This document shows, one piece after another, positions 1 to 64,000 of a stretch of 64,000 nt of DNA. A program made the translations under genes and the position numbers. The DNA is taken from assembly GCA_002422025.1 (NCBI GenBank), contig DISV01000004.1, positions 102,578-166,577 on the forward strand, given 5' to 3'. How positions within the stretch are numbered: position 1 is the stretch's first letter; every line of letters begins with the position of its first letter. This DNA is from Patescibacteria group bacterium UBA6201 (GTDB lineage Bacteria > Patescibacteriota > Minisyncoccia > Phycocordibacterales > UBA918). The notes under the pieces are model-generated. The model ran no database searches, was not told where the DNA came from, and was given only the letters and a program-made list of their open reading frames with translations.

Positions 1-703
1 CTTGAAGCATGAATGGACCACGGATGAAGGTGTTGGATGCACCAACCAAACGCATCACTGATATTTCTTCACGAGACGTGTAGATAGCAAGACGAATAGT
101 ATTGAAAGTAATCGCCACCGCCGCCACAATGAGTACCAACATTGCTATGATACTTGCCTTTTCCACTACCTCAATAATGGAAGACAGTTTATCAATCGCT
201 TCACGGTTCTTAACGAAGTTTACTCGGTCAATCACAGGCGCTTGCGGAGATTCACTGGACTGCTGCTCATCTAGGAAGAGCGCAATGCCCTCATACTGAC
301 CAGTATTGTTAGCGCGAATAGCGAGCGACGCTCCTAGCGGATTATCTCCTAATTCTTCGAGAGCCTGGATAGTGAGCTCGTCACCACTATGACGTTCACG
401 GAATTCTGCCAAAGCCTGCTCACGTGACGTGTAGGTTACCTCTGCGACCTCTGGTAGAGCCTCAAGCCTAGTCTGAAGAGCTTGAATGTCTGACTCTGGT
501 GCCTCAACCGTAAAATATACGTTTATATCTACCTTACTTTCTATCTGAGCTAGAGATGCGCCTAGAATCTGATCAATCATCATAATGCTACCAATCACAA
601 ATAGTGCGACTGTCATCACAAACACGGAAGACAAAGACACGAAAGCATTACGCCAAAATCCAATCCCGCCTGATCGTATAATTCTTTTAAACGCTACCCA
701 CAT
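1..703 (-). CDS. ftsX: Cell-division ABC transporter permease FtsX (3' end cut by window edge)
   Basis: Hand translation from ATG (rc of 701-703) gives MWVAFKRIIRSGGIGFWRNAFVSLSSVFVMTVALFVIGS..., a typical FtsX N-terminus; it sits 34 bp downstream of ftsE; not in the ORF track because it runs off the window. Confidence 0.6.
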   Translation of the reverse strand, partial: MWVAFKRIIRSGGIGFWRNAFVSLSSVFVMTVALFVIGSIMMIDQILGASLAQIESKVDINVYFTVEAPESDIQALQTRLEALPEVAEVTYTSREQALAEFRERHSGDELTIQALEELGDNPLGASLAIRANNTGQYEGIALFLDEQQSSESPQAPVIDRVNFVKNREAIDKLSSIIEVVEKASIIAMLVLIVAAVAITFNTIRLAIYTSREEISVMRLVGASNTFIRGPFMLQ

Positions 704-737
704 AATTTAGTTGAAAGTTATAAAGTTGAAAGTAATT

Positions 738-1421
738 CTACAAAACGTATTTACCACTAGCGTCGTCACGCACTATCTTGCCGCTATCCATCGTTAGGAC
801 TCGACGACCCAGCTCGTCTATAACGCCCTTATTGTGTGTGGTCATTATGACCGTCGTACCAAGGTCATTTATTTTCTTTAGAATTTGCACTACTTCATAA
901 GTAGCAATTGGGTCTAAATTACCAGTTGGTTCATCAGCAATAATGATGTCGGGCTGATTTACGATGGCACGCGCTATTGCCACCCTTTGTTTTTCACCAC
1001 CAGAAAGTTCGTGTGGAAAATTAAATATCTTATCTTCAAGGTCAACGAGTGCCAGAGCTTGTGGAACATTTTCGGCAATCTCTTCGTCAGACCGTCCATT
1101 GGCCTCCATAGCAAAAGCAATGTTCTCGAAAGCAGTCTTATGAGGAAGGAGTTTAAAGTCTTGAAAAACAGTTCCGATCCGGCGCCGATACTTAGGAAGC
1201 TTGCCACGTGGAATCTTATGAATATCTATTGATTCATAAAAGACTGTTCCTTCTGACGGCTTATCCTCAGCAATCAATAATTTGAGTAGAGTCGACTTAC
1301 CAGCACCGGAGTGTCCGACGATGGAAACGAATTCGTGTGGCGCAACTTGAAAAGTAATGTCTTCTATAGCTACGGAATTTCCCCCACTGTACCATTTGGA
1401 AACTTTATCGAAATAAATCAT
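738..1421 (-). CDS. ftsE: Cell-division ATP-binding protein FtsE
   Basis: Walker A GHSGAGKST, ABC signature LSGGEKQR, Walker B IIIADEP; start taken at MIYFDKVSKWYSG. Confidence 0.85.
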   Translation of the reverse strand: MIYFDKVSKWYSGGNSVAIEDITFQVAPHEFVSIVGHSGAGKSTLLKLLIAEDKPSEGTVFYESIDIHKIPRGKLPKYRRRIGTVFQDFKLLPHKTAFENIAFAMEANGRSDEEIAENVPQALALVDLEDKIFNFPHELSGGEKQRVAIARAIVNQPDIIIADEPTGNLDPIATYEVVQILKKINDLGTTVIMTTHNKGVIDELGRRVLTMDSGKIVRDDASGKYVL

Positions 1422-1585
1422 AAATCTAGCCTTACTATTGTAGTCCACAACACACAAAATACAAAACCTATAAATTCCCCAACTATTTTTGTATTACTAG
1501 CAATTTCACAACCATTCTGTTCCGCATGCGGCAGAATGGTTGTGACCATCAGACATGAGTCGGTGGTGGCCGACACTTTAGCTAG

Positions 1586-1627
1586 CAAAAACGCCCGGTT
1601 CAACAGACTTAATGTCTGTTGGCGTTT
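1586..1627 (-). terminator. Nested GC hairpin followed by a T-run on the minus strand, immediately after the prfB stop
   Basis: aaaacgcc..aacagac(ttaat)gtctgtt..ggcgtttt. Confidence 0.5.
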
Positions 1628-2512
1628 TTACAGCTCACGCTCCGCGTCTATAAATTCCTGTATATTACCGCCTAAAACCGCTTCAATATTACGTACCTCC
1701 ACGCCAGTTCGGTGATCCTTAACCATCTGATAAGGGTGGAGTACATACGACCGAATCTGACTACCCCACTCAATCTTCATAGTTTTTTCCACCGAGAGAC
1801 CTTTGAGTTCCCTTTCCTTTTGCTCTTCAAGAAAAGCAAAGACCTTCCCAGAAAGAAGAGCTATTGCTTTAGCACGATTTTGTTGCTGACTACGCTCAGA
1901 TGAGGCGTGAACAGTCAGACCGGTTGGCTTATGAGTGACCCGAACGGCCGTCTCGCGTTTGTTAACGTTTTGCCCACCGGCTCCACCACTACGGGCAAAT
2001 GTGACCTCAACCTCGTCTTCTGTTAAGGCGATTTCTTCTAATGCCTCCACGGCAGGAGAAACTTCAACTAAGGTGAATGAAGTCTGTCTTTTGCCATTAG
2101 AGTTAAAGGGTGAAATGCGTACCAAACGATGCACCCCACTTTCACGTTTCAACGTACCATACGCATCCTTACCTCTGATTTCAAAAACAATATTTCGATA
2201 ACCTCCGTGATTATTTTCATTCTGATCAATGGTCATTACTTGCCAACCTTGAGTGTCTGCGTAGCGTTGATACATCTCTAGCAAGATTCGAGCAAAATCC
2301 TCAGCGTCATCACCACCAGCGCCGGCCACTATAGTAAACACTGCTCCTAGTCGGTCATACTTTCCTTTACCTTCCGCCTCATCTTTAAGGGCCTGTAGCT
2401 CCTTGATTAGAACCTGTGCCTCCTGGGGATTACTCCAGAAGTCCGATTGCATCATGGCTGATTCAATTTCAGCTATCCGAAGGGCAGCGTTCTTTTTCAT
2501 TTCTTTAGCCAT
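1628..2512 (-). CDS. prfB: Peptide chain release factor 2, no upstream frameshift window
   Basis: SPF tripeptide and GGQ motif ([11 protein letters not shown]); alignment to E. coli RF2 starts near residue 30; no CTT-TGA-C shift site upstream; start taken at MAKEMKK. Confidence 0.85.
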
Positions 2513-2603
2513 AATAATGGTTAATTTTAACAGAAATGGCGGCGATTCGCTTTTGTAAATTACCCCTATAAAAAACACGGCGTTTAAACACCGTGTTTTT
2601 CTT

Positions 2604-2624
2604 ATGAGCCATCTCCCAGGATTG
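2604..2624 (-). repeat. 21-nt direct copy of the 3' end of tRNA-Thr(GGU), T-loop through acceptor
   Basis: tgagccatctcccaggattga occurs at 2604-2624 and again at 2883-2903 inside the tRNA. Confidence 0.6.
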
Positions 2625-2836
2625 ACCCAGAATAGCGGCTATTTCATTTCACCACAGGAGTACTTCCGTTTTCATAGTCGCTACGCTATTTGGAAACTAG
2701 GTCGCGCTACGCTTATGAAATAGGCTCGCTTTCTTGGTCGGCGCCTCCTCGTCTTGTTCGCAAGGAATGCTCACAAAACATCGTCCGACGCTTCAATCCT
2801 GACATAACAGTGAGCAGTCACTGTTACTGTCGATAG

Positions 2837-2885
2837 CTCACAAATATCAAAACCGCCCGGTATGGGCGGTTTTGATATTTGTGAG
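2837..2885. terminator. Perfect 22-bp palindromic hairpin abutting the tRNA-Thr 3' end
   Basis: ctcacaaatatcaaaaccgccc-ggta-tgggcggttttgatatttgtgag. Confidence 0.6.
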
Positions 2886-2956
2886 CCATCTCCCAGGATT
2901 GAACTGGGGACCTCATCCTTACCATGGATGCGCTCTACCAACTGAGCTAAGATGGC
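2884..2956 (-). tRNA. tRNA-Thr (anticodon GGU)
   Basis: Hand-folded cloverleaf: acceptor GCCATCT/AGATGGC, D-arm TAGCTCAGTTGGTAGAGC, anticodon loop ATGGTAA, T-loop TTCAATC; CCA not encoded. Confidence 0.8.
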
Positions 2957-3025
2957 ATCCCTCCTATTCGTAATTCTTCTATTGCGGCAACCGATATTAT
3001 CACGAAGCATCGTATTTTAAAACCT

Positions 3026-3310
3026 CTATTTCAACTGCTTGTGGAGTTGACCTGTTAACACCAAAACAGCAACTCCAATGAGCAAGATGAGCCAAGGACG
3101 ATCTGCTGTCAACGACCACATCTCAAAGAAACGCTCTACTGAGTAGAATACCGCAGAAGCCCCAAAGGCAGTCAGCAGCAAAAATAAGGTGGGAAAACGA
3201 TGTGCTGCTCCGCGACGGGCTGGTTCCACTACTAGCTTTTCTGCCTCTTTGACCCTATTAATTATCTTATGGTCAGTTGCAACAACAGCCTTTTCAAATT
3301 CTTTAATCAT
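3026..3310 (-). CDS. Hypothetical small membrane protein (2 TM)
   Basis: 94-aa ORF with hydrophobic C-terminal half. Confidence 0.45.
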   Translation of the reverse strand: MIKEFEKAVVATDHKIINRVKEAEKLVVEPARRGAAHRFPTLFLLLTAFGASAVFYSVERFFEMWSLTADRPWLILLIGVAVLVLTGQLHKQLK

Positions 3311-3409
3311 ACTATTTATTTGATTTTAACATGCCGCATCTAAACCAGATTACATTCTGAATAAAGTTTGAAGTTAAAGACACGTATAATACGTGTGCTG
3401 GATACAATC

Positions 3410-3482
3410 GCCACTTTAGCTCAGTCGGTAGAGCATGTCACTCGTAACGACAAGGTCCGGAGTTCGATCCTCCGAGGTGGCT
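3410..3482 (+). tRNA. tRNA-Thr (anticodon CGU)
   Basis: Acceptor GCCACTT/AGGTGGC, D-arm TAGCTCAGTCGGTAGAGC, anticodon loop CTCGTAA, T-loop TTCGATC. Confidence 0.8.
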
Positions 3483-3487
3483 CAAAT

Positions 3488-3527
3488 AAAAAACAGCACA
3501 GGGTCAAAGCCTGCGCTGTTTTTTTCT
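3488..3527. terminator. Hairpin plus T7 run after the tRNA, also 3' of the convergent minus-strand gene
   Basis: aaaaaacagcacagg..cctgcgctgttttttt. Confidence 0.55.
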
Positions 3528-3537
3528 TGGATAATAT

Positions 3538-4335
3538 CTAGTCAGAAATAGATACTGACTCCACAACCTCAATCCTTTTCACCTGTACACCCGTTTCTGA
3601 CATTTCTCCCTGTACACGCGCTGGCATAGTTTCTTTTAGGAGATTTTCGTCACAAGCAACAGTAGAACCATCAGCGTTCACACAAACACTGTCAGCATCT
3701 ATAAACAATGGTACAGCATGTCCCAAAACCCCCGCTTCTTCATAAACCAAGTGCCAATAATTAGAATCTAAAGGAGCTGGCACTTGCTTCAAAAGAAAAC
3801 CAGATTTGTCAAAAGAAAATTCTCCTTGTGGTCCACTTTCTGCGTTGCCACAAGAGATATCAGTAATCTGCCATAGACCATTCTTGGCAACCATATTGAC
3901 TATGGCTTGACCAGTCTGACCATCAGTCGTTGACATCACTAGCATCTGCGCTGCTTCTTCCTGTTGATAAACTGGGATAGTACGTAGACCCTCAGGTACA
4001 CCAACTTGGCAAAGTACCGGGTCAATACTTTCATCATTTAATTGACCCTCCTGTGCTTTAAGTTTTTCCTTGAGCTCTGGACCGACCTGCTCATAATCTA
4101 ATAGACCCTGCACAAAAGGCTCGTTAGGACCAGCAGTACGCGCCGTTAACCAATCTTCGTAAAAATCCAAAGTGACGTTTATTGGGTCTCCAGACACTCC
4201 CTTCCACTGTTCTGGCATGAATGAACGCACCCCACCTCCGGTAAGCCACACAATCAAACCGATAATAAGTAATACACCCGCAACCAACAACACCGGTAAC
4301 AATTTACTACGATTGAAATATCTACTCATAAACAT
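3538..4335 (-). CDS. Hypothetical N-terminally membrane-anchored (probably exported) protein
   Basis: 265-aa ORF with a single N-terminal TM (LLPVLLVAGVLLIIGLIVWL) and a hydrophilic remainder containing Cys pairs. Confidence 0.6.
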   Translation of the reverse strand: MFMSRYFNRSKLLPVLLVAGVLLIIGLIVWLTGGGVRSFMPEQWKGVSGDPINVTLDFYEDWLTARTAGPNEPFVQGLLDYEQVGPELKEKLKAQEGQLNDESIDPVLCQVGVPEGLRTIPVYQQEEAAQMLVMSTTDGQTGQAIVNMVAKNGLWQITDISCGNAESGPQGEFSFDKSGFLLKQVPAPLDSNYWHLVYEEAGVLGHAVPLFIDADSVCVNADGSTVACDENLLKETMPARVQGEMSETGVQVKRIEVVESVSISD

Positions 4336-4341
4336 ATTTTC

Positions 4342-4983
4342 TCATGATATCACATTCCTTTTAGTTAGAATGTGGACAAGCATTATACCAATAATGGCGC
4401 CGCCAAAGTTAAAAACAAGGTCCAACATAGCGTTTTCATAGCCTCCAACGCCATGACGATCTAGATTCATTGCAATTAAGAATTCCATTATTTCATTCAT
4501 TGCTGACACACCCATTGAGGCCATTATAGCTATAAGTATCAGTATCCACTTAGGTCCAGTAGCTCTAAGGGTACAAGTGAGGACGTGCAGAAAGGCTATG
4601 GCCATAACACCATACAGATAGCCGTGCACCACCTGATCATATTTTAGAATGTATAAATCCTCACCCAAATCAAGAAAAGGATAGATGCGGTATGCAAACA
4701 AAACCCCGTCTGGTGTTTGTACAGAACCACCTAAAATATGCAGAAGGCCCCAGATACTTATTAGCCACAGTATGTATGATGGAAACTTGGTTATATGAAG
4801 CGTGCTAAAAAGTAAGGTAAAGGCCGCAATAATGACGCCAGCATAAATCACAAATTCAACATTGGAATCTTGAAGAAAATATGCGCCGCCAACCAACAAA
4901 TACAGGGCGATGAAGCCAAGCAAAAAGCGGTGTTCTGACAGTCGCATAGATTTAGGTAATGATGCTAAAAACTTCGCGTGCAA
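4342..4983 (-). CDS. Hypothetical polytopic membrane protein (about 6 TM; DUF2238/YjdF-like guess)
   Basis: 213-aa highly hydrophobic ORF directly downstream of the previous gene. Confidence 0.55.
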   Translation of the reverse strand: MHAKFLASLPKSMRLSEHRFLLGFIALYLLVGGAYFLQDSNVEFVIYAGVIIAAFTLLFSTLHITKFPSYILWLISIWGLLHILGGSVQTPDGVLFAYRIYPFLDLGEDLYILKYDQVVHGYLYGVMAIAFLHVLTCTLRATGPKWILILIAIMASMGVSAMNEIMEFLIAMNLDRHGVGGYENAMLDLVFNFGGAIIGIMLVHILTKRNVIS

Positions 4984-5162
4984 ACGTGAGAATGAGATTC
5001 AGCCCAGCAATCATAAAATTAACAAACAGTTCAAGTAACTGTAGCAAGAAGTTGAGAAATGATTTGATGATGGTAATAGCACTGTCCATAAACAGATTTT
5101 ATCATACACACCTTGAGACAATATTGTGTATTAGGGAAATCAGATGCCTCACCTAGCACATA

Positions 5163-5528
5163 GAAAACCGCCTAATGGCGGCTTTTCTATTGCGCGAGCG
5201 AAGGGACTTGGTCACGAATATTTTCCTGCGTAAAATTTCTCGACCCCACCTCGCTTGCCTACGGCATCGCTCCGGCCTTCAAGCCCCTACACAAGCAAAG
5301 CAGTTTGCTTGTTTCGTTCGCGCAAACAAAAAAACGGCATGAAGCCGTATTTTGTTTGCGCGAGCGAAGGGACTTGAAACTTACAGTTTCGGTACACCTT
5401 TTGGCTGTTTCTGTTCACAAGCTCCAGAAATATCTCAAAAGGTCTTCAAGTCCCTACACAAAAGTCTCCCAGATTTTTGTTTCGCTCGCACAAAGTAAAA
5501 GCCCCCTAGTGGGGACTTTTATACTTTG
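5163..5528 (-). repeat. Three tandem modules (hairpin plus 20-24 nt copy of the tRNA-Asp 3' end) downstream of tRNA-Asp
   Basis: gcgcgagcgaagggacttg occurs at 5193-5211 and 5359-5377 and again as the genuine tRNA 3' end at 5528-5546; each copy is preceded by a GC hairpin; there are also inverted degenerate acceptor copies (cgttcgcgcaaac). Confidence 0.6.
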
Positions 5529-5602
5529 CGCGAGCGAAGGGACTTGAACCCTCAACCTCTGCCGTGACAGGGCAGCGCTCTAACCAGTTGAGCTACGCCC
5601 GC
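5529..5602 (-). tRNA. tRNA-Asp (anticodon GUC)
   Basis: Acceptor GCGGGCG/CGCTCGC, D-arm TAGCTCAACTGGTTAGAGC, anticodon loop CTGTCAC, T-arm GAGGGTTCAAGTCCCTT. Confidence 0.8.
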
Positions 5603-5659
5603 AATAGGCACGATTCTAGCAGAAAACTAGAAAAATGCACGATGTTTAAGAGAGGGAAT

Positions 5660-5800
5660 AAAATGTACAGTTTCTGTACAACTTTTGGATATTTGTTTCA
5701 GCACAGCCTCACAAATCCCACAAAAGGTCATCATTCCCTATCGCACACAAAATCACGCTTACGCAAAGCGCAGAGTATTCGCTTTACGCTCGATGATTTT
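5660..5800 (-). repeat. Duplicated hairpin module plus degenerate copy of the tRNA-Met 3' end
   Basis: acagtttctgtaca-cttttgg...ttcagcacagc parallels 5383-5430; ggtcatcattccctatcgcacac resembles the tRNA-Met T-arm/acceptor ggatcattccctcccgtcgacac. Confidence 0.4.
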
Positions 5801-5801
5801 G

Positions 5802-5875
5802 TGTCGACGGGAGGGAATGATCCTCCGACCTCGGCTTTATGAGTGCCGCGCTCTAACCAACTGAGCTACGTCGAC
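5802..5875 (-). tRNA. tRNA-Met-like (anticodon CAU; elongator Met or lysidine-type Ile2, not distinguishable by eye)
   Basis: Acceptor GTCGACG/CGTCGAC, D-arm TAGCTCAGTTGGTTAGAGC, anticodon loop CTCATAA, unusual T-loop ATCATTC. Confidence 0.65.
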
Positions 5876-5914
5876 GTGTCAAGAGAATAGCATTAGACCA
5901 CCCCTTGTTCAACC

Positions 5915-5957
5915 CGTAAAACAAAGAGCCACGCGATGCGCAGCTCTTTGTTTCTTG
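5915..5957 (-). terminator. Hairpin after the initiator tRNA
   Basis: aaacaaagagc-N12-gctctttgttt. Confidence 0.4.
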
Positions 5958-6028
5958 TTGCGGGGCCTGGAATTGAACCAGGGTCTGGAGGTTATGAGCC
6001 TCCCGAGGTACCACTCCTCTACCCCGCT
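5958..6028 (-). tRNA. Initiator tRNA-fMet-like (anticodon CAU)
   Basis: Acceptor AGCGGGG...CCCCGCA-A closely resembles E. coli tRNA-fMet (CGCGGGG...CCCCGCAA) with a 1:72 mismatch; anticodon loop CTCATAA; T-loop TTCAATT. Confidence 0.6.
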
Positions 6029-6227
6029 ATGTATACAACGTTAAATTGTCCAAAGATTGTACCACTTACTGCACAAAAGTCCAGCGATATATCTCCATAA
6101 AAGGAGACTAAAATTTAGGTGATTTCGAGGCGCGCGAGGAAAATGACACGAGCCGTATATATGGACATACGGTGAGTGTTATTTTACCGAAGCGCAACAA
6201 AGAAAGCGACAAATTTTTGGCTTCTGG

Positions 6228-6869
6228 CTAGATGAAGTTGAACTCGTCGAACACCATTTTATATTCAGCCACCGTCTGCGTGGCCTCCTTCTTGCTCAAA
6301 TTAAAATCCGCCCCTTCGTGTGCAATACGGTTTCTAACATTATGGGCGCGCCATGCTTGATTAATAGTCGTGAAAGAAGCCGGAGACACACTTTTAAGTT
6401 TTTCACTAATAGTAGCACCGGCGTATCCTAAAGTATTTAAAAGTTCGTCCAAAATTATATCGGCCTCAATAATGGCAAGCTTCCAGTCATTGGGTCGGTC
6501 ACTATCACTGTGAGTAAGTACGTCCTGCCAACGCATATTCTTCACATCTTTTCGATATATCTTAGTAAAAGCTTCCTCCTGCCTCTTTAAGATTTCAGCA
6601 AATACTTCACCAAGCTGGTTGTGGCGAATGTAAGCATAAATAATGCCAAAGATAAGCAAGAATGAAAGTAACCAAGACAGTACGACAAACACGCTCCATG
6701 CATCAGAAAGCCAAGCAAACACCGCGCCGGGTGACCAACCTGAAATCACTCCATTTGCACTACCGCCACTCGCAGCCCCACCACCAAATAAGAAAGCAAT
6801 TGCGTAATCTATGAACGCAAAGAAATCCAGCGAATACTCGTTAAACAAGATGTCGTTTGAATCGGGCAC
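6228..6869 (-). CDS. Membrane-anchored protein with C-terminal HEPN/DUF4145-like domain
   Basis: N-terminal Gly-rich region and TM segments, then a soluble domain containing AHNVRNRIAHEG (Rx4H HEPN motif, DUF4145-like). Confidence 0.5.
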   Translation of the reverse strand: MPDSNDILFNEYSLDFFAFIDYAIAFLFGGGAASGGSANGVISGWSPGAVFAWLSDAWSVFVVLSWLLSFLLIFGIIYAYIRHNQLGEVFAEILKRQEEAFTKIYRKDVKNMRWQDVLTHSDSDRPNDWKLAIIEADIILDELLNTLGYAGATISEKLKSVSPASFTTINQAWRAHNVRNRIAHEGADFNLSKKEATQTVAEYKMVFDEFNFI

Positions 6870-6900
6870 GGATTTATTTTAGCACAAAGCTAGGTCCAGA

Positions 6901-8322
6901 TTATTTACCCTGTCTATCATCAAAAACCTTTTTTCCAATATCAAAGAGCCTAGCTTCGCCATTATGTGGCGCAATATACTGCACTCCAACTGGTAGCATC
7001 TTACCTTCCCTGTCCACCTCCTTCATCGGGAGACTCATTGCAGGCACACCAGTGAGGTTCACAGGTACAGTGAAGATGTCCTGACGATACATTGATAGTG
7101 GATCTTCCTTTTCTCCCAATTTAAAGGCTGGAGTCGGCGCAGTTGGTGTAATAACGAGGTCAACATTAGTGAAGACGTGAGACAGCTCTTCGCGCATCAA
7201 AGTGCGTACGGCTTCAGCCTTACCATAATAGGCATCGTAGTATCCAGAGGAAAGCACATAGGTACCGAGGAGTATGCGTCGCTTAGCCTCTCTGCCAAAG
7301 CCGTGCGCACGTGACTCAAGGTAGGTATCAAGCAAATCATTACCTTCTTTACGTACACCATAGCGGATACCATCATAACGAGCTAGGTTTGATGACACTT
7401 CAGCCGGCATCACGATGTAGTAAGCAGCCAAACCAGCCTCAAAGAGTGGCAGCTCAATATCTACGATTTTATGTCCGTCTTTCTTTAGTGACTCAAGATG
7501 GGCCTCGAAACGTTCCATCACGTCTACGTCGATACCGTCTTTCAAAAAAGCGCGCGGCACGCCAATAGTGTAGCTTTCTTTGACTGGCACATCGGGATAA
7601 GTGTCTGGAGAAATGGTAGTCATATCATTTTCATCCTGTCCTTTCATTACATTGAAAACTACCTCTGCATCCGCTACAGAGTTTGCGAGCACACCCGCCT
7701 GATCAAGCGAAGAACCCATCGCCATCAGACCAAAGCGTGACACTGCACCATATGTCGGTTTCATTCCCACTAGCCCACAATAGCTGGCAGGCTGACGAAT
7801 AGAACCACCAGTATCCGTACCGATAGCAATTGGTACGGCCTCCATTGCAACCGCGGCAGCCGAACCGCCACTTGATCCTCCTGGCACCCGACTAGTGTCG
7901 TGAGGGTTCTTAGTGGGTCCAAAGGCAGAATTCTCGGTCGACCCACCCATCGCAAATTCATCGAGATTAGTACTACCGACAATGACAGCACCGGCGGCCT
8001 TTAATTTTTTGATAATAGTAGCGTCATAGGAAGCTATATAATTTTCCAAAATTAAAGACGCGGCAGTCGCCCTTTTTCCCTTTATTAAAATATTGTTCTT
8101 CACTGCAATCGGTACACCGAGGAGTGGTTTTGCTTCGTAGTCTTTTTTAGCAAATGCTAGAGTAGCACTCTCTGCCACTTCTTTAGCGTCGTCATACACA
8201 TCTAAAAAAGCGTGGATTTCTTTATCCTTTTCATTTATCACTTTCAGTGTTTTTGCTAAAGTCTCCGATGGAGTCTCACTACCATCAATAAACTTCTGCC
8301 TTAATTGTGAGATGGTCAACAT
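6901..8322 (-). CDS. gatA: Glutamyl-tRNA(Gln) amidotransferase subunit A
   Basis: Amidase signature GGSSGGSAAAVA, 473 aa, followed by gatC. Confidence 0.9.
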   Translation of the reverse strand: MLTISQLRQKFIDGSETPSETLAKTLKVINEKDKEIHAFLDVYDDAKEVAESATLAFAKKDYEAKPLLGVPIAVKNNILIKGKRATAASLILENYIASYDATIIKKLKAAGAVIVGSTNLDEFAMGGSTENSAFGPTKNPHDTSRVPGGSSGGSAAAVAMEAVPIAIGTDTGGSIRQPASYCGLVGMKPTYGAVSRFGLMAMGSSLDQAGVLANSVADAEVVFNVMKGQDENDMTTISPDTYPDVPVKESYTIGVPRAFLKDGIDVDVMERFEAHLESLKKDGHKIVDIELPLFEAGLAAYYIVMPAEVSSNLARYDGIRYGVRKEGNDLLDTYLESRAHGFGREAKRRILLGTYVLSSGYYDAYYGKAEAVRTLMREELSHVFTNVDLVITPTAPTPAFKLGEKEDPLSMYRQDIFTVPVNLTGVPAMSLPMKEVDREGKMLPVGVQYIAPHNGEARLFDIGKKVFDDRQGK

Positions 8323-8324
8323 AA

Positions 8325-8618
8325 TTATGAGTCTGGATTAAGAATCTTTTTGACCTTTAAGTAATCACCAATCTTTTCTGGAAAAGCTGATACTAAAGCA
8401 TCTATATCTTCGAGAGACGTTTCCACAACCTCATCCTCGCGCAACACGTTCTTAACGACCCCTGGGACTTTCTTCAAATCTAAATCAGAAACAATCCGAT
8501 TGACTGCACCAACATACTCCAAAATGGACTCTATTTCAGTCTGAAATTTGGCTACCTCGTTGTCACTCATCTTCACACGAGATAGGTTTCCTAGCTGTAA
8601 TATCTCTTCCTTAGTCAT
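8325..8618 (-). CDS. gatC: Asp/Glu-tRNA amidotransferase subunit C
   Basis: MTKEEILQLGNLSRVKMSDNEVAKFQTEIESILEYV is a typical GatC; start moved to the internal Met. Confidence 0.75.
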   Translation of the reverse strand: MTKEEILQLGNLSRVKMSDNEVAKFQTEIESILEYVGAVNRIVSDLDLKKVPGVVKNVLREDEVVETSLEDIDALVSAFPEKIGDYLKVKKILNPDS

Positions 8619-8708
8619 CCTGTTGAAATTATTGCTTAAGCGATTATTTATCCAAAACGGGTCGTCCGCCCCATTTTCCATGAGGGACAAGTTATTGGCA
8701 TCATAGCA

Positions 8709-10874
<2,166 letters not shown>

Positions 10875-11079
10875 TTATTTTTCACGTATCGACAAAGTTC
10901 CGCGCCACTTCCAATACCTTATTTATTAAACGCCAAAATCGAGGGCAGTTGCAGTGCGGTCTAAAACTTAAAAATGGATGAGTGGCGAGGAGTTTAGGTG
11001 AACGAGTTGCGAGTGGGACATATTGTCCAGCGAGCAACACGTTAGCCGTAACGACAAAGCCAATCGCCATTTTTAAGTT

Positions 11080-11736
11080 TTAGTACTCGATGGTGATTTC
11101 GCGTTGGATAGTAAAGATAGAATCCAACTGATCACAAGGACGATTGTAGCCTCTAGCAAACACTACAGTGCAGATAGTTCCTGCTGTACATTCAATTGTG
11201 CCTAAACCTTCACCAGTGAGATTATAAGTAAGATCAGTAGTGGCCTCACGTAAGTCAGCAATATAAAGACTCGGTTCTGCACATTTGGCGCCATTGAGTG
11301 TGTATTGATATTTATAGTTATACAAAAGCTGACCACTACTGTTGAATAAAGTTGTGGCCTGTACTCCGGGAGGATTATTCGGATTCACTCCAGCACAAGC
11401 TAGCGATGGTGGCTGTGCCCCACCTTCCTTAAGTAACGCGCTCTTAGTAGTGGGCTGCGCTCGATGGTAACGCATACACTCAAGTCCAATCTGGGCAGAT
11501 TGAAATGATTTTTCTGATTCAATAGCAGTTACCGCCAAAAGATATTGTTTAGTGGTAACAAAAAGTAGCGACAAACCGATAGCCAATACCACACTCACAA
11601 CCACTAAAGTGATGAGTAGGGCGAAACCTTGGTTAGCTTTCGGGGCCGCTTCGCGTCCGGACGCATAAAATTGCCAAACGATTTTACGCAAACGGGTAAC
11701 TAAAAGTTTAAAACTAAAAACTGATTTAAGGTTCAT
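11080..11736 (-). CDS. Minor pseudopilin-like protein (prepilin-type N-terminus without Glu5)
   Basis: ANQGFALLITLVVVSVVLAIG hydrophobic N-terminal helix; last gene of the pseudopilin run. Confidence 0.45.
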   Translation of the reverse strand: MNLKSVFSFKLLVTRLRKIVWQFYASGREAAPKANQGFALLITLVVVSVVLAIGLSLLFVTTKQYLLAVTAIESEKSFQSAQIGLECMRYHRAQPTTKSALLKEGGAQPPSLACAGVNPNNPPGVQATTLFNSSGQLLYNYKYQYTLNGAKCAEPSLYIADLREATTDLTYNLTGEGLGTIECTAGTICTVVFARGYNRPCDQLDSIFTIQREITIEY

Positions 11737-12400
11737 AATACGTATTATAGATATAGCTTTCGAGTACCACACTATCAGAAGGACCATCGCCCCAAGACAC
11801 TTCTGACTGTACCCTCGCCAACGAATTATCTACAGAGATAGAGAGTTCACGTGTGTAGGCAGTAGCTGTTCCGCCGGAAGCACGTTGCTTAAGTGGAACA
11901 CGAGCGCCACTATGTTCGTTGATAACACAGTTACTACCACTACAACGATAAAAACTACTAGTTGTAACAGAGCCGTCTTCTGCGATTTGTACCCCACAAC
12001 GATTTGTACCTCCTACGGGACATAATGAAGCTATGGTGGTCATATTATTCCAAACCTCACCCAGGTTACTATATGTGCTTGCGTCCAACGCATCGTCCTC
12101 ACGTAACTTAACCAAGGCCTCAATACCCTCTTGTGCTAAAAAGACTGCCAAGGTGTTATCTTTTGATTGATTAGCTCTTTTGAGTCCAGAATGTGCGATA
12201 GTGAGCGGACCAACCAGTGCGATTAAGAGTACCGTAATAGCCACTAACACCTCAACGAGAGAATAACCTCTGTGGTGGTTAAGGGTTAGAAGTTTAGGGT
12301 CTAGTGATGCTTTGCCTCTAGACGCAGACACGAAAAATCGCAAAGCTATTTTTCTTAAGCTCTGTACTAGGTACTGCGTGTTGTGTACTAACATAATCAT
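11726..12400 (-). CDS. Type IV pseudopilin (prepilin N-terminal cleavage/methylation domain)
   Basis: RGYSLVEVLVAITVLLIAL class-III signal motif after a long leader. Confidence 0.6.
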   Translation of the reverse strand: MIMLVHNTQYLVQSLRKIALRFFVSASRGKASLDPKLLTLNHHRGYSLVEVLVAITVLLIALVGPLTIAHSGLKRANQSKDNTLAVFLAQEGIEALVKLREDDALDASTYSNLGEVWNNMTTIASLCPVGGTNRCGVQIAEDGSVTTSSFYRCSGSNCVINEHSGARVPLKQRASGGTATAYTRELSISVDNSLARVQSEVSWGDGPSDSVVLESYIYNTYYEP

Positions 12401-13086
12401 AAATCAAGTACGCGCTTAGTGACGGTTGTCTGTATCATAAATGCCGACCCGGTATTATTTACGCCCACCACCTCTCCCTCGATGAAGATTGTGACATTCG
12501 GTTGGAATAGATTGATGTCGTCTTCCTTACTAGCAGTATTTGACACATTAAAGTGCATAGCGGTGATATCGATGGTCGGATTAGTTAGACGAACCCACGA
12601 ACCAGTACCAACCTTACGCTCAATGGAGCCATCGGTAGAATTATGACGGTAAGCTATACGCCGATTATCCGATCCTGCGGTCAAACTTTTACCTCCTTCG
12701 ATTATAGACAAGTATGACCCTTTATTACAATCTTGATGAATCGTAACATTGCCTGTTGTCTCTGTGCCATTCGAACAATAATAAGCGAAGCCGGTCCTAA
12801 TCTCGCGAGTCATACTGTCTAGGGCAAATTGGATGTTACTAACTGACTCTTGAGTATTTTGTGCTTTAGCATTAGCGTTGATTAAGACCATCAAAGCACC
12901 GATACCCATAGTAAGAACAACTACAAAAAGGGCCATTGAAACCAGAAGTTCAATTAAGGAGAAACCACTGTTAGTACGCAGTACACGGGACGCGGGACGC
13001 AGGAACGTATTGTGTCGAGAAGCAGAAAATCGCGAAGCGATTTTCTGCTTCTCGTGTTCTGCTTGCTGTGTACTGTGTACTAACAT
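12397..13086 (-). CDS. Type IV pseudopilin
   Basis: NSGFSLIELLVSMALFVVVL prepilin motif (G|FSLIE). Confidence 0.65.
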   Translation of the reverse strand: MLVHSTQQAEHEKQKIASRFSASRHNTFLRPASRVLRTNSGFSLIELLVSMALFVVVLTMGIGALMVLINANAKAQNTQESVSNIQFALDSMTREIRTGFAYYCSNGTETTGNVTIHQDCNKGSYLSIIEGGKSLTAGSDNRRIAYRHNSTDGSIERKVGTGSWVRLTNPTIDITAMHFNVSNTASKEDDINLFQPNVTIFIEGEVVGVNNTGSAFMIQTTVTKRVLDL

Positions 13087-13088
13087 AA

Positions 13089-13733
13089 TTATTCAACAGT
13101 TATCTGACCGGCCGCATTTATTCTTATCAATCGACTACCAGTATCATTTAAGGTAGCCACTCCTACAGCACCGTCTGAGACGGTACCGTTATTTATTACA
13201 GCATCAAAATTTGGTCGCTGAAATGTAATGGACATGGTACTTAAACTGCAGTTTATACCGCTACATAACTGATTAATAGCAAAGCGTGAATCCAGTCTCC
13301 TCGTTTCCAATTCTTCGCCGGCAGTATAATAGCCATTTTCATTACTATCACGAAAAATTATGTAGCTACCCGGCTCCGCCGTGGCAAAATATATTCCATA
13401 TGGACGTCGGAACTCGCTACTGCTTCCCGTGGCCGAGAGAGAACGCGTTTGTATCTCTCGAAGTTCTAGCGCGATTTGAAAGGCTTGGTTTTTAAGGAGA
13501 ATCAAGTTATTGAACGCTCCATATCGCAGAGTAACAATACCAGTAATTAAACCGATGATTGCAGCAGTAATTAAGACCTCGAGTAAAGAGAAACCCTTAC
13601 TGGGACACGGTACGCAGCCCATGGTAGATAGTGTGCAAGACGCTTCTCGTCCAGCGACAGAAAATCGCTTCGCTCTTTTCTGTCTTTTAGATGCTAATAG
13701 ATATAGCCTCAATGAAAGTAAGAATGTTGGCAT
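13089..13733 (-). CDS. Type IV pseudopilin (start may be the internal Met at 13622)
   Basis: MGCVPCPSKGFSLLEVLITAAIIGLI prepilin motif. Confidence 0.6.
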   Translation of the reverse strand: MPTFLLSLRLYLLASKRQKRAKRFSVAGREASCTLSTMGCVPCPSKGFSLLEVLITAAIIGLITGIVTLRYGAFNNLILLKNQAFQIALELREIQTRSLSATGSSSEFRRPYGIYFATAEPGSYIIFRDSNENGYYTAGEELETRRLDSRFAINQLCSGINCSLSTMSITFQRPNFDAVINNGTVSDGAVGVATLNDTGSRLIRINAAGQITVE

Positions 13734-14508
13734 TAAAAAAGTAAACCATTACAAACGCAAGAATTAGGAATGGCGCGAACGGAACTTCACTTTTCATCTT
13801 AACACGTTGAGTGGAGCCAAAACCGAGGTACTTGTGTAGATTCACTTTCTGAAAGAGGATGATTGAAACACTAATAAGGGCGCCAATCCAGAACGACCAC
13901 ACTACCAATGAAAACACGCCATTCATTCCAACCAATAAACCGAGACTAACCGCCAACTTAGCATCCCCCAAGCCTAACCATCGCCCACTTGAGAACCACC
14001 ATAGCGAGAAAAAAAAGAAAAAAGCGATAAAGGCTGAAAGTAGCGCAGAACCAAGTCCGCTAATGTCGTTGGCAAACCAAGATTCATAACCGACAATGAA
14101 TAAAGCTAAGATAGCCAGACTAAGCGACAGTTCATCGGGAATGATCATGTGATAAAGGTCATAGACCAACACAACCACCAATATAGACATAAAGGCCGTA
14201 AGAAATACAAAAATGCCAATATCTGAAGTGTTGAAGTAAGCTAAGAGAAAAGTAATTGCTGTCAGCACCTCAACTAACGCATAACGGTATGGGATGAATG
14301 ATTGACACGAGCGACAACGACCCCTAAGGACTAGGTATGAAAAGAGCGGAAATAACTCATACCATTTAAGAGTAGTCCCACAAGACAGACAGTGGGAACG
14401 GTCGTTTAGCGAACGGTTAGTATGAAAACGGTAAATAACAACGTTTAGAAAGCTACCAATAATGAGACCAAACAAAGCCACCACAAAAATAAAAAACCAT
14501 TCTGGCAT
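13687..14508 (-). CDS. pilD: Prepilin peptidase / N-methyltransferase (A24 family)
   Basis: N-terminal CxxC..CRSC zinc motif and polytopic membrane domain. Confidence 0.85.
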   Translation of the reverse strand: MPEWFFIFVVALFGLIIGSFLNVVIYRFHTNRSLNDRSHCLSCGTTLKWYELFPLFSYLVLRGRCRSCQSFIPYRYALVEVLTAITFLLAYFNTSDIGIFVFLTAFMSILVVVLVYDLYHMIIPDELSLSLAILALFIVGYESWFANDISGLGSALLSAFIAFFFFFSLWWFSSGRWLGLGDAKLAVSLGLLVGMNGVFSLVVWSFWIGALISVSIILFQKVNLHKYLGFGSTQRVKMKSEVPFAPFLILAFVMVYFFNANILTFIEAISISI

Positions 14509-14790
14509 AAACTAAGTATAACTCCAGACACCAGTCCTGCCGTGATTTTGCGTGGATAGACCAAAGGAAGACGCTAATTTCAATCTACAGACTAACAAGG
14601 CTCTCCGTACTTAAGAATGACAAAACCATAGCAACAGTAGGACTAGTGTGAGGGTAAGCCCCACACCCACTTTTTTCAGTAACTTCTTACACATCTTTCA
14701 TGTAGCCAAAGAAGTCACGGGTAAATTTAAAAACTAATCATAAAACACCCCACTAGGTGGGGTGTTTTATGAAATTGTACAAAATGCAAT

Positions 14791-15210
14791 CTAAGAAGCT
14801 GGACAAGCAGTTCCAGCGCCGAGTGCGCTTGTAACTATTCGAGCGACACCAGTACTATCAACACAATAATATTGTGCAGTGTTAGACATTAGTTGAGCGG
14901 ACATGGCCCAAACCAACGGAGTATCGTTACAATCAACAACTGCACTGCCAGAGGTACCAGCTGCTACTTTCATAGTAGTGATGCCGGTAGTTGCGGTGCA
15001 TACACCGTCGTAAGAACGACTATTGTCGTCATAGTAAAGTTCAGCTTGAGCCCGAGAATTGTTAAGGTTTGATTTGATAGCAGCATCTGCTCCCTTATCA
15101 CGAGCGCTATTAAGTGATGCCAACACCACTGAGGCCAAGATACCGATGATGGCAATGACCACGAGGAGCTCGATGAGGGTAAAGCCGCGGCTAGATGTTT
15201 GTTTAATCAT
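14791..15210 (-). CDS. pilA: Type IVa major pilin paralogue 1
   Basis: Leader MIKQTSSRG|FTLIELLVVIAIIGILASVV; first about 120 nt of the mature region are identical to the next gene. Confidence 0.8.
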   Translation of the reverse strand: MIKQTSSRGFTLIELLVVIAIIGILASVVLASLNSARDKGADAAIKSNLNNSRAQAELYYDDNSRSYDGVCTATTGITTMKVAAGTSGSAVVDCNDTPLVWAMSAQLMSNTAQYYCVDSTGVARIVTSALGAGTACPAS

Positions 15211-15347
15211 AAAATGTAAAATAATTTTCCTTACGTTCATTTTACACCCTACACTGTGAAACATTTGAATGTGTGTGAATAACTAGGAACAAAAAAACAG
15301 CAAGCAATCAAGCTCACTGTTTTTTCCTAAACTAAACTCCTAACTAG

Positions 15348-15743
15348 TTAAGGACAAGTTGTAGCTCCTGTAGTAACTGACGCTGTAGCGGTAGTAGTAG
15401 CGGTTCCAGTTGAGTCTACACAGTATGTGGAAGTAGTAGCGCTCGAGAGAGAAGCAAAAGCTGCCCATACGTCTGCCGTATCATTACATTCACCACCAGC
15501 TGCGCTTACACCTTGTGCAACGTTAGAATCAGCACAAACATTTAAATAACTACCGTTATCATCGTAAAACAATTCAGCTTGCGCACGAATGTTATTAAGG
15601 TTGGACTTGATAGCGGCGTCCTCTCCCTTGTCGCGAGCGCTATTAAGTGATGCCAACACCACTGAGGCCAAGATACCGATGATGGCAATGACCACGAGGA
15701 GCTCGATGAGGGTGAAACCTCTTTTAAGTGTGTTCTTAATCAT
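15348..15743 (-). CDS. pilA: Type IVa major pilin paralogue 2
   Basis: Leader MIKNTLKRG|FTLIELLVVIAIIGILASVVLASLNSARDKG; Thr/Ala-rich variable C-terminus. Confidence 0.85.
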   Translation of the reverse strand: MIKNTLKRGFTLIELLVVIAIIGILASVVLASLNSARDKGEDAAIKSNLNNIRAQAELFYDDNGSYLNVCADSNVAQGVSAAGGECNDTADVWAAFASLSSATTSTYCVDSTGTATTTATASVTTGATTCP

Positions 15744-15949
15744 ATAACTAATTACTTTATAACTTACCTGCTCCAGACATCAGCTGCGTGTCTTGAACAG
15801 GACATCCGTTTAATGGATACTATCAATTCTATAGTTATTCTTGGCCACTTAGATAAATGAGTGTGGATAAGACCAGTTTTTTAATCAAGATACTTTTGAT
15901 TGGGGCCTAATTTTTTAGACTTAAAAAATTAGGTGGAGCTATGTTTAAC

Positions 15950-16081
15950 TTAAGTTATCTAACAGAGGATTTTTGGATGCAGTTATGCCAGCTGGAGGGA
16001 GTTTCGTGCGGAAGACGTATACGGACATACGACGACCAAACGAAGCGACTGAAGCTGGTGTAAATGCACCAAAAATACCTG
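15950..16081. repeat. Intergenic dispersed repeat (Q family)
   Basis: ggatgcagtt...gctggagggag...gtatacggacatacgacgaccaaacgaagcgactgaagc matches copies at 59885-60017 and 62078-62198. Confidence 0.5.
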
Positions 16082-17290
16082 TTAGATAGCGGCGGTCATA
16101 TTGTAGATAGGCATCAAGACAGATGCCAACAAAGTACCCACACCAACACCCAAGAGAACAATCATCACTGGCTCAATCAGTCCAATCAGGGTATCAACAG
16201 CGTTATTCACCTCACGTACATAGAAGGTAGCCAACGTCTTCATAATCTCCGAAAGATTACCGGTCTCTTCTCCGACCTTAGCCATCTGAGAAAGCACACC
16301 AGGAATCTCTGGATACTCAGAAATCGCATCAGCAAACGACCGGCCACCTTTTACTTCCACTAAAGTGTTCTGTAGAATTTCTTTAAAGACTGCATTATCT
16401 ACCACTTCAGCCGTTACCTCGAGTGCCTGCACCATGGAGATTCCACTTTGGAGCATCGTGGCCAAGTTGTCACAGATGCGGGCTAGGTAAAGCTTTTGAT
16501 AAAGATCTCCTATGTAAGGCAGGGTGATTTTCAACTCATCGAAGGCCCTTTGTCCGACTGGAGTCTTTAAGAAACGCCACAGAAATACTCCACCAATAGA
16601 AGCTAGTGCCAGCATTACTCCTATGTAATCAGTAAGGACAGTTGAAATGGCTATAACGATTTTGGTATAGATAGGTAGTTCCTGACCGGAGTCAATGAGA
16701 ATTTGACTAATACGTGGAATCACCATCGTAAGCATAAGTCCCATCACGAGGATGAATACTCCAACAACAAAGGCTGGGTAAACAAGAGCATTTTTAGCTT
16801 TAGTTACTACCTGGTAAGTACGGTCTAGGTAATCTGCCAAATAACCGAACGACTGTTCTAAAGAACCAGATTCTTCTCCGGCCCTAATCATATTTATATA
16901 GAAATCACTAAAGACATCAGGGTGTGCGGATAGAGAACGTGAGATTGAACTACCAGCCTGCAAATCATCAGCAATATCATTCAACACCATCTGCATCTGT
17001 GGATTTTCCGCCTCAGTACCCAATAGGCGAAATATGCGGAGTGCCGATACCTGAGCATCAAAAAGAGTGGCGAGCTGGCGAGAAAGTATAACTACTTCCT
17101 TGTTTGATATTCTTTGAAACCAAGTAATTTTAAAATTTAAAAGCTGTTGCTTTTCCTCTACCGGATCAATCGATATGACTGTATAACCGCGTTTTTGTAC
17201 GGTCGCAATGGCCGCATCGATATTACCAGCTTCGACAATACCTTCGCGTTTAACGTTAGTTTGATCAATGGCCTTATAAGAAAACAACAT
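16082..17290 (-). CDS. pilC: Type IV pilus platform protein PilC (GspF family)
   Basis: 402 aa, two T2SS-F repeats, three TM segments. Confidence 0.9.
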   Translation of the reverse strand: MLFSYKAIDQTNVKREGIVEAGNIDAAIATVQKRGYTVISIDPVEEKQQLLNFKITWFQRISNKEVVILSRQLATLFDAQVSALRIFRLLGTEAENPQMQMVLNDIADDLQAGSSISRSLSAHPDVFSDFYINMIRAGEESGSLEQSFGYLADYLDRTYQVVTKAKNALVYPAFVVGVFILVMGLMLTMVIPRISQILIDSGQELPIYTKIVIAISTVLTDYIGVMLALASIGGVFLWRFLKTPVGQRAFDELKITLPYIGDLYQKLYLARICDNLATMLQSGISMVQALEVTAEVVDNAVFKEILQNTLVEVKGGRSFADAISEYPEIPGVLSQMAKVGEETGNLSEIMKTLATFYVREVNNAVDTLIGLIEPVMIVLLGVGVGTLLASVLMPIYNMTAAI

Positions 17291-17577
17291 AGATATAGTT
17301 TAAAGTTAAAAGCTGAAAGTTGAAAGGCGTGGAGCTGTGTTTAACTTTGCCGTATCCTAACCGAAGATTTTTAGACGCAGTTGCACCAGTGCGAGGTAGT
17401 TTAGGGAGGAAGACGTGAGGTGTGGATACATTTAACAATTTGGATTGTTAAACTTTTTAAATTGGAGGAAATTCGACGGTTTGCAGGAGTTTTTGTGACC
17501 AAGGCGTAGATTGACCTACGGTGCGGGAGCAAAAACTTCGAAAACCTAGGATTTACCCAATTTTGGAAGTTTAGGAT
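17291..17577. repeat. Composite dispersed repeat (Q plus R modules) filling the pilC-pilT spacer
   Basis: gtgaccaaggcgtagattgacctacggtgcggg...cctaggatttaccc is near-identical to 54120-54215 and 51100-51160. Confidence 0.55.
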
Positions 17578-18648
17578 TTATATGAGGCGCTCTAATCCTT
17601 TAGGATTAACCGAGTAAGCAAAAGCATTCTCAACTGTAATCTCGCCCTTCTTAACTAACTCAACTAACGACCGGTTCATATCAATCATTCCGTGCTCAAG
17701 ACCAGTTTCAATCACCGTTTGTACTTCATGGGTACGCCGTTCACGAATCAGGTTAGAAACTGCACTGTTGTTGATTAAAAGTTCATAAGTAGGAATCAAT
17801 CCACCTTGAATACGAGGAATCAAACGTTGTGAAAAGATACCAGTAAGCGACCCTGCCAACTGCACACGTATCTGATCCTGCTGACCAGCTGGGAAACTAT
17901 CAATAATACGATCAATCGTTTGAGCAGCATTGTTGGTATGGAGGGTTGAAAATACCAAGTGTCCAGTCTCAGCAGCAGTCACCGCTGTCGAAATCGTCGC
18001 TGGATTACGCATTTCTCCCACTAAAATAACGTCGATGTCCTGACGAAAAACAGCATTAAGACCAGAAGCAAAATCGACAGTATCGGTACCGACCTCACGT
18101 TGCTCGATTAGAGCTTGGTCAGCTGTATAAACATATTCAATCGGATCTTCAATAGTCACAATGTGATCAGGACGACTCTTATTAATCATCTGAATCATCG
18201 ACGCTAGAGTAGTAGACTTACCTTGTCCGACCGGACCCACACAAAGAAAGAATCCTTGTGGTCTTTCGGTAAAACTCGCTAATATTGGTGGCAAATTTAA
18301 CTCTTCTAAGGACTTGATATCGTTTGGAATATGACGGAGTGCAATAGCTGGAGTACCCTGCTGATGATAAGCATTGCCACGGAAACGCACACCGTCTGAA
18401 GCAGCAAAAGAAAAGTCTACCTCTTTGGTTGCTGTAAAGTTAGTCTGCTTTTGCTCTGTCAACAAGATTCCACAAAAACCCATCACGTCTTCAGAGGTTA
18501 AAACTGGCTTCTTTACCAAAGGCACCAAGGAACCCATTACTCTAACCGCAGGATGTGTTCCAACTGACAAGTGTATGTCAGAACCCTTTTCAGACACCAC
18601 TATATCTATTAAATCTGTTAATTCTCTTCTGTAATCTACATTGGCCAT
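17578..18648 (-). CDS. pilT: Twitching-motility retraction ATPase PilT
   Basis: Walker A GPVGQGKSTT, PilT/PilU-type AAA+ domain, 356 aa. Confidence 0.9.
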   Translation of the reverse strand: MANVDYRRELTDLIDIVVSEKGSDIHLSVGTHPAVRVMGSLVPLVKKPVLTSEDVMGFCGILLTEQKQTNFTATKEVDFSFAASDGVRFRGNAYHQQGTPAIALRHIPNDIKSLEELNLPPILASFTERPQGFFLCVGPVGQGKSTTLASMIQMINKSRPDHIVTIEDPIEYVYTADQALIEQREVGTDTVDFASGLNAVFRQDIDVILVGEMRNPATISTAVTAAETGHLVFSTLHTNNAAQTIDRIIDSFPAGQQDQIRVQLAGSLTGIFSQRLIPRIQGGLIPTYELLINNSAVSNLIRERRTHEVQTVIETGLEHGMIDMNRSLVELVKKGEITVENAFAYSVNPKGLERLI

Positions 18649-18699
18649 AATTTAAATTTAAAGTTGAAAAGTCATTTTCATTTCCAAGCGAGTGCCGAA

Positions 18700-18780
18700 A
18701 GAAAGATTCTCTCACTTTCAAGCGATGCGAATAAAATGAAAGCTTGCTTGCATTTTTGAGTGAGTGAAGAAAGCAAGATT
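18700..18780. promoter_or_regulatory. Two direct repeats AAGATTCTCT(C/T)ACTT upstream of pilT
   Basis: gaaagaaagattctctcactt at about 18705 and gaagaaagcaagattctcttactt at about 18762. Confidence 0.25.
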
Positions 18781-18783
18781 CTC

Positions 18784-19146
18784 TTACTTACATAACTCCT
18801 CTACTCGCTTCACCACCTCACTTGGTATTACCTCGGCTTTAATAATGTAACCCACGGCCATAGCTTCCTTGGCTGCCGACTGGTCGGAGGCCTCACTTTG
18901 ATTAGATAGTACAATGTATTTAGTGTCCCCCGCCAAACCCAGTTTTTTAATCTCTTCCAAAAGCTCAAGTCCACTCATTCCTGGCATTATCATATCCAGC
19001 AAAACAACGTCGTAGTCGGCTTCCTTGATGTGCCGCAGCGCCTCGATCGCGTCTGTAGCGACGTCGACCTGGTGACCAGATTCAATGAATTTGGTAGCGT
19101 ACATATCTCTAAGAAAAGCATCGTCATCTACCAATAAGACTTTCAT
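18784..19146 (-). CDS. Single-domain CheY-like response regulator
   Basis: MKVLLVDDD...DVVLLDMIMPGMSGLELL receiver domain, 120 aa. Confidence 0.8.
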   Translation of the reverse strand: MKVLLVDDDAFLRDMYATKFIESGHQVDVATDAIEALRHIKEADYDVVLLDMIMPGMSGLELLEEIKKLGLAGDTKYIVLSNQSEASDQSAAKEAMAVGYIIKAEVIPSEVVKRVEELCK

Positions 19147-19327
19147 CCCGTTATAAATAAGACGCGAACACGGATGCCCTCGTACCTATGCTTAAAAGGC
19201 TACTAATGTGATTTCGACCACAAATTTCAATACCAAATGATGTGTGTCCGCTATTTCTTACGGGATTCATACGACCTCATTATACAACACACCATTTAAT
19301 TCTGATTGTTAGGTGGGTATAGCAAGA

Positions 19328-21226
19328 TTATTGTTCCTCATCTAAATCAATATCCTTAGACTCACCTTTAGTTGGCATCGGCGCCACTTGTTCTCCCAGC
19401 TCTGTCGGTAGTGCGGTATCTTCGGGTAAAAAATCTTTATCAGTTGCGGTTTCAGCACCTATTTTGGTACCAAAGGTATTAACCTCTTCATAAGGAATAT
19501 CACCTTGAAGGGCTTTCAAAATAGCGTCTTCTTTCATACTCATAAAACCCTTAGCTCGAGCCACATTATAAATCTCCTCTTCACTCCCCTCTCGCAAAAT
19601 AAGATTTTGTATGTCTTGGTCGATTTCCAACACCTCCATCACAGCGATACGTCCCTTAGTACCAGATGCGCAACCAGGAACAGGTACAGCATGATAAATA
19701 TTTTCAAAGGGAGGAAGGCGGTCACTGTAAGCTGCAGGCAAACTTTCAAACTCCTTGGCAAACATCTGCTTAGTACTTTCGTCTATAGGAGTAGCCTGAC
19801 CTGGCTTACAAAGACGTCTAGACAGACGTTGCGCAATTGCTAGTTTCAGAGTCGGTGCAATCAGATATGGGTCCACACCCATATCAATAAGACGCGGCAC
19901 TACTCCAATTGCATTGTTGGTGTGGATAGTGGAAAGTACCAAGTGACCAGTAAGGGCTGCCTGAATAGCCAACTGGGCCGTCTCTTTATCTCGAATCTCT
20001 CCTACCAAGATAACGTCAGGGTCTTGACGGAGTGCAGTTCTAAGACCATTAGCAAAAGTATAGCCAATTTCTGGACGTACTTGTGACTGTGATACACCAT
20101 CAATATTATACTCAATCGGATCTTCAAGTGAGAGAACATTCTTAGTGGCCCTATCCACCTCAGCCAACATAGCGTAAAGAGTGGTTGACTTACCACTACC
20201 GGTCGGACCGGAGATAAGGATAATACCGTATGGTTCATTAATCATTCTGCGGATTGTGGCAAGGTGATTCTTAGACATACCAGTGAGTTCCAAAGTACGG
20301 ATGCCTTTTTCATTATCCAAAATACGCATCACCACCTTTTCTCCGTGGTTGGTAGGAAACGTAGAGACTCGAAAATCAATCTTACGCCCATCGAAGGTAG
20401 CGGAAAACCGCCCATCCTGAGGCTTGCGTCTTTCATCAAGACGCATAGAAGAAAGAATCTTGATACGAGCCACGACAGCAGCCTGCACGTTACGCGGAAG
20501 TTCGATACTAGTTTGCAGGATACCATCAACTCGAAAGCGTACTCGCACCTTTCCGTTAGTCGGCTCAATATGAACGTCAGAGGCTCCCCCATCAACAGCG
20601 TAACGAAGAATAGTTGCGACAATCTTAGTGACTGGTGCGTCTTCTTTGATATGCTCAGTCGACAATTTATCCCCCTCTGCAGACTCGCTCTTTCTTTCTG
20701 CAATTTCTTGGTCAAGCTCACCTTCGAGTGAGGTTAGTGCTTGCCCGACCTCACCAGTGAGATTTTCATAACCGGTCAATAACTTTTGGAGATCTTCTTT
20801 TAATAAAAAAATGAATTTGTAAGGTATACCGTGCTTCGTACTAACGAAGTTCAAAACCTCGCGCAAACGAAAGTCATCGGGATTATTAACACCAACAAGA
20901 AGAGTGTCATTCTCAAGTTTGAGCGGTACAATCTCGTAGTTTTTAGCCGCCTCTACAGGAATAAACTCCAGCACGTTTTGCGGGACAGACTCGTCTTCAG
21001 TCGGAGTATGCGCTGGAATGTTGTAATAACGAGCTAGTCGTTCACGTACCACTTCCTTCGCTACCCCAGCTGACAACAAGGCCTTTTCTGGTGATATTCC
21101 TTGCTCTACCTGCTTACCCACTGTCACCGCTATATCTGGGGTAATAACGCCTTCTTTCTGTAATTCGTTTAAAAAATCCATTTTATGGTTGTTTAGAACA
21201 CGGGAACGTTGTTGTGCCATCTCCAA
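19328..21226 (-). CDS. pilB: Type IV pilus assembly ATPase PilB (GspE family)
   Basis: Walker A GPTGSGKSTT, GspII_E N-terminal domain, tetra-Cys region. Confidence 0.9.
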   Translation of the reverse strand: MEMAQQRSRVLNNHKMDFLNELQKEGVITPDIAVTVGKQVEQGISPEKALLSAGVAKEVVRERLARYYNIPAHTPTEDESVPQNVLEFIPVEAAKNYEIVPLKLENDTLLVGVNNPDDFRLREVLNFVSTKHGIPYKFIFLLKEDLQKLLTGYENLTGEVGQALTSLEGELDQEIAERKSESAEGDKLSTEHIKEDAPVTKIVATILRYAVDGGASDVHIEPTNGKVRVRFRVDGILQTSIELPRNVQAAVVARIKILSSMRLDERRKPQDGRFSATFDGRKIDFRVSTFPTNHGEKVVMRILDNEKGIRTLELTGMSKNHLATIRRMINEPYGIILISGPTGSGKSTTLYAMLAEVDRATKNVLSLEDPIEYNIDGVSQSQVRPEIGYTFANGLRTALRQDPDVILVGEIRDKETAQLAIQAALTGHLVLSTIHTNNAIGVVPRLIDMGVDPYLIAPTLKLAIAQRLSRRLCKPGQATPIDESTKQMFAKEFESLPAAYSDRLPPFENIYHAVPVPGCASGTKGRIAVMEVLEIDQDIQNLILREGSEEEIYNVARAKGFMSMKEDAILKALQGDIPYEEVNTFGTKIGAETATDKDFLPEDTALPTELGEQVAPMPTKGESKDIDLDEEQ

Positions 21227-21262
21227 CTAATCATTTCCGAACACTACCGTCCTGGGTATCAG

Positions 21263-21547
21263 CTACTGTGAGAAAGGATTTGGACGTCCAGCCGACACAC
21301 TCTCCGGATTAGTGTTGAACGAAACTAAAGAGCGGAACCGTGCATCATCAAAAAAGTCCCGCGATAGATCAATATTTTGAATCTCATTCAGACGCATAAG
21401 AAATTCTGTTGCCAAAAGCTCCCCCTCACTTACACCACCATCAACAGCAAGATTAGCTTCTTTGTTAACCGAAAAAATATAATAACCAGCGTAAAGTAGG
21501 CCAGCCAGGACAATGAAAATCAAAAGGTTTTTTAGTAGAGATGACAT
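21263..21547 (-). CDS. Hypothetical small single-TM protein in the PilP position
   Basis: 94 aa with N-terminal TM LLIFIVLAGLLYAGYYIF; located between pilO and pilB. Confidence 0.3.
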   Translation of the reverse strand: MSSLLKNLLIFIVLAGLLYAGYYIFSVNKEANLAVDGGVSEGELLATEFLMRLNEIQNIDLSRDFFDDARFRSLVSFNTNPESVSAGRPNPFSQ

Positions 21548-21555
21548 AATTTATC

Positions 21556-22179
21556 TTAAGACGCTGGCAAGGCGTAAGCCTCTAACAATAATGAGTACTG
21601 TAGCAAACTAGAATCAATTTCTTCAAGCTCAAATTTAAATTCAACTAACTTTAAAGGATAAGCATTTCGCTCCAAGTCACCGAGCATCGCCTTCATCTGT
21701 TCATATGTACCAACTACCTCAACTTCAAACTGCTGAACCACCAACACACCGCTCTGGCTTCCTAATAATTCTTGATCTACCAATGCACCAGTGTTCGGGT
21801 CATAGGCCGCGCTTTCTTCTACCTGGCCGTCGGCAGAATATACCGTAACCGGAAGTACCTCACTCGGGATTATATCTAGAAGCAAAAGACGGTTTCGAGA
21901 AACTATATTAGAGATATCATTTGCGACTAAAGTAGCGTCAATCTCTTTTGGTAAGTAACGTTCTAAAACCGATCGGTCATAGCCACTTAACGCGTTAGTT
22001 TGATTTACGAGAGTTTGTAACTGCTGGTTATAGCGACTAATATTGTCTAAAGCTGTTTGGTACGCCGCTACTTCACTTTGATCGATACGAATCGAATCTA
22101 TTTTTGGCTTCACGACACTAAAAGCGATAATTATCGCTACGACCAACAATGTAATTTGTATACCAACTTGAAATCTCAT
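21556..22179 (-). CDS. pilO: PilO-like inner-membrane pilus alignment protein
   Basis: N-terminal TM, coiled-coil then periplasmic domain; operon position. Confidence 0.5.
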   Translation of the reverse strand: MRFQVGIQITLLVVAIIIAFSVVKPKIDSIRIDQSEVAAYQTALDNISRYNQQLQTLVNQTNALSGYDRSVLERYLPKEIDATLVANDISNIVSRNRLLLLDIIPSEVLPVTVYSADGQVEESAAYDPNTGALVDQELLGSQSGVLVVQQFEVEVVGTYEQMKAMLGDLERNAYPLKLVEFKFELEEIDSSLLQYSLLLEAYALPAS

Positions 22180-22181
22180 AA

Positions 22182-22949
22182 TTATTGATTGACTTCCGTA
22201 GTCGACGTTGCCCCAACCTCCTCATTGTTGGTGACCGTGGATTCTGTAGCCTCGGTAGTGGAAGTAGCACTGTCGGTTATTACAACATTCTCTTCTCCCG
22301 TCAGGGGCTCTGCACCAGTCACAGTACTAGCCTCTTGTTCTGGTAGATAAGCGATACTGGATATATCTCGTGTGTCTGAGAACACGAATGAAAGGGTGGC
22401 TGAGCCAAGTATATTACTATCACCTTCGCCCTCACCAACACTGTAGTCATATTCTACAACCTTAGAGTCCTTGAGTAGACTACTGTTACCAAGAAGATTT
22501 TGTTGACTAATAATTTCTGTGAAATTATCTGCCTGACCAGTTAGATCAATTTGGAATTGATTGTTTGGTAAGTGCTGATAATGCATACCAGAAAAATAAA
22601 TATTTGAGGCAACTATTGCTTCAATGTCGCTAAAGATACGTGAAGGCGCCGAAGAGTTGTTTAAAAGTTCTTCAGCTGCAGCTAATCTCTGATGCAGTTG
22701 CTTAATGTTCTCTATGTCGTCCAAAGAGAACCTCTGTCTTTCTGCCACCATCTGATCACGCAATGAGGATAGGTCTCGGCTTACGATAGCTCCATAGACA
22801 TACACACCAATAACCGAAAACAATGTACTAAAAAAGACAATGTAGCTTATGTAAGCTAGCACGTAGATACGACGAGTACCTTTAGTGCGTTGCACCGTCT
22901 TTACTCCGCTTTTTGGTATGAAAGAAGTGCCTTCAGGCGCCATATACAA
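22182..22949 (-). CDS. pilN: PilN-like fimbrial assembly protein
   Basis: N-terminal TM VLAYISYIVFFSTLFSVIGVYVYGAIV; follows pilM. Confidence 0.5.
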   Translation of the reverse strand: MYMAPEGTSFIPKSGVKTVQRTKGTRRIYVLAYISYIVFFSTLFSVIGVYVYGAIVSRDLSSLRDQMVAERQRFSLDDIENIKQLHQRLAAAEELLNNSSAPSRIFSDIEAIVASNIYFSGMHYQHLPNNQFQIDLTGQADNFTEIISQQNLLGNSSLLKDSKVVEYDYSVGEGEGDSNILGSATLSFVFSDTRDISSIAYLPEQEASTVTGAEPLTGEENVVITDSATSTTEATESTVTNNEEVGATSTTEVNQ

Positions 22950-23082
22950 TTTATTATACGCCCACTCTGCAAATCGCTTTTATTCTCTCTGTGGACAAGG
23001 TTCTTTAAACTATCTGGTTATATGGTCTTTTAGTTTTCTGGTCGGATGGTTTCTGCTAATCCCTACGACTATATTGGCAACT

Positions 23083-24168
23083 TTATTGGAATTTGCGTAG
23101 TGCGGCGCCGAGCGCCACACCAAAAGATGAACCAATGGTTTTTAAAGTATCCTCCATAAACGCTGGATAAGCGACCTTAGCAAAAGGATGTGCCAATTCC
23201 ACTGGCCGAGCAAATCGTTCTTTAATGTACTCTAAGGCGTAAGGAGACGCAGAAACGCCACCCGTGATAACAATACGACCAATCTGTTCATTCAGACGGG
23301 CTTCGTACTGACCAATCAGTCGGCCAAATTCTGAAAGTGAGTTTTCTAAGACTGAAGTCATAGACTGATAGATAACTGGTCCCTGCTCTACCCCTCTATC
23401 AAAGGCACGCTTCTGATTCTCAGCTTCTTCAAAACCTATATTTAAACGTTCTGCGGTCAATCGAGTAATCTCACGACCACCCTGGCCGACGCGATGGAGT
23501 CGCTCCAACATACCGCCGCGGACTATGTATAACTTAGAACTTTTTGCACCAAGATCAATAATGGCTAGCGTCGAATCTTTCTGACGCCACAGAGACCGAA
23601 TCAAACTAAATGCTTCTATTTCTGCCGATTCTCCAGTCATACCAATCGCAGCAAATAGTTCTCGATGCTCTGCTAGAGCCTTATTCTCTATTGCGGCTAC
23701 AAGCACTTCTTTAAGATTACTTTTATTGTCTCCAACTGGGGGCAACTCGGACCAATCTAGAGTAACATCACTTAAAGGTAGTGGAACATACTTGCGAGCC
23801 TCGACAGGAATACGATTCGCTATATCTTCTTGTGGGCCTACGGTCACTGGAATAACAGTCAAGAAACTGGAATATAAGGACATTGCCAAAGCGCCATTAT
23901 GACCACTGACGCCAGACTCACGCATCACGTCGGTTACAGCCTCTATTTTTTTCTCTCTGGACAAGTCCACTATTTCACCCAAAGGCTTAGCATCATAAGG
24001 GCCAAGTTGGAGCTCTCCATATGTACGTAACATTACCGTGCGTGGTGTCTCTTCTATTTCTACAACCTTTACTGAAGCACTACCAACATCAATACCTACA
24101 GTGGTGGCACCAGCGTCTTTTGTCGCCTCTCTCACTCCACCAAATATTTTTTTAAAGGAAAAGACCAT
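23083..24168 (-). CDS. pilM: Type IV pilus assembly protein PilM (actin-like ATPase)
   Basis: VGIDVGSASVKVVEIEE and DLGAKSSKLYIVRGG sugar-kinase/actin fold motifs. Confidence 0.8.
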   Translation of the reverse strand: MVFSFKKIFGGVREATKDAGATTVGIDVGSASVKVVEIEETPRTVMLRTYGELQLGPYDAKPLGEIVDLSREKKIEAVTDVMRESGVSGHNGALAMSLYSSFLTVIPVTVGPQEDIANRIPVEARKYVPLPLSDVTLDWSELPPVGDNKSNLKEVLVAAIENKALAEHRELFAAIGMTGESAEIEAFSLIRSLWRQKDSTLAIIDLGAKSSKLYIVRGGMLERLHRVGQGGREITRLTAERLNIGFEEAENQKRAFDRGVEQGPVIYQSMTSVLENSLSEFGRLIGQYEARLNEQIGRIVITGGVSASPYALEYIKERFARPVELAHPFAKVAYPAFMEDTLKTIGSSFGVALGAALRKFQ

Positions 24169-24254
24169 ATTAGTAACAAGTTCAAAAATAAAAATGTAAA
24201 AAAGTTACAATTTAAAATTGAATGACACTATCATTATAACGTTAATACACAAAA

Positions 24255-24860
24255 ATGCTGGCATTGTTTTTAAAATTCTGTGAGTATGTCTTTCCACAAC
24301 GAGTGGAGTACCGTATGGTACATGACCTTGAAATAGACGATTTATTATTTCACCTATTACCAACCACTCGTGACAATATAGTTTCGTTACTGCCTTTCAA
24401 TGAGCCCATTGTTCGTGCTGTCATACATGAGGCAAAATTCCAACACAACGAAAAGGCTTGGGGTTTACTAGGAGAGGTATTGGTACAATATTTAAAACAC
24501 CACGACAGAGACACGGTACTGATACCAATCCCCTTGTCGGAAACAAGACGTCACAAACGTAAGTATAACCAAGTAGCGGAAATAGCTAAGTGCGCACAAA
24601 AATTATTGGTACATCAGAAACTTAGCAGTGACGCCCTGTTTAGAAAACGCGACACTGTGCCACAAACCACTCTGAATCGCAAAGAAAGATTGAAGAATGT
24701 TGCGGACGCCTTCGGCGTCCGCAACATTCTCCAAATCAAAAACCAAAACGTCATTATCCTCGACGACGTAGCTACGACTGGTGCAACCCTCAAAGCAGCC
24801 CATATGGCTTTAGAGGCACATCACCCCACCTCCATCACTCTCCTTTCTCTGGCTCGTTAG
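24255..24860 (+). CDS. comF: ComF-family protein (phosphoribosyltransferase domain)
   Basis: PRTase motif VIILDDVATTGATL; adjacent to the pilus/competence locus. Confidence 0.7.
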   Translation: MLALFLKFCEYVFPQRVEYRMVHDLEIDDLLFHLLPTTRDNIVSLLPFNEPIVRAVIHEAKFQHNEKAWGLLGEVLVQYLKHHDRDTVLIPIPLSETRRHKRKYNQVAEIAKCAQKLLVHQKLSSDALFRKRDTVPQTTLNRKERLKNVADAFGVRNILQIKNQNVIILDDVATTGATLKAAHMALEAHHPTSITLLSLAR

Positions 24861-24911
24861 AAACGCTCTGAGGTCTCGCCGCCTAAATAATTGCTCAAGG
24901 GGCATCGAAAC

Positions 24912-26132
24912 TTAGGGTAGTTTCAAAGCCAAGCGCTCGAGTGCCACCTTAAAGGCTGCAATTCTCATTGTCACTCCTAATACCTCAGCATTGCCATATA
25001 TATTGTCAGCTTGCGAAACTAAGGTCTCACGCAACCTCTTTAAAACCTCTTCCTCACTCCAATGTTCTCCTTTTATATTTTGTTCCCATTCTAAAGTCGA
25101 CACCACCACCCCGCCGGCATTAGCTAGAATATCCGGTACGACCTTGACGCCTCGCTTCCATAAAATATCATCGGCTTCTGGTGTAGTTGGTCCATTCGCC
25201 AGCTCTAACACCATCTTTGCCTGTACATGCGGAGCATTTTCCTCAGTTAACTGGTTTTCGAGTGCCGCTGGCACCAATACATCCACTGGTAATTCTAGCA
25301 ACTCGGCGTTTGTGAGCATCTTCACGTTTGGAAAACCTTTCAAAGAACGATGTTCCGCTTTATATCTCTCAACCGCTTCCGGATCGAGTCCTTCTTCATT
25401 ATAAATAGCGTCCTTTGAATCTGACATTGCCACCACTTTGTGACTGTGATTTACGAATATGCGGGCAGCGTGCCCACCCACATTACCCATTCCTTGCACC
25501 GCAACAGATACGCTACCGGCAAGATTCAACTTTTCCCTCAGGGCTTCGAATACGTAATACCCGCCCTGACCTGTCGCCACACCTCTTCCTTCCGACCCGC
25601 CCTCTTTGACGGGTTTACCAGTAAAAGCCGCTCGGGATGTATCACCTGTCAGTTTTTCATATTCATCAACCATCCAAGACATTATTTCTGGAGTGGTATT
25701 AACATCCGGTGCCGGCACATCGACCTGGGGACCAAGGTCACGGTAGAGAGCACGAACGAAGCCACGAGACAAACGTTCGAGCTCGGCAGATGAAAGCATA
25801 TCCGGATCGACAACCACCCCACCCTTCCCGCCACCCATCAAAATATCAGCCACAGCGGTCTTCATAGTCATCCACAGAGCTAAAGCACGCACTTCATCCA
25901 AATTGGCTTCAGGATGAAAGCGTATTCCACCCTTATATGGACCACGTAAGCTACAGTGTTGCACTCGGTACCCCTCAAAGAAGCGTGTCGAACCATCATC
26001 CATCGTAAGTGGTATCGTGACAGTAATCTCCCGCTCAGCCCTGGATAGTCGTTCTATAAGTTCGTTCGGGAAGTCGCTACCATGTGCTGCCAGATGAAGT
26101 TGTCTCTGGGCACTTTCAAACGGATTAACCAT
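24912..26132 (-). CDS. gdh: Glu/Leu/Phe/Val-family (glutamate) dehydrogenase
   Basis: KGGIRFHPEANLDEV...GGGKGG catalytic and glycine-rich motifs; start taken at MVNPFESAQRQL. Confidence 0.9.
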   Translation of the reverse strand: MVNPFESAQRQLHLAAHGSDFPNELIERLSRAEREITVTIPLTMDDGSTRFFEGYRVQHCSLRGPYKGGIRFHPEANLDEVRALALWMTMKTAVADILMGGGKGGVVVDPDMLSSAELERLSRGFVRALYRDLGPQVDVPAPDVNTTPEIMSWMVDEYEKLTGDTSRAAFTGKPVKEGGSEGRGVATGQGGYYVFEALREKLNLAGSVSVAVQGMGNVGGHAARIFVNHSHKVVAMSDSKDAIYNEEGLDPEAVERYKAEHRSLKGFPNVKMLTNAELLELPVDVLVPAALENQLTEENAPHVQAKMVLELANGPTTPEADDILWKRGVKVVPDILANAGGVVVSTLEWEQNIKGEHWSEEEVLKRLRETLVSQADNIYGNAEVLGVTMRIAAFKVALERLALKLP

Positions 26133-26296
26133 GAAAATATTTGTTGTTAAAGAACCTATATCATACATCACAGAGTGATTTTCGCGTCTAAATGGCCCGT
26201 TTGGAGTATAACTAAGTTATACACAGTTGCGCTTGGCAAGGCCAAAAAGGCCATTTTCAGTGCTAAACTATTCACATAACAGTAATTTATACCGAC

Positions 26297-26551
26297 ATGC
26301 CAAAAGCTAATTCAGCGTTTATGAAGCCGATGACTATCAGCCCAGAGTTGGCTGAGGTGGTTGGAAAAGGTCCTATGCCCCGTTCAGAGGTAGTAAAAGA
26401 AATCTGGGCTTACATTAAGAAGAACGATTTGCAAAATCCAGCCAATAAACGAAACATCCTCGCTGATGACAAACTCAAAGCTGTCTTTGGCGGCAAGAGT
26501 GAGGTAACAATGTTTGAAATGACCAAGCTCGTCTCTGCACACCTCTCATAA
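26297..26551 (+). CDS. SWIB/MDM2-domain protein
   Basis: VVKEIWAYIKKNDLQNPANKRNILADDKLKAVFG...VTMFEMTKLVSAHL matches the SWIB fold consensus. Confidence 0.7.
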   Translation: MPKANSAFMKPMTISPELAEVVGKGPMPRSEVVKEIWAYIKKNDLQNPANKRNILADDKLKAVFGGKSEVTMFEMTKLVSAHLS

Positions 26552-26572
26552 TCAAAATCGTTCAGTTGACGT

Positions 26573-26611
26573 AAACGTCCCTCTCTGCGAAAATGCCGAG
26601 AGGGACGTTTG
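26573..26611. terminator. 13-bp perfect stem hairpin after the SWIB gene
   Basis: aaacgtccctctc-N12-gagagggacgttt. Confidence 0.6.
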
Positions 26612-26904
26612 TAAATGGAGAGAATTTGATGACGGGTATTCTGGCTGAAAACCAGGCTTTGTACGACATACGAAAGACATTGACGATTGATGAAATAATG
26701 GATATAGAGGAATCTGATCCAGATGCGCTAATCATAAGTTTTTGGCTCTTCGTACCAGACAGAAATGCATTGTTTGACATGGTCATGATGACCTTTTGGT
26801 CTATTTTTGGTATCAGGTAACAAGCAGACAATAAAGGTTAGTCCCAGAGAAAATAGAAAAGGCGCCGACAGCATAGCTGCGGCGCCCTTTTGTTGATAAT
26901 CTAG

Positions 26905-27087
26905 TCAACAAACGTCGATGTGTATCTGTGACGACCCATCATCACGATTGCACCCCGGCAATCGTTTTGGATGGACCTCTTTTGGATCAAGGTCGCCGTC
27001 GGCAACAGCGCGCCATAATTTCGAAGCAGGGCCAGATTCAGCCACAACTTCTCTTTCCTTTTCAAGACCACTTTTTTCTCCGTCCAT
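26905..27087 (-). CDS. Hypothetical 60-aa protein with strong RBS
   Basis: AAGGAGaaaaaaATG SD and spacing; GC hairpin terminator downstream (26845-26885); direct repeat ACGTTGA x2 just upstream. Confidence 0.35.
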   Translation of the reverse strand: MDGEKSGLEKEREVVAESGPASKLWRAVADGDLDPKEVHPKRLPGCNRDDGSSQIHIDVC

Positions 27088-27420
27088 TTTTTTCTCCTTA
27101 AATTGGACGTTGACTAAGACGTTGATTAAACTAAACAGAACTAAACCCTCTCCTCAAAATATAAGGTCAACCCATTACAGAATCAACCCTGTATTTCTTG
27201 GAGCGTTACTACACGCGAGCCAACCCGACCCTGTTTTTGAGGATCGTCAGAGACATAAGGAAAAACCAATTTATGGCCCTTTGTGTTTCCTGTGTCGACT
27301 TACCTGTCATAAAGTGAATATAGCTCCGCACTATAGAAGTGTCAACCAAGAGAAGTGCCTAGTGTGGATATCGTGCACTACTTGACGAGTCAGATAAAAG
27401 CCCCGACTTATGCGTATAGT

Positions 27421-27717
27421 TTATTCACTTCGCAGAGCATCAACTGGTTGAAGCTTTGACGCACGACGCGCCGGATACACACCAAAAACTACACCAACTG
27501 CAAGTGCGATGAAAGCAGCAAAGAATATAACCTGCCAAGAAATAATAATGGTCACAAAGTTACTGTTTGCGAGTACCTGATTAGCTAAAGTAGAACCTCC
27601 GATTGCGATAATAATGCCGACAATGCCACCAAAAACAGTAAGTAGTACCGATTCGGTAAGTATCTGAAGTAAGATATCCCGATCACGAGCGCCAACCGCT
27701 TTTGTAACTCGATTTCT
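27421..27717 (-). pseudogene. C-terminal remnant of a MacB/FtsX-type ABC transporter permease
   Basis: Hand translation KAVGARDRDILLQILTESVLLTVFGGIVGIIIAIGG...AVGVVFGVYPARRASKLQPVDALRSE*; preceded by an in-frame stop; no upstream continuation in any frame. Confidence 0.6.
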
Positions 27718-27787
27718 TTATGCGACACAAAACATACACTATCTTCTTTTTCGACCGTAGTATTAAGTCCTGCGGCCCATTCAACTA

Positions 27788-28357
27788 TCAAGTATTTTGC
27801 CACTCAATAATATATTCAATCGGATAAATAAAGTTCACTATATTGAGAGTGAGATTGTCTCGGATTGAGATGCCGACGAGCAGTTCAAGAATAACGGCCA
27901 ACCCTATGATTACCCATAGAGGACTAAACCGTGCAATCACAAAACCAACGATCATTGCAAAAGTATCAGAGACTGAGTTTATGATACTGTCGCCAGAGTA
28001 AGTCTGTGCAATCTCTTGTGCGCGATACGCACCAATCACCCATGGAGTATTTTCAAGTAGTTCCCAAGCCACTTCCCCACCTATGGCTATACAGAGTCGC
28101 TGACTGGCTGATAGTCGTGGAAATAACACCATGGTTGCTGCATAAAAAAGAAAGCCGTGAATGATGTGCGAGAAGGTAAACCAATCAGTTAGATGTTGGG
28201 AATCAGTTGCTAAGTGGAGTGCCCCTTCCCAAAGGGATACATATCCGCAAGGACATATAGGATTTCTGCCCAACAAAAATAAAGTGACCACCTGAATAAC
28301 AATCAGCAATGCGATCCAGATAAGTGGTGCGTATTTGTGTTTCGTAAGGATATACAT
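27788..28357 (-). CDS. Hypothetical polytopic membrane protein (C-P-C motif)
   Basis: 189-aa hydrophobic ORF that replaces the 5' part of the permease gene. Confidence 0.5.
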   Translation of the reverse strand: MYILTKHKYAPLIWIALLIVIQVVTLFLLGRNPICPCGYVSLWEGALHLATDSQHLTDWFTFSHIIHGFLFYAATMVLFPRLSASQRLCIAIGGEVAWELLENTPWVIGAYRAQEIAQTYSGDSIINSVSDTFAMIVGFVIARFSPLWVIIGLAVILELLVGISIRDNLTLNIVNFIYPIEYIIEWQNT

Positions 28358-28359
28358 AA

Positions 28360-29052
28360 TTAGCTAATGTAATAACCAGGTGGCGGCCAGGTGTGTAAAA
28401 GAGTGGCAACAAGAATGTAAAACAAAAGGTGTATTGTGTAGGAATACACGAAACCGGCGCGCGCACGCAAGATAAGAAATGGAAAGACAAACGAGGAAAG
28501 AAGCGCACCAATCGTGATAATTACTCCATATGGAGTAGGCATCCCACTTACAAACACATACGCTATATGTATACTGACAAATAAAACAGCGTACGCTATC
28601 ACAACTTTTTTAAAGGACTTGAGTCCATCAACGAGTGCCTGAATAAGAATCAATATCAATATTTGTTGCAATAGAATCTCGGCTGCCTTAGGGAGAAAAT
28701 ACCATGGAGTAGCTAAAAGAATATCGGAATATGGAGCAAAAACCGGTCCAGTTAAGGTTGGCAGAAAGGAGTAGATATAGAGTATCCCCCAAACAACAAA
28801 AAATGCACCGATACTTAAAGTGGCGTACCACCACAATCTTTTCCCTAAGGGGAACCTCCGTCCATATAGGTATTCAAAATATAAAATCGCCACCACTGCC
28901 CAACCAGAGAAATAAAGAAAGATCCCTATCGGACTTGTGTTGTAGCTTGCGGCGTCACTTCCCGAAAATATAAAGTAATAGCCAATATTTGCTAATGCCC
29001 AGATAGCAGCCACAAAGATGAGACGCGCAGATATTTTTTTCCAGTCATGCAT
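28360..29052 (-). CDS. Hypothetical polytopic membrane protein (possible CPBP/Abi-like)
   Basis: About 231 aa from MHDWKK (upstream part of the ORF overlaps a tRNA); 6-7 TM segments. Confidence 0.5.
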   Translation of the reverse strand: MHDWKKISARLIFVAAIWALANIGYYFIFSGSDAASYNTSPIGIFLYFSGWAVVAILYFEYLYGRRFPLGKRLWWYATLSIGAFFVVWGILYIYSFLPTLTGPVFAPYSDILLATPWYFLPKAAEILLQQILILILIQALVDGLKSFKKVVIAYAVLFVSIHIAYVFVSGMPTPYGVIITIGALLSSFVFPFLILRARAGFVYSYTIHLLFYILVATLLHTWPPPGYYIS

Positions 29053-29140
29053 ACATCCACAGTATAGAGCATGTGTAATACTCTGTCTCCGCGAACAAAA
29101 CAGAATCACCCAACACTTGTGTGTTGGGCTGATTGTTTTG

Positions 29141-29227
29141 CGGAGGATGTGAGATTCGAACTCACGGGCAGTTTTACCCGCCGGCGGTTTAGTAAACCGC
29201 TGGTTTAAACCACTCACCCAATCCTCC
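29141..29227 (-). tRNA. Type II (long variable arm) Ser-like tRNA with apparent anticodon ACU
   Basis: Acceptor GGAGGAT/ATCCTCC, 3-bp D-stem GGT/ACC, anticodon arm GCGGT-TTACTAA-ACCGC, variable stem GGCGG/CTGCC, T-arm GTGAG-TTCGAAT-CTCAC. Confidence 0.5.
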
Positions 29228-29299
29228 ATATATTCGCTTCACTTAACTCCAACCGAGAACAGTGGCGACATTATAATCAGTTGAGGTGAAAAGTCTATA

Positions 29300-29481
29300 C
29301 ACGGGGACGGAAGGAGGGATTCAGTCACGAATAATTTTGTAATACAAAATTTTCTCGACCCCAGCTCGCTGGCCTGCGGCATCGCTCCGCTTTTCGAATC
29401 CCTCCGTAAAGCAAAGCAGTTTACTTTACTCCTTTTCCGCCCAATAAAATAACCACCCTAGTGGGTGGTATTTTATACGGG
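29300..29481 (-). repeat. tRNA-associated repeat also present at the tRNA-Asp locus, plus partial and inverted copies of the tRNA-Ser 3' end
   Basis: aaaattttctcgaccccagctcgctggcctgcggcatcgctccg matches 5234-5277 with 3 mismatches; gacggaaggagggattc is a copy of the tRNA 3' end. Confidence 0.55.
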
Positions 29482-29568
29482 CGGAAAAGGAGGGATTCGA
29501 ACCCTCGAGGGTTTTGACACCCTACCTCCTTAGCAAGGAGGCACATTCGACCACTCTGACACTTTTCC
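29482..29568 (-). tRNA. tRNA-Ser (anticodon GCU), type II
   Basis: Acceptor GGAAAAG/CTTTTCC, anticodon arm CCTCC-TTGCTAA-GGAGG, long variable arm, T-arm GAGGG-TTCGAAT-CCCTC. Confidence 0.7.
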
Positions 29569-29690
29569 AATGTGCAGTACATATTGCCCTATTTAAGGCA
29601 TCTTTTCAAATGTTTATATAACTTCTGCATCTTTTCAAAGTTTCACTTATATGCGATGCTTGAATTAGCGAAAGGGAGGAGGTGTACAAA

Positions 29691-29903
29691 ATGAAAGCCC
29701 GTTTGGAGCTAGTACTGTATGGCCGCATCGCGAAAGGTTGCTTGGCCCACAACATCGCTTCCAAGACCTCGGAAGCACCGTCAACAACAAAAGACACGCG
29801 GTCGAATGACTGTGGCGAAGTGTTCGACTGGCTAATGGGACGAACTGGTTTGACTTACGAATGTTTGAGCAGAATGCCCATTCGGTCACGCGCGCGCATG
29901 TAG
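29691..29903 (+). CDS. Hypothetical small basic protein (70 aa)
   Basis: Strong SD GGAGGAGGTG, 6 nt, ATG; GC-rich relative to surroundings; followed by a 9-bp stem hairpin. Confidence 0.35.
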   Translation: MKARLELVLYGRIAKGCLAHNIASKTSEAPSTTKDTRSNDCGEVFDWLMGRTGLTYECLSRMPIRSRARM

Positions 29904-29989
29904 TGATGCGCCCAAAGCTGTAATTAACTGTAATTAAATAATGGCCATGCACCTCTTAAGATGCATGGCCTAAATTTATTTGTCCAATA

Positions 29990-31201
29990 TTATTTGATCA
30001 CACTAGCCACCGCCTTAACCAAACCTGGGGTCATAACTGACGGAATTATGTTATCGGCAGTTGGTTTTTTTACCAACGAAGCAATCTTCTTAGCAGCAGC
30101 AAGCTTCATTGCATCAGTAATAGCCTTCACATTGCGGTCCAGGGCCCCACGGAAGATGCCAGGGAAAGCGAGCGAGTTATTGACTTGATTAGGAAAATCA
30201 CTCCGTCCAGTTGCTACCACTGCGGCACCGGCGCGCTTCGCGTCATCGGGGTAAATTTCTGGTACCGGATTGGCGAGAGCAAATACCACAGCCTTATCAG
30301 CCATTCTTTCAATATGATGACGTGTGATAGTACCAGGACCAGACACACCAACAATAACGTCAGCGCCAGTCACTGCCTCCATTACCTCTCCCTTAATGTG
30401 TCGTGGATTAGTAATCTTAGAAAGTTCTTTTTTATAACCTGTGAGCCCTGGACGACCGGACACAATCACACCGCTACGGTCAGTCACAATAACATCCTCC
30501 ACTTTAGCCTCTCGAAGCAATTTAGCAATAGCGCATCCGGCTGCCCCGGAACCAACAATCACCACTTTCATATCCTCCATCTTCTTCCCCACTACTTTTG
30601 CCGCGTTTATAAGGCCAGCCAACACCACAATCGCTGTGCCGTGTTGATCGTCGTGCATCACTGGAATGTCTAGCTCTGCCTTTAGTCTCTCTTCAATAAT
30701 GAAACATTGTGGTGCAGCAATATCCTCAAGGTTAATTCCACCAAAAGTCGGAGCAATCGCTTTTACTACTTTAATGATTTCTTCTGGATCATGTACATCA
30801 AGTACGATTGGAAATGCATCCACTCCTGCCATCGCTTTAAATATTGCGCACTTTCCCTCCATTACCGGTAAGGCTCCTAAAGGACCAAGGTTCCCAAGCC
30901 CTAAGACTGCCGTACCGTCTGATACCACTGCCACTGTATTGCGCTTAATAGTATAGTCACGCGCTTCTTTAGGCCTCTTTGCCAAATGCGAAGAAACTGC
31001 ACCGACGCCTGGTGTGTAAATCGTACTCCAATCGTCACGAGTCTTTAGCTCTACCTTACCAACCACTTCAAGCTTACCTTTCAATTTTTTATGTAGAGCT
31101 AAGGCTAATTTGTTGTAATCCTTGCGAAATACACCCTGCGCTCGCTCAGACTTTAAGGAACCTGCGACTTTCTTTTTAGTGATAGTTTTCTTTTTCGGCA
31201 T
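29990..31201 (-). CDS. NAD(P)-dependent malic enzyme
   Basis: YTPGVGAVS..., VVSDGTAVLGLGNLGPLGALPVMEGK, VGSGAAGCA Rossmann motif. Confidence 0.85.
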   Translation of the reverse strand: MPKKKTITKKKVAGSLKSERAQGVFRKDYNKLALALHKKLKGKLEVVGKVELKTRDDWSTIYTPGVGAVSSHLAKRPKEARDYTIKRNTVAVVSDGTAVLGLGNLGPLGALPVMEGKCAIFKAMAGVDAFPIVLDVHDPEEIIKVVKAIAPTFGGINLEDIAAPQCFIIEERLKAELDIPVMHDDQHGTAIVVLAGLINAAKVVGKKMEDMKVVIVGSGAAGCAIAKLLREAKVEDVIVTDRSGVIVSGRPGLTGYKKELSKITNPRHIKGEVMEAVTGADVIVGVSGPGTITRHHIERMADKAVVFALANPVPEIYPDDAKRAGAAVVATGRSDFPNQVNNSLAFPGIFRGALDRNVKAITDAMKLAAAKKIASLVKKPTADNIIPSVMTPGLVKAVASVIK

Positions 31202-31264
31202 AATAGAGAAAAGTATATCATCTCAAATCAGAAAAAGACTCTGTTTGCTGGTAAAATAGATACC

Positions 31265-33445
31265 ATGCTCCCCACTGACTCACTTAGAACCCATTTCCGT
31301 CTGGACCAGGCACATGAAAAAGCCCTTAAAAAGCTTAGGATTGAAACCGTATCCGACCTCCTTCACCACCTACCCGCACGTTACGAGGACATTAGTGATA
31401 TTCAATCAGTCTCTGGTTTAACCGCCGGTAGTGAAGCAGTGATATATGGACAACTCGGTGGTCTCAAAGCCCGTAAGGCTTGGAAGAGCAAACGACCAAT
31501 AGCTGAAGGCTGGTTAGAAGACGGAACGTCGCGCATTAAAGTGATGTGGTTTAACCAACCATACCTCGCCAAGATGTATCAAGACGGACAGTATGTAAAA
31601 GCCTCTGGGAAAGTTACCGGTGTGGGAGATAAGATGTACCTAGCTAATCCAGAACTCGAACCAATGGAGTCTCTTCCGATTGACCGGCATGATTCAATTT
31701 TTAAAAATACTGAGAATATAGACGACACTATCTACCCTGTCTATAAAGAAACTAAAGGTGTCACCAGTCGCTGGTTCTACCACACGGTAATGAAATGTTT
31801 TGAAGCCGGTGTATTAGATAAGTTTATTGACCCAATTCCCACTCAAATACTCGAGCGCTATAAACTATATGAACTGAAGACTGCTCTTCGCTACATACAC
31901 TCACCTAAAAAACTTGATCATGCCACTGGCGCACGCAAACGCTTCGCTTTTGAGGAGGTTTTCTATATTCAAGTCCAAAAGGCAATGGAACGTGCTGCCG
32001 TGTCCGCTGCCACTACCTACCAAATTGACGCTACTGAAGATAATGTTCAGGAATTTATTTCTCGTTTTCCCTTCCCTCTCACTCGAGCACAACAAAGAGC
32101 AATTAATGAAATATTAATTGACTTTCATGGACAACACGCGATGTCTCGACTCCTTGAGGGTGACGTAGGCAGTGGCAAGACGGCCGTGGCTGCAACAACT
32201 GCGTACGCGGTTGTTACCTCTCGCCCTCCAGAAGGTCGAGGGACCAAAAGTGGTATCGACTATGGCAACTTGCAAGTGGCGTACATGGCTCCAACCGAAA
32301 TTCTGGCCAAACAACACTTCGAAAGCTTCATTCAATACTTTGAACACTTACCAATCCAAATTGGACTCATTACTGGTAGCGGTTGCTATAAGTTCCCATC
32401 AAAGTCCGACCCGACCAAACCGACCAAGATATCGAAAGCACAGCTGATGAAGTGGGTTAGGAGTGGTGAAGTTCCTATACTTATCGGTACGCATGCACTG
32501 ATTTATAAAAGTGTGGAGTTCAAACACCTCGCCTACGTCATTATTGACGAACAACACCGCTTCGGCACCAATCAGCGTAAAGCCTTAACTAAAAAGGGCG
32601 CGCCGATGCCTCACCTATTATCAATGACAGCAACCCCTATCCCTCGCACGCTTTCCCTTACTGTTTACGGTGACTTAGATCTCACTTTACTCGACGAAAT
32701 GCCAAAGGGGCGCAAGCCAGTAATTACCAAGATAGTTGGTCCAAACCAACAAGAGCCAATGTATGAGCATATTAAGAGCGAACTGGCGGCTGGCCGACAA
32801 GCCTATGTCATCTGTCCGCGTATCGAAGAACCTGATCCAGAAAAGGAAAATGTCTTAAACCTCAAGAGCGTTATCGCAGAAGCGGAACGTCTTCGAAAAA
32901 ATGTATTCAAAGGTGCTCAGGTTGACGTCCTACACGGCAAGATGACCCCTAGTGAAAAAGACGAAGTGATGAGACGTTTTCTCAACCACGACAGTGACAT
33001 ATTGGTAGCGACTTCAGTAGTCGAAGTCGGGGTGAATGTGCCAAACGCTACAAACATCATCATTGAGGGCGCAGAACGCTTTGGACTTTCCCAACTGCAC
33101 CAACTACGCGGTCGAGTCATTCGTGGCACACACCAACCATACTGTTTTGCTGTAACGGAATCAAAAAGTGAAAAGACACGCGATCGCCTTAAAGCGCTAT
33201 CTACCGCCAAGAATGGCTTTGAACTCTCAGAATACGATTTGCAATTTCGTGGTGCGGGCGAACTATATGGCTCTAAACAATCCGGCCTATCCGACCTAGG
33301 TATGGAAGCACTTAAGAATCTGAAATTAGTAGAAGCGGCTCGTAATGAGGCACGAATGCTGGTAGAGGCTGACCCAGCATTAGAAAAGCATAACAAAATA
33401 GCCGAGCGCGTCACCGCACTCGGATTAAATCTTCATTTGGAATAG
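31265..33445 (+). CDS. recG: ATP-dependent DNA helicase RecG
   Basis: Wedge domain, Walker A GDVGSGKT, DEQHRFG, helicase motifs; 726 aa. Confidence 0.9.
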   Translation: MLPTDSLRTHFRLDQAHEKALKKLRIETVSDLLHHLPARYEDISDIQSVSGLTAGSEAVIYGQLGGLKARKAWKSKRPIAEGWLEDGTSRIKVMWFNQPYLAKMYQDGQYVKASGKVTGVGDKMYLANPELEPMESLPIDRHDSIFKNTENIDDTIYPVYKETKGVTSRWFYHTVMKCFEAGVLDKFIDPIPTQILERYKLYELKTALRYIHSPKKLDHATGARKRFAFEEVFYIQVQKAMERAAVSAATTYQIDATEDNVQEFISRFPFPLTRAQQRAINEILIDFHGQHAMSRLLEGDVGSGKTAVAATTAYAVVTSRPPEGRGTKSGIDYGNLQVAYMAPTEILAKQHFESFIQYFEHLPIQIGLITGSGCYKFPSKSDPTKPTKISKAQLMKWVRSGEVPILIGTHALIYKSVEFKHLAYVIIDEQHRFGTNQRKALTKKGAPMPHLLSMTATPIPRTLSLTVYGDLDLTLLDEMPKGRKPVITKIVGPNQQEPMYEHIKSELAAGRQAYVICPRIEEPDPEKENVLNLKSVIAEAERLRKNVFKGAQVDVLHGKMTPSEKDEVMRRFLNHDSDILVATSVVEVGVNVPNATNIIIEGAERFGLSQLHQLRGRVIRGTHQPYCFAVTESKSEKTRDRLKALSTAKNGFELSEYDLQFRGAGELYGSKQSGLSDLGMEALKNLKLVEAARNEARMLVEADPALEKHNKIAERVTALGLNLHLE

Positions 33446-33550
33446 AGCGACTTGATCTAGTGCCCAATATCTTTATCAAATACTGATTATTTTACATTTT
33501 ATTTGATGTAATATTCAGTACAAAGATTACATTTAGCTAAGATAAAACAC

Positions 33551-33577
33551 AAAAAAGGCGACCGCAGTCGCCTTTTC
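33551..33577. terminator. Bidirectional hairpin aaaaaaggcgaccgcagtcgccttttc
   Basis: GC stem flanked by A- and T-runs. Confidence 0.55.
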
Positions 33578-33596
33578 ATTTCTCCGAGATAACGCC

Positions 33597-33818
33597 TCAG
33601 TGCAGAGTATAAACCACGGCACCTGCATCACGCATCTGAGAGTATACGTAGACCATGCTGTCAGAAACAACTAGGAGTTCTCCGACATGGCTGTATGCTA
33701 CATACAACTCCACGTCATTTGCACACTGTAACCCCAGATGTTTTGGCAACATATCCCCCCTCAATGATCGAATATACACGGCGTTATCGAGCTTATATTG
33801 ACTCCAGTCGAAAGTCAT
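33597..33818 (-). CDS. Hypothetical 73-aa protein
   Basis: ORF only. Confidence 0.3.
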   Translation of the reverse strand: MTFDWSQYKLDNAVYIRSLRGDMLPKHLGLQCANDVELYVAYSHVGELLVVSDSMVYVYSQMRDAGAVVYTLH

Positions 33819-33901
33819 GTCCGCCCTCCTTTTTAAAAAACTTTATGTTTACAGAATACATTATATCCACTAAATGACAATCTGCTGATACAATTAAACT
33901 T

Positions 33902-34633
33902 ATGTTAGACGTCATTTCTAGAGTATCCCTCCACCCAATCGATTATTCTGGGGCTCTACGCGTTACTGCGCTAAGCTTTAAAGAAAAAATTCAAGAAAAC
34001 GATAACACCTACTCATTCCTATTTACAACACCTAAGCTACCTGGATGGAAAGCTGGACAACACGCAATTTTCACTCTACCCGGGGCTCATGTCGCAGGCA
34101 AAACCTGGCGGCCTTTTTCAGTTGCCTCTGCTCCAAGTGAGGGCATCATTAGAATCGGTACAATCATCCCGCCAGAGCCGAGTAGTTTCAAACAAAGACT
34201 AATAGCACTTCAACCAGGCAATGTGATAAGGATGTTTGGCCCTTATGGTGAGCTTTATATCAAGCCTAGTATGAGTAAAGTAGTTGCGGTTGCTGGCGGT
34301 ATTGGTATCACCCCTTTTCGTTCCATAATCGCCGACATGGCCGACATGGATAATGATATCGACTTTCATTTGATTTACTCTGCCAAAGCTTCGCACGTAT
34401 ATAAAGCAGAGCTGGAAAATTGGAAACTCAAATTACCCCACCTCAAAATCACCTACACTACCACTGCTGATGAAGTGAACGCTGTACTTCTAAAAGAGGT
34501 GACAGAGGGAGGTAACAACACCCACTACCTACTATCTGGTGCGCCAGGGATGATTGAGGCACTACGACGCTCGCTACAAGAGCAAGGGGTTAGATCCGGT
34601 CGAATTATCAATGACCCCTTTAAGGGCTATTAA
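33902..34633 (+). CDS. Ferredoxin-NADP+ reductase-family oxidoreductase (FAD/NAD-binding)
   Basis: RPFSVAS (RxYS-type FAD motif) and VAGGIGITPFRS (NAD(P) motif). Confidence 0.7.
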   Translation: MLDVISRVSLHPIDYSGALRVTALSFKEKIQENDNTYSFLFTTPKLPGWKAGQHAIFTLPGAHVAGKTWRPFSVASAPSEGIIRIGTIIPPEPSSFKQRLIALQPGNVIRMFGPYGELYIKPSMSKVVAVAGGIGITPFRSIIADMADMDNDIDFHLIYSAKASHVYKAELENWKLKLPHLKITYTTTADEVNAVLLKEVTEGGNNTHYLLSGAPGMIEALRRSLQEQGVRSGRIINDPFKGY

Positions 34634-34676
34634 ACAACAGGTTGTGCGTTGCAAGTTTTAGTTTATAGTATTCTCA

Positions 34677-34719
34677 CCCACCCTTTAGCTCAGCCCTAAT
34701 AGAGCACAGAGCTTATAAT
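34677..34719 (+). repeat. Degenerate copy of the 5' half (to the anticodon loop) of tRNA-Ile(UAU)
   Basis: ccaccctttagctcag-ccctaa-tagagcacagagcttataa versus the genuine ccgcccttagctcagttggttagagcacagagcttatac. Confidence 0.5.
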
Positions 34720-34792
34720 GTGAGTTGGGGAAACAAGCGCGTTAACACTTGTTTTCCGAGATGAAGCGATGTGTGGAAATTGAAAATTGCGT

Positions 34793-34866
34793 CCGCCCTT
34801 AGCTCAGTTGGTTAGAGCACAGAGCTTATACCTCTGGGGTCCTTGGTTCGAGTCCAAGAGGGCGGA
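34793..34866 (+). tRNA. tRNA-Ile (anticodon UAU)
   Basis: Acceptor CCGCCCT/AGGGCGG, D-arm TAGCTCAGTTGGTTAGAGC, anticodon arm CAGAG-CTTATAC-CTCTG, T-arm CTTGG-TTCGAGT-CCAAG. Confidence 0.7.
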
Positions 34867-34892
34867 CGGAATTTTTAATTTTCTTATACCTG

Positions 34893-34956
34893 TCCTTAGT
34901 GCGAGTCCAAGAGTGCAAACCAATTAAAAAAACCTGCCCTATGGCAGGTTTTTTTA
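34893..34956 (+). terminator. Degenerate copy of the tRNA-Ile 3' end followed by a hairpin terminator
   Basis: gtgcgagtccaagagtgcaaac resembles the tRNA T-arm/acceptor; aaaaaaacctgccctatggcaggttttttt. Confidence 0.5.
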
Positions 34957-35105
34957 TGCATGCACGGATACTTTGCATTTTACGAACAGAGCAAAGCAAA
35001 AATACTTAGCGAGCTAAATGCTTTTATTACACTGTGTAAAACTGGACATATTCACAAAATACGTTGTTACAATAGCTTTAACCTTTAAACAAATAATTAA
35101 ATAAT

Positions 35106-35525
35106 ATGAGTCAAAGAACCATGCACGAGGTAGCCAAATTCGCTAGTGGTGTAGTGGCTGCTGACCTAGCAACCAACATTTGGTTTGCTTATAGTGGAAT
35201 CCTCCCTATTACCACAATGGGTGTGACCATCACCGAATCGATGTTATGGCCAGCCATCGTCTTTGATGTTGCTGCCTTAGCATTTTTAGTTCATTACGCT
35301 TGGAGAATTGGAAACATTCCATCCTTACGTGAACGTAGTTACTTAATGCTTGCTGGACTCGTATTCACTGGCGTCGCCATTATTCACTTTGCACGAATCT
35401 TCTTTGATGTTGATGTGGCAATAATGGGTTATGAGGCCCCGCACTGGATTTCCTGGACCGCCAGTATTGTGACCGCCTACCTTGCCTATATGAGCTTACG
35501 TTTGGCAACAAGATTGAGAGGTTAA
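35106..35525 (+). CDS. Hypothetical 4-TM membrane protein
   Basis: 139-aa hydrophobic ORF; hairpin terminator at 35550-35587. Confidence 0.5.
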   Translation: MSQRTMHEVAKFASGVVAADLATNIWFAYSGILPITTMGVTITESMLWPAIVFDVAALAFLVHYAWRIGNIPSLRERSYLMLAGLVFTGVAIIHFARIFFDVDVAIMGYEAPHWISWTASIVTAYLAYMSLRLATRLRG

Positions 35526-35627
35526 TTTAATAACTCAAACGTTAAACAAGGAACCGGTAGTCCTATGGACTACCGGTTTCTTGTTTTTACTCTTTAAACT
35601 CGCTACTAACTTCTAACGTCTATACAC

Positions 35628-37646
35628 CTAGACCTCCTTCCCCTTCATATGATCCGCATCGAATTCAATAGCGCTCGTTGGGTCACCTAGTCTTTCTTCT
35701 TCAAGACGCTGGTCGCGATAGAAATCCTTTATCTCCACACCTTCAGCTTTAAGAATTGCCTCATATTCCTCGCGCTCCAAAGTCTCTACCTCCAACAAAC
35801 GCATAGAAATAGCATCAAGTGCCTTGCGATTCTGAGACAATATCTCCTTAGCTGTTTCCATTCCTGTTGAGATAAGCTTTGACACCTCCTCATCAATTGA
35901 TTTTGCTACGTCTGGTGAATATCCACGATCCTCACCCACCCCACCACCAATCAAGCGTCCTCCAGAGCCTTCAAAGGCCACAGCACCGAGCTTATCACTC
36001 ATACCATACTTAGTGACCATATCGCGTGCGAGATTTGCTACAACCTGCAAGTCGTTAGACGGACCAGTGGTTAGATCGTCAAAAATCATCACCTCAGCTA
36101 CATAACCACCTAATGTCATTGCGATGTCATCAATAAACTCTTTGCGGGAATGCATCTTACGGTCTTGGTCAGGCAACTTCAAAGTATATCCGGCTGCACG
36201 ACCACGGGAGATGATAGATATCTTCTGTACCGGATCAGCATAAGGCAAGACCGAAGCAACCAACGCATGTCCAGCTTCATGATACGCAGTTACTTCTCTT
36301 TCTTTCTTCGAGAGCAAGTGGCTCTTGCGTTCTGGTCCAAGCATTACTTTTTCGATCGAACGAATAATGTCAAACTGTGACACTGTCTTACGCTCCTCGC
36401 GAGCCGCCAAGATAGCCGCTTCGTTCATCAGTGACTGCAAGTCAGCTCCAGAGAAACCTGGAGTACGAGTAGCGATAGTTGCAAGGTTCACATCTTCCGC
36501 CAATGGCTTCTTGCGTGCATGCACATTGAGAATCGCTTCACGATCGTCACGATCAGGTAGATCGATGGTTACACGTCTATCGAAGCGTCCAGGACGCACA
36601 AGCGCTGGGTCAAGTACATCTGGGCGGTTAGTAGCTGCCATCACAATCACCTTTTCGGTTGGCTCGAAGCCATCCATCTCTACCAGTATCTGGTTCAAGG
36701 TCTGTTCACGTTCATCATTTCCCCCACCAATACCAGTACCGCGGATGCGACCTACAGCATCAATTTCATCTACGAAGATGATTGCTGGAGCGGCCTTCTT
36801 CGCCATTTGGAATAGGTCCCGCACACGACTGGCTCCAACACCAACAAACATCTCTACAAACTCTGAACCAGAGATGGAAAAGAAAGGTACACCGGCCTCA
36901 CCAGCAACAGCCCGTGCCAATAGCGTCTTACCTGTTCCTGCCGGACCCATCAAGAGTACGCCTTTCGGAATTTCTGCACCGATATCCAAAAACTTTTTCG
37001 GATTCTTCAAGAAGTCCACTATCTCTTCTAACTCCTGCTTAGCTTCTTTGGCACCCGCCACATCTTTGAAAGTTACTTTTTGTGACTGATCATTAGGATC
37101 AATTACCCTTGCTTTGGACATTCCAAAATTCAGTGCCTGCATTCCAGCACCACGCATTGAACGGGTGAAGAACCAGATAATCAAGAGGAGAAAAATTATC
37201 GGGAAAATAAACGGAGCGAAGGTGGAAAGATAGTATGAGAAACCAGTCTCTTTCTGCACATCAATAGTCACACCGGCTATTTGTTCTGAAGTTACACCGA
37301 GATTAGCGAGCGTTTCCGTGATAGATGCATCAACTTCTTTCTTCCCTTCGGCCTTTGCCCTGGAGTCATCTTTATATGAAACCTCAAGTTTTGAACCGCG
37401 CACCACAATCTCACTAACCTCACCAGCCTTAACCCCTTCAGCAATGGCTGAGAGCGAAGCCTCTACTGGTTCTTCCTGACGTTCAGCAATATATGAATAT
37501 CCAGCCACAATCAGCATCAAAACTAAAATCGTCGACAGCATATTGTTCCAAAAATTGCCTGGACCAACTGGCATCTTCTTCATTAACATGGATGAACGAT
37601 TCCGCTTCTCTCCTTCTTTTTTATTCTTTATTTTTTTATCACTCAT
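35628..37646 (-). CDS. ftsH: ATP-dependent zinc metalloprotease FtsH
   Basis: Walker [12 protein letters not shown], zinc site HEAGHAL, N-terminal TMs. Confidence 0.9.
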
Positions 37647-37708
37647 ATTGCAGGTGATTATACAGAACTAGGGCGTTTTTACCATTTTTCTGCTACATTT
37701 ATGACATC

Positions 37709-38155
37709 GTGACTGACCTAATAAGAAACAAAAAAGCTGGGTTTAATTTTGAACTCCTCGAGCGCTATGAAGCGGGCGTGGAACTTTTAGGTATCGAAGT
37801 AAAATCTCTACGAAAAGGTCAAGGCAAACTCGAAGGCTCACACGTTATAGTTCGTGGTGACGAAGCTTATTTAGTCGGTGCCTCCATACCGGCTTTTCAA
37901 AAGGCCAACGCCCCAAAGGACTATGACCCGGAGCGAGTTCGTAGATTATTGTTGAAAAAAAAGGAGATTTTGGAGTTGTTCACAGAGAGTGAAAAGCGTG
38001 GTTTGACAATCGTGCCAATTCGGTGGTATAATAAAAACCGTTTAGTAAAGCTCGAAATCGCTATCGCTAAAGGTAAGAAAAACTATGACAAGCGCGAGAC
38101 CATTAAAGGTCGCGATACCAAACGCGAAATTGAGCGAACATTGAAAAACCAATAA
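37709..38155 (+). CDS. smpB: SsrA-binding protein SmpB
   Basis: 148 aa, typical SmpB sequence; tmRNA gene downstream. Confidence 0.9.
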   Translation: MTDLIRNKKAGFNFELLERYEAGVELLGIEVKSLRKGQGKLEGSHVIVRGDEAYLVGASIPAFQKANAPKDYDPERVRRLLLKKKEILELFTESEKRGLTIVPIRWYNKNRLVKLEIAIAKGKKNYDKRETIKGRDTKREIERTLKNQ

Positions 38156-38171
38156 TTGACTATTCAAAGGT

Positions 38172-38456
38172 GTGATCATGGGGACCACACCAAACAATGG
38201 GAGTGATGACATGCCTACAGAAAAGGATGAGACCTTGGTGTGGTTTGGGGAGGAAATCGATCCGCAGTTGATCGAATGCCCCCCGCCCGCGCCAGGGTTC
38301 ACCGGGGCACAGGTAACGAAGGCCTTGAATCAGGTTGATATCATTATGGCCGAACTTACCCAAGACCAAAAAAACAAACTTCTCCAGGAACTCCGCGAAA
38401 GGGAGCTTCGCGACCTGATCGATTTCTTCAGGATACACCGAATCACACGCCACTGA
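38172..38456 (+). CDS. Hypothetical 94-aa protein (locally GC-rich)
   Basis: ORF followed by hairpin terminator ggcggac-N-gtccgcc at 38470-38495. Confidence 0.35.
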   Translation: MIMGTTPNNGSDDMPTEKDETLVWFGEEIDPQLIECPPPAPGFTGAQVTKALNQVDIIMAELTQDQKNKLLQELRERELRDLIDFFRIHRITRH

Positions 38457-38578
38457 ACTGTTCTTTTTAGGCGGACGCATATACTGTGTCCGCCATACCT
38501 TTGAGAAGTCAATTTACAACTGCCATTCGCTGAAAATTTGTGGGTATACTTTCTGAGTGCTTACCCCGTAAGCTTTCA

Positions 38579-38955
38579 GGGGATGACAGGCATCGACGGT
38601 TTGAATCGTTCATCCACGCAATGCCGAAATTGGAATCAATTCGTTAAAAGGTTCCATCTGTATCTGCAAACAAAGCAATACCAAGTCCGTTCTCATACGG
38701 ATTCGCCTTCGCTCGAGCGTAAGTTCGCGTAGGTGACGCTAACCTGCCCCACGTCTAATAAGGTTGTGTTAGTGGAATAGCATTGGACTCTAGATAATTG
38801 ATTTGTTCCATTAATTATCCAAATTGTTAGGAACTGCTCGTGTTGAGATTTTGCCAAATTTTTCACTTACCACGCTAAGATTTAAATCTGGCTATGCATT
38901 GTAGAAGTGTATGGACGACCATTCTCGGACGTGGATTCAATTTCCACCATCTCCA
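38579..38955 (+). ncRNA. ssrA: tmRNA (ssrA), standard one-piece
   Basis: 5' GGGGATGACAGGCATCGACGG (acceptor strand plus conserved GGC-ATCGACGG), 3' T-arm GTGGA-TTCAATT-TCCAC, acceptor CATCTCC, discriminator A; internal tag ORF starting GCAAAC and ending ...FAFARA-TAA; adjacent to smpB. Confidence 0.75.
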
Positions 38956-39159
38956 CGAGTACAAAAATCCGCTCGCACGAAAGTGCGGGCGATTTTTGTT
39001 CGTGGAGATGGTGAGAAAGCAAACTGTTTTGCTTTCGTGAAATTGAATCGGGCGGAGCGTTGTGTTTTTGCTCTTACTTAGGCAAAAACACCGCGAGCCG
39101 GGCCTGCAAGCACTTAGTATTTTAAGTGCGGAGCACGAATAAATACTTAGTGACTTGAT

Positions 39160-39184
39160 GGTTCAATTTCCACCATCTCCACCA
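39160..39184 (+). repeat. Near-perfect direct copy of the tmRNA 3' end (attachment-site-like), 205 bp downstream of ssrA
   Basis: ggttcaatttccaccatctccacca versus the tmRNA ggattcaatttccaccatctccac. Confidence 0.7.
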
Positions 39185-39323
39185 ATTCTGAAGCAAAACG
39201 AGCCTTATAAAATAAGGCTCGTTTTGTTGTATTTTGGAGAGATGTTTGGAAATTAGAACCTCTGTTTACAAACTATTATTTTTATAATATTGTTCGACTA
39301 GCTACACAGCTTGGAGACTTGAG

Positions 39324-39872
39324 ATGAAAACCATCTATGTAAGTCCTCGCAACGTGCAGATAACCACGGTAGATGGATGCCAGATGTCCGTCAAACTGGT
39401 ACTGGTACGCGAGGCGGGTGGTTTTATCAGTCTTCAAGACTGGAAACCACCTTCTGAACTGGATGATGTAGAAATTGTGCTGGTGAAGAGGCCCTGCTTC
39501 AAGCGATTACGACTACCACACGATGTAAAGCAAGCGATACTGCATTTCCTGCAACGCTACCACGCAAAACAGGACATATCGTTTGATTGCTACGCATTCG
39601 CCAACTTGGTCAAAGGGGTAAAAGTTCACAAAGTTCCTTTCATGCTCAAATACTGGAACAAGCGACCCAAACCCTGGTTTATTCCAGTTGGTTCAGTTGT
39701 ATTCTTCGAGAGCGGTGAGAACCGCTTCCACCATACAGCTGTCTACATCGGGTATGGACTGTACATTTCAGTCTGGGGTGCTGGTGGCGACCTCGAAGTT
39801 GCAACACTCAAATCAATGAAACGCGACTACGGCGCTGAACGAGTGATGTTCGCTGAACCAGTCGCTACTTGA
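39324..39872 (+). CDS. Island cargo 1: NlpC/P60-like (Cys-His papain-fold) putative hydrolase
   Basis: FDCYAF...VGSVVFFESGENRFHHTAVYIGYG follows the C..H..H spacing of NlpC/P60; GC-rich; own promoter-like module and intrinsic terminator (39869-39905). Confidence 0.45.
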   Translation: MKTIYVSPRNVQITTVDGCQMSVKLVLVREAGGFISLQDWKPPSELDDVEIVLVKRPCFKRLRLPHDVKQAILHFLQRYHAKQDISFDCYAFANLVKGVKVHKVPFMLKYWNKRPKPWFIPVGSVVFFESGENRFHHTAVYIGYGLYISVWGAGGDLEVATLKSMKRDYGAERVMFAEPVAT

Positions 39873-39904
39873 CCGCCTTCCCTTCGGGGTGGGCGGTTTC
39901 TTTT

Positions 39905-39992
39905 TCACCAGAAATCAACAATCTTCAAGAAACTCGGACACTCCATTTCAATCAAAGAGGTTTTAACTTGTAGTAAACTGCTCCACAGAATC
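39905..39992 (+). repeat. Cassette-junction module M1 (degenerate tmRNA 3' end copy)
   Basis: cttcaagaaactcggacactccatttcaatcaaagaggttttaacttgtagtaaactgctccacagaat; about 98% identical to 40813-40897; ctcggac...tttcaat...ctccacagaat echoes the tmRNA ctcggacgtggattcaattt...ctccaccaatt. Confidence 0.6.
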
Positions 39993-40133
39993 TGAAGCAA
40001 AAAGAGCCTTATATAATAAGGCTCTTTTTGTGCAATTTTTGACAGATGTATGGAAACTAGAACCTCTATTTACAGACTACTGTTTTCATTATATTGTTTC
40101 AATAGCTCTTTCAACTAAAACACGAGGTGAAAC

Positions 40134-40739
40134 ATGAGAGAAGTTTCTCTTACGCTCGACTATCTGACCATCGAACAGCTAATCGACCTTATCGACGAGC
40201 CGCATCGTTCGGTCTGCCAGCGCATTCTTGCGGACAACCGCAAACTCTTCGAAACAGCACGCGGTTCAACCCATAACCATCAGACATGGGACGGGGGTTA
40301 CATCGACCATGTCACTGACGGCATGAACTACGTGCGCCACCTCTACACGTTCGATGAGGCCTTCGGTCGACCTTTGCCATTCTCGATGTCAGATGCCCTG
40401 CTGGTCTTCTTCTTGCACGACCTCGAAAAACCTTGGCGTATCCTGGTCGATGAATCGGGGCAAGCATCAAACCGCGAGGGACTCGACACCAAAGCAACCT
40501 ACAAGGCATTTCGTGAAGAAAAGCTGGCATCGTACGGCCTCGAACTGAGCGACATGCAGTTCAACGGCTTCACGTACGTCGAAGGCGAACTTCATGACTA
40601 CACCAGCAAGCGGCGCGTCATGAACGAGCTGGCAGCTTTCGCCCACAAAGTCGACAACTGGTGCGCTCGTGGATGGTATGACTACCCCAAAGCCACTGAT
40701 GACGAGTGGACGGGCGCTGGTCGGATACGCACCACGTAA
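40134..40739 (+). CDS. Island cargo 2: HD-domain metal-dependent phosphohydrolase
   Basis: STHNHQTWDGGYIDH plus FFLHDLEKP (H..HD..D); about 55% GC versus about 44% surroundings; own promoter module and terminator. Confidence 0.6.
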   Translation: MREVSLTLDYLTIEQLIDLIDEPHRSVCQRILADNRKLFETARGSTHNHQTWDGGYIDHVTDGMNYVRHLYTFDEAFGRPLPFSMSDALLVFFLHDLEKPWRILVDESGQASNREGLDTKATYKAFREEKLASYGLELSDMQFNGFTYVEGELHDYTSKRRVMNELAAFAHKVDNWCARGWYDYPKATDDEWTGAGRIRTT

Positions 40740-40812
40740 CATCGTTACAACAACCACTGAATCTTGAATTGAAAGTCACCCTTTCGTTTCAACGATTGGG
40801 TGGTTTTCTTTT

Positions 40813-40897
40813 TCCCACAAATCCACTACCTTCAAGAAACTCGGACACTCCATTTCAATTAAAGAGGTTTTAACTTGTAGTAAACTGCTCCACAGAA
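40813..40897 (+). repeat. Cassette-junction module M2
   Basis: Near-identical to M1. Confidence 0.6.
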
Positions 40898-41000
40898 TAT
40901 AGAAATATATGGAAGATTAAGAGAGCTTACTCAGGTCTGAGTAAGCTTTCTTATTTTGTATAAAACCAGACATCCATAGTCCTCTACTGTTTTACACAGA

Positions 41001-41361
41001 TTATTTCTTCACACAGTGCAACATAAGGTCATTACCGTCAGGATCAGTGAAAAGCGCCATGTAACAGACAGGATTATCAAGAGTCTCGCCACTAAACACA
41101 ACCCCCCTTATCCTCTAATTCTTTACGTGCTGCTTCTATCTCATCGACATGAAGTGCAATATGAGCGTTCTTCTGTGGCGCGAACGACATGCCCATCTTC
41201 TCTGGTTCCCAGATACCAAAACAGGTGTCCCCTACCCAAAATTCATACTCTGCTTTTGGATCTGGTCTAAGACCTAAGGTGTCTATATAAAACTTCCGCG
41301 ACCGCTCTGAGTCAGTTGACGGCACTCCCACAAAATCAAGTTTAGTGATTTTATTTTCCAT
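41001..41361 (-). pseudogene. Island cargo 3: glyoxalase/VOC-family gene interrupted by a frameshift in a G6/C6 homopolymer
   Basis: N-terminal LDFVGVPSTDSERSRKFY...KGG (41092-41361) continues in another frame as VFSGETLDNPVCYMALFTDPDGNDLMLHCVKK* (41001-41100); the shift lies at cccccc, 41103-41108. Confidence 0.55.
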
Positions 41362-41404
41362 AGTTAAAATTTTAGTGGTTAATTATTTATTAATTGTACT
41401 ACAA

Positions 41405-41448
41405 ATTCACCACCCTCAAGAAATTCTGACACTCCATTTCAATCAAAC
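41405..41448 (+). repeat. Partial junction module M3
   Basis: caccaccctcaagaaattctgacactccatttcaatcaaa. Confidence 0.45.
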
Positions 41449-41635
41449 TAATCCTAACCAAGGACAAACTACTCCACCGATTCAAAACACCACTCTATCG
41501 AGTAGCATTTTGCTACCTATATATAGAAATTAGTTTGAATACCATGTACAAAATAGTATTTTCATTATATTGTTTGCCTCAGTTTTGAGGCTATTGCGCC
41601 AACAAGTACACCAACCCGCACCTTTACAGGAGGCC

Positions 41636-42436
41636 AAAATGGCTTTTAAGATTCGATTGTTCACACAGAAAGACCTCGATCGCATCGAAGCATATCATCG
41701 GGGAGAAATACAAAAACCCCAATGGATAATCGACTGGGAAAAGAAGATTGAAGATGCACGGCTGATACTCGCTGCTGCCGTTCATCAAGAGCTTCTGGAC
41801 CCCCATCAACAAACGCTGTACGTTCAGACTGTCGCTCAGATGATGCATCGGCGAGACCGCCTCTACGACATCTGGATGGAAGAGCTACCTTTTAAGACAT
41901 GGGAAGAACTCGCGAACGAACGTCCACCGTCTTCAGACGATCTGTTTCAATACACAGTTAAGGACACAGAAGACTACCTCAACGGCCCTGGAGTCTCAGC
42001 ATTTGTATGCTTCTTGGACCAACGGTGGAAGGGGTTCCTCAAGGACTTCGCCCATCAATGTCTTCGGGACTGCGACCCACTGATCGAAGAGTCATTCCTT
42101 ATGACTCCAGAAATTCGTCACACACTCTCCTACCCAGAACAAACCTTCGGTACTAGTAATAAGGAAATTCTTGAAGCTCGTCTGATTGAATGGACTAACA
42201 AGAAAATTCACACTGATACACCCTCATACGTCGTGCGGCTACTCGTTGCTAATGTATGGATAGCACTGGACAAAGAAATGAGTGCGCTGACGCAGATGGA
42301 GTTCGCTCGATGTGAAGCTGCGGAACCCAATTTCGAGCGAATGATGAAAGAAAAGGACCCGGCAACCGACCTCTATCTGACACAAGCGCAACGATGGCAG
42401 ATAGAAGTTCTTCTCAAAATGTGGCCAAGTTCATGA
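41636..42436 (+). CDS. Island cargo 4: hypothetical 266-aa protein
   Basis: SD acaGGAGGccaaaATG; stem-loop terminator at 42440-42480; no recognisable domain. Confidence 0.5.
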   Translation, partial: KMAFKIRLFTQKDLDRIEAYHRGEIQKPQWIIDWEKKIEDARLILAAAVHQELLDPHQQTLYVQTVAQMMHRRDRLYDIWMEELPFKTWEELANERPPSSDDLFQYTVKDTEDYLNGPGVSAFVCFLDQRWKGFLKDFAHQCLRDCDPLIEESFLMTPEIRHTLSYPEQTFGTSNKEILEARLIEWTNKKIHTDTPSYVVRLLVANVWIALDKEMSALTQMEFARCEAAEPNFERMMKEKDPATDLYLTQAQRWQIEVLLKMWPSS

Positions 42437-42625
42437 CCCGGCCACCTCGCCGCCTTCCCTCTGGGGGAGGCGGTTTCTTTTATATAGATCAGTTCGTTAA
42501 GTTGTCGCAAATCAACAAACTGATGATTCATATTAGTTTTTAACCACTCCTCTCTATGTTGGTTTAGTATACGGTGAGGTCTAAAGTTAGCTACTTTATT
42601 CATTCAGTTGTTCACAGTGGTATTT

Positions 42626-42654
42626 GACAAAAACACTAACTGGTCACATAATAA
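42626..42654 (+). promoter_or_regulatory. Consensus sigma70-type promoter TTGACA-N17-CATAAT
   Basis: ttgacaaaaacactaactggtcacataat. Confidence 0.4.
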
Positions 42655-42687
42655 ACACAGTTGGGAGGAAACCGGGGAGGAAGTACT

Positions 42688-42792
42688 ATGGAGTCAACAT
42701 GGGCATTGCCGGCAGCGATTTTTTTTGGATATGTCTGCCTGACCATCACTTGCAGTTACTGGTGGACACATTCTGGTCCATCTGACCCACAT
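42688..42792 (+). CDS. Hypothetical 34-aa hydrophobic peptide
   Basis: MESTWALPAAIFFGYVCLTITCSYWWTHSGPSDPH; SD gggaggaag; terminator at 42821-42850; below the ORF-track length cut-off. Confidence 0.3.
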
Positions 42793-42876
42793 TGAAAGTG
42801 GGTCAATCGAAGAATACAGGGTCCGGCGCATCTGCTCCGGACCTTTTGTTATGATATATTCTTAGTATCTTACGGT

Positions 42877-43491
42877 ATGAATTTTTCCCGTACCACAAAA
42901 AAGGTTATCGCTGTTGACTTCGATGATGTTGTAATGCACTTCAGTACTGGATTCTTAACTTTTCATAATCGGTTACACGGAACCAATTTGGTGTACGAAA
43001 ACCTCACTCGTTATGATGACTGGGAACTGACATACGGATGCGACAAGGAAACAATGGCAGGAAGAGCGACTGACTTCTACCACTCCCCCGATCATATGTT
43101 GGTACCACCGGTACCAGGGGCAGTTGAAGCGATTGCGTATTTATCAAAAACATATTCGCTTCAAATAGTGACCAGTCGGCCTGAATCTACTCGCTCGCCG
43201 ACTTTGAAATGGTTGGACAGTCATTTTCCGAAACTTTTTCACGACTTTCATTTCACTAACGGCTACGCGGGAGCCGCTGATGCCAAACTAAGGGCAAAAT
43301 CGGAAGTATGTCGTGAGATTGGTGCCGTAGTGCTGATTGATGACGCAATGAAACATGCTTGTGATGTTGCAAATAGTGGTATTCCCACCCTGCTTCCAAA
43401 CCGTCCATGGAACCAGGGTCCAGAACCGAAAGGAGTATATCGAGTATATTCATGGAAAGAGACCATTAAATGGATTAGTGAGAATGTTTAG
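42877..43491 (+). CDS. Island cargo: HAD-superfamily 5'(3')-deoxyribonucleotidase (NT5C family)
   Basis: VIAVDFDDVV (HAD motif I), ...VTSRPE..., LIDDAMKH; terminator at 43492-43532. Confidence 0.65.
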   Translation: MNFSRTTKKVIAVDFDDVVMHFSTGFLTFHNRLHGTNLVYENLTRYDDWELTYGCDKETMAGRATDFYHSPDHMLVPPVPGAVEAIAYLSKTYSLQIVTSRPESTRSPTLKWLDSHFPKLFHDFHFTNGYAGAADAKLRAKSEVCREIGAVVLIDDAMKHACDVANSGIPTLLPNRPWNQGPEPKGVYRVYSWKETIKWISENV

Positions 43492-43574
43492 GAACAAAAA
43501 CCAGACACACTAGTGTGTCTGGTTTTTGTTCCTTATGGTGTAAAGATTGTTTTGTTATATGTTAAAATCGCGCG

Positions 43575-43985
43575 ATGTCTAAAAAAGATTTTAAGGTTTT
43601 TAAAAGTAGTGCTGGCTTTGGGCTTAGGACACTGCGCGACTGGAAGAAGGGTGACCTGGTAATCGAGTACACTGGAAAGAAAATTACTAACAAAGCCGCC
43701 GATGACAAACCAAACCGTTACCTGTTTGATCTTGATGAGAAATGGACTATAGACGGCTCACCTCGCTCTAACCTCGCCCGCTATATTAATCACTCTTGCC
43801 GACCTAACTGCGAGCCAGTCCACTACACAGATACCAATGAGATAGGTATAGAAGCCTTACGAGATATAAAAACTGACGAAGAACTGACCTACGACTACGG
43901 AAAAGACCACTTTGAGGAATACATAGAGCCATATGGCTGTAAGTGTAGTTACCATATGAAGAAGCAAGGTAAGATTGTGAGCTAG
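43575..43985 (+). CDS. Island cargo: SET-domain protein (putative lysine methyltransferase)
   Basis: NHSCRPNC and ELTYDYG SET motifs, post-SET Cys cluster CKCSYH. Confidence 0.75.
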   Translation: MSKKDFKVFKSSAGFGLRTLRDWKKGDLVIEYTGKKITNKAADDKPNRYLFDLDEKWTIDGSPRSNLARYINHSCRPNCEPVHYTDTNEIGIEALRDIKTDEELTYDYGKDHFEEYIEPYGCKCSYHMKKQGKIVS

Positions 43986-44093
43986 AGAAATCGAGCAGCT
44001 ACTTTTCTACTTCCTATTCCTTATTCACTGATTTGTGTTATATTTTGTCTCAATCAGACTAAAGACTAGCTGGCGCCGCATTAAACATTTTAT

Positions 44094-44786
44094 ATATTAA
44101 GAGAAATCAATCTGAACAAACCAAGAACCTTCATCAACTACAATAAAGACCGTACTCGTATCAATGCCGCCATTAGGGCGAAGGAACTTCGTGTAATCGG
44201 CGCCAAAGGTGAGAACCTTGGTGTATTACTCCTCGACGACGCTAGGAAGGCAGCCGACGAAGCTGGTCTTGACCTAATTGAAATCTCCCCAAACGCCAAC
44301 CCTCCAGTGGCTAAGATAATGGACTTTGGTCAATTTCGTTATGAGACCAAACGTAAGAAAAGTGAGGTTAAAGCCAAATCACACGTTACCGAAACTAAGT
44401 CCGTTCAGGTTAAAGTTATTACCGGCGACCACGACCAGCAACTTAAAGCTCGACGTGCAGCTGAATGGCTTTCCGAAGGTCATCGCGTGAAGGCTGACCT
44501 TTTCCTTTCTGGACGATACAAGTACATGGATGAAGCTTTCTTGAAAGACCGACTGAATCGCTTCCTTAAAATCATTCCGATTGAGTACAAGATTGCTGAC
44601 CCTATCAAGAAGAGCCCAAAAGGTTACACTGTAACCCTAGAACGCGATGGAAAAGCTAAATACATCAAGGGCATAGAACTGGAAGATGTAAAACCAGCTA
44701 AAGTTGAGCCTGACGATAACTCTACAAACACACAAAAGGTGAAAAAGAAGTCATTGGACGAACTTATAGAGGGAGGATTAATCTAG
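44094..44786 (+). CDS. infC: Translation initiation factor IF-3, non-AUG start (AUA at 44094 or AUC at 44106)
   Basis: The in-frame upstream extension reads INLNKPRTFINYNKDRTRINAAIRAKELRVIGAKGENLGVLLLDDARKAADEAGLDLIEISPNANPPVAKIMDFGQFRYE; no in-frame ATG/GTG/TTG sits between the TAA at 44082-44084 and 44307. Confidence 0.8.
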   Translation: MLREINLNKPRTFINYNKDRTRINAAIRAKELRVIGAKGENLGVLLLDDARKAADEAGLDLIEISPNANPPVAKIMDFGQFRYETKRKKSEVKAKSHVTETKSVQVKVITGDHDQQLKARRAAEWLSEGHRVKADLFLSGRYKYMDEAFLKDRLNRFLKIIPIEYKIADPIKKSPKGYTVTLERDGKAKYIKGIELEDVKPAKVEPDDNSTNTQKVKKKSLDELIEGGLI

Positions 44787-44789
44787 GTT

Positions 44790-44936
44790 CTAGGGCTTGA
44801 CCCCACACCTGTTCTCCTGTTGTTTTGCGGATACAGACAGAGAGGAAGACTCTAATTTCACTTATAAATTCTTTGATTCTGAGTATTTAAAAGTGGCAAA
44901 ACTGAAACTACAGGAGAACAGGTGTAGGGGGCTTGA
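44790..44936 (+). promoter_or_regulatory. Long-range inverted repeat (about 25-bp arms, about 90-nt loop) in the infC-rpmI spacer; candidate L20-binding autoregulatory leader
   Basis: ctagggcttgaccccacacctgttctcctgt ... acaggagaacaggtgtagggggcttga. Confidence 0.35.
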
Positions 44937-45139
44937 TTTAAGGGGGGTTTTGCTGTATATTTCTACCACTTTTGTCGCTTCTCACGACAGAGAACCCCGA
45001 ACCTTGAACTGCCGTGATTTCACGAAATTGGATGCAGTTCGAGGCGGACAAGGAAAATAATGTGAGCGGGACAAAATAGTCCAGTGAGCATTATATTACG
45101 AAGTCCAACAAAGAAATGTGCCAATTTCGTTGAATCACT

Positions 45140-45331
45140 ATGAAAACTAACAAATCTTATACAAAGAGAATAAAAGTCACGAAAAACGGCAAGCTCGTTG
45201 CTCGTAAGCCTGGCCAAAACCACTTTAATGCACGCCAGACTGGTCAACAAAGACTTCGTCGCAAGCGAACACAGCTGTTGAATTTGAGTAAGAAGATTAC
45301 CAGACGTTTCCTACCAGGCACCGGAGCCTAG
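45140..45331 (+). CDS. rpmI: 50S ribosomal protein bL35
   Basis: 63-aa Lys/Arg-rich protein in the infC-rpmI-rplT arrangement. Confidence 0.75.
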   Translation: MKTNKSYTKRIKVTKNGKLVARKPGQNHFNARQTGQQRLRRKRTQLLNLSKKITRRFLPGTGA

Positions 45332-45505
45332 TCTCCAAAACCAGCGAATTTGTACCGGTTTCGGTCGCTTCACTTGGTCGTCGTAGGTTTACTACGTCTT
45401 CCGCTTGAAGCTCCCTCCAACCGGCACAACTTCATCCGGTTTTGAAAACTAGCAATAATTATCGCTAGTACTAGAAACTTTAAACTGAAAACTAACAACT
45501 AATTT

Positions 45506-45850
45506 ATGTCACGTGTAAAAGGAGGATTGATGGCTCAAAAACGCCGTCGTAACATCCTCGAACAAGTAAAAGGATACCGTTTCGGTCGCTCTAAGAAAAA
45601 GCGTCAGGCCATTGAAGCAATTCATCACTCTGGACTTCACTCTTTCGCTCACCGTAAGGATAAGAAGGCTGACTACCGTTCACTCTGGATTACCCGTATC
45701 AACGCTGCCTTGAAGGCACAAGGTCTCCAATACAGCCGTTTTGTAAAGGCGATGAAGGATAAGGGATTCGCAGTTGATCGTAAAATCCTCGCTACTCTAG
45801 CTAAGGATAAGCCGGAAGTATTTCAACGAGTTGTTGACCAAGTTAAGTAA
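45506..45850 (+). CDS. rplT: 50S ribosomal protein bL20
   Basis: MSRVKGGLMAQKRRRNILEQVKGYRFGRSKK is a classic L20. Confidence 0.9.
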   Translation: MSRVKGGLMAQKRRRNILEQVKGYRFGRSKKKRQAIEAIHHSGLHSFAHRKDKKADYRSLWITRINAALKAQGLQYSRFVKAMKDKGFAVDRKILATLAKDKPEVFQRVVDQVK

Positions 45851-46034
45851 AGTTTCCAAAATCAGGTAAATTCTAGGACTTCAGAAATTTTGCTCGTCGC
45901 CGTATGTTGAATACGGCTCGCTCTCAAAACTTCCTCCAGTCCGTCGAATTTCCACTAATTTTGAAAGATTTAACGAAACCCCGCGCCTAGGCGCGGGGTT
46001 TTTGCTTATTTGTTATTTCTAGTAGGACTGACAC

Positions 46035-47399
46035 TTAAAACTCAATGTCCACGACCTCGTTCGGACTTGGTGCTACAGCATTAACACCAAGGTAGTCACG
46101 TAGGCGCTGAACCAAGAAAAGTGAGGAGCGCTCCTCTCCCATGGCCACAAATACCTGTTTGGCCTTCTCGCCACCCTTTGCTACAAAGCTCACTAGTTGG
46201 TCTCGGTCAGCGTGACCGGACCAGCCCTGAATACTAGCGACCTCGGCCTTAACCACAACTTTCTTGCCATCAATCTTTACGGAAGGTGCACCATCTTTGA
46301 GACGGCGCCCGATACTACCGACAGATTGATAACCAACGAGTAACAGAATGGTCTTTGGGTTAGACAGAAAATTCTGTTCATGTTTTAAGATACGTCCACC
46401 GTGAGACATACCGCTGCCGGCAATAATCACTTTAGCGCCCTTAGTGCGACTAATCGCTTCCGAATCCGAAACGGTACGGGTTAGTTTGAGTTTTGGAAAA
46501 TCAAAGACATTGTCCCCTTTCTTTATTTGCTCGCGTACTGAATCTCTTAAATATTTAGTTCGTTCTCTATAAATATCGGTCACTTCTATAGCTAGTGGTG
46601 AATCCAGAAATACCGGCACCGGCTCTATCTTGCCACTTTCTACCATATTATTAATTTCAAATAACATTCCTTGGGTACGCTCAAGTGAAAAGGCCGGTAT
46701 GATGAGTGTCCCTTTTTGCTTTATTGTCTTCTCCAAGTAGCCAAGTAGCAATTCACTCCTCTCATTCACCTCTTCGTGCAATCTGTCACCATACACGCTC
46801 TCCATTACCAAGTAGTCGTAACCAGTTGGAATAACTGGAGGATTAAGTAATGGTTGCGGGTCGTTTCCAATGTCACCAGAAAATGTGATGTGGCGTCCGG
46901 CACGTTCTAAAGTAATAGAGGCTGAACCGAGAATATGTCCAACATCGGTGAACACGGCCGACACGTCATCTTTAAGAGCTAAGGTAGTTTCGTATTCTAC
47001 TGGCTTCCATAGACCCAAGGCCGCGGCAATATCTTTTTCTTCATAAAGTAAGGGAGTACCGTACTTTTCTGACTCAAAGGACATCACCTGGAAAGCGTCA
47101 CGAAGCATCACACCAGCAAGTGCGAGTGTTGGTTCAGTCGAATAGATAGTTCCTTTAAAGCCGTCCCGCACTAACTTTGGAATACGACCAATATGATCAG
47201 CGTGCGCGTGTGTCACTAAAAGAAAATCCACCAACGAAGGGTCATAAGAAAATGCCTTATGGTTTTCCTTTTCTTCAAAGCGATCACCCTGAACCAATCC
47301 ACAATCCACTACGATTCTTGAGCCTCCAGTATCAAGATGAAAATTCGCTCCCGTAACACTACCCACACCGCCATAAAAACCAAGTTTAGATTTACTCAT
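46035..47399 (-). CDS. Beta-CASP metallo-beta-lactamase-fold ribonuclease (RNase J-like)
   Basis: HAHADHIG MBL motif and beta-CASP region; 454 aa. Confidence 0.7.
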   Translation of the reverse strand: MSKSKLGFYGGVGSVTGANFHLDTGGSRIVVDCGLVQGDRFEEKENHKAFSYDPSLVDFLLVTHAHADHIGRIPKLVRDGFKGTIYSTEPTLALAGVMLRDAFQVMSFESEKYGTPLLYEEKDIAAALGLWKPVEYETTLALKDDVSAVFTDVGHILGSASITLERAGRHITFSGDIGNDPQPLLNPPVIPTGYDYLVMESVYGDRLHEEVNERSELLLGYLEKTIKQKGTLIIPAFSLERTQGMLFEINNMVESGKIEPVPVFLDSPLAIEVTDIYRERTKYLRDSVREQIKKGDNVFDFPKLKLTRTVSDSEAISRTKGAKVIIAGSGMSHGGRILKHEQNFLSNPKTILLLVGYQSVGSIGRRLKDGAPSVKIDGKKVVVKAEVASIQGWSGHADRDQLVSFVAKGGEKAKQVFVAMGEERSSLFLVQRLRDYLGVNAVAPSPNEVVDIEF

Positions 47400-47782
47400 A
47401 TATCTAGCTGACTAACTCTTCTGCCAACAAAATACCCTACCAAGCCTCCTAAGGCTCCCATAATAAGGTCCAAGGTAGTGTCGCCAACATAATTACCTTC
47501 TTCAAATGGTATACCAATAACAACCTCAAAGATTTCCCAGGAGGTGGCCACCAATAAGACAAAAGTGATAGTACGTGTAAAGGTAAAGTTCTTATCTGCC
47601 AGATTAGAAAAAAGGCCCAGAAATGTCAGATAGCCCAAGGCTACAGTCACTCCTCCTAAAAAATGCATCGGAATATCAAGCCATAGATATAACCAATAGA
47701 GATGAAGTTCCAAAGCCAGATAATGAAAACCAGCTAGCATTACGGCTGATAGTCCAAATAGTAAAGTGGTGGATTTAATCAC
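47396..47782 (-). CDS. VanZ-like small membrane protein
   Basis: 4 TM segments; SWEIFEVVIG...DLIMGALGGLVGY resembles the VanZ family. Confidence 0.45.
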   Translation of the reverse strand: MIKSTTLLFGLSAVMLAGFHYLALELHLYWLYLWLDIPMHFLGGVTVALGYLTFLGLFSNLADKNFTFTRTITFVLLVATSWEIFEVVIGIPFEEGNYVGDTTLDLIMGALGGLVGYFVGRRVSQLDI

Positions 47783-47799
47783 GGTTCTATTTTAGCACT

Positions 47800-47830
47800 A
47801 AAAAACGCGTTCAAAAGAACGCGTTTTTTA
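47800..47830. terminator. Bidirectional hairpin aaaaaacgcgttc-aaaa-gaacgcgtttttt
   Basis: Perfect 9-bp GC-containing stem flanked by A- and T-runs. Confidence 0.55.
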
Positions 47831-48059
47831 GTGAGTCGCCAACGCATGTCCCTGGAAAAGTCCAGGTGGGCACCGTTACCGATAGCAGTCTGAAATTCTC
47901 GGCCATATGCCTAAAGATTCTCATATGCTAACGCGTCTAAAGGCAGCCCTGACAAAAAAATTAACTCGGAACATACGATAGCGACTCAATAACAGGATAT
48001 CATAAACAAAAAATGACAATACTTTAGTATTGTCATTTTTTGTTTTTTAATAAACTTTC

Positions 48060-48665
48060 TTATTCATTGATTCCATCAAAGTTCACATCATACATAATTC
48101 TCTCTTGAGCAGTGGAGTAACTCATTATCTCTTCGCCCTTAAACCAAATAGCGATTTCACGCTCCGCTTCTTCCGGTGATTCTGATTGGTGAACAAGGTT
48201 TCTCACCGCTCGATTCTCATAAGTAGCGTGTCCGTAGGAATCTACAGTGTAATCACCTCGGATAGTACCAACGTCTGAAGTGGATGGCTCGGTAGTACCA
48301 ACAATCTTAGTAACAACCGAGCAGGCCTGATTACCTTCGAGAATAAGGGCCACCACTGGAGCGGCAGTCATATAGTGCACGATAGTACGGATAATATCCT
48401 TTCCGTACTCCATCGGTTCTTTAGTAATCTCTTGACCTTGAGACTTAAGATCCTCGATAACACCCTTACCCTTTCTTTCATACCACTCGTCGGACTTATT
48501 GTAGTGTTCTAGGAGTTGCGCTTCAGTTGGGACGATCATTTTAAGCGCCGAAATCTTAAGACCGGTACGCTCAAAACGCTTAATTACTTCACCTACCAAT
48601 GACCGCTGTACGGTATCTGGTTTTAGGAGTACAAGTGAACGTTCTTGATGTGGTAATTTGTCCAT
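48060..48665 (-). CDS. ndk: Nucleoside diphosphate kinase (long form)
   Basis: LVLLKPDTVQRSLVGEVIKRFE..., NLVHQSESPEEAEREIAIWF; terminator at 48010-48045. Confidence 0.8.
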   Translation of the reverse strand: MDKLPHQERSLVLLKPDTVQRSLVGEVIKRFERTGLKISALKMIVPTEAQLLEHYNKSDEWYERKGKGVIEDLKSQGQEITKEPMEYGKDIIRTIVHYMTAAPVVALILEGNQACSVVTKIVGTTEPSTSDVGTIRGDYTVDSYGHATYENRAVRNLVHQSESPEEAEREIAIWFKGEEIMSYSTAQERIMYDVNFDGINE

Positions 48666-48765
48666 AAGATTTTGTTTTTAGAGCTGTACATTAAAAAGTT
48701 AGCCCGACTAATATACCTTAAAAGTGACTTAGCGCAAAGCCGGTTCGGCGTCCCAATTTCGTATT

Positions 48766-49557
48766 TTAGGTACCTGACCGAGGGCTCAAGGTGAGAATTT
48801 CGGGACCGTTCTCAGTCACCAGAACCGTATGCTCCATATGTGCAGCGATGTTGCCGTCCTCCGACCTTACTGTGTAACCATCCTCTTCGTCAAAGAAGAC
48901 CTCCTTACTGCCGTAAATTATCATCGGCTCAATCGCTAGCACCATTCCTGGCTTGAGTAATGCCCCTTTAACACCCTTTTGGACATAATTTGGTATCTGT
49001 GGCTCTTCGTGTAACGAATATCCCACTCCGTGTCCACACAAAGCCTCCACGATACCAAAGCCTTTGGGTACACTAGCTTCCACTGCCGCACCAATAGCAG
49101 ACACATAGGCACCGGGGCGAGCCGCCTCAATAGCAGCCTTTAGGGCCTTTGCAGTTACCGACACCAATGCCTTTGCTGCTTCATTACCTTCCCCACAAAT
49201 CACAGTCCGCGCAGAATCTAACACCATCTCTTGATAACCAATCACTAAGTCGATACTGACCACATCCCCCTCTTTAAAGGTGCGCAGAGTTTCATTTGGA
49301 ATTCCGTGCACCACTTCCTCATTCAAAGATACACAAGTAGCAGCCGGATACGGACGTGGAGCAAAGGTCGGATGATAACCCAAAATAATAGGCTCAAGGT
49401 TATACTGCTCCAAAAGCTCCATCGCTCTATCGTCTACATCAAGTGTAGTCGCCCCTGGGACTACCTCTTTCTCCAATTCATCAAGCACTAACGCCAAAAG
49501 CTTCCCGCCTTCGCGGAGCTTTTTAATATCTTCTTCTGTTTTTATAGTGATACCCAT
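48766..49557 (-). CDS. map: Methionine aminopeptidase type I
   Basis: Pita-bread fold metal ligands (D, D, H, E, E); 263 aa. Confidence 0.9.
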   Translation of the reverse strand: MGITIKTEEDIKKLREGGKLLALVLDELEKEVVPGATTLDVDDRAMELLEQYNLEPIILGYHPTFAPRPYPAATCVSLNEEVVHGIPNETLRTFKEGDVVSIDLVIGYQEMVLDSARTVICGEGNEAAKALVSVTAKALKAAIEAARPGAYVSAIGAAVEASVPKGFGIVEALCGHGVGYSLHEEPQIPNYVQKGVKGALLKPGMVLAIEPMIIYGSKEVFFDEEDGYTVRSEDGNIAAHMEHTVLVTENGPEILTLSPRSGT

Positions 49558-49585
49558 AAACGAATTTTAATTTCTAATTTTGAAA

Positions 49586-50179
49586 TTAGAGCGATAATGC
49601 CTTCAAAATATCCTGATGTACACTGGCGATATCTTTGGTTCCATCTATGTCATGAACGATGGTACTGGGTCGTTGTCGATAATACTCTACGACCGGTAAG
49701 GTCTGTTCACGATACCATTTTAGCCGTTCCTCAATAGAATCCGGTGTATCGTCAGGGCGGGCCCGAGAATTCATACGCTCCCGTACCACCTCTTCAGGGG
49801 TATCAAGGTTGATGATGTCGATCAAATTACGTTGATAAAATGCCAAAGCAGATTCGAGTACCTTCGCTTCGTCAATAATGCGGGGGAAACCATCAATCAA
49901 CAAGTGGCATTGACTATCCAGATGAGTACGCATCGCGTCTCCCCAAAGCACAGTCGAGAGAAAGAGTGGCTGAAGTACACCAGTGTTTAAGGTGTCTTGA
50001 ATATGTTTCTCGGTATAACCTTCCCCAGATGCCGCCATAGCGCGAAACCGTCGTCCTGTCTGAATATCTAACACTCGACGAGTTGGATCCTTCTCTTTTA
50101 GGACTTTATCGAGCCCATCAATCTGTGTTCCTTTACCACTACCTTGGGGGCCAATGAATATAACGGTTTTTGGTGTCAT
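49586..50179 (-). CDS. adk: Adenylate kinase (short lid)
   Basis: P-loop GPQGSGKGTQ; position secY-adk-map. Confidence 0.75.
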   Translation of the reverse strand: MTPKTVIFIGPQGSGKGTQIDGLDKVLKEKDPTRRVLDIQTGRRFRAMAASGEGYTEKHIQDTLNTGVLQPLFLSTVLWGDAMRTHLDSQCHLLIDGFPRIIDEAKVLESALAFYQRNLIDIINLDTPEEVVRERMNSRARPDDTPDSIEERLKWYREQTLPVVEYYRQRPSTIVHDIDGTKDIASVHQDILKALSL

Positions 50180-50754
50180 TTGCTGATTGCCTTTAGTACT
50201 TCTTGATAAACCACTTCCTCGTTTTGATCTGCATTAATGGTTACTACCTTGCCTTGGCTTTCAAAAAATTCCAATGAATGAATAGTTTCATCATAGAACG
50301 CTTGTAGGCGTTTCTTAATGTTTTCTTCAGTGTCCGACTGATCACGTTGTCTCTTGCGCATTCGCTCAACCACCACCTCATCTTCAGTATCCAGATGCAA
50401 CACAATATACGGACGGGCCAGCATAATATGCATTTCGTGAAGCTTCTTAGCCTCCTCTGGCTTGCGAGCCACACTTTCAAAGATTAGACCGCTATCTATA
50501 TGCTCTGCCAAAACAGCATTGGCAAACAAGTAACTAGCTAGCCATTCTGGTACCCATCCCGAAATATGAATATCACGGATATGGCGACCAAGCGACGAGT
50601 CTTCTGCGGACAATTCTCGTACACGATCCCCGGTGGAAAAAACTGGGAAGCCTAACGCCTTAGCCAAACGATGAGCCTGAGTACCTTTCCCACAACCGGT
50701 CTTACCTATGAAAATTATGCTCTGGTACGGTGTTTGTAGTTGATTCACCGTCAC
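50176..50754 (-). CDS. Second adenylate/NMP kinase paralogue
   Basis: P-loop GKTGCGKGTQ; overlaps adk by 4 nt. Confidence 0.65.
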   Translation of the reverse strand: MTVNQLQTPYQSIIFIGKTGCGKGTQAHRLAKALGFPVFSTGDRVRELSAEDSSLGRHIRDIHISGWVPEWLASYLFANAVLAEHIDSGLIFESVARKPEEAKKLHEMHIMLARPYIVLHLDTEDEVVVERMRKRQRDQSDTEENIKKRLQAFYDETIHSLEFFESQGKVVTINADQNEEVVYQEVLKAISK

Positions 50755-50934
50755 ACATTAGCAGATTTTGGTCCGTCCGTAAAACCACTGACTTGTCCAA
50801 AGGCAAGTCAGGCCGGGTGGTTTTGCTATCTAAGGAATTACCCGCCGGTAATACTGATTTATAAGTTTACTGCCGTAAACATTGATAGTAAACAAAGAAT
50901 GGCGAGCCTCTAGCTCGCCATTCTTTATTCTAAA

Positions 50935-51156
50935 CCTGTGAAATTGGATGCAGTTGTATTGGTACTCCGAAGTCAAAACTTCGAAAATTGGAGGAAATCC
51001 GACGGGTTGGAGGAATTTTGGCGACAGAGCGACCAAGAAAATAAGGAGTGTGCAACACGACTATATTTTCTGAAGTACTCCCTGTAGTGCCTTAGACCAA
51101 CTAAGGTGACCGAGACAAAATTCCGAAACCCTAGGATTTACCCGATTTTGGGAGTT
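50935..51156. repeat. Composite dispersed repeat (Q plus R) between the NMP kinase gene and secY
   Basis: gaaattggatgcagttg...ggaggaaatccgacgggttggagga...ccctaggatttacccgatttt. Confidence 0.55.
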
Positions 51157-52425
51157 TTAGTATTCGCGCATGGAGACTTGCGCATCAACTCGGCGCAACA
51201 GATCCAACACCACTGACACCACAATCAAGAGCGCAGTACCACCAATAGCGAGAGCTGCAATACCGGTCACCATTTTCATACCAAGTGGTAAGACTGCCAC
51301 TAGACCAAGAAATAGTGCTCCTACTAAGGTGAGACGAGTAATCAGTCCTCCTAGGTATTCAGCAGTCGCTGCACCTGGACGGAGTCCAGGTACGAATGCT
51401 CCACTGCGCTGTAGGTTCTTCGATACAGCATCTGGATCAAAGGTTACAGCTGTGTAGAAGAAAGCAAACATGATAACCAACACGAAGTAGACTAGCGCGT
51501 AAGCAAGCTGATTATTAAAGAAGACTAAAAGTAATTCAGATGCTCTGGCTACTCCGGCAATATTAAAGCTCGAAAGGACGTTAAGAAGCATTTGTGGAAA
51601 GAGCAATATCGACATAGCAAAGATAATTGGTATGACGCCTGCCTGATTGAGACGCAGTGGCAAGTATGAAGATGTGCCACCGTAGGTCGTACCACCTCGG
51701 CTCTGTTTTGCGTAAGTAATTGGTACTGGACGCTCCGCCTCAGTCATCACCACCACCGCATAGATAGTAGCGAGCGCAATCAGACCAAAACCAAGGTAAA
51801 GTGGTAATTGTGCTGGAGTATACCCGAAAGCGAGTTGACTCGCTGTGGCAGGAAGTCCTGCAACGATACCAGCGAAAATGAGGATTGAAACACCATTACC
51901 GATACCGTACTCTGTGACTAATTCACCAATCCACATAAGAAGGACAGAACCAGCAACAATTAAGACAACGTTAGTCAAGAAAGCAAAAGTAGACAATCCA
52001 CTAATCACTCCCTGACTCTGAAGTAGAGTCAGGAAACCATAACCTTGCAGGACACCGAGTGGCAAAGTGAGCAGACGTGCATACTGAGTAAAACGAGCTC
52101 GTCCCGCCTCCCCTTCTTCGGTGTGCATGCTCTTCAGTTTTGGTGACATCACAGTCAACAACTGCATAATGATTGAAGCAGTAATGAAAGGTCCAACACC
52201 GAGCATGATGATGGACAAGTTTGCCAGACCACCACCAGAGAAGATGTTAAGGAGTCCCAAGAATTGATTGTTCGCGAAAAATTGCTGCAATACTACCGCG
52301 TCGACTCCTGGAATAGGAATGGTCGACAGGGCTCTGAATATAAATAGTGCACCGAGTACGAATAGTAGACGGTTACGGATACCTTCATCGGTGAACGCTA
52401 TTTTCAGTTTATGTAGGAATTTATT
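51157..52425 (-). CDS. secY: Preprotein translocase SecY
   Basis: 10 TM segments; start taken at MNKFLHKLKIAF. Confidence 0.9.
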   Translation of the reverse strand, partial: NKFLHKLKIAFTDEGIRNRLLFVLGALFIFRALSTIPIPGVDAVVLQQFFANNQFLGLLNIFSGGGLANLSIIMLGVGPFITASIIMQLLTVMSPKLKSMHTEEGEAGRARFTQYARLLTLPLGVLQGYGFLTLLQSQGVISGLSTFAFLTNVVLIVAGSVLLMWIGELVTEYGIGNGVSILIFAGIVAGLPATASQLAFGYTPAQLPLYLGFGLIALATIYAVVVMTEAERPVPITYAKQSRGGTTYGGTSSYLPLRLNQAGVIPIIFAMSILLFPQMLLNVLSSFNIAGVARASELLLVFFNNQLAYALVYFVLVIMFAFFYTAVTFDPDAVSKNLQRSGAFVPGLRPGAATAEYLGGLITRLTLVGALFLGLVAVLPLGMKMVTGIAALAIGGTALLIVVSVVLDLLRRVDAQVSMREY

Positions 52426-52526
52426 CATAGAATCAAGTATAAAGTTAAAAGTGGAAAGTGGAAAGCTGGCTCTTAACCCCAAGGTGGTGGTTTGTCGCCC
52501 TGTAGCTAGCCTTAGACTTTCAGCTT

Positions 52527-52976
52527 TTAACTAATAGCACCTCCCGCTTTCTCGATCTTGGCTTTAGCAGATGCTGAAACCTGACAATCGGTAAAAGTAA
52601 ACTTCTTGGTTAACTCTCCAGTCCCAAGGATTTTCACCAGTGGAGCACGTTTACGTACTGAGGAAATAACTCCAGAAGCTACCAAAGTCTTAGGGCTAAT
52701 AGTTGCTCCCGCTTCGAAAGCTTGCTCAAGTGCGGAAAGGTTAACCACTACCGGAAGTACGCGCTCAGCATTAACAGCCACTGCACGGTTAACACCGTGT
52801 CCACGAAGCTTAGGAAGCTTCTTGATCTGCTCACGCATTTCTGGACGAGTAGAGTTACCCGATCGAGCGGTCTGACCCTTATGTCCGCGACCGGACATCT
52901 TGCCACGCTTACCTCCACGGCCGATACGGCGTGCGGTCTTTTTAGGTGACGTTGGTTTTAATGAATGTAACTGCAT
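52527..52976 (-). CDS. rplO: 50S ribosomal protein uL15
   Basis: Gly/Arg-rich N-terminus GRGGKRGKMSGRGHKG. Confidence 0.9.
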   Translation of the reverse strand: MQLHSLKPTSPKKTARRIGRGGKRGKMSGRGHKGQTARSGNSTRPEMREQIKKLPKLRGHGVNRAVAVNAERVLPVVVNLSALEQAFEAGATISPKTLVASGVISSVRKRAPLVKILGTGELTKKFTFTDCQVSASAKAKIEKAGGAIS

Positions 52977-53040
52977 GATATTAATTTAGAGTTTAAAGTG
53001 AAAAGTTATAAAGTAGTTGATTGCTTCCAACTTTATAAAC

Positions 53041-53715
53041 TTAGGCCTTTAACTGTTTTAGTGCCTCGACAGTGGCGCGGGCGTTGTTAAGTTTGTTCTT
53101 AGTTCGTGAAAGCAGTTTAGCAGTAACGTCCTTAACTCCAGCCAATTCGAGGACGGTGCGTGCAGAACTACCAGCTACTAGACCACGACCAGGAGCTGGC
53201 ATTATCATCACACGACTAGAGGATAGCTTCTTTTCAACATCGTGAGCGATATGGCTGTGCTCATTCATAGGTACAGTAATCATGTGCTTGCGAGCATCTC
53301 GTACGGCCTTTTCAATAGCTAGCTGAGTGTCTCCAGCCTTGCCGATACCTACTCCCACGCGGCCTTTCTTGTCTCCGATTACCATAGAAACTGAGAAAGA
53401 GAAACGACGTCCTCCACCCATAACACGAGTTACGCGACGGATAGAAATGATTTTTTGTTCAAACTCAGGTCGAGCACGTTCGCCACGACCACCAGCACCT
53501 CGACGTGGTCGACGTGGGTTACGGCGGTCATTAGACTCTCCTCCTCTGCCACCAGCACGGCCATGTCCACGGGGTCCGCCAAAGCGGGTGGCTGGCTCAG
53601 TTCCTGAAGTAGCATCAGCAGGTGCATCGGTAGTAGCAGTATTTGCCACTTGGTTTGGCGCCCCCTCTGTAGTTACAGTAGAGTCAGCGACAATTTTAGC
53701 TTCCTGTTTTTCCAT
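53041..53715 (-). CDS. rpsE: 30S ribosomal protein uS5 with about 75-aa low-complexity N-terminal extension
   Basis: Core IISIRRVTRVMGGGRRFSFS...; Ala/Thr/Gly/Arg-rich N-terminus; no rpmD (L30) follows. Confidence 0.9.
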   Translation of the reverse strand: MEKQEAKIVADSTVTTEGAPNQVANTATTDAPADATSGTEPATRFGGPRGHGRAGGRGGESNDRRNPRRPRRGAGGRGERARPEFEQKIISIRRVTRVMGGGRRFSFSVSMVIGDKKGRVGVGIGKAGDTQLAIEKAVRDARKHMITVPMNEHSHIAHDVEKKLSSSRVMIMPAPGRGLVAGSSARTVLELAGVKDVTAKLLSRTKNKLNNARATVEALKQLKA

Positions 53716-53736
53716 AAAATAAATTTGTAGTTGTTA

Positions 53737-54090
53737 CTAGAATTTTAATCCTCCTTCGCGAGCAGCATCAGCCAAAATGGCAATAGCTCCCTGATAACGG
53801 AATCCTCCGCGGTCAAAGACCACCTTCTCAATCCCTTTACCAGTAGCGATTTTCGCGAGCTCAGTGCCGAGAGCGTTTGCTCGTTCCAATAAGTTCTTTC
53901 CTTTCTGCTTTCTGGTATCAAGAGCAGCAACAGTAACGCCGGCACTATCATCAATAAGCTGGGCATAAAGGCCGGTATTACTTTTGAAGACGGCCAAGCG
54001 AGGCTTCTCGCTGGTACCAATGACTCGTGCACGAATACGATTGTGTCGTGATACGCGGCGAGCTGTCTTTAGTTGTGTTTTAGTTTTCAT
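53737..54090 (-). CDS. rplR: 50S ribosomal protein uL18
   Basis: 117 aa, operon position. Confidence 0.9.
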   Translation of the reverse strand: MKTKTQLKTARRVSRHNRIRARVIGTSEKPRLAVFKSNTGLYAQLIDDSAGVTVAALDTRKQKGKNLLERANALGTELAKIATGKGIEKVVFDRGGFRYQGAIAILADAAREGGLKF

Positions 54091-54099
54091 ACACCTTGT

Positions 54100-54226
54100 T
54101 ATTTAAACTTAGGAAATTGGATGAAATCCGACGGGCTGGAGAAGATTTTGTGACCAAGGCGTAGATAGACCTACGACGCGGAAACAAAATCTTTGAAGCC
54201 CTAGGATTTCGCCGATTTCATATTGT
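54100..54226. repeat. Dispersed repeat (R module) between rplF and rplR
   Basis: ggaaattggatgaaatccgacgggctggagaagattttgtgaccaaggcgtagatagacctacgacgcgg...ccctaggatttcgcc. Confidence 0.55.
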
Positions 54227-54760
54227 TTAAACGGCTTTCTTACCTTGCTTACGAATAATATATTCACCCTGATAGCGAATACCCTTGCCCTTATAAGGCT
54301 CTGGCTTTTTCACCTTGCGCACGTCAGCCGCAAATTGACCAACGATCTCCTTATCGACTCCTGTTACTGTTACAACACCCTTCTCTACCACTACAGTGAC
54401 TCCTTCTGGAATCACCATCTCCACTGGGTGCGAGAAACCCATAAGAAGTACGAGTGTGTTTCCTTTAACTTCAGCACGATAGCCAACTCCTTCAATTTCC
54501 AATATTTTTTTGAATCCGTCAGTAACTCCGGTCACCATGTTTCGAGCATGCGCTGCGTAAGTACCCCAAAGGGCACGAGCCGCAATACTACCTTCCTTTG
54601 GAGAGAAGGTGATAGTGTTTCCTTCCATCTTAAGTTCAACATCATCCTTAATCGGACGTGACAAAGAAGTGTTTCCCTTTTTCACAGTCAAGATACCACC
54701 TTCAAAAGTAGCTTCGACGCCAACAGGCAATATTACTGGTTGTTTTCCTAAACGACTCAT
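54227..54760 (-). CDS. rplF: 50S ribosomal protein uL6
   Basis: MSRLGKQPVILP... start. Confidence 0.9.
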   Translation of the reverse strand: MSRLGKQPVILPVGVEATFEGGILTVKKGNTSLSRPIKDDVELKMEGNTITFSPKEGSIAARALWGTYAAHARNMVTGVTDGFKKILEIEGVGYRAEVKGNTLVLLMGFSHPVEMVIPEGVTVVVEKGVVTVTGVDKEIVGQFAADVRKVKKPEPYKGKGIRYQGEYIIRKQGKKAV

Positions 54761-54762
54761 AA

Positions 54763-55149
54763 TTACCAAATCTTAAACAACTGTTCGCCTCCGACCTTTG
54801 CCTCCCTGGCCTCACTGTCAGTGAGGATACCCTTTGGGGTAGATAGGAAAAGGTGGCCTTTGCCGAACTTGACCGGATAAATTTCTTCGACCTTAGCGTA
54901 CAGACGGCGTCCTGGTTTGGACACACGCTTTACATCACTGATGACATGCTTATCGCCGTCATACTTGAGAGTTACCTCAAGAGTTTTCTTTACGTCCTTA
55001 CCTTTTGTTTCTACTGCTACTACGTAGCCAACAGCGGCTAGCTTCATAGCAATAGCCTCCTTTAATTTTGAGTGCGGGACAGACACTACCTGGTGTCCGA
55101 CCGCTCCGGCATTCTTAAGCCGGATGATGAAATCTCCAATGTTATCCAT
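54763..55149 (-). CDS. rpsH: 30S ribosomal protein uS8
   Basis: 128 aa. Confidence 0.9.
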   Translation of the reverse strand: MDNIGDFIIRLKNAGAVGHQVVSVPHSKLKEAIAMKLAAVGYVVAVETKGKDVKKTLEVTLKYDGDKHVISDVKRVSKPGRRLYAKVEEIYPVKFGKGHLFLSTPKGILTDSEAREAKVGGEQLFKIW

Positions 55150-55162
55150 ATATGCTTAAGAA

Positions 55163-55348
55163 TTACCAAGAGCTCTTTTTAACTCCTGGGATAAGTCCCT
55201 CGTGTGCGTGCTCGCGGAAACAAATACGACAAAGATCGAAATCTCGCATATATCCATGCTTACGACCACACTGAACACAACGGCGGACAACCCGACTCTT
55301 GTACTTTGGGGTACGCGTAGCGCGTACTTTTACTGATGTTCGAGCCAT
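55163..55348 (-). CDS. rpsN: 30S ribosomal protein uS14 (type Z, zinc-binding)
   Basis: 61 aa with [20 protein letters not shown]. Confidence 0.9.
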
Positions 55349-55358
55349 TTATTTTTTA

Positions 55359-55392
55359 GGGTTTAGGGACCAGGGTTTAGGGACCAGGGAAC
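55359..55392. repeat. Tandem repeat (gggtttagggaccag) x2
   Basis: ttagggtttagggaccagggtttagggaccagggaac. Confidence 0.5.
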
Positions 55393-55573
55393 ATGTCGGT
55401 AAAACCAACATACAGAACCCAATCCCTTCAGCCTCAATCCCCTTCTTTTCGAGCAGTATCAGCTAGATGTGCTGACTTACATCGACTATTAATCTTCTAT
55501 GGAAGGCCGCCCTGCTGGGCATCTATCGGCAACCCATATCGCTCGCTACATTACCAGAATTTGGATAAAAATC

Positions 55574-55612
55574 AAGCCCCGCGCCAGAGGTGACGCGGGG
55601 CTTTTCTTTTTG
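55574..55612. terminator. Strong GC hairpin inside the spc operon, between rplE and rpsN
   Basis: aagccccgcgccagaggtgacgcggggcttttcttttt; T-runs on both strands. Confidence 0.45.
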
Positions 55613-55619
55613 TAAAAAA

Positions 55620-56168
55620 CTACACTGCTACTTCTTCTTTTTGCAACGGCAAGCCAATATGTCGCAAGAAGGCCTCAGCTTCTGCCTTAGTCTTTGCGGT
55701 AGTAACAATAGTGATAGCAAGCGAAAAAACGTCGCGGATATCTTCGTCAGCAGTCTCAGGGAAAATAGTGTGCTCCTTGATACCGAGAGTGATGTTTCCC
55801 ATATCGTCGATTGCGGTGGTCTTAAGACCACGGAAGTCACGAGTCTGTGGAAGAGCGATATGGATGAGCTTGTCTAGGAAATGATGCATTCTCTCCCCTC
55901 GTAAAGTCACCTGGTAACCAATGATGTCACCCTGACGAAGTTTGAAAGAAGCAATAGATTGCTTAGCTGGACGAGGAGATGGCTTCTGACCAGTGATTTG
56001 TGACAGACGATTGAAGATGGCTTCTTTTTTAGCCTTGTCTTCTACTTTTCCAATACCAACTGATACCACCACTTTATCGAGTCGTGGAGCCTGCATTATA
56101 TTGGTATATCCAAGACTAGACTTCAAAGTCTCAAATGCACTGCCTAGATTTTCTTTTAGAGTTTTCAT
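55620..56168 (-). CDS. rplE: 50S ribosomal protein uL5
   Basis: 182 aa. Confidence 0.9.
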   Translation of the reverse strand: MKTLKENLGSAFETLKSSLGYTNIMQAPRLDKVVVSVGIGKVEDKAKKEAIFNRLSQITGQKPSPRPAKQSIASFKLRQGDIIGYQVTLRGERMHHFLDKLIHIALPQTRDFRGLKTTAIDDMGNITLGIKEHTIFPETADEDIRDVFSLAITIVTTAKTKAEAEAFLRHIGLPLQKEEVAV

Positions 56169-56187
56169 ATGCTTAATAATTGAAAGA

Positions 56188-56505
56188 TTAGATCTCCTTA
56201 CCGGTCTTCTTACTTACACGAACCTTCTTATCACCCTCAGTCTTGTAGCCAACTCGGACTGGCTTTTTGCCATCCACTAGAGCGACATTAGAGATATGTA
56301 CCGGTGCCGCCTTCTTGATTACCTGCCCCTGAGAACGGACACGCTTATTCTTCTGGTGACGAGTAATAACATTAACCTCCTCAACCAAAACCTGCTCAGT
56401 CTTTGGAAAAACTTTTTCCACTTTGCCAGACTTACCTTTATCCTTACCAGCGATAATTATGACGTTGTCTCCTTTCTTAATTTTCATAGACATAGGCTTA
56501 AACAA
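56188..56505 (-). CDS. rplX: 50S ribosomal protein uL24
   Basis: KOW motif; 105 aa. Confidence 0.9.
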   Translation of the reverse strand: MFKPMSMKIKKGDNVIIIAGKDKGKSGKVEKVFPKTEQVLVEEVNVITRHQKNKRVRSQGQVIKKAAPVHISNVALVDGKKPVRVGYKTEGDKKVRVSKKTGKEI

Positions 56506-56869
56506 CTTCAGGGGCTAATGAAACAATCTTCTGATACCCAGCCTCAGAAAGTTCACGAGGGACTGGACCGAACACACGGTTTGCCTTTGGTTCTTTCTTT
56601 TCCTTATCAACCAATACTACGGCGTTATCGTCGAAACTTACGTAAGAACCGTCTGTACGTCGGAATGGCTTCTTCTGGCGTACCACTACTCCGTAAACAA
56701 CATCCTTCTTTTTTACTTGCTTGCGAGGTTCAGCAGTCTGAACAGAAAGCACCACCATCTCGCCGAGTTCAGCGTAGCGCTTCTTGGAACCACCAAGTAC
56801 TTTGAAAACACGACCGATCTTACCGCCGGAGTTGTCTGTGATTTTAACTATGGTTTGTGGTTGAATCAT
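56498..56869 (-). CDS. rplN: 50S ribosomal protein uL14
   Basis: MIQPQTIVKITDNSG. Confidence 0.9.
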   Translation of the reverse strand: MIQPQTIVKITDNSGGKIGRVFKVLGGSKKRYAELGEMVVLSVQTAEPRKQVKKKDVVYGVVVRQKKPFRRTDGSYVSFDDNAVVLVDKEKKEPKANRVFGPVPRELSEAGYQKIVSLAPEVV

Positions 56870-56875
56870 AAGCGT

Positions 56876-57133
56876 TTATTTAGTTAGGAGCGCAAAGCGC
56901 TTGCGCTTACTGATTGGACGAGTCTCAATGATGGATACCTTAGTTCCAACTGGGGCGGTGTTGCCAACATCGTGAACCAAATACTTCTTGGTCTGACGGA
57001 TGAACTTCTTGTACTTAGGGTGCTTTACATAGCGCTCCACAGCCACAGTACAAGTGTCCTGCATCAACGACGCTACCACAGTGCCCTCAAACACTCGGCC
57101 GTTGCTGTTTTCTGTTTTAATTTCTTTTGCCAT
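56876..57133 (-). CDS. rpsQ: 30S ribosomal protein uS17
   Basis: 85 aa. Confidence 0.9.
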   Translation of the reverse strand: MAKEIKTENSNGRVFEGTVVASLMQDTCTVAVERYVKHPKYKKFIRQTKKYLVHDVGNTAPVGTKVSIIETRPISKRKRFALLTK

Positions 57134-57144
57134 ATAAATGAGTT

Positions 57145-57354
57145 TTATTCGGACTTAGTCTTAGGAGATTCACCACTGGTGCGGGTCTTTAATTCAGTGA
57201 GCGAACGAGCAATGTCCTTTCTCGCTTCACGCATTACTCCCACGTCCTTACCACCAGTACCGAAACGGAAATTACGTAGAATCTCGCGCTTATCCTTTAC
57301 CAAAGAAGCGAGTTCTGTGTCCTTCATCTTTTTTATTTCATTCATCTTAGTCAT
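57145..57354 (-). CDS. rpmC: 50S ribosomal protein uL29
   Basis: 69 aa. Confidence 0.85.
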   Translation of the reverse strand: MTKMNEIKKMKDTELASLVKDKREILRNFRFGTGGKDVGVMREARKDIARSLTELKTRTSGESPKTKSE

Positions 57355-57369
57355 ATAAATTTATGAAGA

Positions 57370-57798
57370 TTACTCACCCTCGCGGGCTACGACACGACCC
57401 TTAAGTGGAAGCTTGGCAGTAGCCTTACGTAGTGCCTCTCTAGCCACTACTTCACTGACACCATCTACCTCAAATAAAACTCGACCAGGCCCAACCTCGA
57501 ACACGAAGTGATCTGGATCGCCCTTACCCTTACCCATCGGAGTTTCTGCAGCCTTCTTAGTGATTGGACGGTCTGGGAAAATACGAATCCAAACACGACC
57601 AGTCTTGCCAAGAGTACGAGAAATCACACGACGAGCAGCCTCGATTTGATTGCTCTTCACACGAGCGGGCGTTGTGGCCTTGAGTCCGTATGAACCAAAG
57701 GCAACAGTAATACCGCGAGTCTCTGGGCGCGCCAGTTTAGCCTCGCTCTTGCGATCCACCTGCCACTTACGATGTTTTACTTTTTTAGGAAACAACAT
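57370..57798 (-). CDS. rplP: 50S ribosomal protein uL16
   Basis: 142 aa. Confidence 0.9.
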
Positions 57799-57804
57799 AC
57801 TTAA

Positions 57805-58533
57805 TTATGAGTTACGAGGGGCGCGAGCTGGGGCCTTAGACTCTTCACGAGCCGGAGTGTCAATAGCCGCACGACGGTCAGTGAAAATGTCACCGCGGTA
57901 AATCCACACCTTAATACCAATAACTCCGTAAGGAAGATTGGCGCGTACACGAGCAAAGTCAATGTCAGCGCGCAAAGTCTGAAGCGGGATACGTCCCTTC
58001 TTAAGCTCTTCAACGCGGGACATGTCAGCTCCACCAAGGCGACCAGACATCATAATACGTACACCCTGCACGTCACGGTTGGCCATTACCTTTTCAATAG
58101 TCTGCTTGAGAACACGACGGAACTGCATACGCTTTTCTAGACCCTCTGCTACCATCTGTCCAACTAACTGTGCTGACACTTCTGGAGAACGGATCTCTTC
58201 AATATCAAGATTTATTTCAGGCTTTTCAGTCAATTTTAGAGTACGAAGCAAGAGGTCAATCTCTTTCTTTAGCTTCACTGCCCCTTCGCCACTTCGTCCG
58301 ATTACAAGACCAGGACGGGCGCTCTTTACAATAATGCGAATCGCTTTCTCATCACGCTCAATCTCCACAACGTCAACAGACATACCCTTCAACTTCTTGA
58401 AAAGGAGCTTACGGATAGCTGCGTCGGTACGCAAGTATTCTCGGAAACGCTTAGGATCAGTAGTGAACCAACGACTACGCCAGTCACGGTTGATACCAAT
58501 GCGTTGTATAAATGGATGAGCTACGTGAGTCAT
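57805..58533 (-). CDS. rpsC: 30S ribosomal protein uS3
   Basis: KH domain; 242 aa. Confidence 0.9.
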   Translation of the reverse strand: MTHVAHPFIQRIGINRDWRSRWFTTDPKRFREYLRTDAAIRKLLFKKLKGMSVDVVEIERDEKAIRIIVKSARPGLVIGRSGEGAVKLKKEIDLLLRTLKLTEKPEINLDIEEIRSPEVSAQLVGQMVAEGLEKRMQFRRVLKQTIEKVMANRDVQGVRIMMSGRLGGADMSRVEELKKGRIPLQTLRADIDFARVRANLPYGVIGIKVWIYRGDIFTDRRAAIDTPAREESKAPARAPRNS

Positions 58534-58534
58534 A

Positions 58535-58852
58535 TTATTTTAATTCGACGGTTATGTGGCTAGAACGACGATTGATTGGGGACGCAGAACCACGAGCACG
58601 AGGCATAAAACGGGTCATAACTGTTCCCTTGTCTACCGCAACCTTGGCAATCTTCAAATTCTCAGCCGTACGACCAGTGCTCTTGGCATTAGCTACAGCA
58701 GAATTGATTACCTTAATGAAAGGCCCTGAAGCTTTCTTGTCCACGAAGGCCAAGTGCTTAAGCGCGTCATTAACCTTCTTGCCACGTACGAGGTCAGCGA
58801 GCAGGCGCACTTTGCGTGGTGATTGGCGGTAATTTTTAAGGATTGCTTTCAT
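58535..58852 (-). CDS. rplV: 50S ribosomal protein uL22
   Basis: 105 aa. Confidence 0.9.
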   Translation of the reverse strand: MKAILKNYRQSPRKVRLLADLVRGKKVNDALKHLAFVDKKASGPFIKVINSAVANAKSTGRTAENLKIAKVAVDKGTVMTRFMPRARGSASPINRRSSHITVELK

Positions 58853-58858
58853 ATAAAA

Positions 58859-59197
58859 CTATTTCTTAGCGTCAGGTGACTTAGCGGCCTTAGCAGAAGC
58901 AATTTCTGCCTCCTTCTTCTTAGTATCTAGCTCCTTCTGCATTTTACCTCCATGACGAAGGAATTTGGTGGTCGGAGAAAACTCACCGAGACAGTGGCCT
59001 ACCATTTCCTCAGAGACCATTACTTCGATGTGACTCTTGCCGTTGTGCACACCAAAAGTGAAGCCCACCATTTCTGGTGAAATCGTCGCATCGCGAGACC
59101 AGGTCTTAATGACGCCGGCTTGGTCTGGCTTCTTTCCGGCAATCTTCTTCAGAAGACGCTCGTCTAGATATGGACCCTTATATAGTGATCGTGACAT
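58859..59197 (-). CDS. rpsS: 30S ribosomal protein uS19 (Lys/Ala-rich C-terminal tail)
   Basis: 112 aa. Confidence 0.9.
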
Positions 59198-59596
59198 ATA
59201 GATAAAACGCTAAGGCTGGTCTGAAATAAGGAAGTTTGTTTAAAATCAATGAGATGCAAGGCGGATGAGGAAAATAATGCGAGGTGAACTTAACGTTCAG
59301 AGAGCTTTATTTTCCGAAATCCAACGCAGCAGATCGTGATTTTAAACTGACTTCTAAGTCAGAAGCCCGTGTGGAAGAAGGTAACGGCCTACCCCACACG
59401 AGTTCCCGACAAGTAGTGATGAACCTGTGCCGACCCGCCCTGCCAGGGGCTTTCGGGCATCAGTTCGGAACGGGGGCTATAGTACGGGATTGTGTATAAA
59501 AAGTCAACAACCTACTAACCAACGGCCTACAACTTTTCGATTGCCAGCATGATATCTTTATAACAGACAGAATAGATGCCAACAGAGGAGCGAAAA

Positions 59597-59815
59597 ATGG
59601 CACCAAAAACAAAACGTCTGAGCTTGGACAAAAAGTGTAAGATTACCCAACAACTGAGCGCACCCAGAAGCAGTGTCAGACAACTGGCCGATTGGCATCG
59701 TCGCGACGGTGAAGGTCCCGTTCCTGAAGTGGTAAAAAAGGCGGTGGAACGATACCGCACGATTTCACCTGAAATCAGGACAAAAGGCAGGCTCATAATC
59801 AGCCGACATAAAGAC
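59597..59815 (+). CDS. Hypothetical 72-aa HTH-like protein (transposase N-terminal-like) inserted between rpsS and rplB
   Basis: SD agaGGAGcgaaaaATG; MAPKTKRLSLDKKCKITQQLSAPRSSVRQLADWHRR...; hairpin terminator at 59840-59873. Confidence 0.4.
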
Positions 59816-59884
59816 TAGCCAGTAGATTGGCCCACAACGCAAAGCGCCGGACAATTTGTCCGGCGCTTTATACGTTGTATTTAC

Positions 59885-60017
59885 AAGAAACTTAAAACTT
59901 TCTAAATGAGATGAAGTTGCGTTTGCTGGAGGGAGGAGCTGCGAGCGAGCCGTATTTAACATACGGTGACGAGCAGTCCGACTGAAGCAAATGCAAATTC
60001 GCTCATTTAGGAATGTT
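59885..60017. repeat. Dispersed repeat (Q family) upstream of rplB
   Basis: gagatgaagttgcgtttgctggagggagg...gagccgtatttaacatacggtgacgag...cgactgaagcaaatgcaaattcgc. Confidence 0.55.
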
Positions 60018-60881
60018 TTACTTCTTGGAGGTCATTCGTGGTCCTAACTTTCGTCTCTTAACAATAAACTTGTTAGACTGCTTCTTTGGACGACGAGTCT
60101 TCTGACCCTTACCGGTCGGACGACCCTGAGCCGTACGAGAACGCTTGTGTCCACGTGGCTGCACACCTTCTCCACCTCCGTGTGGGTGGTCTACGGCGTT
60201 TTTAGCAGTACCACGAGTCTTAGGACGAAGTCCCATATGACGAGCGCGTCCAGCCTTACCAATGTTCACTAGACGATTCTCTTCGTTTGAAACTTCACCA
60301 ATGGAAGCCCAAGCGGTAGAGATAATCTTGCGAATTTCAGTTGAAGGTAGACGAACCTGTGTGTAACCTGCATCCTGCGCTACTACTTCAGCGTAGTTAC
60401 CAGCAGAACGAGCGATACGAGCTCCGGCTCCTGGTTTTAATTCCACTGCGTACACAAAGGTACCAACTGGAATCTTAGCCAAAGGAAGACGGTTACCTAG
60501 AGTTGGGCGAGCGTCGGCAGAGACAATGAAACTGTCTCCTACTTGCATACGCTGAGGCACTAGGATGTAACGGCGTTCACCGTCGGCGTAAAGTGCCAAG
60601 GCGATGAAACCGGTTCGGTACGGATCGTACTCAATAGTTTCAATCCGAGCTGGAATTCCCTGCTTGTTGAAACGGAAATCGATTTCGCGATACTTACGCT
60701 TATTACCATTACCACGGTACCAAACGGTAGTACGTCCTTGACTGTTACGACCACCGGTTCCACTGCGACCTTTTACCAAAGCCTTGTGCGGAGTACTAGA
60801 AGTCGAAGACAATTTCTTCTTGTATTCGATGACGGTCATCCCGCGACGACCTGGTGATGTTGGTTTGTGTTTTTTCATAAT
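60018..60881 (-). CDS. rplB: 50S ribosomal protein uL2
   Basis: Start taken at MKKHKPTSPGRRGMT. Confidence 0.9.
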   Translation of the reverse strand: MMKKHKPTSPGRRGMTVIEYKKKLSSTSSTPHKALVKGRSGTGGRNSQGRTTVWYRGNGNKRKYREIDFRFNKQGIPARIETIEYDPYRTGFIALALYADGERRYILVPQRMQVGDSFIVSADARPTLGNRLPLAKIPVGTFVYAVELKPGAGARIARSAGNYAEVVAQDAGYTQVRLPSTEIRKIISTAWASIGEVSNEENRLVNIGKAGRARHMGLRPKTRGTAKNAVDHPHGGGEGVQPRGHKRSRTAQGRPTGKGQKTRRPKKQSNKFIVKRRKLGPRMTSKK

Positions 60882-61006
60882 TTTTTGCTGGAACTTTGTC
60901 TCTAGCTCTTGGCACTTGGTTTTGTAAACCACTAAGTGCTAAGTACTATGAGCCAAGGGCCATTTGTTACTTTGCAGGTACTGAGTACCTATTCGTGTAA
61001 TAAAGT

Positions 61007-61366
61007 TTAGATGAGAGAGATAGAATCCCCTTTCTTCAAATAAACGTAAGCTTTTTTCATTCCGTGCTGTGTCATCACTCTACCTTTTGACCTCGACTTG
61101 AACTGCCGTGGAGTTTTGTTGACGATGTTTATTCTCACCGGCGTCACGCCATAGAAGGTTTTAACGGCCTCACGGACATCGAACTTCGTTGCAGAACGAG
61201 CTACTTCAAATGAGTAGATATTCCTTTCGCTCATCTTCATCGCCTTTTCAGTGATGCGAGGAGATCGAAGTACGAAAGAGAGGTCGCGAGAGACATCAGC
61301 ACCGTTGGTGCTAACGGCTTTCTTTTCTTTCTTAGTGGCGGTTTTTTTCTGACTAAAGAGTGCCAT
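61007..61366 (-). CDS. rplW: 50S ribosomal protein uL23
   Basis: 119 aa. Confidence 0.9.
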   Translation of the reverse strand: MALFSQKKTATKKEKKAVSTNGADVSRDLSFVLRSPRITEKAMKMSERNIYSFEVARSATKFDVREAVKTFYGVTPVRINIVNKTPRQFKSRSKGRVMTQHGMKKAYVYLKKGDSISLI

Positions 61367-61385
61367 ATTAATTAGGTTATAGGTT

Positions 61386-62051
61386 CTAGCTCGTTACGCG
61401 CTTTTCCAAAGTCTCAAGAGAGGCTTTTGGCTCAGCCACAATAACGTACTTATAAGTTAGAAGATCAACTGGGTTGATATCCTTAGCCATCACAACCTCT
61501 AGATTTCCAAAGTTTCGGAAACTCTTCTCAGTTGCAATGTCACGAGCCGCCAATACTACTACTGCAGTATTCTTGCGCTTCGTTACCAACTCCTTCTGGT
61601 CAATAGCGGTAGCCAAAGACTTAAGGATGTTCTTAGCTTCCTCGGCCTTTGGCTCAGCAAATACTAATGAATCAACAAAGATGACTTCGCCGTCTTGGTA
61701 CTTACGAGTCAAAGTGACTGCAAGTGCCTTCGCGCGAACCTTCTTGTTAATCTTGCGAGTATAGTCTTTCTCAGAGATTGGACCGTGGGCCACACCTCCT
61801 CCCGACCAAATCGGAGAGCGGCGAGAACCATGACGCGCGCGTCCGGTACCCTTCTGCTTCCAAGGCTTTCGCCCTCCTCCACGTACTTCACCACGATCCT
61901 TGGTGTCGGCAGTACCAGCACGAGCATTACCCTGCATCGCTACTACTACTTCGTGTACCAAGTCAGCGTTCCAAGCGACGTTGAAAAGAGACTCCGGTAG
62001 AGTAATTTCTGAAGCCTTGCCACCATCTTGTTTATATATTTGTGCTTTCAT
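61386..62051 (-). CDS. rplD: 50S ribosomal protein uL4
   Basis: 221 aa. Confidence 0.9.
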   Translation of the reverse strand: MKAQIYKQDGGKASEITLPESLFNVAWNADLVHEVVVAMQGNARAGTADTKDRGEVRGGGRKPWKQKGTGRARHGSRRSPIWSGGGVAHGPISEKDYTRKINKKVRAKALAVTLTRKYQDGEVIFVDSLVFAEPKAEEAKNILKSLATAIDQKELVTKRKNTAVVVLAARDIATEKSFRNFGNLEVVMAKDINPVDLLTYKYVIVAEPKASLETLEKRVTS

Positions 62052-62077
62052 ATTTTTATACTTAATTTAAGTTTTAA

Positions 62078-62198
62078 AAATTGGATGCAGTTGTGTTTGT
62101 TGGAAGAATTTTTATGAGGAAGGTGTAGTAAACCTACGACGACCGAGTAAAAATTCTGAAACGAATGCAAATGCGCCAATTTATTTAACTTAAAAAGA
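62078..62198. repeat. Dispersed repeat (Q family) between rplC and rplD
   Basis: aaaaattggatgcagttgtg...gtgtagtaaacctacgacgaccgagtaaaaattctgaaacgaatgcaaatgcgcc. Confidence 0.55.
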
Positions 62199-62828
62199 TT
62201 AGGCAGCAGCTCTTACCTCTACTAGAGTCCCCTTTCGACCAGGGATTGCTCCCTTTACGAGGATTGTATTCTCTTCAGCGTTTACCTGAACGATTTTAAG
62301 GTTCTTAACCGTTATACGGTCAGAGCCCATACGTCCAGCCATACGCATACCCTTGATAACACGTCCTCCATCACGTCCTCCACCTCCAATAGAACCTGGA
62401 GCGCGGAGTGAGTGCTTACGTCCGTGAGAGGCCATGTCTCCAGCAAAACCGTGACGCTTGACCACACCCTGAAAGCCCTTACCCTTTGAGATGGCTGACA
62501 CAGTAACAGTGTCACCTGGAGCAAAAACTGAAGAATCAATTGTTGCACCTACCTCTACTCCATCAAGTTTTTCTCCTTGTGAAGCACGGGCACGAAACTC
62601 CTTCACGTAGCGCTTAGCGCCACCTTGGTGACCAAGATCAGCCTTACCAAGACGTGATTCCTTTTGCTCACCACCTGCTACTTGTACAGCGTCGTAACCA
62701 TCTTTCTCAGACGATTTCACAGCCGTTACAACCAGTGGAGTGACCCGAAGGATGGTCACAGGGAAACAAGTTCCCTTTTCATCAAAGACTTGAGTCATCT
62801 TGTCTTTAGTGCCTAAAATGAATTTCAT
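62199..62828 (-). CDS. rplC: 50S ribosomal protein uL3
   Basis: 209 aa; no rpsJ ORF in the 309-bp upstream spacer. Confidence 0.9.
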   Translation of the reverse strand: MKFILGTKDKMTQVFDEKGTCFPVTILRVTPLVVTAVKSSEKDGYDAVQVAGGEQKESRLGKADLGHQGGAKRYVKEFRARASQGEKLDGVEVGATIDSSVFAPGDTVTVSAISKGKGFQGVVKRHGFAGDMASHGRKHSLRAPGSIGGGGRDGGRVIKGMRMAGRMGSDRITVKNLKIVQVNAEENTILVKGAIPGRKGTLVEVRAAA

Positions 62829-63137
62829 TCAATCAGGGCAGGGCTCCAAAATTAGCGAATTTCTTCGTTATGCTTCACAAATTGACACTCACTGGACTAA
62901 TTGTTGTCCCACTCGTGACAATTTGCTCACACATCTCGAACTTCATCCAATTTTAAATCCCTGCAATTTAGTTAATAAATGTCTCTGACCAGAAACGGGT
63001 AATAAAAAACACGTTCCAGGACACAGCCACGAAACGCGGATAGTGCCCATTGGTTCTCAAGGATGCAAGCATCCCGTCATCGAACTTAGGTCTTGAAGAC
63101 CGCTGTACTATATCGCTTATTAGCAAAAAAGCAAGGG

Positions 63138-64000
63138 TTAGGTGTCTGTACTAAACCGTACATAAATCCCAGTGGGGACTATACGCTTTGAGGATACTTC
63201 TTGAATACTAAGTGAGCCAAAAGTGCCTGAAACCTTATCAAAAACACTTTCTACTGCTTGAGCAAAGGATTCGGAAGCAAAGCCAGCGGCATAACCAGAG
63301 AGCACCACGAATGAACCAGGTTTTTCAGAGAGAATCTCTTTAAGGTTTTTAAGGAGTGGAACTAAGTCTTCTTCGATGTGCCAGACCTGGCCCTTAGCAC
63401 CGCGACCAAAGGCCGGTGGGTCTAGGATAATGCCGTCGTACTTTGCCCCACGTCGTACTTCACGCTTTACGAAAGCGGCAGCATCGTCCACAATCCAACG
63501 AACGGAGTCATTAGCCAATTCGCTCGCCTTAGCGTTTTCACTCGCCCACTCCATCGACTGCTTAGAGGAATCAACATGGGTCACTTTGGCTCCAGCCTTG
63601 GCTACGGCGAGTGTGGCGGCACCAGTGTAGCCGAAAAGATTAAGAACACTTGGCGACTCATTTCCCTTCTTCATACCCTTAACCTTTTCCATTATCCAAG
63701 ACCACTGACTAGCGTGTTCAGGGAAAAGCCCAACATGCTTAAAGGAGGTGAAGTGAAGTTTGAAAGTAAGGTCTTCAAAGACTACCTGCCAATCAACCGG
63801 AGTGTCATCGTGAAGAGTCCACTTCCCATCCTTTGTTTCAGAGGTAAATTTAGCTTGTGCCTGTGACCACAATTCAGGCTTGAGCGGGGACCAAATAGCT
63901 TGCGTGTCTGGTCTGTCGGTGATGATTTTACCAAAGCGCTCGAGCTTCCGCCCATTTCCTGAATCAATCAGTTCGTAGTCAGGCCAAGATTTAGTTGTGA
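63138..64000 (-). CDS. Class I SAM-dependent rRNA methyltransferase (RlmI/COG1092-like), 5' end beyond the window
   Basis: GYTGAATLAVAKAGAKVTHVDSS (SAM motif I) and ILDPPAF (motif IV); the frame stays open upstream of the listed TTG start through to the window edge. Confidence 0.65.
   Translation of the reverse strand, partial: TTKSWPDYELIDSGNGRKLERFGKIITDRPDTQAIWSPLKPELWSQAQAKFTSETKDGKWTLHDDTPVDWQVVFEDLTFKLHFTSFKHVGLFPEHASQWSWIMEKVKGMKKGNESPSVLNLFGYTGAATLAVAKAGAKVTHVDSSKQSMEWASENAKASELANDSVRWIVDDAAAFVKREVRRGAKYDGIILDPPAFGRGAKGQVWHIEEDLVPLLKNLKEILSEKPGSFVVLSGYAAGFASESFAQAVESVFDKVSGTFGSLSIQEVSSKRIVPTGIYVRFSTDT

Follow-up and report, generated by a model that had tools for sequence, protein, structure and literature searches.

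Organisation of the unit at tRNA-Ser(GCU)

The 64,000-nucleotide stretch of Patescibacteria group bacterium UBA6201 analysed here, called the window below, is bacterial chromosome carrying LigA, SecY, FtsH, RecG, GatA and pilus genes, and as its matches in a phage database are to tRNA only, a phage origin was rejected. Within it tRNA-Ser(GCU) lies on the minus strand at 29479..29569 (ARAGORN; Rfam tRNA 53 bits), and when the DNA is read on this tRNA strand positions 29303-29478 make up a single unit. The order of the unit is a terminator-like hairpin, an antisense copy of the tRNA-Ser 3' end, a folded core and a second copy of the tRNA 3' end, with the antisense tract interrupted by a conserved hairpin (AAGCAAACUGCUUUGCUU) and the core bearing the conserved motifs GGAGCG..GCGAG and GGGGUCG..GUGAC.

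All parts are given on the minus strand. Repeat mapping places the proximal repeat (DR-L) in the last ~20 nt of the tRNA gene (about 29479-29498), from T-loop position 56/57 to the discriminator, plus the trailer. The terminator-like hairpin at 29443..29478, found by the terminator scan and in the folds, is ACCACCC-ACUA-GGGUGGU with A and U tracts on its flanks; it is specific to this unit, and in the folds it forms one long palindrome together with DR-L and the antisense arm. Part 1 of that arm (29429..29442, GGGCGGAAAAGGAG) is by sequence complementary at 14 of 14 positions to the tRNA-Ser acceptor 3' strand, the discriminator and the genomic trailer, which here is CCC and not CCA, and part 2 (29393..29405, GGAGGGAUUCGAA) at 13 of 13 positions to the T-loop and the T-stem 3' strand. 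Between the two stands hairpin P2 (29406..29429, GUAAAGUAAACUGCUUUGCUUUAC), recognised by invariant alignment columns and covarying outer pairs, the core of which, AAG(C/U)AAACUGCUUUGCUU, is near-invariant across phyla in the alignment.

The folded core consists of two domains defined by covariation. Domain 1 (29363..29392), in which most of the 45-nt core of the original prediction falls, has a helix P4, an internal loop GGAGCG/GCGAG of the tandem G.A type and a short hairpin P5; in the alignment the P4 pairs covary, and GGAGCG and GAG are invariant. Domain 2 (29324..29362) runs from GGGGUCG through hairpin P7, with 10 pairs and many compensatory changes, to UUCGUGAC, which closes helix P6, invariant and with one strand-specific G.U, and it ends in GUGAC immediately 5' of the distal repeat DR-R (29303..29323, UGAAUCCCUCCUUCCGUCCCC). 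By sequence DR-R is a decayed second copy of the tRNA-Ser 3' end, which relative to DR-L has lost 2 nt and gained substitutions, whereas the antisense arm remains perfect.

The original prediction had started from a core repeated beside two tRNA genes, and this repeat is real: a 36-nt sequence CTCGACCCCANCTCGCTNGCCTNCGGCATCGCTCCG occurs exactly twice on the plus strand (5239-5274 and 29354-29389), where 100 shuffles gave an expectation of none, and the full 43/44-nt strings first proposed differ by three substitutions and one indel. Read on the plus strand, the core does come after a reverse-complemented local tRNA 3' end plus gtcacgaata (5190-5211 for Asp, 29303-29323 for Ser, the latter diverged), and on its other side stand an inverted T-loop segment (5278-5290 and 29393-29405) and the palindrome aagcaaagcagtttgctt. 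Because the tRNAs of both loci are on the minus strand, the order of the element is tRNA, hairpin, antisense arm, core and repeat. This minus-strand reading, the further units, the antisense arms and the RNA-like covarying fold had all been overlooked.

Further units in the window

The window holds at least six units, at tRNA-Thr, tRNA-Asp (two), tRNA-Met, tRNA-Ser and tmRNA, together with one remnant. On the minus strand the other locus of the original prediction is a type-1 unit, Asp-b (5190..5357), supported by the covariance model (115.6 bits), the fold (z -4.3) and its repeats, and made up of a terminator (5327-5357), antisense segments (5313-5326 and 5278-5290) around P2 (5291-5312), a core (5212-5277) and DR-R (5190-5211). 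Between it and tRNA-Asp (5528-5602) lies Asp-a (5358..5527, minus strand, fold z -7.3), a unit of type 2, with antisense segments at 5479-5491 and 5444-5457, a P2 with a CUGGGAG loop at 5458-5478, a core of the form ACCUUUUGAG..CCAAAAGGUGUAC..CUGUAAG at 5380-5443 and a middle repeat at 5358-5379. The Asp-a type-2 module is also present in L200, L205, L017, L047, L054 and L109.

A further type-2 unit lies 3' of tRNA-Met (5801-5875) at 5650..5800 on the minus strand, with a terminator (5747-5797), an antisense tract (5729-5748) that is contiguous and in part decayed, a core (5664-5728) and a decayed DR-R (5650-5659). The unit 3' of tRNA-Thr(GGU) (2883-2956), at 2605..2882 on the same strand, is a divergent type-1 unit recognised by its repeat, its fold (z -8.8) and a weak model match, the covariance model built from other copies giving 13 bits; it has a terminator, antisense segments at 2831-2841 and 2791-2801, a P2 of its own (2802-2830), a DR-R (2605-2627) and a large core, CGGACGAUG..GCCGACCAAGAAAGCGAG.., held in common with the tmRNA unit of the relative L207. 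On the plus strand the tmRNA (38579-38956) is followed by a type-1 unit at 38957..39182, identified by the covariance model, the fold (z -10.6) and an empty-site comparison. Its parts are a terminator (38957-39000), antisense segments (39001-39014 and 39037-39049) around P2 (39015-39036), a core (39050-39161) and DR-R (39162-39182), after which the native flank resumes; this unit lay outside the training set of the model and scores 68 bits (E about 1e-19). The remnant, 3' of tRNA-Ser(ACU) (29140-29227), occupies 29085..29139 on the minus strand and retains only the terminator hairpin and the antisense CGCGGAG. As a separate observation, tRNA half-copies flank tRNA-Ile in the window.

Spread of the family and its linkage to tRNA genes

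Elements of this kind, without genes or any ORF, tightly folded and 130-280 bp long, stand at tRNA and tmRNA 3' ends in Patescibacteria and Elusimicrobia. Scanning genome contigs with the P2...GGAGCG pattern returned at least 116 loci, about 100 of them real, so that at least about 100 copies exist beyond the window, in Elusimicrobia and many Patescibacteria. The earlier proposal of one element family with a conserved core is supported. Among the matches listed, 67 of 103 copies have a tRNA or tmRNA of their own strand at most 120 nt upstream, and 11 more are second units of tandem arrays, so the core does not turn up at many sites unrelated to tRNAs, which had been named as the outcome that would count against the idea. 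In 407 kb of independently fetched, unrelated loci all covariance-model matches (5/5) adjoin a tRNA or tmRNA 3' end, and wrong-side controls gave 0 matches. The targets, again among the matches listed, are more than 30 tRNA isoacceptors and tmRNA, all with the one conserved core. Related units on the 5' side and at the anticodon arm were also noticed, which suggest the same logic at other tRNA loops. Tandem arrays and remnants are common. Units linked to tRNA-Ser and tRNA-Asp are found at the same tRNAs in distant genomes (L020, L089), and relatives whose SmpB is only 56-70% identical still carry tmRNA-linked units in partly decayed form.

The family is absent from Rfam 15 and from the literature searched. 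Against Rfam 15 only tRNA and tmRNA reach the gathering threshold, permissive searches (E<=10) giving sub-threshold hairpin noise, and searches on CPR/Elusimicrobia, tRNA-adjacent RNA motifs, RNA-guided recombinases and MITEs found nothing relevant; a paper on tRNA introns of Patescibacteria concerns group I introns in anticodon loops. Nor did all-against-all clustering of 656 neighbouring ORFs (within 3.5 kb, 98 loci) yield a partner protein in cis: the largest cluster, pilin-like, covers 7 of the 98 loci, and no cluster is of recombinases. In the window the neighbours are housekeeping genes, with no RT, integrase or phage genes nearby.

Fold, repeat limits and the antisense arm

Covariation speaks for a strand-specific fold: in the alignment the consensus has 29 pairs, 14 of them with compensatory changes, and invariant or frequent G.U pairs are allowed on the tRNA strand only. 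For the five window units tested, the z-scores of folding all lie between -4.3 and -10.6. When the sense strand is folded with DNA parameters the arms recreate the target duplex (z -9.7), with G.U/G.T pairs that are specific to the strand, and an RNA fold would account for these data equally well.

The limits of the repeat are sharp and closely match those of the arm. In long-arm units the repeat is 18-21 nt, its left edge at T-loop position 56/57 and its right edge 0-2 nt past the discriminator (positions 56/57 to 73-75), and the antisense arm covers positions 54 to about 76, divided in most units by P2; in short-arm (Paceibacteria-type) units, where the repeat sits at the very tRNA end, arm and repeat shrink together to about 6-10 nt. 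The arm is also customised to its own tRNA, with modelled duplex energies of -10.8 for cognate against -6.4 kcal/mol for non-cognate pairs at the acceptor arm and -16.7 against -10.3 kcal/mol at the T arm (p about 5e-13 for the arm comparison). An origin of the unit as a tRNA-like gene from a copied tRNA 5' half was rejected, since the arm complements non-palindromic T-loops, forms Watson-Crick pairs at positions that are G.U in the tRNA and reaches across the discriminator and trailer.

Where the two copies of the tRNA end differ, the arm complements the proximal copy at 88 positions and the distal copy at 7, and in L200, L207 and L119 the acceptor or T stem of the distal copy differs from that of the functional gene; L040 is an exception, its T-arm antisense fitting the distal copy and not the tmRNA. 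A first fold, in which the arms pair with the distal repeat and so close the unit, was demoted because the arm follows the functional tRNA end by 88:7 and the distal repeat is in decay, although the full read-through fold uses proximal-end and distal-repeat pairing alike. Modelling of the read-through RNA predicts that the acceptor 3' strand of the tRNA pairs with the antisense arm instead of forming the tRNA. Of the earlier suggestion that each copy picks up or duplicates the local tRNA end, the duplication holds, such a duplicate standing at the boundary of every copy, and the picking up is half correct: the proximal tRNA-end copy acts as a part of the element, as do the terminator that belongs to it and the antisense arm, and the distal copy acts as the original end that was displaced.

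Empty sites and turnover in relatives

Relative to close relatives the units are insertions, accompanied by an 18-21-nt duplication from the tRNA gene, and so the insertion behaviour first proposed from the repeats has been borne out as real insertion and turnover. In L209, L211, L212 and L213 (SmpB 86%) the tmRNA is followed directly by CAAATCTGAAGCAAAACGAGCC..., and as the window has that same flank after DR-R, the difference is a 226-bp insertion. The relative L203 (malic enzyme 93%) has a bare tRNA-Ser(GCU), and L200 (95%) has the tRNA-Ser as in the window but a type-2 unit there; L200 also carries a complete type-1 unit where the window retains only the remnant after tRNA-Ser(ACU). Unit types are exchanged between close relatives at the same tRNA, and since other relatives too have different unit types at one tRNA, units are gained and replaced. 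In L207, and between the window and L200, the whole T arm or the whole tRNA seems to have been replaced, beyond positions 56-76.

Nature of the elements and rival explanations

We take the segment at tRNA-Ser(GCU) to be one unit of a group of small, ORF-less, strand-specifically folded insertion elements of tRNA and tmRNA 3' ends, probably selfish and non-autonomous in their integration, and would put the probability of this reading at roughly 0.6. A crossover in or near the T-loop would join the element's own tRNA 3' end and its own terminator to the tRNA body, and by this joining the essential gene would stay intact; the resident 3' end would be displaced to the far side, following attL/attR logic, and would then decay. 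More speculatively, the antisense arm might fold back within the sense strand, be it RNA or single-stranded DNA, onto the tRNA end that the element carries, so building or masking the attachment sequence and setting which tRNA is used, and an enzyme acting in trans might be a host recombinase, or RecA working on DNA taken up by transformation. Several points tell against the insertion reading. No recombinase, transposase or RT is tied to the elements, which leaves presence/absence and replacement as the only grounds for mobility. That units have long persisted vertically and kept their structure (L020, L089 and the relatives with 56-70% SmpB) could mean a host function, the T-arm antisense of L040 fits the wrong copy, and a simple T-loop crossover cannot account for replacement of a whole T arm or tRNA (L207, window/L200). 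A double-stranded circle of 130-280 bp is also an awkward substrate for recombination, and a terminator ahead of the core speaks against high expression if the active form is RNA, sequence being unable to separate RNA folding from that of single-stranded DNA. A bolder form, which seems to us less likely than not, is mobile DNA that is recombinase-free or served in trans and has a target programmed by base pairing, a scaffold of P2 and core carrying a 20-27-nt antisense arm that chooses the tRNA or tmRNA end. Integration would then proceed via a folded single strand, either RNA or single-stranded DNA entering in the natural transformation of competent, reduced-genome bacteria; with the element-borne tRNA end sequestered, the distal copy would be the sole homology arm and the insert would thereby be carried into the recipient's tRNA gene.

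The signs of persistence lend weight to a cis-acting RNA serving the host, which seems to us rather unlikely. The unit would then work as a module of the pre-tRNA's 3' trailer, and in read-through its arm would pair with the T-arm and acceptor 3' strand of the very tRNA it follows, for quality control, controlled inactivation or degradation, RNase III-type processing or stronger bidirectional termination; the distal tRNA-end copy would be left over from history or would free the tRNA by acting as a decoy. This would fit the decay of the distal copy beside an arm that keeps its match to the functional end and to the genomic trailer of that end, the strong conservation of sequence and of structure between phyla, compensatory changes included, the retention of units at the same tRNAs in distant relatives, and the modelled read-through, in which the acceptor 3' strand pairs with the arm in place of the tRNA. 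Yet units stand at only some tRNAs, close relatives have no unit or one of another type at the same tRNA, empty sites included, arrays and remnants are common, the pairing would destroy the tRNA fold and not help it, and a function for more than 30 tRNAs and tmRNA that sister genomes dispense with is hard to picture. The matched shrinking of arm and repeat, the more than 30 targets of one conserved core and the lack of a cis-encoded protein could instead point to an arm that is a true guide, as RNA or folded single-stranded DNA, for a recombinase or nuclease encoded in trans, with the duplicated segment as the stretch that the guide covers. We regard this as improbable: no candidate effector is known, the guide would be equally complementary to the element's own proximal copy and therefore largely self-occluded, the acquisition of a new guide is unexplained, and simple co-inheritance of arm and repeat would produce that correlation as well. 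Elements that integrate at tRNAs are classically marked by direct repeats which begin in the T-loop and reach the tRNA 3' end, and the repeat limits found here fit this, as do the tRNA half-copies beside tRNA-Ile, so the units might be attL/attR scars left by the integration and loss of prophages or islands, or tandem fragments of tRNA pseudogenes. This is contradicted by a covarying core of about 100 nt that recurs between the repeats across about 100 genomes from several phyla, by a scan of 2.9 million viral contigs in which the P2...GGAGCG pattern had one chance match, by the lack of integrase or phage genes nearby and by arms that are true T-loop complements (CTTGAA against TTCAAG) and not tRNA copies, and we consider it very improbable.

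Implications

If the insertion reading is true, a large share of the "intergenic" DNA near tRNA genes in Patescibacteria (CPR) and Elusimicrobia would be one modular, structured non-coding family, missing from Rfam 15 and the literature searched, which would account for the fragments of tRNAs, the long palindromes and the odd additional tRNAs of these reduced genomes. Ends of tRNAs or whole tRNA genes would be overwritten, and tRNA annotation and phylogeny must then allow for it. One scaffold with more than 30 targets and matching arms is a hallmark of programmable recognition, and for this reason a partner in trans, or a route that does without a recombinase, would matter for basic research and possibly for applications. 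With the covariance model and the pairs of empty and filled sites the question is directly testable.

Comparison with known systems

The closest parallels lie with P4-type islands and prophages that use tyrosine integrases, and with CIMEs, which share the direct repeat from a tRNA loop (here the T-loop) to the gene 3' end, the restoration of the gene by the element's copy, tandem accretion at one tRNA and the use of tmRNA; accordingly the tRNAs here are intact and a native flank follows the distal repeat. In contrast to these, the units are of 130-280 bp, have no integrase, cargo or phage context, hold one core at more than 30 tRNAs and contain an internal antisense of the attachment sequence with a covarying RNA-like fold, and so they are no classical integrative element. 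Nor are they a MITE in the defined sense, the other possibility named in the original prediction. Like MITEs, REPINs and Correia-type repeats the units are small, ORF-less, multi-copy, intergenic and hairpin-forming, often terminators and presumably mobilised in trans, with six units and a remnant in 64 kb and both empty and filled sites, but their inverted arms differ from site to site and match the adjacent tRNA, the duplication is of 18-21 nt (6-10 nt in short-arm units) and always of a tRNA end where a short fixed TSD would be expected, the association with tRNA and tmRNA 3' ends is strict, and no parent IS or RAYT was found.

The bridge RNA (seekRNA) of IS110/IS1111 and the EBS-IBS pairing of group II introns resemble the units in having a structured non-coding part with target-complementary segments around a conserved hairpin, the target varying and the scaffold being kept; they differ in that the units have no adjacent DEDD recombinase or intron-encoded protein, and bear a single contiguous antisense tract of 20-27 nt, collinear with the tRNA end and with P2 either inside it or after it, in place of target and donor loops of two guide segments each or 6-nt EBS motifs. 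Group I and II introns are further removed, for the gene is uninterrupted, the upstream tRNAs are complete and there is no Rfam intron or ribozyme match even at E<=10. Primer-binding sites of retroviruses and LTR retrotransposons are likewise some 18-25 nt complementary to a specific tRNA 3' end and reach into the T-loop, but here there is no RT, and a site for mature tRNA was rejected as the arm has no complement of CCA; it runs into the genomic trailer (CCC for Ser, AAA for Asp) and is thus matched to the gene or precursor and not to the mature tRNA. Like integron attC and CTX-phage attP, the units keep structure more than sequence in the arms and have no recombinase within the small unit, and one specific strand of theirs may likewise form an imperfect hairpin whose arms restore the chromosomal target as a duplex. 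They are set apart by a tRNA gene as the target, with no integron integrase or dif/Xer motifs identified, and by the conserved multi-helix core that is added. Set beside all of these, the units are best read as a non-autonomous, tRNA-end-targeting insertion element of a new type.

The tRNA-Ser(GCU) unit and its companions in the window

The window is bacterial chromosome, with genes including LigA, SecY, FtsH, RecG, GatA, GDH, PrfB and those of a type IV pilus, a content (LigA, SecY, FtsH, RecG and others) that rules out a phage, and homologues of its malic enzyme carry the names Kaiserbacteria, Paceibacterota or Patescibacteria. The original prediction was of a core of about 45 nt beside tRNA-Asp and tRNA-Ser, belonging to a tRNA-targeting element or MITE, and both cores are indeed there: a 36-nt consensus occurs exactly twice, at 5239–5274 and 29354–29389, with none expected from shuffles. 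Since the tRNAs beside both cores are on the minus strand, this is the strand on which to read the element. There tRNA-Ser(GCU) (29479–29569) is followed by a terminator-like hairpin (29443–29478), an antisense segment GGGCGGAAAAGGAG complementary at 14 of 14 positions to the acceptor 3' strand, discriminator and trailer, hairpin P2 (29406–29429), a further antisense segment GGAGGGAUUCGAA complementary at 13 of 13 to the T-loop and T-stem 3' strand, the conserved core (29324–29392) and, as the last part of the unit, a second, degenerate copy of the tRNA-Ser 3' end (29303–29323). The last 18–22 nt of the upstream gene are likewise repeated, exactly or nearly so, behind tRNA-Thr(GGU), tRNA-Asp (twice, in tandem) and tmRNA; a further unit is found at tRNA-Met (5801–5875), and tRNA-Ser(ACU) retains a remnant only, consisting of hairpin and antisense.

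Two other features of the window deserve mention. A 103-bp direct repeat of 92% identity (39890–39991 and 40797–40898, plus strand) brackets a 201-aa ORF (40134–40739) and has no relation to the tRNA units. A mechanical 289-aa ORF call (28360–29229, minus strand) overlaps tRNA-Ser(ACU), and so the true start of this Pfam-less, membrane-like protein lies downstream of 29139.

A conserved fold in two core types

All five units tested from the window share the same fold (z-scores between −4.3 and −10.6). For 24 diverse copies RNAalifold predicts 29 pairs, of which 14 show compensatory double changes; these are located in outer P2, in helix P4 beside the GGAGCG/GCGAG loop and in the P7 hairpin (ten pairs). 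Helix P6 is invariant, G.U included, and one other pair is split evenly between G-C and G.U (10 sequences each); because the wobble pairs can form on the tRNA strand only, the predicted folding strand is the sense strand, as RNA or single-stranded DNA. The GGAGCG/CGCGAG loop could form tandem G.A pairs. The hairpin sequences of the units vary freely, there is no ORF inside them, and no protein family is met repeatedly within 3.5 kb of them across 98 loci.

Type 1 cores have P2 AAGCAAACUGCUUUGCUU, then GGAGCG-hairpin-GCGAG and GGGGUCG-hairpin-GUGAC, and type 2 cores a P2 with a CUGGGAG loop, then ACCUUUUGAG-hairpin-CCAAAAGGUGUAC-CUGUAAG. In three loci of other genomes (L017, L047, L109) a type 2 module is inserted in a type 1 core, which makes the two types modular variants within a single superfamily. 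A covariance model trained on 24 type 1 copies, two of them from the window, and giving rough E-values, recovers both of these training copies, scores the tmRNA unit (outside the training set) at 68 bits and matches the Thr unit weakly.

Distribution and tRNA linkage

The pattern AAACTGYTTTGCTT-N15-25-GGAGCG, scanned once over species-representative genomes and favouring the type 1 P2/GGAGCG signature, matches at least 116 loci, and about 100 of those listed are genuine; nearly all the comparison data are metagenome-assembled genomes. Hosts among the matches listed are Elusimicrobiota (about 35), Saccharibacteria (about 25) and many other Patescibacteria classes (about 30), the remainder being a few contigs, probably mis-binned, and a Sulfurovum variant. 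This variant, from four Sulfurovum MAGs (L018, L026, L060, L067), has the same P2 and GGAGCG motifs in another context (AGCTTCGAAACCGAAACGGTC...), with no adjoining tRNA detected by ARAGORN, and could represent a separate branch of the family, one beyond Patescibacteria and Elusimicrobia. In 2.9 million viral contigs scanned the pattern is all but absent, no Rfam family matches the units at any threshold, and a literature search found nothing relevant to them.

Among the matches listed, 67 of 103 copies have a same-strand tRNA or tmRNA within 120 nt upstream, covering more than 30 isoacceptors; 11 further copies are second units in arrays and most of the others sit either at the edge of a locus or downstream of genes overlooked by ARAGORN. 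Across 407 kb of loci retrieved for other purposes, five of five covariance-model matches lie directly behind a tRNA or tmRNA. The linkage to tRNAs first proposed from the two cores thus stands, many core copies at tRNA-unrelated sites not being seen.

Antisense arms and the anatomy of the duplication

The arms are tailored to the local tRNA. Median duplex energies are −10.8 kcal/mol with the own tRNA versus −6.4 with those of other loci for the acceptor arm, and −16.7 versus −10.3 kcal/mol for the T arm (p about 5e-13 for own- versus other-tRNA pairing). That the arms are copies of the tRNA 5' half is ruled out by non-palindromic T-loops, which give CTTGAA against TTCAAG, and is contradicted also by Watson-Crick pairs in the arm where the tRNA has G.U. 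The arm extends across the discriminator into the genomic trailer and not CCA, which likewise marks it as true antisense and also rules out that it primes from mature tRNA. Some Paceibacteria-type units have an arm confined to the last ~4 nt of the tRNA and a CACAAGG-like trailer, the distal repeat being correspondingly shorter, and in another variant a contiguous arm precedes P2.

T-loop position 56 or 57 marks the start of the exact repeat, which at most loci ends 0–2 nt past the discriminator, longer matches being tandem arrays. Where the two copies differ, the arm complements the proximal copy at 88 positions and the distal copy at 7, an excess due in part to T54/T55 just outside the distal repeat and found also within the repeat, for example in the window Ser unit and at other loci (L010, L019, L028, L034, L085, L088, L115, L119). 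In the relative L200 the acceptor sequence of the distal copy is CGTCTC, as in the type of tRNA-Ser found in another relative, L203, whereas the tRNA of L200 itself has CTTTTCC, and at L207 and L119 the T stem of the distal copy is unlike that of the functional tmRNA. A single continuous palindrome spans the proximal copy and its trailer, the hairpin specific to the unit and the first antisense segment. These facts fit an attL/attR logic, by which the element would supply its own tRNA-end copy and terminator and the resident end would be displaced, later to decay. There are exceptions, in that the arm at L040 matches the distal copy, and at L207 and window/L200 the whole T arm or whole tRNA is replaced and not only positions 56–76, so either the T-loop crossover is not always clean or tRNA and arm co-evolve after insertion.

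Insertion and turnover in relatives

In four relatives with SmpB 86% identical (L209, L211, L212, L213) the tmRNA is directly followed by CAAATCTGAAGCAAAACGAGCCTTAT...GGAGAGATGTT, a flank which in the window comes after the distal repeat at 39162–39182, and so the window has an insertion of 226 bp, of which 21 nt are a duplication. No unit is present behind the tmRNA of L206 (SmpB 92%), and L207 (90%) has a different one whose core resembles the Thr unit of the window. Homologous, partly decayed tmRNA units occur in more distant relatives (SmpB 56–70%), and the majority of tmRNA genes sampled are without one. The functional tmRNA end (38936–38959, compared with 39162–39185) is followed by GAG and so lacks an encoded CCA; in the displaced distal copy, ending ...CUCCACCA, CCA is encoded, as in several unit-less relatives.

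tRNA-Ser(GCU) is bare in L203 (malic enzyme 93%). L200 (95%) shares its tRNA-Ser with the window but has a type 2 unit behind it, and carries a complete type 1 unit behind tRNA-Ser(ACU), where the window has the mere remnant; type 2 units are also present in L204 and L205. The unit-flanked tRNA-Ser with the unusual anticodon ACU (29140–29227, minus strand) is found only in the window and its closest relative, L200; it has no counterpart in the syntenic region of L203, L204 and L205, and so may have arrived together with the elements.

Other arrangements occur at tRNA loci. In the window tRNA-Ile(UAU) lies within an older, degenerate split copy of itself (34678–34719, 34793–34867 and 34886–34920, plus strand), with a 5' half CTTATAAT ending in the anticodon loop about 75 nt upstream and a degenerate 3' half ATACCTGTCC...GAGTCCAAGAGTGCAAAC about 20 nt downstream, as though a whole tRNA with short flanks had inserted in the anticodon loop of a resident gene. 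Mirror-image units upstream of tRNAs (L204 5480–5680, L205 5860–5970, L077, L080, L033) run from a distal copy of the first 12–19 nt of the tRNA through a CUGGGAG-loop hairpin, structured core and 5'-end antisense to the intact tRNA, some with the GAGCG...GCGAG motif. Upstream of tRNA-Gly(CCC) in L047 (4332–4403, minus strand) a composite type 1/type 2 unit with a GUGAC end interrupts an old tRNA-Gly copy by insertion at anticodon-stem position 30/31, the intact tRNA-Gly with its own 3' unit being just downstream, and in L046 a similar dead tRNA-Ser copy is cut at the T-loop by a unit.

What the units may be, and comparison with known systems

The units are shown to be insertions with a duplication, strictly targeted to tRNA and tmRNA ends; they carry antisense arms matched to the target, have a conserved fold specific to one strand and no cis-encoded protein, and turn over between close relatives, with long persistence in some lineages. 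The main rival to a mobile element is a trailer RNA serving the host, which in read-through transcripts would pair with the tRNA end; in silico the arm pairing does displace the acceptor stem, and such a role accounts for arm conservation, although it leaves the patchy, replaceable distribution unexplained. At a probability of about 0.6 we favour a non-autonomous integrative element, selfish in nature, that preserves the essential gene through the replacement 3' end and terminator it supplies. Speculatively, the arm would fold back onto the element-borne tRNA end, forming or masking an attachment sequence, and integration might depend on a recombinase, encoded in trans or by the host, or on RecA with single-stranded DNA that these bacteria, equipped with pili and competence, take up, the folded insert perhaps juxtaposing tRNA 1–55 and the distal copy as homology arms.

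The repeat structure is that of tRNA-integrating islands, although the units are without an integrase. They share small size and lack of genes with MITEs and REPINs, and have neither a conserved TIR nor the short TSD of MITEs. Target-complementary segments in a structured scaffold recall the IS110 bridge RNAs, except that no recombinase is adjacent, and such segments also recall intron guide sequences, whereas there is no ribozyme core and no gene interruption. A mature-tRNA primer-binding site would have the CCA complement that is missing here. The predicted fold-back copy of the target recalls integron attC and CTX attP. At least one defining feature is missing for each of the other families compared, and the element is assigned to none of those named here. 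A categorically new, base-pair-programmed class is a less probable but real possibility, and we rate the element as belonging with the tRNA-targeting integrative or non-autonomous elements, as a variant not described before.

Follow-up and report, generated by a model that had tools for sequence, protein, structure and literature searches.

A probable accretion of integrase-less miniature elements at the 3' end of the tmRNA gene in a patescibacterial genome

The region from position 38957 to about 42480 of the window (the whole stretch of 64,000 nucleotides that was analysed), directly downstream of the tmRNA gene ssrA of an uncultured bacterium with a small genome, is read here with moderate confidence as an accretion of miniature elements devoid of an integrase, which would have been inserted repeatedly at the 3' end of ssrA by an activity acting in trans. 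According to this reading, a 226-bp non-coding insert would have integrated by recombination inside the segment running from the T-loop to the 3' end of the gene; it would supply the present 3' end of ssrA together with a terminator of its own, and the native end, with its CCA and terminator, would have been pushed 226 bp downstream. Three to four single-gene cassettes, each with its own promoter-like site and terminator, would follow, separated by duplicates of the final 6 nt of ssrA and about 80 nt of the native flank, as would be expected if circular cassettes bearing this stretch recombined with the chromosomal copy.

The ssrA gene is located on the plus strand at 38579-38956/8 and was scored as complete by ARAGORN and Rfam (RF00023, 96 bits). 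It encodes the tag peptide ANKAIPSPFSYGFAFARA, its T-arm reads GTGGA-TTCAATT-TCCAC, and its end (...CATCTCCA-C) lacks an encoded CCA. A first-pass annotation of this DNA had placed a second copy of the tmRNA end about 205 bp downstream, and this copy was recovered as an exact 21-nt direct repeat (TTCAATTTCCACCATCTCCAC, 38936-38956 and 39162-39182, both on the plus strand), for which the chance expectation is about 0.01. Copy 1 (family D9) begins at TTCAATT, the T-loop, extends to the first base past the discriminator and belongs to the functional gene, whereas only copy 2 (39162-39184 with its last bases) encodes the CCA. In about five sister genomes (L091, L093, L095, L099-101) ssrA ends in ...CATCTCCACCA and continues directly into AATCTGAAGCAAAACGAGCC..., which is 92% identical to the window from 39183 onward. 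Because the sister genes lead without interruption into what here lies beyond copy 2, this copy and its terminator represent the native gene end; the insertion perceived in the first pass was confirmed by the sister flanks, with the native end at copy 2 and not at copy 1. Genomes without the insert continue into the same sequence, and therefore copies 1 and 2 behave like the attL and attR sites that bound an insertion of 226 bp. The native downstream flank (flank A, the left part of repeat D2; 39183-39261, plus strand) carries the terminator T2 (39192-39228) and GGAGAGATGTTTGGAA, and is 92% identical to that of L091, L093 and L095, 93% to that of L001 and 96.5% to that of L084/85. Of the attributes of a tDNA island, an intact target gene, a displaced 3' fragment forming the far-end direct repeat and an uninterrupted site in relatives were found here, but no integrase gene inside the element. 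A repeat reaching from the T-loop to the 3' end is described as the standard signature of tDNA-integrated elements in PMC4383910, and a 20-bp repeat with insertion in the T-loop is known from the ssrA islands of Dehalococcoides (PMC3146451, McMurdie et al. 2011).

The insert preceding copy 2 was named SDE; its body (38957-39161, plus strand) has 205 bp, and the inserted unit with copy 2 has 226 bp. The body, in which the first pass had seen only hairpins, is non-coding and rich in hairpins: it folds very stably (z = -13.2 for the 205 bp of the window, and -12.9), and no ORF is conserved among the relatives L001 and L096. A 56-aa ORF (38911-39081) was rejected as coding, having no homolog among 5.8 billion proteins and not being kept in L001 or L096; a spurious 56-aa 'protein' in public databases stems from this region. 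At least three SDEs were found, in the window (205 nt), L001 (197 nt) and L096 (201 nt). In the scan of the genome collection L001 was the only true relative carrying the structure, and the metagenome scan gave two short contigs. The insert is absent from L090, L091, L093, L095, L098, L099-101 and L102.

The three SDEs share one layout, in which a terminator is followed by an inverted copy of the tmRNA end, split in two, and by three hairpins, all given here on the plus strand. The first feature is T1 (38962-38998; stem 38970-38991), an intrinsic-terminator hairpin preceded by an A-tract and followed by a T-tract, and thus bidirectional in form. The inverted acceptor copy that had been annotated at 39001-39013 is real and longer than was thought, since it resumes at 39037-39049 after a 23-nt hairpin. 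Its first part (cgtggagatggtg, 39001-39013; RNAalifold columns 24-37 with 79-92), identified from sequence, complements the tmRNA acceptor 3' strand, the 3' half of the T-stem and the flank base after CTCCAC, and its helix includes a covarying pair, 36:80, that is G:C, C:G or A:U. The second part (gtgaaattgaatc, 39037-39049) complements the T-loop together with the beginning of the 3' half of the T-stem, and follows the T-loop/T-stem sequence of the host in the window, L001 and L096. The intervening hairpin H1 (39014-39036, 9 bp, columns 94-115) interrupts the inverted copy at the identical position in all three SDEs, with five of its nine pairs altered on both sides in L096. Next come H2 (GTGTTTTTGC/GCAAAAACAC, 39057-39094), detected by folding and matched at the same position by hairpins of other sequence in L001 (GTTCATGGC/GCCGTGAAC) and L096 (GTCTGTCACCA/TGGTGACAGAC), and H3 (39106-39157), a long A+T-rich hairpin followed by ACTTGATGG and adjoining copy 2. 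Across the three SDEs, 30 of the 84 consensus pairs showed double-sided changes (RNAalifold), and in each of them the plus strand was more stable than the minus strand by 5-11 kcal/mol.

Such a structure could also belong to a chiefly functional RNA, either a 3' extension of the ssrA transcript or a separate ncRNA, instead of mobile DNA; we consider this unlikely. In a first version the antisense would pair with the pre-tmRNA, at its T-arm and acceptor 3' strand, and control 3' processing, CCA addition or the amount of active tmRNA; in a second, a separate ncRNA of about 185 nt would be closed by a helix between the antisense and copy 2. The stable folds, the plus-strand bias, the maintenance of H1-H3 through compensatory changes despite differing sequences, and an antisense that tracks the functional tmRNA end of each genome down to the first nucleotide past CTCCAC are all in line with an RNA, as is the arrangement in Cohnella, where a terminator and an inverted copy likewise follow the tmRNA. 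However, a structure conserved as folded DNA would yield the same covariation, the antisense is separated from the gene by a strong intrinsic terminator (T1), a second terminator lies past copy 2, no promoter-like site was found inside the SDE, and the pairing would unfold the tRNA-like domain of the tmRNA. The SDE matches no Rfam family: identity with a known RNA was rejected, as no group I intron (such as those of tmRNA and tRNA genes), ribozyme, sRNA or permuted tmRNA reached the Rfam 15 gathering score; that score was attained only by the tmRNA and tRNAs, not by the SDE or the junction repeats, and E-values up to 10 added only weak hairpin look-alikes. Moreover, the SDE is missing from most close relatives with an otherwise 92-94% identical tmRNA, and is thus dispensable. 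Its direct-repeat flanks and a phylogeny at odds with that of the host also speak against the RNA reading: the inserts of the window and L001 are 67.5% identical, against 64% for their tmRNA bodies, whereas those of the window and L096 are 57.8% identical, against 92% for the bodies. Because its similarities conflict with host relatedness, the SDE looks mobile.

If the SDE was inserted as proposed, its empty site would read ...GTGGATTCAATTTCCACCATCTCCAC|CAATTCTGAAGC and the junction of its circle ...ACTTGATGGTTCAATTTCCACCATCTCCAC|GAGTACAAAAATCC. Neither excision nor circle junctions were seen; contigs that stop at 39983 in two Logan assemblies were considered as a sign of excision, but 31-mers common to the D1 copies described below account for these ends. 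This repeat-rich region breaks short-read assemblies. Among close relatives the tmRNA body is 92-94% identical and the T-arm 50-72%, a mosaic which shows that the T-arm is exchanged among them. A simple crossover in the T-loop is an incomplete model: relatives differ in the 5' half of the T-stem even though the repeat begins no earlier than the T-loop, and in L096 both the T-stem and the antisense fail to match copy 2. Circular intermediates, the site and chemistry of the crossover and the order of events are inferred parts of the account.

Downstream of flank A, cassette 1 (39262-39986, plus strand) comprises a promoter-like site (39265-39293), g1 (39324-39872), which has a weak NlpC/P60 match, a terminator (39873-39900) and a copy of the repeat D1 ending in CTCCAC at 39981-39986. 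It is followed by flank A' (39987-40066, plus strand), in which the ssrA flank recurs in diverged form, with a terminator hairpin at 39997-40031 and 80-83% identity to the native flanks of other genomes. Cassette 2 (40067-40893, plus strand) has the same composition: a promoter-like site (40069-40097), g2 (40134-40739), which encodes a member of a 201-aa family without a Pfam domain, a terminator, and a D1 ending in CTCCAC at 40888-40893. Cassette 3 (40894-41477, with no strand assigned to the unit) opens with a type-B left end (AGAATATAGAAATATATGGAAGATTAA, 40894-40920) and a hairpin (40918-40953), carries a gene of the glyoxalase family on the minus strand (41092-41361), and closes with a D1 ending in CTCCAC at 41472-41477; a type-B end is also present after copy 2 of L096, where reversed genes and then a D1 follow as well. 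The fourth unit (41478-42474, plus strand) consists of a degenerate flank-A-like stretch, a promoter motif (TTTCATTATATTGTT) at 41560, g4 (41639-42436), in which no domain was recognised, and a terminator (42449-42474) that resembles the g1 terminator at 80% (repeat family D6), with no D1 after it. Every gene is flanked by terminators, and part of D2 is promoter-like.

The tandem junction repeats reported in the first pass were confirmed. D1 occurs at 39890-39991, 40797-40898 (90% identity) and 41381-41482 (63%), and D2 at 39177-39303 and 39981-40107 (83%); neither has further copies elsewhere in the 64-kb window. The junction-repeat alignments reached z = 18-46, and the flank duplication z = 42. 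A decay with distance from ssrA, as had been proposed, holds in part: J3 is weaker (z = 17.9) and nothing remains at J4 (42482-42876), rejected as a further junction with z = 0.6, but J1 and J2 are alike to an equal degree, and the gradient exists among junction modules, not in similarity to the tmRNA. The related idea that the newest insertion lies nearest to ssrA agrees with the identity to native flanks elsewhere, which is 92-96% at J0, the flank copy next to ssrA, and 80-83% at the distal J1.

The claim that the junctions inside the first two cassettes contain degenerate copies of the tmRNA end, scars of earlier insertions, did not survive. The ssrA homology at these junctions is limited to the last 6 nt (CTCCAC) and the left part of D2, or about 80 nt of flank, that follows. 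In local alignments against dinucleotide shuffles, the three D1 copies resembled the tmRNA 3' end no better than expected by chance (p = 0.18, 0.13 and 0.59). The shared 7-mer CTCGGAC is specific to this genome, D1 copies elsewhere reading TTCTGAC, TTAGCAC or TTAGGAC, and the parts of D1 conserved in distant genomes are exactly those that do not resemble the tmRNA. D1 is instead a separate, conserved element of about 85 nt that stops at (C/T)(C/T)CCA(C/G), ends the first three cassettes and moves with g2 to a site other than ssrA; it was found only in such arrays, in one fixed orientation irrespective of that of the genes. A relationship between D1 and the SDE was not significant on either strand, and D1 was also rejected as an attC-like hairpin, since it folds no better than shuffled sequences on either strand (z from -1.3 to +1.1) and has no recognisable internal symmetry.

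Sister genomes keep the order FtsH-SmpB-ssrA ... NT5C-SET-infC, and the genes between ssrA and NT5C differ in each of them, supporting the view that the ssrA 3' end is a hotspot of insertion and replacement. The window also contains a type IV pilus / competence-like gene block. The g2 cassette, comprising promoter, gene, terminator and D1, is present in L104-L106 with 82-83% nucleotide identity over 828 nt (91% for the protein), at a non-ssrA locus between SpoU and a SAM-methyltransferase gene, and the homology ends exactly at the end of D1. The flanking core proteins of these genomes are only 50-56% identical to those of the window; these comparisons show that the cassette has moved horizontally and, because it is so much more similar than the core proteins, that the transfer was recent. 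A phage or viral origin was not sustained, as a phage collection gave only FtsH-like matches and IMG/VR contained no match to the SDE, D1 or flank-A patterns.

No integrase or recombinase domain was found in the 64-kb window, the cassette genes included, nor beside the array of L001; IntI and Phage_integrase had no match in the 64 kb, and no DsiB/CcrB-type serine recombinase module adjoins attL. Because the window lacks a recombinase gene, catalysis would have to be provided in trans. The enzyme would be either a recombinase whose gene lies elsewhere or is carried by a visiting element, or RecA acting on the 80-nt homology. The latter leads to a reading to which we give a low probability, namely that no site-specific mechanism operates and the locus is a hotspot of the 'minimal mobile element' type, where transformed DNA is swapped by homologous recombination between the anchors ssrA, flank A, D1 and NT5C. 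Unequal or Campbell-type homologous events would then have produced the 21-nt repeat and the flank duplication, and D1 and D2 would be regulatory sequences (3' UTR, terminator, promoter) common to a gene family, a role with which the promoter-like part of D2 and the terminators around every gene agree. The lack of a recombinase gene together with the competence-like block favours it, as do whole T-arms that differ, 5' half included, as segment replacement by flanking homology predicts. The duplicated flank, at about 80 nt, is sufficient for RecA; it exceeds the need of a site-specific recombinase and suits Campbell-type integration equally well, a point that counts against the accretion of mobile units. 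Where sister genomes have a different set of genes behind ssrA, no second ssrA repeat was found within 5-8 kb, and thus not all of the variability is demonstrably site-specific. On the other hand, the window and L001 share SDE and T-arm, and their tmRNA bodies, 64% identical, are too divergent for efficient exchange; an exact 21-nt repeat starting precisely in the T-loop is a signature of site-specific integration; and D1, whose orientation stays fixed and at whose end the transferred g2 unit stops precisely in an unrelated locus, is unlike a gene-expression signal.

As a miniature form of the known landing of mobile DNA at the tmRNA gene, the stack was compared with several described systems. 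In tRNA/tmRNA islands of the Islander/TIGER type, the element likewise regenerates its target, displaces the 3' fragment as a far-end direct repeat that spans the T-loop to the 3' end, and accretes in tandem at one gene ('traffic at the tmRNA gene'). In contrast with those islands, of several kb or more, the units here measure 0.2-0.9 kb, the first is wholly non-coding, no integrase lies in or near any of them, and the distal junctions retain only 6 nt of the gene and a copy of the downstream flank. The repeated integration at the tmRNA end suggested in the first pass is therefore kept with regard to the hotspot, the attL/attR pair and the empty sites, and given up as a classic integrase-bearing island, because an integrase is lacking and the units are so small. 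The Dehalococcoides islands also form tandem units downstream of a single-copy ssrA, some of them without integration genes (PMC3146451), but they are multi-gene, and many have a serine recombinase DsiB module beside attL; an inverted ssrA copy was not found in that paper, whose text contains the word 'inverted' 0 times.

The putative attL and attR of the SDE are kept without integration or transfer genes, in tandem at the 3' end of a tRNA-type gene, which corresponds to the definition of a CIME (PMC5704250). In the strict sense of that term, as decay products of ICEs or IMEs, the SDE would be the remnant of a larger integrase-bearing island and the cassettes further remnants, with nothing mobile or functional now, a reading with which the decayed distal junctions (63% at J3, none at J4) are compatible and which we judge very improbable. 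Random deletion would not give the same size of 197-205 nt, the same order of features and compensatory changes in three genomes, and this constancy points to the SDE as a maintained unit, of which no full-length relative was found; the similarity of the g2 cassette across genomes with divergent core proteins argues likewise for recent transfer.

Accretion of mobile units also has parallels in integron arrays, which share with the stack mostly single-gene units of unrelated functions in either orientation, each ending in a conserved element resembling a recombination site, as well as insertion at one fixed place in the chromosome, next to which the best-preserved unit lies, and a cassette content varying between relatives. 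Unlike integrons, the stack has no IntI and no attI, D1 is neither an imperfect palindrome nor folded, the cassettes have their own promoter-like sites and terminators, and the anchor is the end of ssrA. Attachment sites formed by folded single strands are known from integron attC and from the attP of CTX-phi, used by XerCD. Like them, the SDE has bulged and terminal hairpins and a structure conserved more than its sequence, and it contains an inverted copy of its target, so that a single strand could fold into a mimic of the duplex at the end of the tmRNA gene. Its stem, however, has 25 bp interrupted by a hairpin and is a candidate read from sequence and folding; a phage exceeds the SDE in size ten- to a hundredfold, and no Xer-type site was recognised in the SDE. 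That the inverted copy in the SDE and D1 constitute recombination-site architecture, a folded or protein-bound att site, is offered as the preferred guess.

That tRNA and tmRNA genes are integration sites of mobile DNA is textbook knowledge, derived from kilobase-sized islands that bring their own integrase, and the host group, the CPR/Patescibacteria, has genomes of about 1 Mb with few recognised mobile elements. Here units of 0.2-0.9 kb, without an apparent enzyme, produce the signature of integration. A bolder view, possible and held tentatively, is that the ssrA 3' end serves as a hitherto undescribed gene-capture platform of CPR/Patescibacteria, on which promoter-bearing single-gene cassettes with a new, non-palindromic D1 site of about 85 nt, and an autonomous-looking SDE of about 200 nt carrying a folded imitation of the T-arm and acceptor, would be moved by a recombinase encoded elsewhere. 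If this were true, the SDE would represent a new class of miniature integrative element whose att site is a folded nucleic acid, or one doubling as a regulator of tmRNA maturation. A covarying inverted copy of the tmRNA end behind a terminator is a testable oddity touching that maturation. If the units are truly mobile, the SDE and D1 would be two new recombination-site-like sequences, searchable and testable, and the stack would provide a route by which reduced genomes may trade single accessory genes.

The window is cellular DNA of a small-genome CPR/Patescibacteria bacterium, and its sequence was identical in an ENA assembly (ERZ27315056, contig k141_604931, 233 kb). The array downstream of ssrA is bordered on the ssrA side by FtsH (35628-37646, minus strand) and SmpB (37709-38155), and on the far side by a 5'-nucleotidase gene (NT5C), a SET-domain gene, infC and rplT; elsewhere the window carries type IV pilus and tRNA genes as well as a ribosomal-protein operon. 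Within the GTDB species set, a 'Candidatus Paceibacteria' MAG (L001, SmpB identity 66%) came closest, and metagenome assemblies provided closer relatives (SmpB 84-92%), one of them labelled Candidatus Nomurabacteria. Seven more sister genomes from five distinct lineages and the more distant L001, whose ssrA neighbourhoods were retrieved via their SmpB proteins, shared the gene order malic enzyme, RecG, FtsH, SmpB, ssrA ... NT5C, SET, infC, and the ssrA-NT5C interval held different genes in every lineage (e.g. PspC-PadR, DUF4386, pyridine-nucleotide oxidoreductase and DUF305 genes). Two independent Logan assemblies of the same strain (L082, SRR5323255; L083, SRR943318) were 100% identical to the window, with contigs ending at 39983, exactly within the junction of the repeats D1 and D2; short-read assemblies are fragmented by the repeat array.

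ARAGORN and Rfam agreed on a tmRNA gene at 38579-38956/8. The final 21 nt of the call, TTCAATTTCCACCATCTCCAC (T-loop, 3' half of the T-stem, acceptor 3' strand, discriminator and one C), were found again without a mismatch at 39162-39182, with ~0.01 chance matches expected, confirming the downstream direct copy reported in the first-pass annotation. Copy 1, at the gene end, is followed by CGAG, without CCA, and copy 2 by CA, so that CCA is encoded. In L091, L093, L095 and L099-101 the gene ends in ...CATCTCCACCA and continues uninterrupted into AATCTGAAGCAAAACGAGCCTTAT..ATAAGGCTCGTTTTG..GGAGAGATGTT; the sister sequence 3' of ssrA was 92% identical to window 39183-39250. As ssrA of the sisters runs directly into the sequence that follows copy 2, this copy with its CCA and the hairpin at 39192-39228 are the native ssrA 3' end and terminator, and the 226 bp at 38957-39182 an insertion, named SDE. 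Copies 1 and 2 have the attL/attR geometry that PMC4383910 outlines for elements inserted into tRNA and tmRNA genes, and the repeat begins in the T-loop, as it does in the ssrA islands of Dehalococcoides (PMC3146451).

The 205 bp between the copies are non-coding. Their sole ORF (56 aa, 38911-39081) had no homologue in a collection of 5.8 billion proteins and was not conserved in relatives, which, with a fold z of -13.2, bore out the earlier description of a hairpin-rich segment without genes. This ORF (P0241; NCBI, ENA and Logan records) overlaps the tmRNA 3' end and the SDE, and the public protein call is an annotation artefact. The segment contains the terminator hairpin T1, an inverted copy of the tmRNA end and, past it, two more hairpins; the inverted copy, already noticed at 39001-39013, proved longer, resuming at 39037-39049 past a 23-nt hairpin. 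The arrangement recurs in L001 (SmpB 66%, tmRNA body 64%) and L096 (SmpB 90%, tmRNA body 92%), in the same order: tmRNA end, short spacer, T1, antisense part 1, H1, antisense part 2, H2, H3 and second direct copy, with bodies of 205, 197 and 201 nt in the window, L001 and L096, respectively. H1, a 9-bp hairpin, kept its position in all three SDEs, H3 is a long hairpin, and the H2 arms were GTGTTTTTGC/GCAAAAACAC, GTTCATGGC/GCCGTGAAC and GTCTGTCACCA/TGGTGACAGAC across the three genomes. Five of the nine H1 pairs of L096 were changed on both sides, and RNAalifold on the three SDEs gave double-sided changes in 30 of 84 pairs; the hairpins are maintained through compensatory change.

The antisense segment also tracks the functional tmRNA end of the genome in which it lies: the pairs are TCCAC with GTGAA in the window and ACCCC with GTGGT in L096, the antisense of L001 mirrors the T-loop A/G difference, and the base directly after CTCCAC covaries (G:C, C:G, A:U). 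Copy 2 of L096 carries another T-loop and stem (TTCAGACTCCGCC), and the antisense therefore goes with copy 1, the gene end supplied by the element. This inverted copy could be a feature of a folded or cruciform att site, or could act as an RNA trailer pairing with pre-tmRNA; T1 separates the antisense segment from the gene, and the SDE plus strand exceeds the minus strand in stability by only 5-11 kcal/mol. Among 47 tmRNA loci, a direct and an inverted copy together were found only in the lineages of the window, L001 and L096, with Cohnella nanjingensis as a look-alike. In this Firmicute (DSM 28246, L074 2690-3120), the tmRNA end is followed by a terminator, a partial inverted copy (GTGGGCGAGGGG) and two internal repeats of ~120 nt; a second direct copy (CCCTCGCCTCCACCA) lies 293 nt downstream, with a terminator and an inverted copy again after it. 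The SDE-like design may extend beyond CPR.

Relatives with 92-94% identical tmRNA bodies had a mosaic of T-stems (GTGGA/TCCAC, GGGAG/CTCCC, GGGGT/ACCCC and CCGAG/CTCGG), and the T-arms of the window and L001 had 17 of 18 positions in common. The SDE inserts of these two were 67.5% identical, no less than their tmRNA bodies (64%), whereas those of the window and L096 were only 57.8% identical although the tmRNA bodies were 92% identical; the SDE was absent from L090 (SmpB 92%), L098, L091, L093, L099 and L102. Its distribution and similarity are not in line with the host tree, and the mosaic T-arms and insert identities indicate that the gene end has been replaced repeatedly, the SDE moving horizontally along with it. 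The sisters L090, L091, L093, L096, L098, L099 and L102 (tmRNA bodies 92-94% identical; L102, 86%) displayed four T-stem sequences and five 3' flanks, with immediate divergence after CATCTCCAC in every case and CCA not encoded in most; tag peptides were identical wherever ARAGORN was run (L090, L091-L093, L095).

The junction repeats proved real and restricted to the region downstream of ssrA: D1 (102 nt) at 39890, 40797 (90%) and 41381 (63%), and D2 (127 nt) at 39177 and 39981 (83%). D1 had been taken for a degenerate tmRNA end, a reading that did not survive the alignment test proposed with it, as local alignments between the terminal 63 nt of ssrA and each D1 were at chance level (p = 0.18, 0.13 and 0.59). 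The original observation was thus partly confirmed (the 21-nt repeat, the hairpin-rich 205 bp and the junction repeats, not D1 as a tmRNA end), and its interpretation partly supported. Seven D1 copies from four genomes aligned with 37 invariant columns (consensus CACCACAAATC.AC.ATCTTCAAGAAATT...ACACTCCATTTCAATCAAA.AGGTT.TAAC.......AAACTA.TCCAC), and no folding of D1 was found. The tmRNA-like blocks of D1 were rejected as homology, the conserved blocks being other ones and the 7-mer CTCGGAC being peculiar to two window copies; a comparison of D1 with the SDE revealed no relation. The ssrA homology at the junctions consists of the terminal CTCCAC and the sequence after it: at J1, D1 gives way to AGAATCTGAAGC...terminator...GACAGATGTATGGAAACTAGAACCTC, a sequence that copies the native flank with 80-83% identity.

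Flank A, the native ssrA downstream flank (39183-39261), precedes cassette 1 (39262-39986; promoter-like site, g1, terminator and D1), and its second, diverged copy, flank A' (39987-40066), precedes cassette 2 (40067-40893; promoter-like site, g2, terminator and D1). Cassette 3 (40894-41477) departs from these in its left end and holds a glyoxalase-family gene, on the minus strand, and D1; the g4 unit, reaching to about 42474, comprises a degenerate flank with promoter motif and g4, after which no significant junction module was detected. L096 follows the same grammar, with SDE copy 2, a 'type B' left end as in cassette 3, reversed HTH and DUF2975 genes and D1, after which a similar promoter-like motif occurs (TTTACA...TATGATATTGT); the L001 array runs from flank A through a different gene and a terminator to D1. 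In the JGI contigs L084 and L085, flank A (96.5% identity) lies behind a NUDIX-like ORF, assigned by eye from the translation, and is followed by a further unrelated gene and the start of D1.

The g2 family (201 aa) has 615 homologues with 70-91% identity across CPR classes, and more distant copies were found in Variovorax megaplasmids (65%) and an uncultured 635-kb huge phage (44%). The window gene lies at 40134-40739; the family, without Pfam domain, is unusually well conserved across CPR classes. In L104-L106, a unit of promoter-like site, g2, terminator and D1 matched window 40067-40892 over 828 nt at 82-83% identity, beside core proteins that share no more than 50% and 56% identity with their counterparts in the window's organism, and was located between SpoU and a SAM-methyltransferase gene, a pair that is adjacent in that organism. 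Judging from these comparisons of sequence, cassettes move. The homology of the g2 unit stops exactly at the D1 end, so D1 bounds a transferable unit on the right and is not an ssrA scar.

Other repeats were also present in the window. A dispersed intergenic family (50-120 nt; AAACTT..AAATTGGAGGAAATyCGACGG..TTGGAGGA..GTGACCAAGGCGTA), direct at 15973-16019, 17371-17417, 17448-17572, 50976-51157, 54103-54227 and 62058-62176 and inverted at 45344-45462 and 45912-45970, sits between core genes (pilus, r-protein and rplT regions) and has no relation to the ssrA repeats. A 203-nt direct repeat (82%; 15012-15214 and 15545-15747) within the prepilin-type (N_methyl) gene block probably represents paralogous pilin N-termini. 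Unusual anticodons were observed at 29140-29227, 29479-29569 and 34793-34867, namely tRNA-Ser(ACT) beside tRNA-Ser(GCT), a pair also seen in L004, and tRNA-Ile(TAT), also seen in L001, L003, L004 and L011. Short repeats (55-57 nt, 71-82%) by the tRNA-Asp/Met cluster and the tRNA-Ser pair (5156-5376; 5232-5288 and 29347-29403) may be shared tRNA-flanking elements.

Neither the 64 kb nor the neighbourhood of the L001 array contained a domain of the integrase, serine recombinase, transposase or Xer-like type. In the most economical model, small circular units would be inserted at the ssrA end, catalysed in trans, the SDE through the 21-nt T-loop-to-end block and the cassettes via CTCCAC and the ~80-nt flank, which each insertion would duplicate. 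The flank copy closest to ssrA has been preserved best (92-96% identity to other genomes, versus 80-83% for J1), in agreement with insertion next to the gene. The T-stem 5' halves and L096 copy 2 are at odds with a simple T-loop crossover, and RecA-dependent Campbell integration could yield identical products, so both routes are candidates for the crossover chemistry.

Among known systems, the array comes closest to tDNA-integrated islands in general and to the tandem ssrA islands of Dehalococcoides, and the closest named category is that of CIMEs, integrase-free elements keeping attL and attR. Integron arrays are the closest functional analogy to the cassettes, although neither of the integron hallmarks tested, IntI and attC, was present here; the literature searched yielded no tmRNA-anchored cassette arrays or integrons in CPR. 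The array would gain in significance should the SDE and D1 turn out to be active sites of a novel type.

Follow-up and report, generated by a model that had tools for sequence, protein, structure and literature searches.

Directly 3' of the tmRNA gene ssrA of an uncultured CPR bacterium (Paceibacteria/Nomurabacteria-like) lie four small units carrying one gene each and a fifth carrying none, and the terminal six bases of the tmRNA gene recur as the end of every one of the five. The architecture of this array, the cassette family to which it belongs, the patchy distribution of that family and its homology breakpoints at the motif CTCCAC are established here. Judging from these sequence patterns, the array probably grew as tiny integrative cassettes, mobilised in trans, were accreted in tandem at a specific site.

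Architecture of the ssrA-NT5C locus

Within the window, by which we mean the whole 64-kb stretch of DNA analysed, the array is preceded by ftsH, smpB, a small ORF and ssrA and followed by NT5C and SET. Each gene-bearing unit holds a single ORF, as the original prediction had proposed, and three of these four units are bounded by a module of ~95 nt (M1-M3) and the fourth by a tentative decayed remnant. The features are as follows.

38579-38956, + strand: ssrA (tmRNA), from ARAGORN and Rfam RF00023 (96 bits), terminal sequence ...CCATCTCCAC
38936-38956, + strand: first copy of a 21-nt direct repeat, TTCAATTTCCACCATCTCCAC, tmRNA T-loop to 3' end
38957-39182, + strand: unit X, non-coding, 226 nt, with the exact 21-nt tmRNA 3'-end repeat on both sides
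39183-39323, + strand: P1, 5' module of unit 1, hairpin at 39192-39228
39324-39872, + strand: cargo 1, 182 aa, weakly NlpC/P60-like (Pfam PF00877, E 6e-3, below cut-off)
39873-39986, + strand: terminator T1 (39873-39896) then M1, ending in GCTCCAC at 39980-39986 (nhmmer E 3e-29)
39987-40133, + strand: P2, 5' module of unit 2, with hairpin (39997-40031), inverted arm and promoter-like sequence (40069-40097)
40134-40739, + strand: cargo 2, 201 aa, HD-domain-like fold (predicted structure)
40778-40893, + strand: weak terminator T2 then M2, ending in GCTCCAC at 40887-40893
40894-40960, + strand: E-type 5' module (ATATAGAAATATATGGAAG...), hairpin at 40918-40953
41001-41361, - strand: cargo 3, glyoxalase/VOC family (Pfam PF00903), frameshift at a G6 run (89 aa + 32 aa)
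41385-41477, + strand: M3, ending in ACTCCAC at 41471-41477 (nhmmer E 4e-22)
41478-42474, + strand: unit 4, with promoter part (41544-41575), ORF (41639-42436) and terminator T4 (42449-42474)
42490-42590, + strand: tentative end module of unit 4, possibly of M' type and decayed
42877-43491: NT5C, core gene downstream of the array
43575-43985: SET, core gene downstream of the array

The repeated M and P modules are real, are confined within the 64 kb to the ssrA-NT5C locus and lie far above chance expectation. M occupies 39891-39986, 40798-40893 and 41385-41477, with M1 and M2 90% identical and M3 at 63%, and its 27-mer core occurs three times in the 64 kb against none expected. The P copies at 39177-39303 and 39981-40107 share 83% identity over 127 nt and the 32-nt promoter part of P is found again at 41544-41575. 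P1 contains an inverted arm, GGAGAGATGTTTGGAAATTAGAACCTCT, at 39234-39262 which pairs with the 3' arm of X and the tmRNA (z = -9.6), and a promoter-like TTTACA-17-TATTGT at 39265-39293. The E-type module has no clear inverted arm, doubles as the terminator of the reverse-strand VOC gene and also follows M or X in ~11 other cassettes. Terminators of one uniform style had been proposed for all units; T1 and T4 do have a GC-rich make-up in common, with 80% similarity, and T2 is a weaker terminator. The putative end of unit 4 aligns with the M' modules of loci L099 and L103 by eye and with MAFFT, and BLAST returns nothing for it.

Cargo of the units

A hydrolase of NlpC/P60 type is suggested for cargo 1 by PF00877 and by similarity to the endopeptidase-related PDB entry 4xcm (E 8e-4), both matches being weak. 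Cargo 2 has no Pfam match; its AlphaFold model (pLDDT 75) has the HD protein YhaM as top PDB match (prob 1.0, TM 0.62), in agreement with the HD assignment, and 615 homologues that are 70-91% identical and spread over several CPR classes identify a CPR-wide family. The VOC assignment of cargo 3 stands as a domain match to PF00903 in a reading frame that three-frame translation shows to be broken at the G6 run, and the 265-aa ORF of unit 4 could not be assigned a function. Foreign base composition, claimed for the cargo as a whole, applies to cargo 2 (54.6% GC against 45.0 +/- 2.5% for 46 ORFs) and not to the remaining cargo genes at 44-48%.

Unit X carries an exact copy of the tmRNA 3' end

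Neither unit X nor the exact 21-nt repeat was mentioned in the original prediction. The repeat occurs twice in the 64 kb (38936-38956 and 39162-39182) against an expectation of zero, so that an intact target and a displaced 3' fragment of it, both among the marks used by Islander, are found at X. The unit opens with a terminator hairpin (38970-38991), followed by an inverted copy of the tmRNA 3' end (39003-39048) that is interrupted by a small hairpin, two more hairpins and the second repeat copy, after which CA follows and CCA is thus encoded. The last 6-21 nt of ssrA are the common junction sequence of the units.

X occurs in the loci L001, L094, L095, L107 (twice) and L101 and is missing from L085, L088 and L092, where the tmRNA directly abuts the P hairpin. 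RNAalifold gave 43 pairs, 19-22 of them with compensatory changes, the junction hairpin has a z of -10.9 and an Rfam search matched no family. X-like structured units were also found 3' of tRNA genes, where a relative has the site unoccupied.

A group I intron in the tmRNA T-loop was considered as the identity of X and rejected: the tmRNA is already complete upstream of X, an intrinsic terminator stands at its start, the 21-nt duplication flanks it and X occurs both in tandem and after M modules. Rfam returned no Intron_gpI match at E<=1, a null result that is weak on its own because divergent Patescibacteria introns may evade RF00028 (PMC13011429).

M is a module family of CPR lineages

Using a pattern search and an nhmmer profile we located 34 distinct copies of M across CPR classes, 24 of which end in YYCCAC. 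The pattern was found on 17 metagenome contigs in arrays with other cargo, and three of the 17 (L094, L095, L107) adjoin a tmRNA. According to the profile the arrays hold from 2 to 6-7 copies at a spacing of 587-1429 bp, the longest being L097 with 6-7 units, and their ORFs are mostly co-oriented and usually stop 0-10 nt before M.

The original prediction took M for a decayed tmRNA 3' end. Direct similarity between the two does not exceed that of shuffled sequences, and the idea survives at most for the last third of M and only indirectly, in that this third agrees with the P arm taken in reverse complement (a match reached by 0 of 5000 shuffles) and the P arm in turn pairs with the tmRNA-type 3' arm. 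RNAalifold of 32 copies found no conserved pairs on the top strand and five weak ones, none compensatory, on the bottom strand; M is conserved in sequence rather than structure, the reverse of attC sites. Judged on its sequence, M is a conserved family common to CPR lineages and not a random scar or a simple decayed tmRNA end.

Variable content between conserved flanks

Six relatives with SmpB 84-92% identical were compared with the window. All six keep the order ftsH-smpB-ssrA ... NT5C-SET-infC and in every one the genes between ssrA and NT5C differ. NT5C and SET, originally counted among the cargo, are syntenic core genes and were rejected as cassettes since their order is conserved in all six. 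Homology of the ssrA region ends at 38956, with the relatives' sequence departing exactly after the tmRNA-terminal CTCCAC, and the native downstream flank of the tmRNA in L085 and L088 corresponds to the first 75 nt of P1 (92%). Neither M (nhmmer) nor X was found in these close relatives; both are present at the equivalent place in L001, a Paceibacteria genome whose SmpB is only 66% identical. Public copies of the window strain are all identical, so the species offers no documented case of a recent gain or loss.

Individual cassettes recur in unrelated settings. A HigB/HTH toxin-antitoxin cassette was found in six contexts, and its homology sets in directly after the ...TCTCCAC of the preceding unit, which may be M, X or M'. 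Cassette 2, comprising promoter, ORF, terminator and M, is 82% identical over 828 nt to L110 and L112 from Magasanikbacteria, where its context is not a tmRNA. The shared block (40067-40892) is limited on the right by the end of M; its left limit lies inside P2, which is common to L110 and L112 from 40067 onward, and not at a CTCCAC site. With the variable content and the breaks at CTCCAC, this sharing upholds the serial accretion at the tmRNA 3' end that had been proposed, minus NT5C and SET. A defence or host-interaction hot spot, also proposed, is weakly suggested by the recurring toxin-antitoxin cassettes and by L100, where a restriction-modification pair and a ThsA-like gene adjoin M; the cargo in the window has no demonstrated defence role.

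No recombinase found in cis in the ORFs scanned

As predicted, no integrase was matched in the window ORFs or M-bearing loci that were scanned. Recombinase Pfam domains were absent from the locus proteins and from 30 window ORFs of at least 140 aa lying outside about 48.7-58.5 kb, several of which matched no Pfam at all, and also from the precomputed domains of L081, which corresponds to window positions 27709-48155. None was matched in the larger ORFs scanned of L093-L100, L102 and L106; L101 and L107 were read as ORF translations only. No array showed an integrase fragment. In form the units would suit a cis-mobilisable element (CIME), with att-like ends present and mobility genes absent; however, the window, viral contigs and phage and plasmid collections yielded no helper element whose att sites correspond. 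No circular form or excision product was seen.

Proposed mechanism and alternatives

Each unit consists of a terminator hairpin, often an inverted arm, a payload and an end module whose final bases, YYCCAC, are also those that close the tmRNA gene. The payload is one gene with its own promoter-like region and terminator or, in X, a conserved structured non-coding core. Under tandem accretion a unit would circularise, joining its end module to its own hairpin start, and a recombinase encoded elsewhere would exchange strands directly after CTCCAC, the partner being the tmRNA end or that of a resident unit. Because the exchange would fall just 3' of this motif, each insertion would keep the tmRNA whole, supply a new terminator and make a new target. 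We infer the circular intermediates, the kind of recombinase and the state of the site, duplex or folded single strand. Counting against this reading are the failure to find a recombinase in the loci scanned or any circular or excised form, the identity of all public copies of the strain, the left limit of the L110 block inside P2, the lack of a clear inverted arm in the E-type module and of a conserved fold in M, and the type IV pilus and ComF-like genes of the genome.

The alternative that survives best, though we think it unlikely, is a hot spot of homologous recombination in which the flanks (ssrA, NT5C) and the ~90-130-nt M, P and E modules serve as portable homology after natural DNA uptake, much as in the Neisseria minimal mobile elements and with no part for a site-specific recombinase. 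Relatives retain the flanks, the conservation of M lies in its sequence as homologous exchange needs, a recombinase was found in no scanned locus, and as the window encodes type IV pilus and competence-type genes (PilB/T/C/M, prepilin peptidase, ComF-like), cassettes could be moved by uptake and homologous recombination in these modules with no dedicated recombinase. The junctions argue otherwise. Unrelated upstream units (tmRNA, X, M, M') are all joined to the same downstream cassette at one point after CTCCAC, where they have just 6-9 nt in common, and the M-P junctions, CTCCAC followed by AGAATCTGAAGC in the window and CTTCCAC followed by CAAATCTGAAGC in L104, copy the native tmRNA-P junction of CTCCAC followed by CAAATCTGAAGC despite only 6-9 nt being common to M and the tmRNA there, which favours site-specific over homologous exchange. 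Homologous exchange also fits poorly with cassette 2 lying in a quite different Magasanikbacteria neighbourhood and with the exact 21-nt target duplication on both sides of X.

That perfect repeat, and the well known tandem islands with ssrA 3'-end repeats (PMC3146451, PMC4898812), would suit remnants of larger tmRNA-targeting islands or prophages that each came with an integrase and were trimmed by deletion in a streamlined genome to one gene and an att scar; we hold this to be improbable, as independent decay would not yield 34 copies, from several CPR classes, of one shared derived module of ~95 nt, uniform unit sizes of 0.6-1.4 kb, ORFs abutting M or the same cassette and M in different arrays, and no array holds an integrase fragment. 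Equally doubtful is a role of M, P and E in expression or insulation (as 3'-UTR element, terminator or promoter) and not in recombination, with neighbouring genes reusing them in an array built by duplication and gene replacement: the terminator hairpins and promoter-like hexamers of P and E and the 3'-UTR-like position of M between stop codon and hairpin in many cassettes would fit, but M is confined to the array within the window, moves with unrelated genes across CPR classes, marks homology breakpoints and lacks a conserved RNA fold.

Comparison with known systems

With integrons, including sedentary chromosomal ones, and with CALINs (attC clusters lacking an integrase) the cassettes share several traits. 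Common to them are co-oriented arrays of 0.6-1.4-kb units with mostly one ORF each (here units 1-4 and L097), a terminal module of ~90 nt set against the stop codon and highly alike within a lineage as are Vibrio VCRs, recurrent toxin-antitoxin cassettes among diverse or unknown cargo and no recombinase inside the array. As originally predicted this is not a classical integron, since M lacks an attC-like fold and the cassettes carry promoter-like modules. Neither intI nor attI lies next to the array, with ftsH, smpB, a small ORF and ssrA upstream and no Phage_integrase in the scanned ORFs; the attC-type imperfect hairpin and paired GTTRRRY/RYYYAAC cores are absent from M (RNAalifold of 32 copies, inspection of the alignment), the core being CTCCAC; and instead of mostly promoterless cassettes expressed from Pc there are P and E modules with putative promoter hexamers and terminators in front of each ORF.

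Islands at ssrA and tRNA genes, and CIMEs, likewise insert at the ssrA 3' end or T-loop, regenerate the gene and accrete in tandem, with ssrA-end repeats marking the unit limits and some units free of integration genes. Dehalococcoides ssrA islands are tandem with ssrA 3'-end repeats, some without integration modules (PMC3146451), and Alteromonas additive flexible islands accrete in tandem (PMC4898812). Such islands are however of 10-100 kb and integrase-founded, whereas the units here are below 1.5 kb and in the scanned loci none has the integrase of its own that Islander looks for. In place of a ~20-nt ssrA repeat there is, except in X, a 95-nt module; coding units share only YYCCAC (6-9 nt) with the tmRNA, whose end the 3' third of M resembles only transitively. 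Neisseria minimal mobile elements similarly consist of one gene or a few, none for mobility, between conserved flanks and vary among strains of naturally transformable bacteria, but exchange via flanking genes and have no internal repeated boundary module or tandem arrays.

Long imperfect palindromes at the junctions, each of a target-like arm, a hairpin and the arm inverted (z from -9.6 to -10.9), whose folding could recreate the target site in duplex form, recall the attC bottom strand and the CTX-phi attP(+) used by XerCD, a likeness that is purely structural, no Xer-type dif-like site being recognised. More tentatively, and with less than even confidence, we suggest a system in Paceibacteria and Magasanikbacteria in which tiny units, made up of terminator, inverted arm, payload and an end that mimics the target, would insert at tmRNA and tRNA 3' ends through a host-encoded or unknown recombinase, with X-type units as minimal and one-gene cassettes as cargo-bearing members and with the long palindrome (target-like end, hairpin, inverted copy) as the site, possibly acting as folded single-stranded DNA. 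If so, CPR bacteria of these two groups hold a previously undescribed gene-capture system; the cassette family looks like integron-like gene capture of an undescribed kind.

A structured non-coding unit and four gene units follow ssrA

The tmRNA gene (ssrA) lies downstream of ftsH, smpB and a small ORF, and its 3'-terminal 21 nt (TTCAATTTCCACCATCTCCAC) are repeated exactly further on, giving two copies in 64 kb where none is expected. The non-coding stretch of 205 nt separating the two copies is called X here, and after X come four units with a single ORF each, among which a 5' module (P) and an end module of about 95 nt (M) recur.

Features of the ssrA locus in the window
38579-38956: complete tmRNA gene (ARAGORN and Rfam)
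39162-39182: exact repeat of the tmRNA 3'-terminal 21 nt
39177-39303 and 39981-40107: P module, its promoter part once more at 41544-41575
39891-39986, 40798-40893 and 41385-41477: M module
Unit 1 cargo: 182-aa protein, weakly NlpC/P60-like
Unit 2 cargo: 201-aa protein, best match of its structure model the HD-domain protein YhaM
Unit 3 cargo: glyoxalase/VOC gene, reverse strand, frameshifted at a G6 run
Unit 4 cargo: 265-aa protein, no detectable relatives of known function

The M and P modules had been described in the original prediction and both are real, at the coordinates listed above; the terminators T1 and T4 resemble each other. The cargo had also been described as compositionally foreign, which applies to the 201-aa gene, the sole outlier with a GC content of 54.6% against 45.0 +/- 2.5%, and to none of the other cargo. 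Sequence searches of the PDB with cargo 2 and cargo 4 returned no matches. The window sequence is represented by one ENA contig and two Logan contigs, all identical, with the Logan contigs ending at the M repeat. The strain is present in SRR5323255, SRR943318 and the source runs of ERZ27315056. The frameshift in the VOC gene (41092-41107, six Gs on the coding strand) leaves pieces of 89 aa and 32 aa, and it points to a pseudogene or, alternatively, to a misassembly of the homopolymer. The interval from the last cassette to the nucleotidase gene NT5C also contains a hydrophobic 35-aa ORF (42688-42795) with a strong GGAGG site, followed by a hairpin at 42819-42845.

X opens with a terminator hairpin. 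The final ~22 nt of the tmRNA come next in inverted form, split by a small conserved hairpin, and after two more hairpins the tmRNA end is repeated in direct orientation. The inverted arm agrees with whichever T-loop variant the local tmRNA has. Nine copies, full or partial, were found at tmRNA genes or M arrays: single ones in the window and in the compared loci L001, L094, L095 and L100 (where the contig end cuts it), two in tandem in L107 and two in L101; weaker or partial profile matches were seen in L105 and in L115, the latter with no RNA gene identifiable beside it. RNAalifold predicted a fold of 43 pairs with compensatory changes in 19-22 of them, and no Rfam family corresponds to X. 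We considered whether X could be a group I intron in the tmRNA T-loop and rejected this on account of the terminator at its start, the flanking duplication, the tandem and non-tmRNA copies and the lack of an Rfam hit.

Long predicted hairpins span the tmRNA/X and X/P junctions (z = -10.9 and -9.6 respectively). P carries an inverted arm of its own, GGAGAGATGTTTGGAAATTAGAACCTCT, which in reverse complement matches the final third of M (0 of 5000 shuffles did as well). Coding cassettes which start with P therefore share the plan of X, namely hairpin, inverted arm, payload and target-like end. The original reading of M as a decayed tmRNA end is not tenable in its plain form, as neither local nor global alignments of M with tmRNA 3' ends rose above shuffles and the sole link is the transitive one through the P arm; a tmRNA origin thus applies at best indirectly and to the last third of the module.

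X-like units at tRNA genes

Within the window, further matches to the profile of X lie 3' of tRNA-Asp and tRNA-Ser(GCT), and direct reading of the sequence gave the following units.

X-like units associated with tRNA genes in the window
5190-5491, minus strand: two tandem units after tRNA-Asp
29303-29444, minus strand: one unit after tRNA-Ser(GCT)
about 2600-2880, minus strand: one unit after tRNA-Thr(GGT)
probably 5640-5800, minus strand: probably one unit after tRNA-Met

Each contains a terminator, inverted and direct copies of the 3' end of its own tRNA and one of two conserved cores, and no Rfam family was found for them. Among close relatives the tRNA-Ser site is empty in L085, where the next tRNA lies 22 nt away, and filled by a type-2 unit in L088 and L092 and by a type-1 unit in the window. 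Judged from this comparison of sequences, the filled and empty states indicate that X-like units are mobile, and such empty-site polymorphism makes their mobility directly testable. X units, each reproducing the 3' end of the tRNA or tmRNA before it, form an unreported class of structured element. A tRNA-Ser gene with the anticodon ACT (ARAGORN; 29140-29227, minus strand), an unusual anticodon with an unmodified A34, is shared with the relatives L004, L085, L088 and L092.

Conserved flanks and a variable interior in relatives

Relatives identified through SmpB are CPR bacteria named in the source as Nomurabacteria, Paceibacteria or Kaiserbacteria, and six of these with 84-92% SmpB identity were fetched for close comparison. 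All six keep ftsH-smpB-ssrA on one flank and NT5C-SET-infC on the other, continuing into rpmI, rplT and RNase J where the locus reaches so far. NT5C and the SET-domain gene, originally counted as cargo, are therefore core genes standing in the same order in every relative. The interval between ssrA and NT5C differs in content from relative to relative (for example PadR-PspC, DUF4386, flavoprotein, DUF305 and unknown ORFs), and in all six alignability is lost precisely 3' of the tmRNA-terminal CTCCAC, which supports the core of the original prediction, serial insertion 3' of ssrA.

Neither M nor X was found in any of the six close relatives. In L085, L088 and L092 the tmRNA continues directly into the first ~60-75 nt of P, which identifies the 5' part of P as the native tmRNA terminator region and X as an insertion. 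The same arrangement as in the window reappears in L001, a Paceibacteria genome with an SmpB identity of only 66%, as tmRNA, X with a flanking 20-nt repeat, P, gene, terminator, M and gene, and here X and P are conserved to about the same degree as coding genes. At the far flank, homology with relatives in the infC region (44100-44786) starts ~200 nt before the first ATG/GTG/TTG ORF (44307). The start codon of infC is usually non-canonical, and the upstream homology would be consistent with such a start.

M marks cassette arrays in other contigs

A search with the M core pattern matched 17 metagenome contigs. An nhmmer profile placed six or seven copies in L097, three in L101, three in L096/L109 and two in several others, at a spacing of 587-1429 bp, and in three of these contigs (L094, L095 and L107) the array adjoins a tmRNA. 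ORFs mostly share the orientation of M, with the stop codon 0-10 nt upstream of it. Rather than the scar that had been proposed, M is a conserved family whose 34 distinct copies have a strong sequence consensus and end in YYCCAC in 24 cases. RNAalifold gave no conserved fold on either strand, and M is therefore not attC-like.

The array cargo includes EamA-type permeases, an acyltransferase, NUDIX proteins and DUF305 proteins. L100 has an M copy immediately preceded (943-5583) by genes for a MamI-type restriction enzyme and an N6/N4 DNA methylase, by one for a ThsA-macro (Thoeris-like) protein and by a 157-aa ORF, and an X unit begins after this M; loci of this kind thus also house defence genes. 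A phage, plasmid or viral origin was rejected, with no match to the M core pattern or to the M, P and X motifs among the viral contigs of IMG/VR and none to window 38900-40140 among INPHARED phages and PLSDB plasmids.

Shared cassettes place the unit boundary at CTCCAC

A cassette encoding a HigB-like toxin and an HTH antitoxin occurs in six array contexts (L097 3482-4089, L101 3775-4382, L107 5544-6151, L099, L103 and L105) at 72-85% DNA identity. In the aligned copies homology starts right 3' of an upstream ...TCTCCAC, and the sequence before it is M in L097, the 3' end of X in L101 and L107 and a variant end module (M') in L099 and L103.

Cassette 2 of the window is likewise shared, at 82% identity over 828 nt, with contigs of a Magasanikbacteria MAG. 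The shared block comprises promoter, 5' UTR, ORF, terminator and M and ends where M ends. The Magasanikbacteria copy is not tmRNA-adjacent; on one side it has a 264-aa ORF that belongs to no known family and is itself preceded by a methyltransferase gene, and on the other a gene with a DNA_binding_1 domain. Members of the cassette 2 protein family are found widely among CPR, with 70-91% identity, and the other members are without M.

At M/P junctions the window reads CTCCAC|AGAATCTGAAGC and L104 reads CTTCCAC|CAAATCTGAAGC, copying the native tmRNA/P junction CTCCAC|CAAATCTGAAGC although M and the tmRNA are identical there over only 6-9 nt. Together the toxin-antitoxin, cassette 2 and M/P junction data locate the boundary between units immediately after CTCCAC. 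A dif-like or short inverted core at this point (YTCCA-N7-TGRAR) was present in some junctions and was set aside as inconsistent.

A possible mechanism and its alternatives

The units stand in tandem, share an end hexamer at which their breakpoints fall, and have a patchy distribution across lineages. In line with the original prediction, no integrase turned up in cis: no recombinase or integrase gene was found among the window ORFs scanned, which lie outside ~48.7-58.5 kb, or among the flanking ORFs scanned in other M-bearing loci, L101 and L107 being read as ORF translations alone.

We propose that a unit circularises, its own YYCCAC end meeting its own hairpin start, which for unit 1 would join the M end ...AAACTGCTCCAC|CAATTCTGAAGC and for unit 2 the same end to AGAATCTGAAGC. 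A recombinase encoded elsewhere would then place the unit 3' of CTCCAC, either at the tmRNA gene or at a unit already resident, and might read the site in duplex form or as a folded strand, the latter as in integron attC or CTX-phi attP. Every insertion would keep the tmRNA intact, add a new terminator for it and make a fresh target, which would account for tandem growth.

The main alternative is that cassettes are swapped by DNA uptake and homologous recombination within the conserved modules. The type IV pilus and ComF-like genes present in the window speak for it; the junctions, at which M and the tmRNA share just 6-9 nt, point to a short specific core, and on these sequences we favour exchange at such a core over homologous recombination. 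The pilus/competence-like cluster (11080-24860) encodes PilB- and PilT-type ATPases, PilC and PilM, together with a prepilin peptidase, several pseudopilins and a ComF-like phosphoribosyltransferase, and is a possible DNA-uptake route for cassettes. Two intergenic repeat families (45340-45445, 15970-16070 and 62065-62155; 45850-45980, 17440-17570 and 59885-59980), with 74-79% identity and in opposite orientations, lie between ribosomal-protein/infC-operon and pilus genes and by eye look unrelated to M, P and X. Decay of ordinary islands which once carried an integrase, or a purely regulatory role for M, is less likely, as neither agrees with units of such uniform size, with a derived module shared among them or with where the breakpoints fall.

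Significance and relation to known systems

CPR bacteria (Patescibacteria) have tiny genomes in which few mobile elements have been recognised, and the route by which they obtain accessory genes is an open question. The locus supplies a searchable signature (M consensus, CTCCAC junction and X core) that marks arrays in several CPR lineages, with toxin-antitoxin genes inside, restriction-modification and Thoeris-like genes beside one M and otherwise cargo mostly of unknown function. No description of such arrays in CPR was found in the literature searched. The original observation was largely correct and its core interpretation holds with three corrections, concerning NT5C and SET, the nature of M and cargo composition. 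There is a realistic chance that the locus, tRNA-associated X units included, represents a distinct capture system. If a site-specific recombinase moves the units this would be a second, independent integron-style solution to gene capture, in which the end of an essential RNA gene serves as docking site, and it would imply a recombinase whose target is short and programmable-looking.

Among known systems the nearest are integron cassette arrays and CALINs, the tandem ssrA islands of Dehalococcoides (PMC3146451) and the additive flexible islands of Alteromonas (PMC4898812). The recurring toxin-antitoxin cassette recalls those of chromosomal integrons; unlike an integron, the locus is without intI, attI and attC structure and its cassettes bear their own promoter-like modules. 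It also fails an Islander-type island test because no integrase was found. Overall it most resembles tandem ssrA islands in a miniaturised and integrase-less form, with a unit size and organisation that are integron-like.
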